From contig OZ246396.1 of NCBI GenBank assembly GCA_965230905.1, positions 270,001-302,000 on the forward strand: a stretch of DNA of 32,000 nt, written 5' to 3'. Both the position numbers and the translations under genes were made by a program. The notes under the pieces are model-generated. The model did not search any database and was not told where the DNA came from. It saw nothing but the letters and a program-made list of their open reading frames with translations. Numbering within the stretch: the first letter of the stretch is position 1; every line of letters starts with the position of its first letter. Source of the stretch: Candidatus Saccharimonadota bacterium. GTDB lineage: Bacteria > Patescibacteriota > Gracilibacteria > UBA1369 > 2-02-FULL-48-14. Below are positions 1 through 32,000 of the stretch, piece by piece.

Positions 1-602
1 CGGCGCTGCTGGGTTCCATGATCATTACAAAAATTTATCAGGCGGCCATGGCGCGTGCCGATATGCGTGAGGAAGATCGAAAAGACTTTTACTTCTACGT
101 GGATGAGTTCCAAAACTTCGCGACGGATACTTTTGCGGAAATTCTCTCTGAGGCTCGTAAATACCGACTGTGTCTCACCATTGCCCATCAGTATGTTGGG
201 CAGCTCGATGAAGTGGTGCGCAAAACGGTGTTTGGTAACGTGGGTTCCATGATCAGCTTCCGTGTGGGAGCCGAGGATGCAGCGATTTTAGCTGATGAAT
301 ACACCCCAATTTTTGGAGTGCGCGACATTATCAACTTAGGAGTGCGAGAATTTTATTTGAAGATGTCGATTGACGGAGAACTCACCGAAGCCTTTTCCGG
401 AAAAACCTTGGGAATCGACTACAGCAAAGTGGACCACAGCCGGGATATCATCAATCTCTCACGTGCGGCTTACTGTGCGCCGCGTGAAGAAGTTGAAACC
501 ATGCTGCAAAAGTGGGACGAAGGTAGCCTCGAGGAGCCGCTTGCCGTAAAGGCCAGCACCGTTATTGAGGAGACGCAGGATTTTGAGATGCCGCTGATTT
601 AA
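1..602 (+). CDS. Type IV secretion coupling protein (TraD/TraG/VirD4-like ATPase), C-terminal part; 5' end outside window
   Basis: The frame is open from base 3 (ALLGSMIITK...), so the CDS is cut by the window edge. FYFYVDEFQNFATDTFAEILSEARKYRLCLTIAHQYVGQLDEVVRKTVFGNVGS looks like the Walker-B/sensor region of T4SS coupling ATPases. Stop TAA at 600-602. Confidence 0.6.
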   Translation, partial: ALLGSMIITKIYQAAMARADMREEDRKDFYFYVDEFQNFATDTFAEILSEARKYRLCLTIAHQYVGQLDEVVRKTVFGNVGSMISFRVGAEDAAILADEYTPIFGVRDIINLGVREFYLKMSIDGELTEAFSGKTLGIDYSKVDHSRDIINLSRAAYCAPREEVETMLQKWDEGSLEEPLAVKASTVIEETQDFEMPLI

Positions 603-1626
603 GATCGAAAGTGGCGCCCAAGGCTTCCACTAGTTCTTGACGTTCCGTATTCACGGCTTGAAGTATTTCTGCGGAATTTCTTTGGGCTTCACGAAGCTCA
701 GAAATCTGCCCCGGCGCGGCGAGCAGACCGGCCTTTCGTGCCTCCACACCACGAGCAACGATTTTGTCGGCTTGTTTAGCTAAGTTTGGATGTTCCACAA
801 AGAAACGTCCCACGTTGTAAAGGGCACGGCTGCCTTTTCCAGCGCCTTTTGCGGCACGTACCACCGCTGCGCTGCGGGTGAGCAATTTGGCTGCTTTGGG
901 AGCTTTTAAAGCCATGGCTGCCCCTTCCACAAGGATTCCTCCGCTGCCTCCAGCTGGAGCCGTGACCGCGCCCGCGCCTAAAGCCACCGCGTCTACCGTG
1001 AGCCACATTCCACCTTCAGCAACGTAGAGGATACGTTTTTTTGCGCTCAATTCTTCACCCACCAAGTTCTTTCCAAGCGTACCCTCCGCCATCATTTTGG
1101 TGCCTCCCACAAAGGGCAAAATGTCGAGACCGGTGGATAAAAGTTGCATCTTTGCCGTGGGCTCTTTGAGTTCCACTTGCTCCACCATTTGCCCGTAAAT
1201 ATTCACAAAATCTTGGATTTCGCGGATGGCGTTTTCGATGTACAGAGACTCCATCCCCATTCCCTGCATGCGCAGTATTTGCTGATCCAAAAATTCCATC
1301 ACCAGCGCTTCAGCCTGCTCGAATTCCTTCTGTGAAATGAGATCGTGCACTTTTTGCATAAGCACCAAAGTCGCTCCATAAACTTCATACTGAAATTTAG
1401 CACGTTCTGCAATTTCGCGATTTTCATCAGCGGATTTTTCTTTCAAAAAGGCGAGCGTTTCATCGTTCACCGCTTCAATGTTTTCCATCAGCTCGGCGTC
1501 CTCCATTTCATCGATGTGCTTCCCCACCACTTCCGTCTCCAGGGCGTCGAGTTGCTCACGCGTTTCGGGCGTTTCGGGAAGAACGGGAACGGTCTCCGTT
1601 TCATTCATAATTTCTTCGTCTTGCAT
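562..1626 (-). CDS. Hypothetical protein: acidic helical N-half, possible pre-toxin TG (PT-TG)-like segment, Gly/Ala-rich C-half
   Basis: 354-aa ORF. LDILPFVGGTKMMAEGTLGKNLVGEELSAKKR (about aa 165-200) resembles the PT-TG signature as I recall it. Its 3' end overlaps the convergent T4SS ATPase gene by 41 nt. Confidence 0.5.
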   Translation of the reverse strand: MQDEEIMNETETVPVLPETPETREQLDALETEVVGKHIDEMEDAELMENIEAVNDETLAFLKEKSADENREIAERAKFQYEVYGATLVLMQKVHDLISQKEFEQAEALVMEFLDQQILRMQGMGMESLYIENAIREIQDFVNIYGQMVEQVELKEPTAKMQLLSTGLDILPFVGGTKMMAEGTLGKNLVGEELSAKKRILYVAEGGMWLTVDAVALGAGAVTAPAGGSGGILVEGAAMALKAPKAAKLLTRSAAVVRAAKGAGKGSRALYNVGRFFVEHPNLAKQADKIVARGVEARKAGLLAAPGQISELREAQRNSAEILQAVNTERQELVEALGATFDLKSAASQNPASPQ

Positions 1627-1645
1627 GGCGGCGGGGTTAGGATCC

Positions 1646-2758
1646 TTACGTTAAGATTCTATCGAGCTGCGCGTTTTCAACGGCAGACTTTATTTCCATG
1701 GCGATGCGTTCGCCGTAGCTGAGTTCACGACCCCACAAATAGCTTGTGTAAGGGGTAAAGCGTGTGCCGGGCGAGCCGGGAATCCGCATAGAAACATCAA
1801 AAATCACGAGCTCTTCTCGTCCATTTTCTGAGGACACGGCGCCTTGCAGCGCGAAGGGGCCAATGATGCCGGGCTTCGCAAATTCCTGCGTGGCTTTCAC
1901 AAATTTTTCGCCGATTTCGTAGGCTTTTTCAACCAGCGATTCTTTGATAGTAACTGCGAAATGTCCCGTCTCAATCATGGTCGGATTGTAGCCGCTGTCG
2001 AGCAGCTCTTTTTGTACGTTTGCGTTGAGACGGAGGAAACCGTCGAGGCTGGTTTGACGACGCGCATCCGTTCCCATGAGTTCGAGTTCGCCGCTGAGGG
2101 GTGAGTAGAAATAGTTGAAATTAACCTGTGCACCAATGATGAATTCTTCGATCACGGCTTTATCGAGTCCCTCTTTAGTGATTTGACCGCTTGCAATCAT
2201 TTCATCGGATTTTTTCTTATAGTCTTCTTGGCTTACGGCGACAAAAAAGGCACGTTCATAAGTACGAGTGGCTTCGTTCACTTTCACAATCACGGGGCGG
2301 TCGATTTCTGCCGGAGACGCGATCATTTTTGGGATTCGAATTCCTGCTTTTTCCAGCAGCCAGTATTGGTTGTGCTCAACATCGCGTTCTTCGAGTCGCA
2401 CCATGTGGCGCGTTCCATAAATCGGCACATTGAAGTCGTTTTCAATTTCGGTAAAGTTGCAGTAAACCCAAAAATATCGGTTGTGGATAAAAATGGTGTT
2501 TCGTTTGCGAAGTTCTGCCTGTACCTCTGGCTTCACAATGTCCGCGAATTTGTCGACTAAAATAACCTCATCCACGCAACCTTTGCCATCGCGGGTTTTG
2601 TAATAATCGGCATAGGTTTTTTCGCGGCCTTTTTGGCAAACGGCCAAGGTCTTAAACCCGAGTTTCTTCGCTCCTTCGCACACATCCAAGGCGCTGTGCC
2701 CACCGAGTACTCCAATGGTGAGATTTTTGAGATCGTATCCGTCGAGAAGGTTTTTCAT
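1646..2758 (-). CDS. PurP-family ATP-grasp protein (divergent paralogue of 5-formaminoimidazole-4-carboxamide ribonucleotide synthetase)
   Basis: 370 aa. It is colinear with the neighbouring PurP, sharing motifs such as IGVLGGHSALDV, DRPVIVK, NFNYFYSPL..ELELMG.D.R and FDVSMRIPGSPG. Archaeal-type ATP-grasp architecture. Confidence 0.8.
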   Translation of the reverse strand: MKNLLDGYDLKNLTIGVLGGHSALDVCEGAKKLGFKTLAVCQKGREKTYADYYKTRDGKGCVDEVILVDKFADIVKPEVQAELRKRNTIFIHNRYFWVYCNFTEIENDFNVPIYGTRHMVRLEERDVEHNQYWLLEKAGIRIPKMIASPAEIDRPVIVKVNEATRTYERAFFVAVSQEDYKKKSDEMIASGQITKEGLDKAVIEEFIIGAQVNFNYFYSPLSGELELMGTDARRQTSLDGFLRLNANVQKELLDSGYNPTMIETGHFAVTIKESLVEKAYEIGEKFVKATQEFAKPGIIGPFALQGAVSSENGREELVIFDVSMRIPGSPGTRFTPYTSYLWGRELSYGERIAMEIKSAVENAQLDRILT

Positions 2759-2767
2759 AGAACTGTA

Positions 2768-3796
2768 TTATCCCAAAAGCTCTTCAATGCGTCCACTCTC
2801 GATTGCCTGTTTGATTTCGCGGGCGAGACGGCGGCCGGTGGACATGGGTTCTTTGTAGCGGAGTGCGGTGTAGGGAGAGCCTTCAATATACGGGTTGGTT
2901 CCGGCCACGATTCGGGCGGAAATTTCGAATACGCGGAAGTTCAGATTGGGGTCGATGATTCCTTCCAAACAGAAGGGACCGTAGAGTCCTTTGGGCACTC
3001 CGGCCAGGTTGCGGGACGCTTTCACCACGTTTTCTCCAATCTCAAAGAACATCGGGAGCATGGATTCGCGAACCACAATGGGAATGTTCCCGGTGATGGT
3101 GTAGCTGGTGCGGATATTGGCTTCAATTTGGTCTTTGGCGGCGATGCGTCCGATGGAATCGGCGTTGGATTCGTAACGTTTGTCGAAGCTCATGATTTCG
3201 AGTTCGCCGGTGAGCGCGGAGTAGAAATAGTGCACGTACATGGGCACTCCCACCACGTATTCTTGGATGGCGTATTCGTTCTGGCCGGGAAATTCCTTGA
3301 TGCGTTCCGCGAATTCAGCGGGTGAATTGGCAATAAAATAGCCGAATCCACCTTTGGCGCCGTGGAATTTAATGATCACGGGGCGGTCGATTTCTTCGGG
3401 GTTTTTGAAAACTTTGGGCACGTTGAGACCGGCATTTTTGAGCCAGTCGCGTTCCATAGAACGGTCCGACTCCCACTTTAGAATGCCTTTTGAACCGTAG
3501 TACTTGGCGGCCATTTGCTGAATGATTCTGTCCACACCCACATAACTCACAAAGGAACCGTGCGGAATCACAATGGCGTTCTTGGCCTTCAGCTGGTCTT
3601 CAATAGTGAAATATTCTTCAAAGCTGGGGATTTCAATGAGCTCGTCTGCTACCGGAAAACTTTCAAAAACTCGCCGGGTCTGTGGCGTGACAATTGCAAT
3701 GGTTTTGAAGCCCTCATCTTTTGCACCCTTTAGGATCTGAAGAGCGGTGTGGCTCCCCAGCGTAGCGATGGCGTAATCTGTTATTGAGGCTGTCAT
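2768..3796 (-). CDS. purP: 5-formaminoimidazole-4-carboxamide-1-beta-D-ribofuranosyl 5'-monophosphate synthetase (archaeal-type PurP)
   Basis: IATLGSHTALQILKGAKDEGF, HGSFVSYVG, LKWESDRS, DRPVIIKFHGAKGGFGYFIA, YVHYFYS..TGELEIMSFDKRYESN, ITGNIPIVVRESMLP and FEISARIVAGTN closely follow the Methanocaldococcus PurP pattern as recalled. The ORF is open up to 3850. I place the start at ATG 3796 (MTASITDY...) because a TGCTAAGAT box sits 7 nt upstream and this removes the overlap with the upstream ORF. Confidence 0.88.
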   Translation of the reverse strand: MTASITDYAIATLGSHTALQILKGAKDEGFKTIAIVTPQTRRVFESFPVADELIEIPSFEEYFTIEDQLKAKNAIVIPHGSFVSYVGVDRIIQQMAAKYYGSKGILKWESDRSMERDWLKNAGLNVPKVFKNPEEIDRPVIIKFHGAKGGFGYFIANSPAEFAERIKEFPGQNEYAIQEYVVGVPMYVHYFYSALTGELEIMSFDKRYESNADSIGRIAAKDQIEANIRTSYTITGNIPIVVRESMLPMFFEIGENVVKASRNLAGVPKGLYGPFCLEGIIDPNLNFRVFEISARIVAGTNPYIEGSPYTALRYKEPMSTGRRLAREIKQAIESGRIEELLG

Positions 3797-3803
3797 TTGG
3801 ACT

Positions 3804-3812
3804 ATCTTAGCA
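3804..3812 (-). promoter_or_regulatory. Extended -10 box TGCTAAGAT, 7 nt upstream of purP ATG 3796 (leaderless-type spacing)
   Basis: The minus strand reads TGCTAAGAT-agtccaa-ATG. It belongs to the recurrent TGCTAnnnT family seen eight times in this window. Confidence 0.45.
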
Positions 3813-3837
3813 AAGCGGTTCTTTTTTGTCGACTGCT

Positions 3838-4827
3838 TTAATTTTGGCATTCCGTCTTTAGTCGAGCCCTGAACTGAATTAATCGGTCATTTACTTCCTG
3901 CTGTCCCCAGAGAGGCGCACCGGCGTAATCGTTTTCCTCATTGGCTTGCATCATTTTTTGAATTTTCTCTGTGCCGGCGAATGCGGCGTCCCAGTTTCCT
4001 GTTATATACGTTAACTCAGCATCGATTGCCTTCATTTGCTCCTGGCAGCTCTGCATTTGAGTTTTGTTATTTAAAATCGCTGGCAAAAGGCTGCAGCGAT
4101 AAAGTAGTTTTCTGTAGTGAACCAAGTAGGGAGCGTACTCATTAAAAAGTGGGCGCTTCTGCATGGTCCTTTGCATGGCTTGAAAAAGATTTAAGGCCTC
4201 GAGAGAATCTCCATTGAGGTCTTTGAAGGCAGCTAATCGCAGCAGTTCGGGAGGCAGCTCTTCATGAAACTTACATGACTCCATATCTGGAGTCTTGCCA
4301 TTCAAAAGACTTGTCCCGCTGCTTTTTCCCAAGTCATTTAAAGACTTTACGACTTTTCCATCGACCAATTCGGCTTCAAAGAAACCTAGGGATTCTCTTT
4401 TCTGAATGTGAGAATGAATGGTATAGGAATACGGAAATTTTTTTAACAAAATTTTGTCCATTTCATAAAGGAATCCTCTGTCGTTTGGGAAATCTATTTT
4501 TGCCAATAGCTCCATTGCACCTGTGCACAGCTCGGGATCTAAGTTAACTTTCCCGTTGAGCATTTCAATAAAGCAGCTGATTAAAACTTCACGGATTTGA
4601 AGTAACACTGCTTCCTCCTCAGACTGAAGACCGAGCATGAGCTCCATAGCCTTTAAAACAGCCCCAGGGTCTGCTTTAACTATTTTTTGTATCCGGACCA
4701 ATCTTTTAATTTTATCTTCACCACTTTCAGAAGTTTTGAATTTTTCGTGCTCGCGCAGCAGGCTTCCGTGAGGCACATGATCCTCAGCAATAAGTGTCTG
4801 TTCATCTGTTGTATCCAATAAGCTCAT
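3838..4827 (-). CDS. Hypothetical helical protein
   Basis: 329-aa ORF with no family signature I recognise. It is visibly more AT-rich than its neighbours and has a TGCTAAGCT box 7 nt upstream of its ATG. Confidence 0.6.
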   Translation of the reverse strand: MSLLDTTDEQTLIAEDHVPHGSLLREHEKFKTSESGEDKIKRLVRIQKIVKADPGAVLKAMELMLGLQSEEEAVLLQIREVLISCFIEMLNGKVNLDPELCTGAMELLAKIDFPNDRGFLYEMDKILLKKFPYSYTIHSHIQKRESLGFFEAELVDGKVVKSLNDLGKSSGTSLLNGKTPDMESCKFHEELPPELLRLAAFKDLNGDSLEALNLFQAMQRTMQKRPLFNEYAPYLVHYRKLLYRCSLLPAILNNKTQMQSCQEQMKAIDAELTYITGNWDAAFAGTEKIQKMMQANEENDYAGAPLWGQQEVNDRLIQFRARLKTECQN

Positions 4828-4834
4828 AGCAACG

Positions 4835-4843
4835 AGCTTAGCA
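4835..4843 (-). promoter_or_regulatory. Extended -10 box TGCTAAGCT, 7 nt upstream of ATG 4827
   Basis: The minus strand reads TGCTAAGCT-cgttgct-ATG, inside the 21-nt gap after the uppP stop. Confidence 0.4.
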
Positions 4844-4848
4844 AGACA

Positions 4849-5586
4849 CTAAGCATTGATCCAGAGGAAAGCCAAAATACAGATTCCCAGCGCTATTCGG
4901 TAGACTCCAAAAGCCCGGAAACTGTGTTTTTTAAGAAATTTCATGATCACGGAAGCGGCGAAGAGACTGGAAAGAAAAGCGGCTAGAAATCCAACGATTA
5001 AAGTAGAAAGCGGTAAAGAAAGGGATTCGGTGTCGAGGGCTTTAAGGAAACCGGCTCCGGCAATGGCGATCGAGCCAAGCAAGAAAGAAAATCGCGCGGC
5101 TTCTTCCCTATTCACGCCCAGTTGCATTCCCGTAAAAATAGTCGCGCCACTGCGAGAAACTCCCGGAATAATGGCCAGTGCTTGTCCACAACCCATGAGC
5201 AAAGTACGCCACCACGTGAGCGGCTTATTGTTTTTTCGTTGAGGAATAAAAAAGAGCAATCCCACCACAATGAGCATCATCGCCACGGACTCGGCGCTGC
5301 GGAAGAGTTCATCGATGGTGTCTTCTAATAAAAATCCAACTAGCGCGGCGGGCACGGAGCCAAGAATCAGCCAAGGCCACCATTTAAAATTCAAAAGATC
5401 GCGGCGAAAATAAACCAAAATCGCCAGCAGGGTTCCCACGTGCAGGGTGATGTCGAAATCCTTTAAATCGTCCACACGCAGGCCCAATAAAGTCTCCGTG
5501 ATGATGAGATGCCCGGACGAAGAAATGGGCAGAAATTCGGTGATTCCTTGAACGAGACCGAGGATGATGGCTTGGAGAAGTGTCAT
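4849..5586 (-). CDS. uppP: Undecaprenyl-diphosphate phosphatase
   Basis: The N-terminus LLQAIILGLVQGITEFLPISSSGHLII and the later PGVSRSGATI motif are the UppP/BacA signatures. It is polytopic and 245 aa long. Confidence 0.93.
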   Translation of the reverse strand: MTLLQAIILGLVQGITEFLPISSSGHLIITETLLGLRVDDLKDFDITLHVGTLLAILVYFRRDLLNFKWWPWLILGSVPAALVGFLLEDTIDELFRSAESVAMMLIVVGLLFFIPQRKNNKPLTWWRTLLMGCGQALAIIPGVSRSGATIFTGMQLGVNREEAARFSFLLGSIAIAGAGFLKALDTESLSLPLSTLIVGFLAAFLSSLFAASVIMKFLKKHSFRAFGVYRIALGICILAFLWINA

Positions 5587-5598
5587 GTCCCGAATATC

Positions 5599-6132
5599 TT
5601 AAGCGCGGCGCCAGGCTTTCACAACATGAAGCAACGAGAAGACGCAGAAAAAGAGATTCAGCCAAAAGAAAATGGAGCTGTCTCCTAAGTAACTGTACGC
5701 CGAAATAAAGCCGCTCCCCACCGCCAGTGTAAGGTTCCTTTTCAGATTGTTTTTGAGGATGAAACCAATGGCAACCAGGGTGAGCCCAAGAATGAATAAA
5801 ATCGTCGTGCTGTCTTCAAAAAGAACAAGGGACCAGGCTAAAAATCCGGATCCAGCGAGGCCCACTCCAATCGAAGCCCAGCGGTCATTGGCGTTCAGCA
5901 GCATCAGCGCAGTGGAAATGAGGGTGAGGCTTTCGAAAAACACATAGAAGACCGGCTCACCCTGCAAGTACGAAAGCACCGCGTATAAAAAAACTAAAAT
6001 ATTTCCGATGGCGAAGAATTGGTTCTTGAGCGCCTTTGCGGGATGCTGTCCTTTTTTTGGATTTTTCCACGCTGCTCCTGCGAGCAAAAAGAGAGAGCCA
6101 ATGATGCCGGTTAAAAAAATGGGGTCCATCAT
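5599..6132 (-). CDS. Polytopic membrane protein with internal duplication, function unknown
   Basis: 177 aa and almost entirely hydrophobic. The two halves resemble each other (G..L.A.G...KN..K...N...A.G....Y..L.G...F). The start overlaps the upstream stop as ATGA (6129-6132). Confidence 0.7.
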   Translation of the reverse strand: MMDPIFLTGIIGSLFLLAGAAWKNPKKGQHPAKALKNQFFAIGNILVFLYAVLSYLQGEPVFYVFFESLTLISTALMLLNANDRWASIGVGLAGSGFLAWSLVLFEDSTTILFILGLTLVAIGFILKNNLKRNLTLAVGSGFISAYSYLGDSSIFFWLNLFFCVFSLLHVVKAWRRA

Positions 6133-6635
6133 TTTTTGCTCTTTTTAGAAGCCAATGTATAAGCCACTGCAAGCAAAATCACCACGAGTACGCCCGCTCC
6201 ATAGGCCCATTCGGGAAGCGTTTTGGTTTCCGTGAGCTGAGTGCCCTCTCCTAAATCTGCCGTGTTGGATTCCGCTAAAATGCCGGTGAGGCTGCAAGAA
6301 TACACGTGCAGTTCTCCATCCGTGAGGCTGGCGTAGACCATGTATTCCTCTCCTTCCTCAAAACCAAATCCACAGTCACCGCCTCCCATTCCCGTGTGCA
6401 CTTTTATGAGCGTGCCTTCCACTCCTTTCCACGCCTCAGTCACCTCCAAAGTCACGTCGTAGCCGTATTCATGAGAATCACTGATTTGCGTTACGATTCC
6501 GCTAAAAACCGCGTCTGATTTTTCCATTTCTTCGACGGGCGTTCCCGGAATCACGCAGCTGCAGGCGTAAACGGGCTGAGTCTGGGCCGTGAAAAGAGCC
6601 GCAAAAACAAATAGAGAGAGGAGAAGTTTCTTCAT
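6129..6635 (-). CDS. Secreted, C-terminally membrane-anchored TIMP/NTR-like protein (putative metalloprotease inhibitor fold)
   Basis: The signal peptide MKKLLLSLFVFAALFTAQTQPVYA is followed by CSCVIPGTPVEEMEKSDAVFSGIV, then GGDCGFGFEEGEEYMVYASLTDGELHVYSCSL. The C-terminus carries a TM helix plus KKSKK. Confidence 0.75.
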   Translation of the reverse strand: MKKLLLSLFVFAALFTAQTQPVYACSCVIPGTPVEEMEKSDAVFSGIVTQISDSHEYGYDVTLEVTEAWKGVEGTLIKVHTGMGGGDCGFGFEEGEEYMVYASLTDGELHVYSCSLTGILAESNTADLGEGTQLTETKTLPEWAYGAGVLVVILLAVAYTLASKKSKK

Positions 6636-6656
6636 ATGGGTGGATTAAGCAGATTC

Positions 6657-6665
6657 AGTATAGCA
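6657..6665 (-). promoter_or_regulatory. Extended -10 box TGCTATACT upstream of the TIMP-like gene
   Basis: The minus strand reads TGCTATACT followed by 21 nt and then ATG 6635, in the 35-nt gap after the purH stop. Confidence 0.4.
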
Positions 6666-6670
6666 CTTTC

Positions 6671-8236
6671 TTAGTGTTTGAAACTGCGGATTCCCGTGCA
6701 CACCATGGTCATGCCGAGTTCGTCGGCTTTTTTAATAACTTCTTCGTCGCGGATAGAACCGCCCGGCTGGATGATGGCGTGAATGCCGGCGGCGTGCGCT
6801 TCTTCTACGGCGTCTGGGAAAGGGAAGAATGCATCAGAAGACATAACGGAACCTGGAACTCGGTCGCCGCCTTTACGGCTCGCAATGATCACGCTGTCCA
6901 CGCGGGACATTTGGCCGGCTCCGATTCCCGTGGCGCTGCATCCGCCAAAAGCGTTTTTCTTTGCGTAGACCACGGCGTTTGATTTCACGTGCTTCACAAG
7001 GATGCGTGCAAAGAGCATGGCTTCGATTTCGTCTTCGGTTGGCTGTTCCTTCGTCACCACTTTGAGGTCTTTTTCGGTCACCACGTATTGATCGGCGGTT
7101 TGCACCAAGATTCCCCCGGACACCGTTTTTATGCTGCGTTGATTTGGGTTGCGGCGGAGTTCACCGGTTTCCAGCAGGCGGAGATTTTGTTTTTTGCTGA
7201 GGAGTTCAAGCGCGCCGGCATCGAAAGACGGCGTGATGATGATTTCCACGAACATTTTGTTGTCCACGATGTACTGCGCGATCTCTTGAGTGCACGGACG
7301 GTTGAGCGCGATCACACATCCAAACGCAGCCATTGGGTCCACTTGATAAGCTTCTGTGAAAGCATCCGTAATAGTGTCAGCAGTTGCGGCACCACATGGG
7401 TTAGTATGTTTAATTACTGCGGCTGCAGGCTTGTCAAAATCTTTGACAAGTTCGAGGGCGCCGTCGGTGTCGATGATGTTATTGAAGGAGAGTTCCTTGC
7501 CTTGCAAAACCTTGGCGTTGGTTACGTTAGGAAACTGATCCGTGGGGTCGCGGAAGAAGACCGCTTTTTGGTGCGGATTTTCTCCGTAGCGAAGTTTCAT
7601 CACTTTTTCGTAGTGCAAGTCGAGAAGTTCCACGGGTTCACCTTTGTAGCGCAGGTATTCGGCAATCGCGTGGTCGTAGGCATTGGTTTTTTCAAAGACT
7701 TTTACAGCAAGCGCGCGACGTGTTTCCACGCTCACTCCCCCTTGATTGAGCTCTTCAATCACAATGGGATAATCTTTAATCGCAGTGAGCGCCGTCACAA
7801 ATTGGAAATTTTTTGCAGCGGAGCGGAGCATGGCTGGCCCACCTATGTCGATTTGTTCAATGGCTTCTTCTTCGGTGATTCCTTCTTTAGCCACGGTTTC
7901 GCTGAAGGGATAGAGATTGATGATCACCATGTCTATTGGCTTGATGCCGTTTTTGGCGGCCACTTCATCGTCTTCACCTCGGCGCATCAAAATTCCGCCG
8001 TGCACCAAGGGATGCAGGGTTTTCACACGTCCGCCCATCATTTCGGGAAAGCCCGTGTAATCAGAAACGTCGGTCACTTTAATGCCGGCTTCCTTGAGTG
8101 CTTTGGCGGTTCCGCCGGTCGATAAAATCTCCGCACCGTGCCGGATGAGTGCTTCGGCGAGAGGCAGCAGGTCCGTTTTATCGGACACACTGATCAGGGC
8201 GCGGGCAATCTTGCGGACTCCAGTGAGAGGATTCAT
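6671..8236 (-). CDS. purH: Bifunctional AICAR transformylase / IMP cyclohydrolase
   Basis: 521 aa. [19 protein letters not shown]...[14 protein letters not shown]...[29 protein letters not shown] and the C-terminal IQPGGSIRD are classic PurH motifs. Confidence 0.97.
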
Positions 8237-8241
8237 AGGGA

Positions 8242-8273
8242 GAGAACAGACAGGGACGCTCGCCTATGGCGAG
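8242..8273 (-). repeat. Copy 1 of the hairpin + CU-tract element, in the purH 5' leader
   Basis: The minus strand reads CTCGCC-ATA-GGCGAG-CGTCCCTGTCTGTTCTC and ends 5 nt before the purH ATG. A near-identical element lies at 9590-9631. Confidence 0.55.
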
Positions 8274-8282
8274 TGCTGGGAG

Positions 8283-8290
8283 AGCTTAGC
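8283..8290 (-). promoter_or_regulatory. -10-like box GCTAAGCT upstream of purH
   Basis: The minus strand reads gtaGCTAAGCT. This 8-mer is identical to the core of the 4835-4843 box. It would place the hairpin element inside the purH 5' UTR. Confidence 0.3.
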
Positions 8291-8330
8291 TACAAATCTG
8301 ATTTAAATCAAGTTTTATGGCTCAATTGAC

Positions 8331-9299
8331 TTATTGGACAATGATTTCACCCGGATAGTCAGCAAGCAATTGATCAACTAATTCTTGATTGCCCTCTTCT
8401 ACTGCTGCTGCAAACTCATCAATATTATCTTCAACAAATTGATCGTATCGTTCCTTGGTCAAACCACACTGATCAATCAAGAATGAAAATTCCTGGCCCG
8501 GTGAATTGTAAATGTGAGTCATGGCGTTTCGTGCGCTATTTTCAGGATCTGAAATATCCTGCATAAAATAATCATAAGCGTCTTGAGGTGTTCTGATCCC
8601 CTCCTTGATCATGCGAATATAATTGTTGTATTTTTCCTTGTAATGTATTTCTCCCAAGATTCCATCGAATTCACCTCCATATCCTCCTCGCATCCTCTCA
8701 CCCGCTTGGTAAAGGTACTCGGTTAAATAGGCTGGATCGTGATTGTCCATAACTGCTGCCTCTTGTTCCTTCTGCGATTTTGCTTCTTTCACTTCTTCAG
8801 AGTGAACCGTGTCTTCAAGGTGATTTACTTCATGGGGTAAAAATCCCACCATGATAGGCCTTAGCTTCCAACCTGAGCTCACTGTTTCACTTGGATCCTC
8901 AGGTAGAACAATAAAGTCATCAAGCTGTCCCCAAGGGGCCCACCGACCACCATAAGCAGAGGCCCCTATTTCTTCACCATTCTCCTCTCCAGGATCCACC
9001 CCCTCAAAAAAATCGTCAAAACCCACTACAATTTTATCCCTATCGTAGTAATCCCACAATTGATCCAAATTACTTTGAAGATTTTCGGCTAAAATCTCAT
9101 TACTTTCAATAGATTCGCCCTTTAGATCAAAAAGCGTGTCTGTGTAACCCAATATAGGAATTATCGCTGATAATCTGTCTTGTTCTTCTCCGATTACTCC
9201 AGCAACATATGCATCTTCTGCCTCGGTGAGAGGTCTTGTACCCGGTAGTTGGCAAGCTGCGAGTGCTAATGGAAGTACTAAAGCTTGTTTTAAATTCAC
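8331..9299 (-). CDS. Lipoprotein with HExxHxxxxxH motif (putative zinc metallopeptidase-like), function unknown
   Basis: GTG start. Signal plus lipobox MNLKQALVLPLALAAC. HEVNHLEDTVH is encoded at 8802-8834 (verified by hand translation). More AT-rich than its neighbours. Confidence 0.7.
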   Translation of the reverse strand: MNLKQALVLPLALAACQLPGTRPLTEAEDAYVAGVIGEEQDRLSAIIPILGYTDTLFDLKGESIESNEILAENLQSNLDQLWDYYDRDKIVVGFDDFFEGVDPGEENGEEIGASAYGGRWAPWGQLDDFIVLPEDPSETVSSGWKLRPIMVGFLPHEVNHLEDTVHSEEVKEAKSQKEQEAAVMDNHDPAYLTEYLYQAGERMRGGYGGEFDGILGEIHYKEKYNNYIRMIKEGIRTPQDAYDYFMQDISDPENSARNAMTHIYNSPGQEFSFLIDQCGLTKERYDQFVEDNIDEFAAAVEEGNQELVDQLLADYPGEIIVQ

Positions 9300-9351
9300 T
9301 GGACAAAATAAAGGGTAGTGTAATTATACTATAGTTTTACACTTTTGTCCA
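9300..9351. promoter_or_regulatory. Interrupted inverted repeat enclosing a TATAAT box upstream of the lipoprotein gene
   Basis: TGGACAAAA (9300-9308) pairs with TTTTGTCCA (9343-9351), and GTGTAA (9318-9323) pairs with TTACAC (9337-9342). The minus strand has TATAAT at 9323-9328. Confidence 0.3.
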
Positions 9352-9358
9352 CGGTAGA

Positions 9359-9589
9359 TCAGGGTAGGTCAAGGCCGCCTTTGCTCCAGGGGTTACAGCG
9401 GAGAATGCGCCAGAAGCCTTTGAGGGTGCCGCGAATAGCGCCGTGTTTGCCAATGGCCATGTGGGTGTACATGCTGCAAGTGGGCCTGAAACGGCAAAAT
9501 CCGCCGGGGAAAATGTGGCGCAGCCAAGAATGATCCGGGGACAGAGTTTTTTGGTAGAGGCGAATTAAGGACTGGAAAATAGTTTTCAT
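9359..9589 (-). CDS. yidD: Membrane protein insertion efficiency factor YidD
   Basis: 76 aa. CRFRPTCSMYTHMAIGKHGAIRGTLKGFWRILRCNPW is the YidD signature. Confidence 0.9.
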   Translation of the reverse strand: MKTIFQSLIRLYQKTLSPDHSWLRHIFPGGFCRFRPTCSMYTHMAIGKHGAIRGTLKGFWRILRCNPWSKGGLDLP

Positions 9590-9631
9590 GAGAACAGACA
9601 GGGACAGACAGGAACGCTCGCCTTCGGCGAG
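9590..9631 (-). repeat. Copy 2 of the hairpin + CU-tract element, filling the whole M23-yidD intergenic gap
   Basis: The minus strand reads TAA(stop)-CTCGCC-GAA-GGCGAG-CGTTCCTGTCTGT-C-CCTGTCTGTTCTC-ATG(yidD). The CCTGTCTGT unit is tandemly duplicated. Confidence 0.55.
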
Positions 9632-10867
9632 TTACCATACTCCCATCACATTTGGAGAGATTTTGGTTCCACCGTATTCAATTTCGAAGTGTAAATGGAT
9701 TCCTGTAGCGCCATATACACGGCCTGTATTTCCCATTTTTCCAATGGCCTGACCTTGAGACACGGTGTCGCCCGTAGTCACATAAATGGCTTCCATGTGC
9801 GCATAGTGCGTGCGGTATCCGTTCCCGTGGTCGATCCAAATATTGGTTCCATATCCTCCGTCGTAGCTACCCGCCGAAGCGTACACGATGACTCCCGAAG
9901 CTGCCGCTAAGATATCCGGCTTGCTGCGGTCCGCTACATCGTACGCGTAATGTCCGCCACGATAACCCTGAGTGATGATTCCATTGGTGGGGCGAATCCA
10001 TCCTTCGGCGCTGGCCACCACGTCGTATTGAGTGACTTCTGGCAAGTATTGTCCACCCACGTAGCCATAGTTTTTGCTGCCCGTGGACGTGACGGGTGTT
10101 GCGGCGATGTAAACCACTTCCGGCTTTCCATCCACAATGAAGATTTCTTCACCTTCCACCAAATCGGTATCATCGACGATGGCGTTGAAGTCCTTGGTTT
10201 TATCCAGATTTCCCTTGTACTTGTCCATGAGCGCCACCAAGGTGCTGCCCGAAGGAACTTTTACATACACTCCATCTTTAGGCGGAATGCTGAGGACCTG
10301 GCCAACCTTGAGGTAATCGCTATTCCCAAGGGCGGCGTTGGAATAACGGAGGGAACTCACGGAAACTCCCCAGCGGTAGGCAATCATGGAAAGGGTTTCA
10401 CCGGATTTAACCTCGTGTTCGGCGCGTTCGCTGCGGTTTTGGTCGTAGGTACCCTCTCCTTCCAGCGGCATGTTTTTGATGATGTAACCTTCTTCATCGG
10501 TGATATATGACTCAGAAGTGTCCAAAGACAGGTACTCCTTCCCCACGTTTTCTCCCCCGGCATAAAAGGCGCTGCTGGTGTTTACAGAGGTGAGGACCAG
10601 CATAAAAATACTGAACATCACCATTTGTGTGTACAGACGCTTGGGCGCCGGCATGTGATCCAGAGGATGCATGAACTGCGACAGCCGTTTCCCAGAGGGC
10701 AACAGAAAGAAAAAGATCTTTCGAACGCCTCTCTTAAAGTGAAACCAAATTTGTCCCGGCAGAGTATGGTAGTGACCTTCAAAGAGCTTGCGGTGTCTCT
10801 CTTTTTTGGCCTCCACATTTAGCTTGCTCATCCGAGCCAGAATGCCATAAAAGCAATTTGTTTTCAA
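9632..10867 (-). CDS. LysM domain-containing M23 family metallopeptidase (murein endopeptidase-like)
   Basis: LysM: HEVKSGETLSMIAYRWGVSVSSLRYSNA...LKVGQVLSIP. M23: GHYAYDVAD...IDHGNGYRTHYAHM...GQAIGKMGNTG...G.HLHFEI. There is an N-terminal TM helix. Codon 10867 is TTG; the first ATG is at 10831 and may be the true start. Confidence 0.9.
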   Translation of the reverse strand: MKTNCFYGILARMSKLNVEAKKERHRKLFEGHYHTLPGQIWFHFKRGVRKIFFFLLPSGKRLSQFMHPLDHMPAPKRLYTQMVMFSIFMLVLTSVNTSSAFYAGGENVGKEYLSLDTSESYITDEEGYIIKNMPLEGEGTYDQNRSERAEHEVKSGETLSMIAYRWGVSVSSLRYSNAALGNSDYLKVGQVLSIPPKDGVYVKVPSGSTLVALMDKYKGNLDKTKDFNAIVDDTDLVEGEEIFIVDGKPEVVYIAATPVTSTGSKNYGYVGGQYLPEVTQYDVVASAEGWIRPTNGIITQGYRGGHYAYDVADRSKPDILAAASGVIVYASAGSYDGGYGTNIWIDHGNGYRTHYAHMEAIYVTTGDTVSQGQAIGKMGNTGRVYGATGIHLHFEIEYGGTKISPNVMGVW

Positions 10868-10882
10868 GTAGCCAGACGTAAT

Positions 10883-11074
10883 CAGATTCCCTTTCCCTAT
10901 TTCCTTCTCTGGGTGGATTTCTTCAACAGGAGCCTTTATGTTTCATAAATCCACCCAGAGAACCACGGAAAGGGAATTTGAATTCCTAAACAGAGGAAGA
11001 CTGCTTGGAGAGATTCAGCATAAAGGCTCCCGCTGAATCGACCCAAGACAGTCTTCGTACGTCTGTTTAGGAAT
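10883..11074. other. Highly structured intergenic element: two nested perfect hairpins with 12-nt complementary loops (candidate ncRNA, leader or MITE-like repeat)
   Basis: Hand-checked complements: 10886-10896/10967-10977, 10906-10920/10947-10961, 10983-10994/11062-11073, 10996-11003/11049-11056 and 11012-11019/11032-11039. Loop 10929-10940 (GGAGCCTTTATG) is the exact reverse complement of 11019-11030. Confidence 0.45.
10938..11036 (+). CDS. Possible 32-aa small ORF inside the structured element (MFHKSTQRTTEREFEFLNRGRLLGEIQHKGSR)
   Basis: AGGAG at 10928-10932 lies 5 nt before ATG 10938; stop TGA at 11034-11036. There is no homology evidence and it could be fortuitous. Confidence 0.15.
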   Translation: MFHKSTQRTTEREFEFLNRGRLLGEIQHKGSR

Positions 11075-11098
11075 GACTGGATTCACCTACTCAGCTTT

Positions 11099-11107
11099 GG
11101 CTATAGT
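11099..11107 (+). promoter_or_regulatory. -10-like box GGCTATAGT, 6 nt upstream of mutL ATG (leaderless-type spacing)
   Basis: GGCTATAGT-aagccc-ATG(11114), with no Shine-Dalgarno in between. Confidence 0.35.
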
Positions 11108-11113
11108 AAGCCC

Positions 11114-12814
11114 ATGAATCGCATTCAACTCCTGGCACCAAAACTCATCAGCCAAATCGCCGCGGGCGAAGTGATTGAACGTCCCGCTTCGGCGGTGAAG
11201 GAATTGGTGGAGAATGCGATTGATGCGGGCGCAACGCAAATTGGAATTGAAATTGATGGCGGCGGGCTGCAGAAAATTCGCGTGGTGGACAATGGCGCGG
11301 GAATGGACAGCGAGGATGCGCGGCTGGCGTTTACGCGGCACGCTACGAGCAAAATTCAATCGCTGGAGGATTTGCAGATTTTACAAAGTTTGGGATTTCG
11401 TGGCGAGGCGCTGGCCAGTATTGCAAGCATTGCGCGGGTGACGCTGAGTACGCGGCCGCAGGAATCGCGAGTGGGGACGCTGGTGGAAATGGACGCGGGG
11501 CGCGAGGTGGTTTACGAGGAAGCGGCGTGCGATGGTGGCAGTGATTTTACGGTGTATGGACTTTTTCAGCACACGCCCGCACGGAAAAAATACATGAAGT
11601 CGGAGTCGACGGAATATGGGCATATTTTTGATTTACTGTGCGGCGTGGCACTGGCGCATCCGGCCGTTGGATTTCGTTTGAAGAAAGAAGGCGCGGAGGT
11701 TTTTGATTTACCTGCGGAACAAAGTTTAAAGGACCGCGTGCGGAGTTTATTTGGCGGCAGCGTGGCGAATGCTTTATTGCCGCTGCACTACGAACAGTCG
11801 AATTTGCGGGTGGGCGGATATGTGGGCAAGCCGGAGCTTTCGCGGGCTTCTAAGAAATATCAATTTTTGTTTATCAATGGGCGAAGTGTGGAGAATCGGC
11901 TCGTGAGTCACGCGGTGAAAGAAGCCTTCCATTCCCTTTTGATGCACGAAAAACATCCATGGTTCGTTCTGGACATTCACATGGACCCAGCCCTGGTGGA
12001 CGTAAACGTGCATCCGCGCAAACTCGAGGTTCAGTTCGTGAATTCGCAGGAAATGTACCGCGCGGTTTTTGGTGCCGTGAAGCATGCTTTGGAAGCCAGC
12101 TTTTTGGGACCGATGCTGGCTGCCGCTCCGATTCAAACGGAGTCGCTGCTGGATAAAGTTTCTACGTTTGAACGCGCGCCTTTTATTGCCGCGCCCATGG
12201 CGGCGGAGACTGCTTTGTTCGAAGTGAAAGGTCTGCAATTCCGCCCTCTCGCGCAAATTGGACAGTCTTATATTATTGCGGAAAGCGAGGAAGGTCTGGT
12301 GCTCATTGATCAGCATGCCGCGCATGAACGGGTGCGTTACGAACGCCTGATGAAGGCTTTGGCAGAAAAGGCGGTTTTGAAACAGCCGCTGCTCACGCCA
12401 CTGGAACTGGATTTGGGTGTGGACAGCCGCCGCCTACTCAGCGAATATGCCGCCGACTTTGAAAGTCTGGGCTTTGAATTTGAAAATTTTGGCGGTGCAA
12501 CTTTTGTGGTGCGCAGCATTCCGGCGGGGCTCGAGAAAAAAGATCCTGAGCGCGTGATTCAAGAAATTTTGAGCGACTTGGCGAGCGAGTTCAAACAAAA
12601 CCATGTACTGAGTGTGCGTGAAAGTCTAGCCACCATGACCGCTTGCCGTGGCGCGATTAAATTCGGCGACCCACTCACGATGATGGAGATGGAGGGCCTG
12701 CTCCGCGATATGGAAACCACGCCCAACGCCAATCACTGCCCGCACGGCCGACCTTCGATTGTGACTTTTTCCTACGACAAATTGGAGACGCTGTTTAAAA
12801 GGAAGAATTTTTAG
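11114..12814 (+). CDS. mutL: DNA mismatch repair endonuclease MutL
   Basis: GHKL ATPase N-terminus: IAAGEVIERPASAVKELVENAIDAGAT.I...DGG...I.V.DNG.GM. Endonuclease motif DQHAAHERVRYE and C-terminal CPHGRP are present. 566 aa. Confidence 0.95.
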   Translation: MNRIQLLAPKLISQIAAGEVIERPASAVKELVENAIDAGATQIGIEIDGGGLQKIRVVDNGAGMDSEDARLAFTRHATSKIQSLEDLQILQSLGFRGEALASIASIARVTLSTRPQESRVGTLVEMDAGREVVYEEAACDGGSDFTVYGLFQHTPARKKYMKSESTEYGHIFDLLCGVALAHPAVGFRLKKEGAEVFDLPAEQSLKDRVRSLFGGSVANALLPLHYEQSNLRVGGYVGKPELSRASKKYQFLFINGRSVENRLVSHAVKEAFHSLLMHEKHPWFVLDIHMDPALVDVNVHPRKLEVQFVNSQEMYRAVFGAVKHALEASFLGPMLAAAPIQTESLLDKVSTFERAPFIAAPMAAETALFEVKGLQFRPLAQIGQSYIIAESEEGLVLIDQHAAHERVRYERLMKALAEKAVLKQPLLTPLELDLGVDSRRLLSEYAADFESLGFEFENFGGATFVVRSIPAGLEKKDPERVIQEILSDLASEFKQNHVLSVRESLATMTACRGAIKFGDPLTMMEMEGLLRDMETTPNANHCPHGRPSIVTFSYDKLETLFKRKNF

Positions 12815-12889
12815 TTGACGCGTGTCCTCTTATCTATGAGGTTAAAATAGGGGTGTTGTGCAATGTCTGACAACAAGGAGGCTGGCTAG

Positions 12890-13102
12890 GTGCTTTCTAA
12901 AAATATTCGTGAAAGCTATAATAGAGACATGTTGAAATTTGAAAGAAAATATGCGGGTAAATGGGTAGCCATCAAAAATACTTCAATTGTAGAAAGCGAT
13001 GGGAGTTTGAAGAGTTTGTATAAAAAGGTTGAAAACAGAGTGGATGAAAAATCCTTGAGGTTTGCTATTGTTCCTAAAACTAGTAGCTCGATAAAAATTT
13101 AG
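12890..13102 (+). CDS. Small DUF5678-like protein
   Basis: GTG start 8 nt after a strong AAGGAGG (12875-12881). KYAGKWVAIKNTSIVESDGSLKSLYKKVE....FAIVPK fits the DUF5678 pattern as I recall it. Very AT-rich compared with its neighbours. Confidence 0.55.
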   Translation: MLSKNIRESYNRDMLKFERKYAGKWVAIKNTSIVESDGSLKSLYKKVENRVDEKSLRFAIVPKTSSSIKI

Positions 13103-13117
13103 GCTTATACTCCACGC

Positions 13118-14779
13118 ATGCAAAAAACCTGTAAAAACTGCTCACAAGCGTTTGAGGTCACGAGCGAAGATCAGAGCTACTACAATCGTATCGACGTGCC
13201 TGAACCCACTTGGTGTCCACCCTGTCGTGAAATGCGCCGAATGGCTTTTTGTAACGAAGGAACGCTCTACAATCGAAGCTGTGATCTCACCGGGAAACCC
13301 GTTGTCAGTGAATTCTCACCTAGCAATCCCCGGAAGGTCTATTCAACCCAAGCGTGGTGGGGCGACGGTTGGGACCCGCTTAGCTACGGGAAAGATTTTG
13401 ATTTCAATCGTCCTTTTTTTGAACAATTTCACGAGCTGGATTTGGCGGTACCGCACATCTGTGTAGCCATTGAAGGGGGCGATATTAATTCGGACTACAC
13501 TCACTACGCCGGACAAAATAAAAACTGCTATTTCATTTTTCATGCGACTTTCGCGGAAGATTGCTACTACGGCTACGGCGTCAAAAAAGCTAAAGACTGT
13601 GTGGACACGCATTACTGTCATGGTTCGGAGCTCTGCTATGAATGTGTGGACGTTAAAGATTGCAACAACCTTTCGTGGTGTCAGGATTGCACAGGCTGCT
13701 CATCGAGTTCTTTTTTAAGAGATTGTGTCAGTTGTATGGACTGCTTTATGTGCGTCGGATTGCGAAACAAAAAATATTGTTTCTTGAACGAACAGTTGAG
13801 CGAAGAAGCCTACAAACAGCTTATTAAAGAAGTGAACACCGGCTCGCATCAAGAAGTCCAAAAATACCTTCAAAAATTCAAAGAGTTACAGTCCAAACAT
13901 CCCTTCCGTTATCTGCAAAATGCGATGATTGAGAACAGCTTAGGCGATTATCTCTACAAATCCAAAAACGCCCACTTTTGTTTCGACTGCAGCGACATTG
14001 AAGATTGCAAATACCTGAGCCAAGTACAATTGCATGCAAAAGACTGCTACGACGTTTTCCAATACGGCATCAACATTGAACTGTGTTACGAAGATTCGAT
14101 GGTCGGAACCAATGCCAACAATATTCGTTTCACTCACCTCGCGCTCGGACAAGTATCCAATCTCAGCTACTGCAGGGATTGTTACCATAGTAGTGAAAAT
14201 TTTGGATGCATCGGACTTAAACGAAACCAATTCTGTATTTTTAATAAGCAGTATTCAGAAGAAGATTATTTTGCGCTCAAAGCAAAAATCATTGAGCACA
14301 TGAAGGGTACCGGAGAATACGGCGAGTTTTTCCCAACCCAGTACAGTCCCCACGGCTACAACGAAACCAGCGCCCAGCTCTTCTATCCTCTTACAAAGGA
14401 ACAGACGCAGGCAAAAGGCTGGAATTGGGAAGACAATCTACCCGGCACGTATGGCAAGGAAACTCTCACGGAACTGCCCGATAAAATTGAGGAGGTAAAA
14501 GACGATATTGTGGACGCGGTACTAGCTTGTGAACAATGCAAAAAGAACTACAAAATCACCGCGCATGAGCTGCAGTACTACCGAAAGAAACGCATTCCAC
14601 TTCCTCGTGAATGCTTCAATTGTCGCCGCAGCAAACGTCACGAAATGCGCAATCCGCGGAAATTTTGGTTACGAAAATGCATGGAAGCCGGATGCAGCAA
14701 CGAGTTCTATTCCACCATCTCGCCTGAACTTCCAAAAATCGTATTTTGTGAAAGCTCTTATCTAAAGAGCGTTTACTAG
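13118..14779 (+). CDS. Large Cys-rich protein with homologous N- and C-terminal zinc-ribbon modules and two internal Cys-repeat blocks; function unknown
   Basis: 553 aa with roughly 40 Cys. N-module: CKNCSQAFEVTSEDQSYYNRIDVPEPTWCPPCREMRR...RSC. C-module: CEQCKKNYKITAHELQYYRKKRIPLPRECFNCRRSKR...RKC. CVGLRNKKYCFLNEQLSEEAY recurs as CIGLKRNQFCIFNKQYSEEDY. Confidence 0.8.
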   Translation: MQKTCKNCSQAFEVTSEDQSYYNRIDVPEPTWCPPCREMRRMAFCNEGTLYNRSCDLTGKPVVSEFSPSNPRKVYSTQAWWGDGWDPLSYGKDFDFNRPFFEQFHELDLAVPHICVAIEGGDINSDYTHYAGQNKNCYFIFHATFAEDCYYGYGVKKAKDCVDTHYCHGSELCYECVDVKDCNNLSWCQDCTGCSSSSFLRDCVSCMDCFMCVGLRNKKYCFLNEQLSEEAYKQLIKEVNTGSHQEVQKYLQKFKELQSKHPFRYLQNAMIENSLGDYLYKSKNAHFCFDCSDIEDCKYLSQVQLHAKDCYDVFQYGINIELCYEDSMVGTNANNIRFTHLALGQVSNLSYCRDCYHSSENFGCIGLKRNQFCIFNKQYSEEDYFALKAKIIEHMKGTGEYGEFFPTQYSPHGYNETSAQLFYPLTKEQTQAKGWNWEDNLPGTYGKETLTELPDKIEEVKDDIVDAVLACEQCKKNYKITAHELQYYRKKRIPLPRECFNCRRSKRHEMRNPRKFWLRKCMEAGCSNEFYSTISPELPKIVFCESSYLKSVY

Positions 14780-14785
14780 AGCAGT

Positions 14786-15343
14786 TTAAAGCGTCACGCA
14801 ATCCTCACCCGTGAGACAAGTGGATTCGTCGCTGGGTTCGCCGCGTTCTGGACAGAGGGCGGATTGGATGCAAGCACGGTCGCCGACGGAGTCGATTTGA
14901 CCCTGAATTTCGGCGCCGGTTTGGTTTCCGTAGGTGATGAGGATTTGGTCGAGATCGCTGAGTTCGTAGTCGTCGAAGTCGTGGTTTTCTTTGCCGTTCA
15001 CAAACATTTTTAGCGTGTTTTCGTCATTGGTGCAGTAGCTGACGCCGCCTTCCAAATTGAAACATTCTTCGGTGAATTTCATGCCCAGAGATTCAAAAAA
15101 ATCACCGAGCGTGATGGTGCTCATGTGCTTGTGGATGATTTCGCCGTCGCCGTCGTGGAGGTGGGTGAAATGGCTGAGCTTGTGCTCGGCCGTGGACATG
15201 TATTTATCCTGAGCAAAATCGTGGACTTCTCCGTTCAGGTAAACCTTAAAATCGGCGTGTTCGTGGACGTCACCCAAGAGCGGCTGAGGTTTTTCACAGG
15301 CGAAAAGTAAGAGGCTTAGGAGGCAGAGAACTTTAATTTTCAT
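14786..15343 (-). CDS. His/Cys-rich lipoprotein, function unknown
   Basis: Signal plus lipobox MKIKVLCLLSLLLFAC. His clusters HEHADF and HKLSHFTHLHDGDGEIIHKH. Cys-rich C-terminus. The start overlaps the upstream stop (15340-15343). Confidence 0.75.
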   Translation of the reverse strand: MKIKVLCLLSLLLFACEKPQPLLGDVHEHADFKVYLNGEVHDFAQDKYMSTAEHKLSHFTHLHDGDGEIIHKHMSTITLGDFFESLGMKFTEECFNLEGGVSYCTNDENTLKMFVNGKENHDFDDYELSDLDQILITYGNQTGAEIQGQIDSVGDRACIQSALCPERGEPSDESTCLTGEDCVTL

Positions 15344-17439
15344 CGGTACAAAAGTTTTACGTTGGTGTCGTTTTGGAGAGGGCCGGAAAGGATGTAATCC
15401 AGGCCTTCTTTCACGTCGGTGGCGAGGGGGTAGCCGGAGAGCATGGTGTCGCTGAGGGCGGTCACGGTTTTTTCGAACGTGATGGCTTTGAGGCCGGGTT
15501 GTTTAAAGAGGTCGAAATCGTATTCTTCAAAGTCGCCGTGGAAATTCCAGGGCAGCGCGAAGTGAATGGTGAAGCTTTCGGAAGTGCCGGGGGCTACGGT
15601 TTGGTCGACGTAATAATAAGACAAATCTTGGAGAGGATCGTAGTAGAATTGAACCTCGTCGCGCAGAACGCCTTCGGTTTCCAAAATCGTGGCGTTGGCG
15701 GGGATGTAGAGGCGGATTCCGCTGTGATTGTTTGCGTTGCCCAGCACTTGTTCGAGGCCAGGATTCCACGCGCTGAAGCCGTAAGAAGCCAGCGTGCTTT
15801 TCAGCCAGCTTTGCGTGGCCGCGTTGTAGGTGTGGGTGCGCTGCACGGTCACGGAAGAAACCATACTGCCGTCCTCAAAAATTTGGGTATCGTGTTGGAG
15901 GTGCGTTTCCATGTAACGATCGGTCTTGTTCGCGCCGATGTTGGTGAACACGGGCATGAAAAAGTCGTGATCGATTTCAGAAAGTGCGGGCAGATCGCCG
16001 GTGAGGCCCAGGGAGTCGAAGAGCTCTTGCACGGCCGGTTCGCGGTGGTAGAAAAGGATTTGTTTTTTGTGTGCTTCATCCATGGCGGTGAGTGCCACGG
16101 AAGTTTTGACGGTGGACGATTTCATTTGATCCATAAAAGCCGTGAGCAGTTCGCCGAGCACGGCTTTTGGACTGGTTTTATTCACCTTGGCTTCCACCAA
16201 AGTGCTGATCACGGCGGGAAAGGTTTCGGCAGAGATTTCTTTTTTAATGGAAGGCAATTTGAGGGGGCCGGTGTCTTCGAGCAGCGCTTGAGCGGCCGAG
16301 AGGTTGAGTCCAATCACACCATCCACGCCGGGGCCGCCTTCTTCTTGCAGCAGCCACATGGCTTTTTCGGCGGAAATGGGAAAGTCGGCGGAAATATTGC
16401 TGTCGCGCAGACGCCATTCGGGCGTGAGCGCCTTGAGTTCGTGCACCGGCACTTCGAGGTGTTCAAAGTAGCGGCCGTCGAAGTCGTAGACATCGTGAAA
16501 AGCGAGGTCCGCGAGCCGTCCGTCGTTCAGTTCCACAATCGCCACGCTTCCAATGAACCCGCCGCCTTGGCGCATTTCATCGTTGTTTTGCAAGAGCACC
16601 AAATAGTGTTGAGGGGTGTGGTCGCCGAGCGCGGTCAGCAGCGGTTCTTTGGCAGAAACCCAGAGGTCGAAAAAGGACGTGAGCGCGGAGAGTTTGTCTT
16701 TGAAAGAGAGGAATTTGCTTTCGAATTCGGTGCCGGATAAATCTACGTCCGCCAACAAGGCATCGATTTGATGAAGCTTCACGGCAACGGGCTCAAGCTG
16801 TTCTTCGGAGATTTTACGGAGGTAGTCCGTGAGGGAACCGGTTTCGGGCAGAGTGGAAAAGGCCAGGCGAGCCTCGCCAATGAATTGACCCACTTCCGCC
16901 ATCAGCGTGCCGGCGTCGAGCAGATTTTCCAGACTTTCCACCTGTTTAGGCTGCGAAAGCCACTCGGAATTTCCTTGCAATAAAAATGCGCCTTTTTCTT
17001 TGGCTTCTTCAAAGAGTTTTTCGGCTTCATCAAAGAGCACCAAGTCGGCGCCTTGTTCCCCAGAAATCACAGATTCGCTGGCGCCTTGCAAGGACATGAA
17101 GGCTTCGCCGGCCAACGCCAATGCCTCGGTGCCTTCTTTTTTTCCGAGGAAGAAAATTTGTCCAATGTTCAGCACAAAAATCACGAGCAGCGCGGCGGCC
17201 ACCATCGGCACACGACCCAGTCCGCGTCGGTGCGGCGGCAATTCCCCAATGATGCAAATGGCCCCGGGTTTCTGGTTTCGCGTTTTGATTTCTTCTTTTA
17301 AATCCACACTCACAGCCGCGTGGGCTTCCGTCTTTTTCCCGTTGTCCACTCCTTTCAAATTGATGACGTGCTTGGAAGGCTCCGGAAGTTCCGTCGCCTT
17401 ATGCAAATCTTCGGGACCGATATTCAGATTGGTGGTCAT
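15340..17439 (-). CDS. DUF4012 domain-containing membrane-anchored protein
   Basis: 699 aa with an N-terminal TM helix (VPMVAAALLVIFVLNIGQIFFL). YLVLLQNNDEMRQGGGFIGSVAIVELNDGRL is the hallmark DUF4012 motif. Confidence 0.8.
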   Translation of the reverse strand: MTTNLNIGPEDLHKATELPEPSKHVINLKGVDNGKKTEAHAAVSVDLKEEIKTRNQKPGAICIIGELPPHRRGLGRVPMVAAALLVIFVLNIGQIFFLGKKEGTEALALAGEAFMSLQGASESVISGEQGADLVLFDEAEKLFEEAKEKGAFLLQGNSEWLSQPKQVESLENLLDAGTLMAEVGQFIGEARLAFSTLPETGSLTDYLRKISEEQLEPVAVKLHQIDALLADVDLSGTEFESKFLSFKDKLSALTSFFDLWVSAKEPLLTALGDHTPQHYLVLLQNNDEMRQGGGFIGSVAIVELNDGRLADLAFHDVYDFDGRYFEHLEVPVHELKALTPEWRLRDSNISADFPISAEKAMWLLQEEGGPGVDGVIGLNLSAAQALLEDTGPLKLPSIKKEISAETFPAVISTLVEAKVNKTSPKAVLGELLTAFMDQMKSSTVKTSVALTAMDEAHKKQILFYHREPAVQELFDSLGLTGDLPALSEIDHDFFMPVFTNIGANKTDRYMETHLQHDTQIFEDGSMVSSVTVQRTHTYNAATQSWLKSTLASYGFSAWNPGLEQVLGNANNHSGIRLYIPANATILETEGVLRDEVQFYYDPLQDLSYYYVDQTVAPGTSESFTIHFALPWNFHGDFEEYDFDLFKQPGLKAITFEKTVTALSDTMLSGYPLATDVKEGLDYILSGPLQNDTNVKLLYR

Positions 17440-18902
17440 AGGCTTGGAAGCAGAGACGTGCGGGTGAAAACCCCGTCGTCAAAGATTTTTCGAGTGGACA
17501 TCAGACGCGTGAGAGTGGACAGATGTGTCTTCAGTATATTCGTTTCCGGTAAAAATGCACCATCTAAAATCCAGATTTCCGTTGACCCGGGCAGGAGCAC
17601 GGACATTTCCTCTAAATTGCGTTGGCGGTCCAGTGCGGCGAGTAAGGCGGCTTCGTCGGGCGCCACAATCACGGCGTCTTCCGTGAAGACGAGGGCAGCC
17701 ACGGTTTGATCGCCGGCCATCAGGAGGGTTGTGCCATTGCTGGTGACTTCGGTGAGCTGCAAGAGTTCCGCTTTTTGTTCGCCTCTTTCGGCGGTGTAGA
17801 TTTCTTTGTAGGTGAAGGTTTGGATGAAGCGGTTCTTGAGCGTTTCTGCACTTTGACCGTCTTCCACGGTTTCGAGTTCAAGAATGAAAAGGAAATCGTC
17901 CGCGCTCGTCCAACCAAAATACGATTCGCCGTCGAGGAGCGGGAGCAGTTCGGGCAAGGTCGTGGGGCCAAAGAGGTCCGTTGCCGCGGACTGGAGGCTC
18001 GAGGTGAAAATCATTTCGCCGGTGCTGCCGAGTTCCGTGAAAATTTCCTGCATGCGGGTGAGCTGAGCGGCGAGGTCTTGGGTGCCAAATTCCCATGCGA
18101 AGGACTTGGTCCAGGGCAGGAATTGCTGTTCGTATTTTTCGGCGGGATGGAAGTAGGCGCCGCGGATGAGCTCTTTGTTCACGGCCGTGAAACTTTCGGC
18201 GTACCACCCCGTGCTTTCCATGCGGATGCTGGCGCCCCAAGCCGGGAAAATTTGCAGAATCGATTCGGTGAAAGTTTGTGGCAGGCCGAGCTGAGCCGCC
18301 CAGGCGCTGAGTTCTTGCTGGGTTTCGCCCAAGTTCACAAAGGCCAGACCGCTTTGCAGGTGCCCGAGCCGGCCGCGCACGTTTTGGTAGTGAGGATTGT
18401 CTTCGAGACGAGGCGTGTGGCCTCCGAGAGTGGCGAGGGCTTCTGGGGAACTGGAAAACGCCGCCATGCCGCCAATGAAACGGAAACAAAAGGCTTCAAT
18501 TTCGTAGCAGCGAATGTTTTCATTCAAGTCGTTCACTTTTATTTCCCCGCCTTCCACCAAGGTCGTGAAAAAAGTTTCTGCTTCGTCGCGCGAACCCATT
18601 TCCAAAAACTCCACCGTGTTTCCATCTATCCAGGCCACCGCGAGGTCGCGTTTGAACCACGTGAGCTCCGCTAGGGGCGTACCCAAGAATTCTTTAAAAT
18701 ACGCGGAGTCCACGGGCGAGCCGCTGGCCGCAAAATCCTCCATGTTCACAACAAAAAATGCCTCCGCACCTTCGGGCAAAAGTTCAGCCACATTGCTGAG
18801 TCCGCCCAAACGAAAAGTTAGCGTGAAGAGCAGAAATCCCAGTAAAAGAACCGTCGGTACCAAGATGAGTCCTTCGCCAAGCCACTCTTTAAATCGGTTC
18901 AT
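17436..18902 (-). CDS. Membrane-anchored hypothetical protein (possibly DUF3352-like)
   Basis: 488 aa with an N-terminal TM helix (LILVPTVLLLGFLLFTLTF). There is a 4-nt overlap with the downstream DUF4012 gene. The family call is tentative. Confidence 0.65.
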   Translation of the reverse strand: MNRFKEWLGEGLILVPTVLLLGFLLFTLTFRLGGLSNVAELLPEGAEAFFVVNMEDFAASGSPVDSAYFKEFLGTPLAELTWFKRDLAVAWIDGNTVEFLEMGSRDEAETFFTTLVEGGEIKVNDLNENIRCYEIEAFCFRFIGGMAAFSSSPEALATLGGHTPRLEDNPHYQNVRGRLGHLQSGLAFVNLGETQQELSAWAAQLGLPQTFTESILQIFPAWGASIRMESTGWYAESFTAVNKELIRGAYFHPAEKYEQQFLPWTKSFAWEFGTQDLAAQLTRMQEIFTELGSTGEMIFTSSLQSAATDLFGPTTLPELLPLLDGESYFGWTSADDFLFILELETVEDGQSAETLKNRFIQTFTYKEIYTAERGEQKAELLQLTEVTSNGTTLLMAGDQTVAALVFTEDAVIVAPDEAALLAALDRQRNLEEMSVLLPGSTEIWILDGAFLPETNILKTHLSTLTRLMSTRKIFDDGVFTRTSLLPSL

Positions 18903-18921
18903 AGAAAATCAAAGTGGACAC

Positions 18922-18930
18922 ACCATAGCA
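18922..18930 (-). promoter_or_regulatory. Extended -10 box TGCTATGGT upstream of the 17436-18902 operon
   Basis: The minus strand reads TGCTATGGT followed by 19 nt and then ATG 18902. Confidence 0.35.
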
Positions 18931-19110
18931 TCCCTTTTACGGCTTCCAAAACTGAATACAACTCGATCTGTTGACAGATTTACTCGTTGTTCCCACAATT
19001 ATTGACCGAACGCTTCAATTTCAAGTCCAGTGTGCTTGCACCTTTTGCACCGAGGCTGCGGAGTTTTTTGTGGCTGGCATCGAAAATGTTTTGTGGCTAC
19101 GCGCGGCAAA

Positions 19111-19119
19111 TGCTAAAAT
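19111..19119 (+). promoter_or_regulatory. Extended -10 box TGCTAAAAT, 9 nt upstream of alaS ATG
   Basis: TGCTAAAAT-gccttcact-ATG(19129), with no Shine-Dalgarno. This implies a leaderless or near-leaderless transcript. Confidence 0.45.
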
Positions 19120-19128
19120 GCCTTCACT

Positions 19129-21132
19129 ATGCTCACTGCTGCACACATTCGCCGCCGCTACCTAGACTTTTTCTCCAAGAAACACGGACACGCAGAAATT
19201 CTTGGATCCAGTTTGCTTCCTGAAAATGATCCTACGGTTTTGTTCACCACGGCGGGTATGCATCCGCTGGTGCCTTACCTGATGGGCGAGAAACATCCCG
19301 AGGGAACCCGGCTCACGGACGTGCAAAAATGTGTGCGAACCGGGGACATTGATGAAGTGGGCGACCCCACTCACCTGACTTTTTTCGAGATGCTGGGAAA
19401 CTGGTCTCTCGGGGATTATTTTAAAGAAGGCGCTATCAAGATGTCTTTTGAATTTTTGACTCAGGAGCTCGAGATCGACATTAAAAACCTGGCCGTGACG
19501 TGTTTTGAAGGGGACGAAAACGCAGCTCGTGATGAAGAGGCTGCTGGCATTTGGCGCAGTTTGGGAATCCCCGACGCACGCATTGCCTTTTTACCCAAGG
19601 AAGACAACTGGTGGGGGCCGGCAGGTCTCACGGGCCCCTGCGGACCGGACACCGAGATGTTTTACTGGACCGGCGACGGCGACGCCCCCGAAGTTTACGA
19701 CCCTGCCAACAAAAAGTGGGTGGAGATTTGGAACGATGTATTCATGCAGTACAACAAAAATGAGGATGGCAGCTACACGCCGCTCGCGCAACAAAATGTG
19801 GACACGGGAATGGGACTTGAGCGCACGACTTTTATTATGCAGGGCAAAAAAAGCCCTTACGACACCGAGCTTTTTGCCGACGTGATGCACCGCATCCGCG
19901 CGCTTTCCGTGGACGACAATAACGTGGTGAGCGAACGAATTGTGGCCGATCACATCCGCACCGCGACCTTCATTTTAGGAGACGAACGTGGCGTGACTCC
20001 GGGAAACAACGACCAGGGTTATGTGCTTCGCCGCTTGATTCGCCGCGCTATTCGTCATGGACGAAAGCTTGGGATAAAAGGTGCGTTCACTGCTGAACTT
20101 GCGCGCATTTACATTGGCTTTTATGCAGACCCTTACAAGGAGCTCGTGAAGAATGAAAAGCGCATTTTGGAGAGCTTGGCAAAGGAAGAAGAACAGTTCC
20201 AGGAAGCGCTGGACAACGGCGAACAAGAGATTCAAAAAGACGTGGAACGCGTGAAAGAAGCGCTGAATATTTTGAGCAAAGAAAGCAAGGTGGCATGGCT
20301 GGAAATGGCCATCGGCGCGCTGAGCCAAACCATTGGGAATAAAGAGGAACTCGCTCTACTCAATCAAAAACTACGACCCGTACTCGGAAAACTCCGTGCG
20401 GAATTCAAGGCAGATGCGGCTGAAAAAACTTTGGACGAATCCCAACTCACGGAAGTTCGTGCGGCTACTCAAAAATTACTAGAAGGCAGCTGGATGCTCC
20501 GCGGAGATCGCGCTTTTTACTACTTCGAAAGCTTTGGATTTCCTCTGGAAATGACGGTGGAAATGATGACCGAGCGTGGCGTGACCGTGGATCAAGAAGG
20601 ATTCCAAACTGCCTTCAATTTGCATCAAGACAAGTCACGTGCCGGCGCTGAACAAAAGTTTGCCGGAGGTCTTGCTGACCATAGTTTGGAGAGCCGCAAA
20701 CTCCACACCGCTACGCATTTGATGCTCGAAGCGCTTCGCCGCGTTTTGGGAAAAACCGTGGAGCAACGTGGGTCCAATATCACGCAGGAACGTCTGCGTT
20801 TCGACTTCAATTATGATGACAAACTCAACCCTGACCAAATTGCGCAGGTGGAAAAAATTGTGAACGACGCCATTCAGGCCGACTACCCCGTGCACTTCGA
20901 GGAAATGACCGTGGAACAAGCCCGCAAAATCGATGCCACCGGAATCTTCGTAGACAAATACGAAGGCGAACTCGAAGGCCGCGTGAAAGTGTATTTCATG
21001 GGAGATTATTCCAAAGAAATTTGTGGAGGTCCGCACGTGGAACACACCGGGCAACTCGGAAAAAACTTCAAGATCGTGAAGGAAGAATCGTCTTCATCGG
21101 GGGTTAGGCGAGTGAAGGCGGTGTTGGCTTAG
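19129..21132 (+). CDS. alaS: Alanine--tRNA ligase, short form (no C-Ala domain)
   Basis: Catalytic core: FTTAGMHPL, VQKCVR, HLTFFEMLGNWS.GDYFK, WWGP...GPCGPDTEMFY, EIWN.VFMQYN, DTGMGLER. Editing core: HTATHLMLEALRRVLG..V.QRGSNI..ERLRFDF, CGGPHV. It ends at GVRRVKAVLA. Confidence 0.95.
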   Translation: MLTAAHIRRRYLDFFSKKHGHAEILGSSLLPENDPTVLFTTAGMHPLVPYLMGEKHPEGTRLTDVQKCVRTGDIDEVGDPTHLTFFEMLGNWSLGDYFKEGAIKMSFEFLTQELEIDIKNLAVTCFEGDENAARDEEAAGIWRSLGIPDARIAFLPKEDNWWGPAGLTGPCGPDTEMFYWTGDGDAPEVYDPANKKWVEIWNDVFMQYNKNEDGSYTPLAQQNVDTGMGLERTTFIMQGKKSPYDTELFADVMHRIRALSVDDNNVVSERIVADHIRTATFILGDERGVTPGNNDQGYVLRRLIRRAIRHGRKLGIKGAFTAELARIYIGFYADPYKELVKNEKRILESLAKEEEQFQEALDNGEQEIQKDVERVKEALNILSKESKVAWLEMAIGALSQTIGNKEELALLNQKLRPVLGKLRAEFKADAAEKTLDESQLTEVRAATQKLLEGSWMLRGDRAFYYFESFGFPLEMTVEMMTERGVTVDQEGFQTAFNLHQDKSRAGAEQKFAGGLADHSLESRKLHTATHLMLEALRRVLGKTVEQRGSNITQERLRFDFNYDDKLNPDQIAQVEKIVNDAIQADYPVHFEEMTVEQARKIDATGIFVDKYEGELEGRVKVYFMGDYSKEICGGPHVEHTGQLGKNFKIVKEESSSSGVRRVKAVLA

Positions 21133-21147
21133 AGAGAAAGTGTTTAC

Positions 21148-22209
21148 CTACAGTGCCTTAAAGAAGTCCACTAATTTTGTATTCATGTAATAATTGGTAT
21201 TTTTGTGTTTTTCTAGTTTTAACAAACCTAAGCCAGCGAGTTTTTTAAGATACTTTGAAGCTGTCAGCCTGCTTACACCTAAGTTTTTAGCTAAGATGTC
21301 TATTTTTGTATATGGATGAGAGAAAATGGTATTCATTAACTCATGAGAATACATTTTTGGAGCTTTTTCTCTAAGTATTTTTTTGTACTCTGACATTAGA
21401 GACTTGATGCTTTCAATTGTTGATATACTTCGTCGTGCAGTGACTTCTAAGGCCTCTAACATATATAATATCCATTCCTCCCAAGCACCTTCGTCGCGAA
21501 CTTTTTGTAGTAGATTATAATATTCAGATTTATTTTCTGTTATATATCGGCTCAAATATAGAATTGGTATGTTTAAAATATTTTCTGAAATCAGATATAA
21601 TATATTTAGTATCCTTCCAGTTCTGCCGTTTCCGTCAAAAAATGGATGAATGGATTCAAATTGGTGATGAATGATGGCCATTTTAACCAAAGGATCAAAA
21701 TCACTTGTTTTACTGTCATTTATAAACTTTTCCAGATCTTTCATCTGTTCATTAATATCCGAAATGTTTTGAGGCGGTGTATAGACGATATTTCCATGCT
21801 CGTCCTTTAGACTTGTTCCTGGAATGGTCCTAAACCCAGAATCTCTTTTAGTTATAATTTGAACAATTTCAATCAGCAGGCCATTTACGAGGGGTCTTGT
21901 TTCAAGTGCCCTATAGCCATGATACAAGGCATCATTGTAGCGATAGACCTCTTTTGTTGCTGGAGTAAATAGGTCGTTCTGTTTGTCATATTTGAAGAGC
22001 TCATCATGTGTAGTCACAATATTTTCTATTTCAGAGCTGTCTTTTGACTCTTGGAGCGCCAACGTGTTGATCAAGATACCTTGATTTGGGATCGTATCCG
22101 CCACTCCTTTCAATTCAGCAATAACTTTGTTTGCAGATATCGCTTTTTTGAGAATTTTTGACGTCTCAACTACACCCTCTGGAGGTAGTTTTGGGATGGT
22201 ATATGTCAT
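21148..22209 (-). CDS. Fic family protein (AMPylase-type), class II with N-terminal inhibitory helix and C-terminal winged HTH
   Basis: Fic motif HPFFDGNGRTGR at 21613-21648 (hand-translated). Inhibitory-type motif SSEIEN, fitting (S/T)xxxE(G/N), at aa 58-63. C-terminal ILAKNLGVSRLTASKYLKKLAGLGLL. Strongly AT-rich. Confidence 0.92.
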   Translation of the reverse strand: MTYTIPKLPPEGVVETSKILKKAISANKVIAELKGVADTIPNQGILINTLALQESKDSSEIENIVTTHDELFKYDKQNDLFTPATKEVYRYNDALYHGYRALETRPLVNGLLIEIVQIITKRDSGFRTIPGTSLKDEHGNIVYTPPQNISDINEQMKDLEKFINDSKTSDFDPLVKMAIIHHQFESIHPFFDGNGRTGRILNILYLISENILNIPILYLSRYITENKSEYYNLLQKVRDEGAWEEWILYMLEALEVTARRSISTIESIKSLMSEYKKILREKAPKMYSHELMNTIFSHPYTKIDILAKNLGVSRLTASKYLKKLAGLGLLKLEKHKNTNYYMNTKLVDFFKAL

Positions 22210-22372
22210 GGTTTCTATAGTGTATAGGCTTTGGCTTTATTCTATCACTAAAAATTATCTATGTAAAGTTTTTCCAATTTCTTATACATAGCTTTGCGGC
22301 TGTGTATATACGCTATGCATGTCATTAAACAGTGGACGTGAGCTTCGTGTTCTACGCGAGCTACATCGTGAC

Positions 22373-22945
22373 TCAAGTTATCTGAGACGCGACTAAAAGG
22401 CTGTCGTAAATATCTACTTTGTCTTGTAGAAACTTTTCACGAGCCGCTTGATAGCTAGCTTCGAGGCCACTCTCGGCGTAGTTGAGTTCGACTTTTGATT
22501 CTGGTTGCACTACCTCAATGGTGTGCTCGTTCTTCATGTAGGATTTGACCTCCTTCCGAAGTAAATCGGGATAAAAGGTGTGAATCAAATCAGCGTCACT
22601 GAGGATAGCGATTGCACAGGTCATAGCGTTAGAGCTTCTCAGATTTAGCTTCTCTACAAGCTGCAAGGCTAGGACTGATGCGGGTTTATTGAGTGGAATA
22701 CGATCTATGTTTTTTACTGAGTGGAAAAGATCCATAAAGGGATAGAAGGTGTCTTGTTGAGTTCTCTCAAGACCCCAGATGATGTGGTCAATCCAAGATA
22801 TTTCATTGAAAGAAACGACTCCCACAATTTCATAGCCTGGCTTGGTAGAAATGCTTATTTGTGAGTTCTTACAGGCAATTCGAATTTCTTCCGAACGAAG
22901 GCAAAATTGTCCGAGGTGGATGCTGGCGTCAAAAACTATTTTCAT
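22373..22945 (-). CDS. Hypothetical protein (weak PIN-like features)
   Basis: 190 aa. N-terminal KIVFDAS and later AMTCAIAILSDADLIHT are reminiscent of PIN acidic positions, but this is not convincing. AT-rich. TATAAT at 22957-22962 (minus strand) lies 11 nt upstream of the ATG. Confidence 0.55.
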   Translation of the reverse strand: MKIVFDASIHLGQFCLRSEEIRIACKNSQISISTKPGYEIVGVVSFNEISWIDHIIWGLERTQQDTFYPFMDLFHSVKNIDRIPLNKPASVLALQLVEKLNLRSSNAMTCAIAILSDADLIHTFYPDLLRKEVKSYMKNEHTIEVVQPESKVELNYAESGLEASYQAAREKFLQDKVDIYDSLLVASQIT

Positions 22946-22964
22946 AAGTTTATTTGATTATACA

Positions 22965-24323
22965 CTAAGCCAGCTCCCCTTTCAGCCAGAAGTTGCTCGT
23001 GTCCGTAACGGTCACGTCGACGAGCTTGCCGAGGAGGGGGCGTCCGCTGCGGAATTGAATTTCTTTCATTTCGCGGGTGCGGCCAGTGCAGGTTTCGCCA
23101 ATTTGTTGGTTCACCAAAACCTCGAGCGTGCGGCCCATAAACGCCGCGTGTTTTTTGTGGCAGATTTCTTTGAGCAGAGTGTTGAGGCGGTGCCAGCGCG
23201 CTTCTTTCACTTCGTGGGACTGGTCGTCGGGCAGGCTTTTTTGTGAATAGGTTCCCTTGCGGGGTGAGTAGCGGGAAATAAAACACGTGTCCCATTCCAT
23301 TGTTTTGTACATATTGAAAGTGTTTTCAAACTCTTCGTCCGTTTCGCCGCTGAAGCCCACAATGATGTCCGTAGAAATGGCGATGTTTGGGATGGCGGCC
23401 TGAATTTTGCGCATAATCGTTTGATATTCTTCCACGGTGTAATTGCGGTTCATACGTCGCAGAGTGCGGTTGTCGCCGCTTTGCACGGGCATGTGAATGT
23501 ACGGGCAAATGCTACGGAGGCTCGCGAGAGTTTCGATCACTTCATCGTGGAAATCGCGCGGATGGGGCGAGGTGAAGCGCAGGCGGCGCAGACCTTTGTC
23601 GTAGAGCTTGTCCACTTCACGGAGCAGGGCCGAAAAAGGGCTTTTACCATACGCCGCGAATTTGCCTGATTTGCGGTCGTTGAAACTCAGCCCGTAGGAA
23701 TTCACCGTTTGCCCCACGAGCGTGATTTCTAGAGCGCCTTCTGCGACGTGGCGGGCGCATTCGTCGACGATATCCTCAAAGTCGCGGGACATTTCGCGGC
23801 CGCGAGTGAAGGGCACAATGCAGTAGGTGCAGAATTTGTCGCAGCCGGTCATGATGGGTACAAAAACGCTGTAGCTGCTGTCTTTTTTTGGCGTGATTTT
23901 GAAGTAGTTTTCCAGCGTGCCTTCGTCCAGTTCGTCGGCAAAATTCATAGTGGGATCCACTTCGCGCAGGAGCTCGGGGAGGCGCGCCACATCTTCAATG
24001 CGGAAGGCGATGTCCATTTCTGGCATGACTTTGAGCACATGATCGCGGTCTTCGTTTTTTTGGACTGAGCTTTGGCGGACCATGCATCCGGTTACCGCAA
24101 TTTTTAGGTCGCGGTTTTGTTGGTGGAGACGCGCGAGGTTTTTACGGAGGCCGTAGACGCGGTCTTCGGCTTTTTGCTTCACGCTGCAGGTATTCAAAAT
24201 CAGCATGTCTGCCTCGTTTTCGGCGGCGGCTTTGTCGTAACCCAAACGTTCAAGCACACTCGCGACTCGTTCGGAATCCGATAGGTTCATGGCGCAGCCG
24301 TAGGTCTGAATAAAATACTTCAC
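22965..24323 (-). CDS. miaB: tRNA-2-methylthio-N6-dimethylallyladenosine synthase (radical SAM methylthiotransferase)
   Basis: GTG start. IQTYGCAMNLSDSERVASVL, ILNTCSV, radical-SAM CDKFCTYCIVP, and a C-terminal TRAM-like region. 452 aa. Confidence 0.9.
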   Translation of the reverse strand: MKYFIQTYGCAMNLSDSERVASVLERLGYDKAAAENEADMLILNTCSVKQKAEDRVYGLRKNLARLHQQNRDLKIAVTGCMVRQSSVQKNEDRDHVLKVMPEMDIAFRIEDVARLPELLREVDPTMNFADELDEGTLENYFKITPKKDSSYSVFVPIMTGCDKFCTYCIVPFTRGREMSRDFEDIVDECARHVAEGALEITLVGQTVNSYGLSFNDRKSGKFAAYGKSPFSALLREVDKLYDKGLRRLRFTSPHPRDFHDEVIETLASLRSICPYIHMPVQSGDNRTLRRMNRNYTVEEYQTIMRKIQAAIPNIAISTDIIVGFSGETDEEFENTFNMYKTMEWDTCFISRYSPRKGTYSQKSLPDDQSHEVKEARWHRLNTLLKEICHKKHAAFMGRTLEVLVNQQIGETCTGRTREMKEIQFRSGRPLLGKLVDVTVTDTSNFWLKGELA

Positions 24324-24340
24324 TTTTTTTTATAAGCGCA

Positions 24341-24838
24341 CTAAAGTGCGTGGAAACCGAAGATAGCAGATGCCACGGAATAAGGAAACTGCTTTCGGCG
24401 CTCGTTGAAGCGGTTCATGGCGGCCTGACGGTCCCGCTTTTGCTCTTCAATAAGCGTGGAGATGGCCTCGATATTTTTCTTGGCTTCCAAAAAGTTCACG
24501 CTGCGCACGTTCGTTGAGGCTAGGTATCGCTGGAGGGTTTGTTCAAACTCCAGTTCCTTTTGATAATTTTTAGGGGTCATAAACTCCGCACGGTCTTCGG
24601 CGAGTTTGCGCCAGGTGTCGGTGGACTCGGACCCAGTGCGGGCACTTTCCAAAAGGTAGGGCACGGTATCGCGGCGTTTTTCAAAATCGCGTTGCAGTAT
24701 GGCTTCGCGGGACTGTGCTTCCCGGAGTTCATGCAGCAAATTCTGGCGGAGCCACAGGAGGCCGGTGAACAAAATGGAGGCTGCGGCGATGATCAACAAA
24801 ATAATATTTTCAATCATGATGTGGGGTGATTCTATCAC
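24341..24838 (-). CDS. lemA: LemA family protein
   Basis: N-terminal TM helix. FEKRRDTVPYLLE and the C-terminal RFNERRKQFPYSVASAIFGF match the LemA pattern. Confidence 0.8.
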   Translation of the reverse strand: MIESPHIMIENIILLIIAAASILFTGLLWLRQNLLHELREAQSREAILQRDFEKRRDTVPYLLESARTGSESTDTWRKLAEDRAEFMTPKNYQKELEFEQTLQRYLASTNVRSVNFLEAKKNIEAISTLIEEQKRDRQAAMNRFNERRKQFPYSVASAIFGFHAL

Positions 24839-25361
24839 GCAGATCCAAAAGGGCGCGTGCGTTTTCGTAAGGGTTGCTCACGTGTTTGATGATGAAAAAC
24901 ACATCCGAGGCGGAGGTTTGAATTTCAATATTTCCATAGTGAAGAATGCTTTGCAGAAAACCTTTTTGGATCCCTGTTACATCCTGCATCTGACCCAAAT
25001 TCGCCTCCGAAACCGTTCTATGGAACAGGTCAATTTGCTCGTGGGAAATGATGCGGGTATCCGTGGCCACAATGATGTCCAATTCCTCATTCAACCACTT
25101 TACATACCCAATCAAAAGAATGGCCAAAAAATAGAGAGTGAATCCTAGCGAGGTCAGCACAAAAATATCGTTGAAATGTCCATCCCAAGCAAGGAATCCA
25201 GCGGGCACCGAAAGCACCAGCGGCAGGAGTCCAATCACCAATAGGTAGGCTGCTATTTTAAAATCGATGATCCAGTGTTTTCGAATCACGAGCTGAATAT
25301 TTTCTCCCGGTTTTTGCCCGGGAAAACGATGGGCTTTGAAATGTTCTTTACCTTTTTTCAT
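24810..25361 (-). CDS. Membrane-flanked bacterial PH domain (DUF304/YdbS-like) protein
   Basis: 183 aa. Two TM helices are followed by a soluble domain (DIIVATDTRIISHEQ...GNIEIQT). It overlaps both neighbours (14 nt and 29 nt). Confidence 0.65.
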   Translation of the reverse strand: MKKGKEHFKAHRFPGQKPGENIQLVIRKHWIIDFKIAAYLLVIGLLPLVLSVPAGFLAWDGHFNDIFVLTSLGFTLYFLAILLIGYVKWLNEELDIIVATDTRIISHEQIDLFHRTVSEANLGQMQDVTGIQKGFLQSILHYGNIEIQTSASDVFFIIKHVSNPYENARALLDLRDRITPHHD

Positions 25362-26415
25362 GAGTGCGCAGCTTGCTTAAAAAAATGCGTATCGATTTTT
25401 CCCAGGAGAAACGAGCGGCGGCTTTCTTTTGCGCCGCGATAACGGCTTTGCGTTTCGCTGGATCTTCCAGCAGCGTGAGTTTATCAGACAGCGCTTTGCG
25501 AAGCGAGCCCTTGCTGTGCGTGTCGGGCAGAAAGAGCGCAGCGTTGTTGGAGATTTCTCGGTTCACGGGAATATCGCGCACGATGGCGGGAATGCCCACG
25601 CTCATGGCCTGAAGCAACGGAATATTGAAACCCTCAGAGTCGGAAAAGTTGATGAAAGCATGCGCGGATTTGAGCACGGCGTAGACCTCTTCATCGGGCA
25701 AAAAACCGAGCGGGTAGGTATAGGGATATTCGGGAATTTCGGGATAGTAGCGGGAGTGGTGCGGCGCTTCCCCAATCAGAATCAGGCGGGGCGGATCTTT
25801 GACGTTGGCCACAGCTTCCACCATTTGAGGAACGTTTTTGCGGATGTCGTAACCGCCCAAATAAACCAGCGCGTCTTCGTAGTTGAGTTTGGGCAGGCGA
25901 GCGGGAATTTGCGCGGCACCGTTGGGAAGAACGTCCGCGGCGGGAATGCCGAGTTCGTCGTGCACACTTTGGCTCACGGTGAAGATTTGGTCCGCGTGAA
26001 CCAGTGCGCGGCGGGCCTGCAAATGGTAGTAGCTCTTGAGGCGGTTGCCTTGGTAGCGGTGGTCGCGCCACAGAATCAGGTCGTGCACGGTTATGGCGCG
26101 CAAATGTGGGCCGGCGGATGGAAGCGGCGTGGGGTAGGGATAGTATTCCCAATCGAGTTTGCGAGTGGCGAAAAAAGCCGGCACTTGAATGCGTTCCCAG
26201 TACCATTTTTTAAGCGCCGGATGGATTAGCCAAGCCTTTGCTGGGAGGACGTGAATCCATTTTTTGGGAATGCCTTTTGGGGCGACGGGGGCGGGCACCG
26301 GAATGACGCACTCGGTGCTTTTTTGCAGCGCGAGTTCGCGGAGCAAGCCGAGAGAATGCTGACCTATGCCGGTGTAGGGTTTATTGAGGAACCAACCCTG
26401 GAAACCAATTTTCAT
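25348..26415 (-). CDS. GT-B fold glycosyltransferase (GT4-like)
   Basis: 355 aa. FSDSEGFNIPLLQAMSVGIPAIV is the C-terminal nucleotide-sugar binding motif of GT4 enzymes. ATGA overlap with the murG stop. Confidence 0.85.
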   Translation of the reverse strand: MKIGFQGWFLNKPYTGIGQHSLGLLRELALQKSTECVIPVPAPVAPKGIPKKWIHVLPAKAWLIHPALKKWYWERIQVPAFFATRKLDWEYYPYPTPLPSAGPHLRAITVHDLILWRDHRYQGNRLKSYYHLQARRALVHADQIFTVSQSVHDELGIPAADVLPNGAAQIPARLPKLNYEDALVYLGGYDIRKNVPQMVEAVANVKDPPRLILIGEAPHHSRYYPEIPEYPYTYPLGFLPDEEVYAVLKSAHAFINFSDSEGFNIPLLQAMSVGIPAIVRDIPVNREISNNAALFLPDTHSKGSLRKALSDKLTLLEDPAKRKAVIAAQKKAAARFSWEKSIRIFLSKLRTHEKR

Positions 26416-27464
26416 ATAGGTTGGTCTAGTAAAGTAAGGGCAATGACTTGTGTGGCGGAATTTTCGACGTGATGGGTTTTGCGGGGCGGCAGTTTGGCGA
26501 GTTGCACGGTGAGCGGCGGCACGTCCTCACCCAGGTGGTAGAGTGAGGATTTTTTGGTAAGAGCCTGGGCGTTGAGGATCTGATCGCCGCGACTGGCGTG
26601 CGTTCCGAGTGGGAAGAGCAGCGCGGGCAATTGCAGGGCTTCCAACTCCGCGAGAGCGGAGGCGCCCGCGCGAGTGAGCGCGAGCGAAGCGAGCGCGTAG
26701 AGATCCTTGAGTTGGCTGCCCACATAGGGCACTGAATAATAACCACTCTTTTTTGAAAGCTCACTCTTCGAGTGAGTCCCCTTTCCTTCACCCGTTATGT
26801 GGACAATGTCGTAGACAGCCAGGAGAGCTTTTTTTTCTTTTTCAATCTTCTTGTTGAGTTCCAAGGATCCGCTGCTTCCGCCCATCACCAGCAGCACGGG
26901 TCGCTTCCCCAAAAAGCCGGTCAACTTTTTAGCCGCGGCCACTTTGCCATCGTACAAATCCAGTCGCACGGGGTTGCCCACCACTTCCAGTTTTTTGGCG
27001 TAGTGGTCCAGCGCCTCCTCCGCCTCCTCGTAGCCCAAGAAAATCTTCTTCGCAAAGGGGGCACAGAGGCGTGTGGTCAAGCCCGGCAGCGCATCCGATT
27101 CGTGGATGTACACCGGTATTCCAATCAGCCACGCTGCAAAAACCACCGGAAAGCCCACGTAACCACCCTTGCTGAAAACCGCCTTGGGCCGGTGCTTTAA
27201 AAGCTTGAAAAAAGCCTGCACAATTCCCACGGGAATTTTAAAAATATCCACCATGTTTCGCAGGTCGAAATAACGTCGGAGTTTTCCGGTGGCCACACTT
27301 TCAAAGGGAATCCCGGCCTCTTCGCACAGTTTGCGCTCAATGCCCTTCCGTGAACCGAGGTAGGTTATGCGCGCCTGGGGACTAAACTCTTTGATAGCGG
27401 CGGCTATAGCGATATTGGGGATTACGTGTCCGGCTGTACCCCCTCCGGTCAGGAGTATATGCAT
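26412..27464 (-). CDS. murG: UDP-N-acetylglucosamine--N-acetylmuramyl-(pentapeptide) pyrophosphoryl-undecaprenol GlcNAc transferase
   Basis: MHILLTGGGTAGHVIPNIAIAAAI, GGYVGFPV, VMGGSSGS and ALTRAGASALAEL match MurG. The ORF is open to 27509, but ATG 27464 gives the canonical N-terminus. Confidence 0.92.
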   Translation of the reverse strand: MHILLTGGGTAGHVIPNIAIAAAIKEFSPQARITYLGSRKGIERKLCEEAGIPFESVATGKLRRYFDLRNMVDIFKIPVGIVQAFFKLLKHRPKAVFSKGGYVGFPVVFAAWLIGIPVYIHESDALPGLTTRLCAPFAKKIFLGYEEAEEALDHYAKKLEVVGNPVRLDLYDGKVAAAKKLTGFLGKRPVLLVMGGSSGSLELNKKIEKEKKALLAVYDIVHITGEGKGTHSKSELSKKSGYYSVPYVGSQLKDLYALASLALTRAGASALAELEALQLPALLFPLGTHASRGDQILNAQALTKKSSLYHLGEDVPPLTVQLAKLPPRKTHHVENSATQVIALTLLDQPI

Positions 27465-28623
27465 AGGGCGTGGTGTATTGAGAAATGTTGAGCAGAACTC
27501 CGACCGCAACCAAGGTCATCACCATGGACGATCCTCCGTAACTCATGAATGGCAGCGTGATTCCCGTGATGGGAAACAGGGCGGTGTTTACCATGATGTT
27601 AACGAAAGCCTGAACTGAAATCCAGGTAGTAATTCCGGCCGCCATCAGCATGGAAAACTTGTTAGGCGCGTGATTCGCGATCTGGAAGCCACGATACGCA
27701 ATTACCGCGTAGAGCAAAACCAGTCCGGCGCTGCGCACAAATCCCAGCTCATTCGCACTCGCGGCAAAAATAAAGTCGTCCACGGCCTGCGGCAACCAGT
27801 AGTATTTTTGCGTCCCCTGCGTCAGCCCCTTCCCCCAAAATCCTCCGCTTCCAATAGCAATATTTGCCTGCCGCGTCTGCCAACAATAGGACTCCCCCGT
27901 ACACTCCTGGCTTGGACTCATGAACGCAATCACGCGCTCATGAATGTGGTTCTGCGTAGAAAAAGCCAGCAGCGCCAAAAACATTCCCGTGACCACCATC
28001 ATTCCCAAATGCCGCCAGCTCGCCCCCGCCAAATAATAAATCACCACCGCAATTCCCGAAAGCACCATGGCCGACCCAATGTCCGGCTGAATCACAATCA
28101 GCCCAATAATCGTCCCGGCAATCGCGCCAAATTTCAAAAATCCTTCCTTAAAATCCTGAATCTGCTCCGTGCTCACTTTTTCTGCAAAGAAGTAACTCAG
28201 GTAAAAAATCAGTCCCAGTTTGGCCACCTCCGAAGGCTGCAGCGAATCCACAAAAGGCAGCACGCTTCCCACGTTGATCCAACTGGTCGCAAAGGTTCCG
28301 TTGTCGCTTCCTCCAAAGAGCACAAATACGAGCAAAATAAACGCCAGCCCGTACATCACCGGTGCCAACGTTTTCCAGTACTTATAATTAAATTTCCACG
28401 CCACCAGCATTCCCAGCAGCCCGATTCCAGCCCTCACCACGTGATTTTTTAAGATCAAATAACAATCCACCGCGCTGTCCGCACAATCGGGGTACTTCAT
28501 GTCGGGCGCCGAAATCTTGATGGATTTGGGAACTCCCACACTGGTGATCATCACTACCCCAATCACCACCACCGCAAGAACCGCGATGAGTAAAACAACG
28601 TCGTATTTGCTTCGTCTGAACAT
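27382..28623 (-). CDS. ftsW: Peptidoglycan glycosyltransferase FtsW (SEDS family)
   Basis: 413 aa and polytopic. LQPSEVAKL, QPDIGSAM, LPQAVDDFIFA and GITLPFMSYGGSSM match SEDS proteins. It lies directly upstream of murG. Confidence 0.9.
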   Translation of the reverse strand: MFRRSKYDVVLLIAVLAVVVIGVVMITSVGVPKSIKISAPDMKYPDCADSAVDCYLILKNHVVRAGIGLLGMLVAWKFNYKYWKTLAPVMYGLAFILLVFVLFGGSDNGTFATSWINVGSVLPFVDSLQPSEVAKLGLIFYLSYFFAEKVSTEQIQDFKEGFLKFGAIAGTIIGLIVIQPDIGSAMVLSGIAVVIYYLAGASWRHLGMMVVTGMFLALLAFSTQNHIHERVIAFMSPSQECTGESYCWQTRQANIAIGSGGFWGKGLTQGTQKYYWLPQAVDDFIFAASANELGFVRSAGLVLLYAVIAYRGFQIANHAPNKFSMLMAAGITTWISVQAFVNIMVNTALFPITGITLPFMSYGGSSMVMTLVAVGVLLNISQYTTPYAYTPDRRGYSRTRNPQYRYSRRYQRV

Positions 28624-28657
28624 ATAGAGGTGGCTGTGCCAAAAAGAGCCTAGCTAG

Positions 28658-28666
28658 TGTATAGCA
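28658..28666 (-). promoter_or_regulatory. Extended -10 box TGCTATACA upstream of ftsW
   Basis: The minus strand reads TGCTATACA followed by 34 nt and then ATG 28623, in the 75-nt gap after the 876-aa gene. Confidence 0.4.
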
Positions 28667-28698
28667 GGGGCTTGGTTTTTGGAAGGTGGAAAGGCGGA

Positions 28699-31329
28699 CT
28701 AGGGATACAGAAGTTTTAAGTGATCTTCTGTGAGTTCAGTCTTCACTTTGCCTAGGGTTTCTTTAAGGGATTCATAGGATTCGGATGCATCTGGTGACAT
28801 TTTTTTGAGTTGATCTGGAGCAAAACCCGTATCCAACTTTCTTTCTAACAAGGTTGCTCGGTCAGCTACCTCTTTTAAACTAGGTTTTACATTTCTATCC
28901 ACACCAAGCATGGATACCAATTGTTTTTTAGCTTCTTTGATTTTGACAGGGTCTGTAAGCCCGGTGATTGAAAGCGGATTTCTCATGTAATTAAATTCTG
29001 AATACAGAGCGCTTACTTCAAGTTTTGCTAAAAAGTTTATTTTTTTATTGGGATCATTCAACTTACCTACTAAGGTTCCAAAGTTCTTATAAGGGTTGTC
29101 TCTATCGAAGATGGCCTCCAACCGTTCCTGCGTTAAACAATCCTCAATAGCTTTTAAATCTTTACCCAATGCATCGAACCGAGCCTTGTCTTCAAGTTCC
29201 GCGAAGTCCGTTTTCTTCACTTTTCCCAGCGCTCTCCTAAACTCTACCAAAGCTGTAGCGAGCATAGCATGGGTGACCCGAGCTACGTTCATGCCCACAA
29301 ATTTCGCCAACTGAGTTTTGGCCAGCGTGAGCTCTTCAGCAGATCCACCTTTAATGAGTGCGTCCAATTCTCCGGCATCCACCAAGTAAGGGAAATGCCC
29401 TCGGAAGGTAGAGGATTTGTAGCCACGTACATAGCCAGCCACGTCGGACACTTCTTCCAAGTCACGGAAGTCATTTACAAACTGTTCTGGTGCAACTGGA
29501 GTGACATCCGCAAACAAGGCTTCCACTGATTTATCATCCGAGAAATCTCCTGCGACTATCGCACTAGCACCACCTATTGCCGCTACACCAGGTTGAGTTA
29601 AGAGATTCAACATCTTTCTCAACTTGCCAAGATTTGCCATTTCTTTTACCGAAGGCACCGGTGGAGGTGTGCCTGCTCCAATGAATATTTTCTCCATTGC
29701 TGCGGCTTCCCTCAAAATATCCGCGCGTTCAAAAGGTTCTTCCAATTTAAACAAAGCCTTCAATTGATTTCTAACTTTCTTTCTACCCTCCGTAGTTTTG
29801 AGTAAAGCGGGCTTAACTGCAGGGTAAAGGATATTGAATGCACGCTTGAGCTTGTCTTCATCAAAGCCCTCCAAAGCATTCTTTCGGTTTTCCTTATTCA
29901 CGCCGTCCAAAACACTAGTTCCAAAATTTCTGTATTTTTCGTCTGTCCACGCAAAGCTGCTGCCTTCCACTTCGGCAGTGGGGTAGAGCTTGTTCAGAAT
30001 ATCTGGAGTTAAGTTGGTCTGTGCTTTTTCGAGCAAGTCGATGAACTCCTTTCGGATTGCAGTGTAAGGATCGATCGGAGCGGGGGCTGCTGCAGGAGGC
30101 ACTATGACCCACCCCAACTTTTTTTTCATTTCGCGCTCGCGTTCCAAAAGTTTGGCTTTTGTGGGTTTCTTTACATTGAACAGATTTTCAATTTGTTCAC
30201 GTAAATCATCCGGATTCATGGTGAGCTCTGCTGCTAGACTAGCAGAATCTAAAATGTCACCCACCTGAATCTCAATATCATCGATTCCGTCTGTCTTGAT
30301 TTGATTCAAGAAAGGCTTCAAGGTCTTATTAGGGTTGACCTTCAATATACTATCTCCGATCTTAGAGTAATTCATTGCGTAATCATCCACTTTTTCAGCC
30401 GTGCCATAAATTTTTTCAACCGCATCTTTAGTGAGCCAGGTTCTAACATTCTTAATGATGTCGATGAGTGCTTCGTGTTGATTTTCCACCCGTGGATCCA
30501 AGTCGTGTACATCGAAAGTTTCCACTCCATGATGCGAATGGATGTGAACTCCTAAGAGGGTCAAGAGCATGGTGGTTTGCTTTTCTACAATCTGTCGGTC
30601 CGCTACTCCGCTCCAATCCAAAATATTAGAGGTTTGTTTCTTGAGTTCTTCACGTCCACTTTCACTGTTAAGGGATTTCTTAAAACGGGCCTCATCGGTG
30701 AACATGTAGAGCGCCCTTTCCACATTATCAATATCCAATCCCGCACAGAATCCTTCGAGAGCATGGTGATCGAGGGCGATTTCCTTTTTCTTCGCTGCTT
30801 TCTTATCCTTTTTCAGTTTATGCAAAATTTGGTCTCCAATGTGTTGGTCGTCGGTTGCAATAGGGTGGAGGCTTGGAAAGAGTTTTCCTTTAACCCACTC
30901 GGCGGCTTTTGCTATGCCCCCTAATGCGGGAACCGCGTGACCATAGTGAGCCAAGGCGTGGATTCCTTTATCAAAAAGGTCGCCGTCGTGGTCGTCGTGA
31001 CCCGCAATGGCGGCCGCTGCACCGGCTGCCGTGGCAACCGCTGAAGCAATAGGATGTCCGTGGGAGTCTACCGCAGGCGCGGCGTGTCTAGCAGCAGCGG
31101 CGGGAGCTGGATGGTGGTGAGGATCTACAGGAGGATGACCGCCATTTGCGGCTGGATGTGCAAATGTTTCTTTACCGGCAACATAAGTAACTCCTTTCAC
31201 CAAACGTGCAAACGATTCAGCAATACCCATCACCCCTCCATTCTTGAAGTGCATACTGTTGTTTGCAGCATTAGGAGCTTCGTGGCCTCCATCGTGATGT
31301 TCCGCTGATTGTGCAGGTGCTGATGACAT
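28699..31329 (-). CDS. Large hypothetical protein: His/Ala/Pro-rich N-terminus followed by tandem modules of about 135-145 aa
   Basis: 876 aa with no signal peptide. N-terminal region: HHDGGHEAP, HPPVDPHHHPAPAAAARHAAPAVDSHGHP, GHDDHDGD. Module starts LTKDAVEKIYGTAE (aa 299), LTPDILNKLYPTAE (440), LTQERLEAIFDRDNPY (732) and terminal LTEDHLKLLYP (866). Confidence 0.75.
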   Translation of the reverse strand: MSSAPAQSAEHHDGGHEAPNAANNSMHFKNGGVMGIAESFARLVKGVTYVAGKETFAHPAANGGHPPVDPHHHPAPAAAARHAAPAVDSHGHPIASAVATAAGAAAAIAGHDDHDGDLFDKGIHALAHYGHAVPALGGIAKAAEWVKGKLFPSLHPIATDDQHIGDQILHKLKKDKKAAKKKEIALDHHALEGFCAGLDIDNVERALYMFTDEARFKKSLNSESGREELKKQTSNILDWSGVADRQIVEKQTTMLLTLLGVHIHSHHGVETFDVHDLDPRVENQHEALIDIIKNVRTWLTKDAVEKIYGTAEKVDDYAMNYSKIGDSILKVNPNKTLKPFLNQIKTDGIDDIEIQVGDILDSASLAAELTMNPDDLREQIENLFNVKKPTKAKLLEREREMKKKLGWVIVPPAAAPAPIDPYTAIRKEFIDLLEKAQTNLTPDILNKLYPTAEVEGSSFAWTDEKYRNFGTSVLDGVNKENRKNALEGFDEDKLKRAFNILYPAVKPALLKTTEGRKKVRNQLKALFKLEEPFERADILREAAAMEKIFIGAGTPPPVPSVKEMANLGKLRKMLNLLTQPGVAAIGGASAIVAGDFSDDKSVEALFADVTPVAPEQFVNDFRDLEEVSDVAGYVRGYKSSTFRGHFPYLVDAGELDALIKGGSAEELTLAKTQLAKFVGMNVARVTHAMLATALVEFRRALGKVKKTDFAELEDKARFDALGKDLKAIEDCLTQERLEAIFDRDNPYKNFGTLVGKLNDPNKKINFLAKLEVSALYSEFNYMRNPLSITGLTDPVKIKEAKKQLVSMLGVDRNVKPSLKEVADRATLLERKLDTGFAPDQLKKMSPDASESYESLKETLGKVKTELTEDHLKLLYP

Positions 31330-31337
31330 AATTAAGT

Positions 31338-32000
31338 TTAGTGATGAGCTCCGCCGCCGTGAGCGGCTGCGGGCGCGTGACCCGCGTCTCCATGAGCCGC
31401 GTGACCGTGGCCATGAGGAGCATGAAATATAGAAAGTTCAGGAATAGTTGCGTTCAATCCAAACAAATCCTTTGAAGCGGCATTCGCCACTCCTTCTCCG
31501 GCTCCATATAGACTGAAGAGTGCGCCGGCTGCAAGAGCCAAGCCTCCTCCTTTGAGTCCAGCCCATCCTGAAGCAAGCTTATTGCGTGCCCACTTAAAGG
31601 GTTTGAAGAAACCTGTAGTGGGTTTAACGGTAGCGTGCGCAGGGTAATTCCAACCCCAACGTGCCGCTTGGTACGCTCGCACAAAAGGATTGCTGATCAC
31701 TCGTCCACCCGCTTTCACTGGATTCACCAGCACGGTCTGCCCAATGGCTTTAACCAGCGGCGCTCCATCAACCACAAGGTGTTTTCCAACATTGAGTACC
31801 AACGGGGCGGTTTTTTTCAATACATAGCCTCCTGCAACCAGAGTTCCCACCACTGCAGCCGCACCCAATAGACCAGTGCCGGCCGCTGCCAATGTTGTGT
31901 ATTTAGCCACGGTCTGAATAGGGTGTTTGTTGTGTTTCACAAATTCCCACGTTTTTCCTGGAGCCTTTTTCAAGCCAGGCCAAGCTTTGTCTTTGATCCA
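31338..32000 (-). CDS. Hypothetical Gly/Ala-rich membrane protein with His-rich C-terminal tail; probably 5'-truncated by the window edge
   Basis: The codon at 31973 is TTG, and the frame stays open to base 32000 (WIKDKAWPG...). TM-like LAAAGTGLLGAAAVVGTLVAGGYVL. C-terminus HAPHGHGHAAHGDAGHAPAAAHGGGAHH. Confidence 0.6.
   Translation of the reverse strand, partial: WIKDKAWPGLKKAPGKTWEFVKHNKHPIQTVAKYTTLAAAGTGLLGAAAVVGTLVAGGYVLKKTAPLVLNVGKHLVVDGAPLVKAIGQTVLVNPVKAGGRVISNPFVRAYQAARWGWNYPAHATVKPTTGFFKPFKWARNKLASGWAGLKGGGLALAAGALFSLYGAGEGVANAASKDLFGLNATIPELSIFHAPHGHGHAAHGDAGHAPAAAHGGGAHH

Follow-up and report, generated by a model that had tools for sequence, protein, structure and literature searches.

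The window (the whole stretch of 32,000 nucleotides analysed) carries, on its reverse strand, a short gene for a membrane-anchored protein resembling tissue inhibitors of metalloproteinases (TIMPs), followed by genes for a 7-helix membrane protein (7-TM protein) and for the undecaprenyl-diphosphatase UppP (Table 1). The product of the first gene is listed at NCBI as a "hypothetical protein" of a Patescibacteria group bacterium (MEK9159925.1), an organism with a tiny genome (Patescibacteria/Peribacteria). The gene sits in a tightly packed co-directional array, and its TGA stop overlaps the ATG of the 7-TM gene by 4 nt (ATGA), although other gene callers start the latter at the next ATG, which results in a 1-nt TGATG overlap. 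Under translation table 11 the open reading frames of the window are long and closely packed, and TGA serves as stop in 7 of 27 of them, a count partly set by the ORF definition. Genetic code 25 (UGA = Gly) was considered because relatives carry the Gracilibacteria label, and was rejected, as read-through adds only GWTPFF before a TAA stop. Close homologues, P0002 among them, end at the same KKSKK.

Table 1. Features of the locus (positions in the window)
Feature	Position	Strand	Remarks
TIMP-like (NTR-fold) membrane-anchored protein gene	6129..6635	(-)	168 aa; translation matches that of the sequence-only reading
Signal peptide, residues 1-24 (MKKLLLSLFVFAALFTAQTQPVYA)	6564..6635	(-)	predicted SPase I site VYA|C
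Cys25-Ser26-Cys27, predicted mature N-terminus	6555..6563	(-)	aligns to TIMP Cys1-Ser/Thr2-Cys3
Mature OB-fold/NTR domain, residues 25-130	6246..6563	(-)	AlphaFold and Foldseek
GGGDCG, residues 84-89	6369..6386	(-)	inside family signature TG-M-GGGDCGF
Cys114, invariant	6294..6296	(-)	aligns to TIMP-1 Cys99 / TIMP-2 Cys101
C-terminal TM anchor (144-163) and cytoplasmic basic tail KKSKK (164-168)	6132..6206	(-)	sequence and AlphaFold
7-helix membrane protein, 177 aa	5599..6132	(-)	translationally coupled; restricted to this lineage
uppP/BacA undecaprenyl-diphosphatase	4849..5586	(-)	12 nt downstream; conserved gene order only

Much of what the sequence-only reading had described at this locus is borne out: the open reading frame is present, the coupling to a polytopic membrane protein upstream of uppP is seen in the sequence, and the only cysteines of the protein are residues 25, 27, 88 and 114, i.e. 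mature positions 1, 3, 64 and 90. The leader is of the Sec type (MKK, a 12-residue hydrophobic core and TAQTQPVYA) and contains a single AxA-type site, V22-Y23-A24|C25 with Pro at -4 (a rule-based call). As the sole plausible signal peptidase I (SPase I) site, it would leave Cys as residue 1 of a mature chain beginning CSCVIPG, in agreement with the cut proposed earlier. Past residue 130 follow a linker, the claimed transmembrane helix (20 hydrophobic residues, 144-163; helical from 142 to 167 in the AlphaFold model) and KKSKK. Judged from sequence and model, the anchor and its positive-inside tail would fit a domain facing outward.

The cleavage junction is a family-wide property. Among 168 family representatives having the CxC motif, 95% carry it straight after an AxA signal-peptidase site: position -1 is Ala in 159/168, position -3 is small in 162/168, and the middle residue of the motif is Ser in 151/168 (90%). 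We also considered that Cys25 might be the lipidated residue of a lipoprotein. With a lipobox defined as [LVI][ASTVI][GAS]C with a Leu-type residue at -3, this was rejected: Cys25 is preceded by V-Y-A, where the bulky Tyr at -2 is atypical, and position -2 in the family is mostly Y/F/S/Q/H. Leu at -3 occurs just once in the 168 representatives, hence the junction is not a lipobox. A C-terminal hydrophobic anchor is found in 119 of 143 short family members, and exactly four cysteines in 112 of these 143. Regarding known sorting signals, the NCBIfam model GG_III-CTERM matches below threshold (E 0.024, 14.5 vs 22 bits), and the 168-aa protein has no LPXTG motif (the sequence there reads LPEWA). 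One Mesobacillus homologue is named an LPXTG-anchor protein by NCBI. The sequence preceding the anchor differs between close homologues.

AlphaFold modelled the protein with a pLDDT of 81, mostly >90 over residues 31-130, with an average of 72 in block 81-90. When the model was compared with the PDB by Foldseek, the top 29 matches were all TIMP-1/2/3, agrin NtA, PCOLCE NTR, meteorin NTR or C3 C345C, with TIMP-1 structures first (best E 2.1e-5) and NTR modules and agrin NtA at E of about 4e-4 to 1e-2. Superposition on an N-TIMP-1 chain (3ma2_C) gave a TM-score of 0.67 (normalised to N-TIMP-1) and an rmsd of 2.7 A over 102 columns. The viral structure library BFVD returned generic OB-folds only, none at E<=1e-3. 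In the alignment, Cys25, Cys27, Cys88 and Cys114 fall in register with TIMP Cys1, Cys3, Cys70/72 and Cys99/101, Cys88 corresponding to Cys70 of TIMP-1 and Cys72 of TIMP-2, as the sequence-only reading had anticipated from their spacing. It was also right that the third N-domain disulfide is absent, there being only four cysteines in the mature protein. In TIMPs, the aligned counterpart of the GGGDCG loop is the C-D "connector", which is part of the inhibitory ridge. Residues C25, S26, C27, T81, the GGGDCG loop and C114 are among the most conserved of the family. The conserved positions include those that line up with the reactive ridge of TIMPs, formed by residues 1-4, the stretch 63-70 and Cys99; most others lie in predicted beta-strands.

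The four cysteines, invariant or nearly so, might be read differently, namely as part of an extracytoplasmic thiol or metal protein in which CxC, the Cys of DCG, Cys114 and Asp87 bind Cu/Zn or act in redox chemistry. The highly conserved Asp next to Cys88 in a Gly-rich loop, and the fact that this loop appears more conserved than the equivalent loop of aligned TIMP sequences, would suit such a role. We nevertheless regard it as improbable, given that the four cysteines match two structural disulfides of TIMPs one-to-one, that the location is extracytoplasmic and oxidising, and that no similarity to a known metallochaperone or thioredoxin-like family was seen in Pfam, NCBIfam or the PDB.

At the sequence level, TIMP (PF00965) is the sole Pfam match of the 168-aa protein, at 18.0 bits (E 0.0027) and below the gathering threshold of 23.1 bits; NTR (PF01759) and agrin NtA (PF03146) gave no match even at E<=10. 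The TIMP model matched 12 of 28 close relatives at E<0.01 and 21 of 128 wider relatives (~16%) at E<=8e-5, roughly the threshold, with a best E of 1.8e-10; the 128 matched no other Pfam family. For two close homologues, a PF00965 match is already on file as a precomputed annotation, and one family member is automatically named "Tissue inhibitor of metalloproteinase" in UniRef. Family profiles were searched against 177,635 PDB sequences. TIMPs were the top 5 matches of profile A1 (E 0.0011), and TIMP-1/2/3 the top 15 of profile A5, built from 128 sequences (best TIMP-2, E 7.8e-7, 31.9 bits). Profile A5 matched TIMP-1/-2/-3 only and no other NTR protein in the PDB, and the alignments run from TIMP residue Cys1 to Cys101.

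A chance or convergent resemblance, or a spurious reading frame, might be suspected from this Pfam score (18 vs 23.1 bits) and from the weak single-sequence search of the PDB with the 168-aa protein (E 0.14). This is effectively refuted: dozens of close and thousands of distant relatives conserve the protein, the profile E against TIMP-2 is joined by independent fold evidence that agrees with it, cysteines and motifs align in register, and the gene belongs to a packed array with conserved coupling to the next gene. The likeness to TIMP/NTR proteins is significant in both profile and fold and far past chance, and we consider the protein very probably a TIMP/NTR homologue. The sequence-only reading had spoken of a bacterial protein mimicking the N-terminal domain of TIMPs; the resemblance is confirmed by profile and fold, but the relation to this inhibitory domain is one of homology and not of mimicry. 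In sum, positions 6129-6635 hold a real gene for a C-terminally membrane-anchored, single-domain N-TIMP homologue with predicted Sec-dependent export.

Nor is the protein the isolated curiosity it first appeared to be. It belongs to a family with ~24,000 clusters at 50% identity, found in Bacillota, Acidobacteriota, Chloroflexota, Gemmatimonadota, Pseudomonadota, Patescibacteria and archaea, and seen by the Pfam TIMP model in only the small share of tested relatives given above. At least 263 genomes carry the motif TG[MLQ]GGGDCG, and the Bacillaceae with a family member include Priestia, Cytobacillus and Lysinibacillus. Searches by tblastn of the family against 50,697 phage records and against plasmid collections gave no match. 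The family is very large, prokaryotic and undescribed in the literature searched, where the only paper on a bacterial counterpart that turned up was that on Listeria Tim (PMC8235301). The architectures vary: some members are fused to CarboxypepD_reg domains, and others (P0028, P0033) carry internal repeats with CPxC in which a free N-terminus is impossible, so that the domain can work without Cys1 chemistry.

The 7-TM protein is the only conserved partner of the TIMP-like gene. Their overlap is kept in loci L001, L003 and L010, and on one metagenome contig the two are fused in frame (P0032), so that the 7-TM partner bears the TIMP-like domain at its N-terminus, outside the cytoplasm. The AlphaFold model of the partner has 7 helices (pLDDT 80), and an internal repeat relates TM1-3 to TM5-7 (hhalign of the halves, E 8.5e-6), a 3+1+3-like arrangement. 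These observations bring up a non-inhibitory role, in which the domain is an NTR-type binding module and, as a subunit of the 7-TM protein, binds a ligand or partner. It might, for example, assist a small transporter or receptor in the vicinity of the lipid-carrier enzyme UppP or capture the substrate for it; the conserved N-terminal CxC would then serve only to staple the fold. The coupling and the direct fusion speak for it, and the repeat of the partner is suggestive of a small transporter. It is further favoured by the relatives that are fused to CarboxypepD_reg or built as internal repeats in tandem that lack a free N-terminus, and by the strong fold matches to the binding modules agrin NtA, PCOLCE NTR and C345C. 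Yet the 7-TM protein has only 7 homologues and is absent outside the Peribacteria clade, other loci having different neighbours; therefore, it cannot account for the whole family. Moreover, stapling of the fold gives no obvious need for a gap of zero residues between cleavage site and Cys1 (95%) or for Ser2 (90%), and TIMPs are closest by sequence, with no other NTR protein among the sequence matches in the PDB. On balance, a pure binding module appears rather unlikely to us.

Gene neighbourhoods did not point to a protease partner, which is a further argument in favour of a binding module. In 80 diverse loci, in which ORFs were called and clustered all-against-all, neither a metalloprotease nor any other protein was a recurrent neighbour; the genes nearby include those for ABC transporters, two-component systems, ECF sigma factors, catalase, UvrC and radical-SAM proteins. 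Proteins with HExxH were not enriched in these loci (4/259 near vs 5/684 far), and metallopeptidase-type motifs were recognisable in 2 of the 4 near matches; these two proteins, 595 and 638 aa long, each occur at one locus only. Within the window, an M23/LysM peptidase (9632-10867) is the sole peptidase among the Pfam-annotated ORFs, and TIMPs are not known to inhibit this class. A neighbouring lipoprotein with HExxH (8331-9299), suggested earlier as a target, was dismissed as a conserved partner. It is an orphan with no match in Pfam, NCBIfam or the PDB, it does not resemble the protein that L003 has in this place, and tblastn over 89 loci, the syntenic ones included, found nothing significant (best E 0.11).

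Returning to the TIMP-type reading, we propose the following mechanism. Signal peptidase I would cut after Ala24, so that the mature chain would begin with Cys25, its alpha-amino group being free. Disulfides Cys25-Cys88 and Cys27-Cys114 would staple the N-terminal CSCV segment to the GGGDCG loop and the Cys114 loop, and the stapled segments may form a wedge-shaped ridge like that which TIMPs push into the metalloprotease cleft. There, an extracytoplasmic zinc peptidase would have its catalytic zinc chelated by the N-terminal amine and the carbonyl of Cys1, and Ser2 would face its S1' pocket. Held by the transmembrane helix on the outside of the cytoplasmic membrane, beside the co-translated 7-TM partner, the domain might protect this partner or the envelope against a metallopeptidase, whether self-made or foreign. 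Taken as a whole, an anchored N-TIMP homologue with a TIMP-type zinc-peptidase mechanism is our best explanation, with a probability of roughly one half. That the protein is an actual metallopeptidase inhibitor is a reasoned but tentative deduction, slightly less likely than not. The missing third N-TIMP disulfide, the absence of the whole C-domain and the Pfam score below the gathering threshold count against it, as do the lack of a metalloprotease among the conserved neighbours and the repeat-bearing members that cannot expose Cys1; moreover, most eukaryotic NTR modules are not known to be inhibitors.

According to published evolutionary analyses, the TIMP family originated in the ancestor of eumetazoans (PMC10755359), and the Listeria Tim paper noted that no bacterial TIMP-like proteins were on record (PMC8235301). 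The prokaryotic family challenges the view of TIMPs arising in animals. It carries the hallmarks of the inhibitory N-domain (Cys1 at the predicted junction, Ser/Thr2, two ridge Cys pairs by alignment and the OB-fold) and is far more diverse than the animal one. It is conceivable, if speculative, that TIMP-type inhibitors are not an animal invention but a prokaryote-wide family of surface-tethered single-domain proteins that block extracellular metallopeptidases with the Cys1 wedge and from which the metazoan TIMP/NTR modules descend, and that Peribacteria additionally recruited the domain as ectodomain subunit of a novel 7-TM protein. If inhibition of zinc peptidases were true, the family would represent a new and widespread class of bacterial cell-surface protease defence, provide minimal two-disulfide scaffolds for inhibitor engineering and make the origin of the TIMP/NTR module directly testable. 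If its members are not inhibitors, they would show the role of the ancestral NTR fold before its recruitment by animals.

The closest known system is the N-domain of metazoan TIMPs (MEROPS I35, PF00965; human TIMP-1/-2/-3), which shares with the present protein the five-stranded OB-fold with flanking helices, the Cys-Ser/Thr-Cys start, a signal peptide cut directly before Cys1 (predicted here) and, by alignment, Cys pairs equivalent to 1-70 and 3-99. Likewise, the motifs DxV(F/I), (W/Y/F)KG, T-x6-CG(F/Y) and EY(L/M)(V/I) and the C-terminal helix region are common to both. In contrast to TIMPs, only two disulfides are predicted here, the 13-124 pair is missing, the C-terminal domain with three more disulfides is lacking, and the GGGDCG loop takes the place of the AMESV/PSSAV segment. 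The C-terminal transmembrane anchor, the prokaryotic host and the translational coupling to a 7-TM protein also set it apart. NTR modules (netrin C-terminal, PCOLCE, sFRP, complement C345C) and agrin NtA belong to the same OB-fold superfamily and act as internal binding modules, similar to the multi-repeat or fused prokaryotic members. Unlike the present protein, NTR modules are normally internal, without a free N-terminal Cys and with other Cys patterns, and there is no sequence-level match to them.

In bacteria, a mechanistic precedent is given by the serralysin inhibitors (Pseudomonas APRin / Erwinia Inh, MEROPS I38), extracytoplasmic beta-barrel proteins whose N-terminal residues enter the cleft of a zinc endopeptidase and contact the zinc. 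Their eight-stranded barrel is unrelated, and they differ further from the present protein in being soluble, periplasmic and encoded beside their own protease. A bacterial counterpart of the TIMP fold itself is Tim of Listeria monocytogenes (LMRG_00714), the partner of the metzincin Mtz (PMC8235301). The sequence-only reading had held that no bacterial TIMP-like protein had been functionally characterised, which does not stand, as Tim has been studied functionally (PMC8235301). Tim resembles the present protein in being bacterial and membrane-associated with a predicted TIMP-like fold and a tie to cell-envelope effects. Its gene is in every case accompanied by one for a metzincin, it is associated with prophages, and what has been shown is cleavage of Tim by Mtz, not inhibition of Mtz (PMC8235301). 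Tim is a lipoprotein, whereas the family described here has no protease neighbour and is distinguished by its SPase I site, its C-terminal anchor and its sequence-level homology to TIMPs.

The open reading frame singled out by the sequence-only reading is present and encodes the 168-residue protein described there. Its N-terminus is a Sec leader of classical type, in which MKK and a hydrophobic core of 12 residues precede the polar stretch TAQTQPVYA; V22-Y23-A24/C25, with Pro at -4, is the sole AxA-type signal-peptidase I site, in line with the predicted cut before Cys25. The only cysteines are residues 25, 27, 88 and 114, i.e. mature positions 1, 3, 64 and 90, as claimed. A hydrophobic helix at residues 144-163 and the KKSKK behind it (residues 142-167 are helical in the AlphaFold model) make an anchor with a positive-inside tail, and the stop codon, TGA, shares bases with the ATG of the gene that follows (ATGA, or TGATG if the adjacent ATG is used, as by other gene callers), which encodes a protein with seven transmembrane helices (7-TM partner); uppP/BacA starts 12 nt further on. 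Anchor, translational coupling and uppP had all been read correctly. Instead of a permanent anchor, the C-terminal helix and basic tail could be a sorting signal, given a sub-threshold NCBIfam match to GG_III-CTERM at residues 144-168 (E 0.024) and a Mesobacillus homologue labelled LPXTG-anchor protein by NCBI. NCBI has the identical protein under accession MEK9159925.1 (‘hypothetical protein’) from a Patescibacteria-group MAG made up of a single 1.307-Mb contig, and its closest relative in a species-level genome collection, at 66% identity, comes from a Candidatus Peribacteria MAG. Genetic code 25, considered because some relatives carry the label Gracilibacteria, was rejected: TGA read-through would extend the protein by six residues only, table 11 gives long, densely packed ORFs in the window, and KKSKK is also where close homologues end. 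TGA is the stop of 7 of the 27 table-11 ORFs, a count that is partly a consequence of the ORF definition.

Taken as a single sequence, the protein resembles TIMPs below threshold. TIMP is its sole Pfam match (E 0.0027), with 18.0 bits falling short of the gathering score of 23.1, and TIMP-1 ranks first in a phmmer search of the PDB (E 0.14). Family profiles made the resemblance significant: with an alignment of 27 homologues retrieved with the protein (A1), the top five PDB sequences were TIMP-2 and TIMP-3 (E 0.0011), and with a profile of 128 diverse members (A5) the top 15 among 177,635 PDB sequences were exclusively TIMP-1/-2/-3, led by TIMP-2 (E 7.8e-7, 31.9 bits). In every alignment the CsC of the family fell on TIMP Cys1-X-Cys3, the DCG cysteine on TIMP-1 Cys70/TIMP-2 Cys72 and the last cysteine on Cys99/Cys101, and it is on this in-register homology that the predicted disulfide scheme is based. 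Further common elements are DAVF/DLVI, WKG/YKG, T-x6-CG[FY] and EY[LM]V/EFLI. Pfam TIMP was matched at E<0.01 by 12 of 28 close relatives and at E<=8e-5, about the gathering score in that scan, by 21 of the 128 wider relatives (best 1.8e-10), none of the 128 matching any other Pfam family. The AlphaFold2 model built on A1 (mean pLDDT 81; block means mostly >90 across residues 31-130) retrieved TIMP/NTR folds first, as the proposed structural check anticipated: the top 29 Foldseek matches in the PDB were TIMP-1/2/3, agrin NtA, PCOLCE NTR, meteorin NTR or complement C345C (best E 2.1e-5; best TM-score normalised to N-TIMP-1 0.67, chain 3ma2_C, rmsd 2.7 A). This predicted fold is an independent line of evidence and points the same way. 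With significant profile matches and concordant fold, we consider the protein very probably a homologue of the TIMP/NTR OB-fold, within which it is closest in sequence to TIMPs; the word ‘mimic’ was therefore wrong, and a chance resemblance to TIMP is barely credible.

The N-terminal junction is conserved throughout the family. Among the 171 best representatives, 168 carry a CxC inside the first 80 residues (median position 27), preceded by Ala in 159 of the 168 and with A/V/T/S/G at -3 in 162, whereas only one has the Leu at -3 that marks a lipobox; Ser separates the two cysteines in 151. Exactly four cysteines in the mature protein are found in 112 of 143 short members and a hydrophobic C-terminal anchor in 119, and by these statistics the protein of the window is a typical member. 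Among the most conserved positions, C25, S26, C27, T81, the GGGDCG loop and C114 align with the TIMP reactive-ridge segments (residues 1-4, the 63-70 connector and Cys99), and the remaining ones lie mostly within predicted beta-strands. In TIMPs, the zinc-chelating N-terminus owes its character to a Cys1 that follows the cleavage site directly and to Ser as the second residue. By analogy, signal peptidase I would free Cys25 as residue 1, disulfides Cys25-Cys88 and Cys27-Cys114 would shape the ridge, Cys1 might use its free amine and its carbonyl to chelate the catalytic zinc of some metallopeptidase outside the cytoplasm, Ser26 lying at S1', and the anchor would hold this shield at the membrane surface, in this lineage beside the 7-TM partner. 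Serralysin inhibitors of Pseudomonas and Erwinia, whose fold is unrelated, offer a mechanistic precedent in bacteria with their N-terminal zinc contact. We infer an inhibitor only tentatively, with a probability of roughly 0.45; that the conserved cysteines instead serve a thiol or metal centre seems improbable.

The main competing explanation is that the domain is no inhibitor and acts for the 7-TM protein as an NTR-type binding ectodomain. The Peribacteria-type clade keeps the order M23/LysM peptidase - yidD - (variable lipoprotein) - purH - TIMP-like gene - 7-TM gene - uppP in three homologous loci (L001, L003, L010) and partly in a fourth (L007), and the 4-nt overlap of the two genes is retained at 57-66% protein identity. 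In a JGI metagenome contig (L009) the two are fused into a 297-aa protein (P0032): the TIMP-like domain takes up residues 1-121 (65% identity with the homologue P0014), the 7-TM protein residues 132-297 (81% identity with the L001 partner), about ten residues stand in for linker, anchor and basic tail, and the 134-nt DNA gap is of the length class needed to bring the overlapping frames into register. A Lys-rich loop after the first helix suggests that the N-terminus of the partner should face outwards, which makes the fusion topologically sensible. Single as it is, the fusion argues that the TIMP-like domain works beside the extracytoplasmic face of the partner, and together with the absence of a detected protease partner it favours the binding ectodomain. 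So do tandem-repeat members such as P0028 and P0033, whose internal CPxC repeats cannot expose a free N-terminus. That explanation, however, leaves the zero-spacer Cys1 and conserved Ser2 unaccounted for, and the partner is clade-specific; we hold it to be unlikely, if less so than the thiol or metal centre. Five members of 460-1213 aa (P0028, P0033, P0035, P0044, P0053; source names of P0033: Chloroflexota/Caldilineae) have 3-4 separate matches each to the TIMP-like profile; in P0028 and P0033, the two sequences inspected, CSC follows the signal peptide at the start of the first repeat and is replaced by CPRC or CPPC in the internal ones.

Only seven homologues of the 7-TM partner are detectable, all within this lineage; it matches no Pfam or NCBIfam family, and its AlphaFold model (seven helices, pLDDT 80) found no fold match in the PDB. 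By hhalign, the half made of TM1-3 is related to that made of TM5-7 (E 8.5e-6, which composition bias may inflate), a 3+1+3 layout suggestively reminiscent of small transporters. Intramembrane Glu67 and Glu106 and an FFWLN motif are conserved. Between purH and the TIMP-like gene, L001 (7355-7978) and L009 (570-1193) have a small gene and a PIN-domain gene, probably a toxin-antitoxin pair, and L001 also an SLH-domain protein gene.

When 1.84 billion cluster representatives were searched exhaustively by HMMER with A1, the thresholds E<=1e-3, E<=1e-10 and E<=1e-30 were passed by 23,897, 12,221 and 807 proteins, respectively. Against family profiles, animal TIMPs reach no more than about 22-32 bits; their E-values, rescaled to library size, would fail E<=1e-3, so practically every protein counted should be of the prokaryotic type. 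Judging from source names and from a genome scan by motif, in which TG[MLQ]GGGDCG occurred exactly in 263 species genomes, members belong to Bacillota (Bacillaceae, Planococcaceae, Paenibacillaceae), Acidobacteriota, Gemmatimonadota (Longimicrobium), Pseudomonadota (Pseudoxanthomonas, Rhodanobacteraceae), Planctomycetota, Chloroflexota, Patescibacteria (Peribacteria, Saccharibacteria) and Archaea (Methanosarcinales, Woesearchaeota). Phage and plasmid collections gave no tblastn match to the TIMP-like protein, and the BFVD viral structure library generic OB-folds only.

No candidate target emerged from the genomic context. In 80 loci of named genomes, whose ORFs were called and clustered, no neighbour recurred beyond sub-clade synteny and the 7-TM partner was absent outside the Peribacteria-type clade; neighbours include ABC transporters, two-component systems, ECF sigma factors, catalase, UvrC, radical-SAM and spore-coat-like proteins. 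HExxH proteins were not enriched near the TIMP-like gene (4/259 within two genes vs 5/684 further away), and two of the four near ones, single-locus proteins of 595 and 638 aa, have recognisable metallopeptidase-type motifs. Envelope-stress-type modules adjoining the gene in some Bacillaceae are a weak lead and maybe only sub-clade synteny. A two-component system and ABC/FtsX transporter adjoin it in Mesobacillus (L002, 765-5246), sigma-factor-like genes (cluster 3) lie <=3 genes away in L019, L020, L034, L044 and L058, and an ABC-2 ATPase and permease directly upstream in L023, L055 and L082. The neighbouring HExxH lipoprotein, proposed earlier as a target, has metzincin HExxHxxxxxH spacing with Asp at the expected Gly. 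Pfam, NCBIfam and the PDB contain no match to it and 89 loci no significant homologue (best E 0.11), which rules it out as a conserved partner; related genomes have an unrelated protein in its place, as in L003, or nothing.

Features of the window around the TIMP-like gene
Feature	Position	Strand	Remark
PurP paralogue	1646-2758	-	DUF1246 + DUF1297
PurP paralogue	2768-3850	-	DUF1246 + DUF1297
329-aa ORF	3838-4827	-	no family
7-TM partner	5599-6132	-	
TIMP-like protein	6129-6635	-	
GG_III-CTERM match	6132-6206	-	sub-threshold
purH	6671-8236		
HExxH lipoprotein	8331-9299	-	lipobox LAAC; motif HEVNHLEDTVH
699-aa ORF	15340-17439	-	DUF4012
488-aa ORF	17436-18902	-	no Pfam match
Fic/DOC adenylyltransferase-like gene beside DUF6190 gene	21148-22945	-	Fic_N, Fic, SoFic-like_C (Pfam)
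876-aa ORF	28699-31329	-	no Pfam match

Seven of 26 other large window ORFs had no Pfam match and the rest were housekeeping or cell-envelope genes, among them two PurP-like genes, mutL, alaS, a Fic protein, a MiaB-like radical-SAM enzyme, murG and ftsW, with the M23/LysM protein as the sole metallopeptidase. The tandem PurP paralogues, archaeal-type members of the FAICAR synthetase family, share a co-directional array with purH, a purine-pathway arrangement unusual for a reduced-genome bacterium. The Fic/DOC and DUF6190 pair may be a toxin-type module, and the DUF4012 protein with a 489-aa neighbour also occurs at the upstream end of L003.

The TIMP resemblance is not wholly new to databases, since automatic Pfam/UniRef annotation already tags a minority of members (one Lederbergia protein is named ‘Tissue inhibitor of metalloproteinase’ in UniRef; NCBI calls family proteins hypothetical), and our literature searches found no description of this prokaryotic family. 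According to the Listeria paper, bacterial TIMP-like proteins had not been recorded (PMC8235301), and a 2023 phylogenomic study has TIMPs arise in the eumetazoan ancestor (PMC10755359). Both the homology to TIMPs and the size of the family are well founded and would come as a surprise to TIMP researchers. The earlier statement that no bacterial TIMP-like protein had been functionally characterised does not stand given Listeria Tim, the only one with functional work in the literature searched; Tim is a prophage-associated lipoprotein, TIMP-similar in predicted structure only and always paired with a metzincin that cleaves it (PMC8235301), and it belongs to a different family. What appears new here is a membrane-anchored prokaryotic TIMP homologue with two predicted disulfides and, in this lineage, a 7-TM partner. 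The closest family is the metazoan TIMP N-domain, with which the protein shares the fold, the N-terminal Cys-X-Cys at the predicted cleavage site and profile-level homology. Its cysteines align in register with those of two TIMP disulfides, which are thereby predicted for it, but it lacks the third N-domain disulfide, as its four cysteines had already implied, as well as the C-terminal domain and a score at the Pfam gathering level. It should thus be filed as a TIMP-like (NTR-superfamily) homologue and not as a TIMP.
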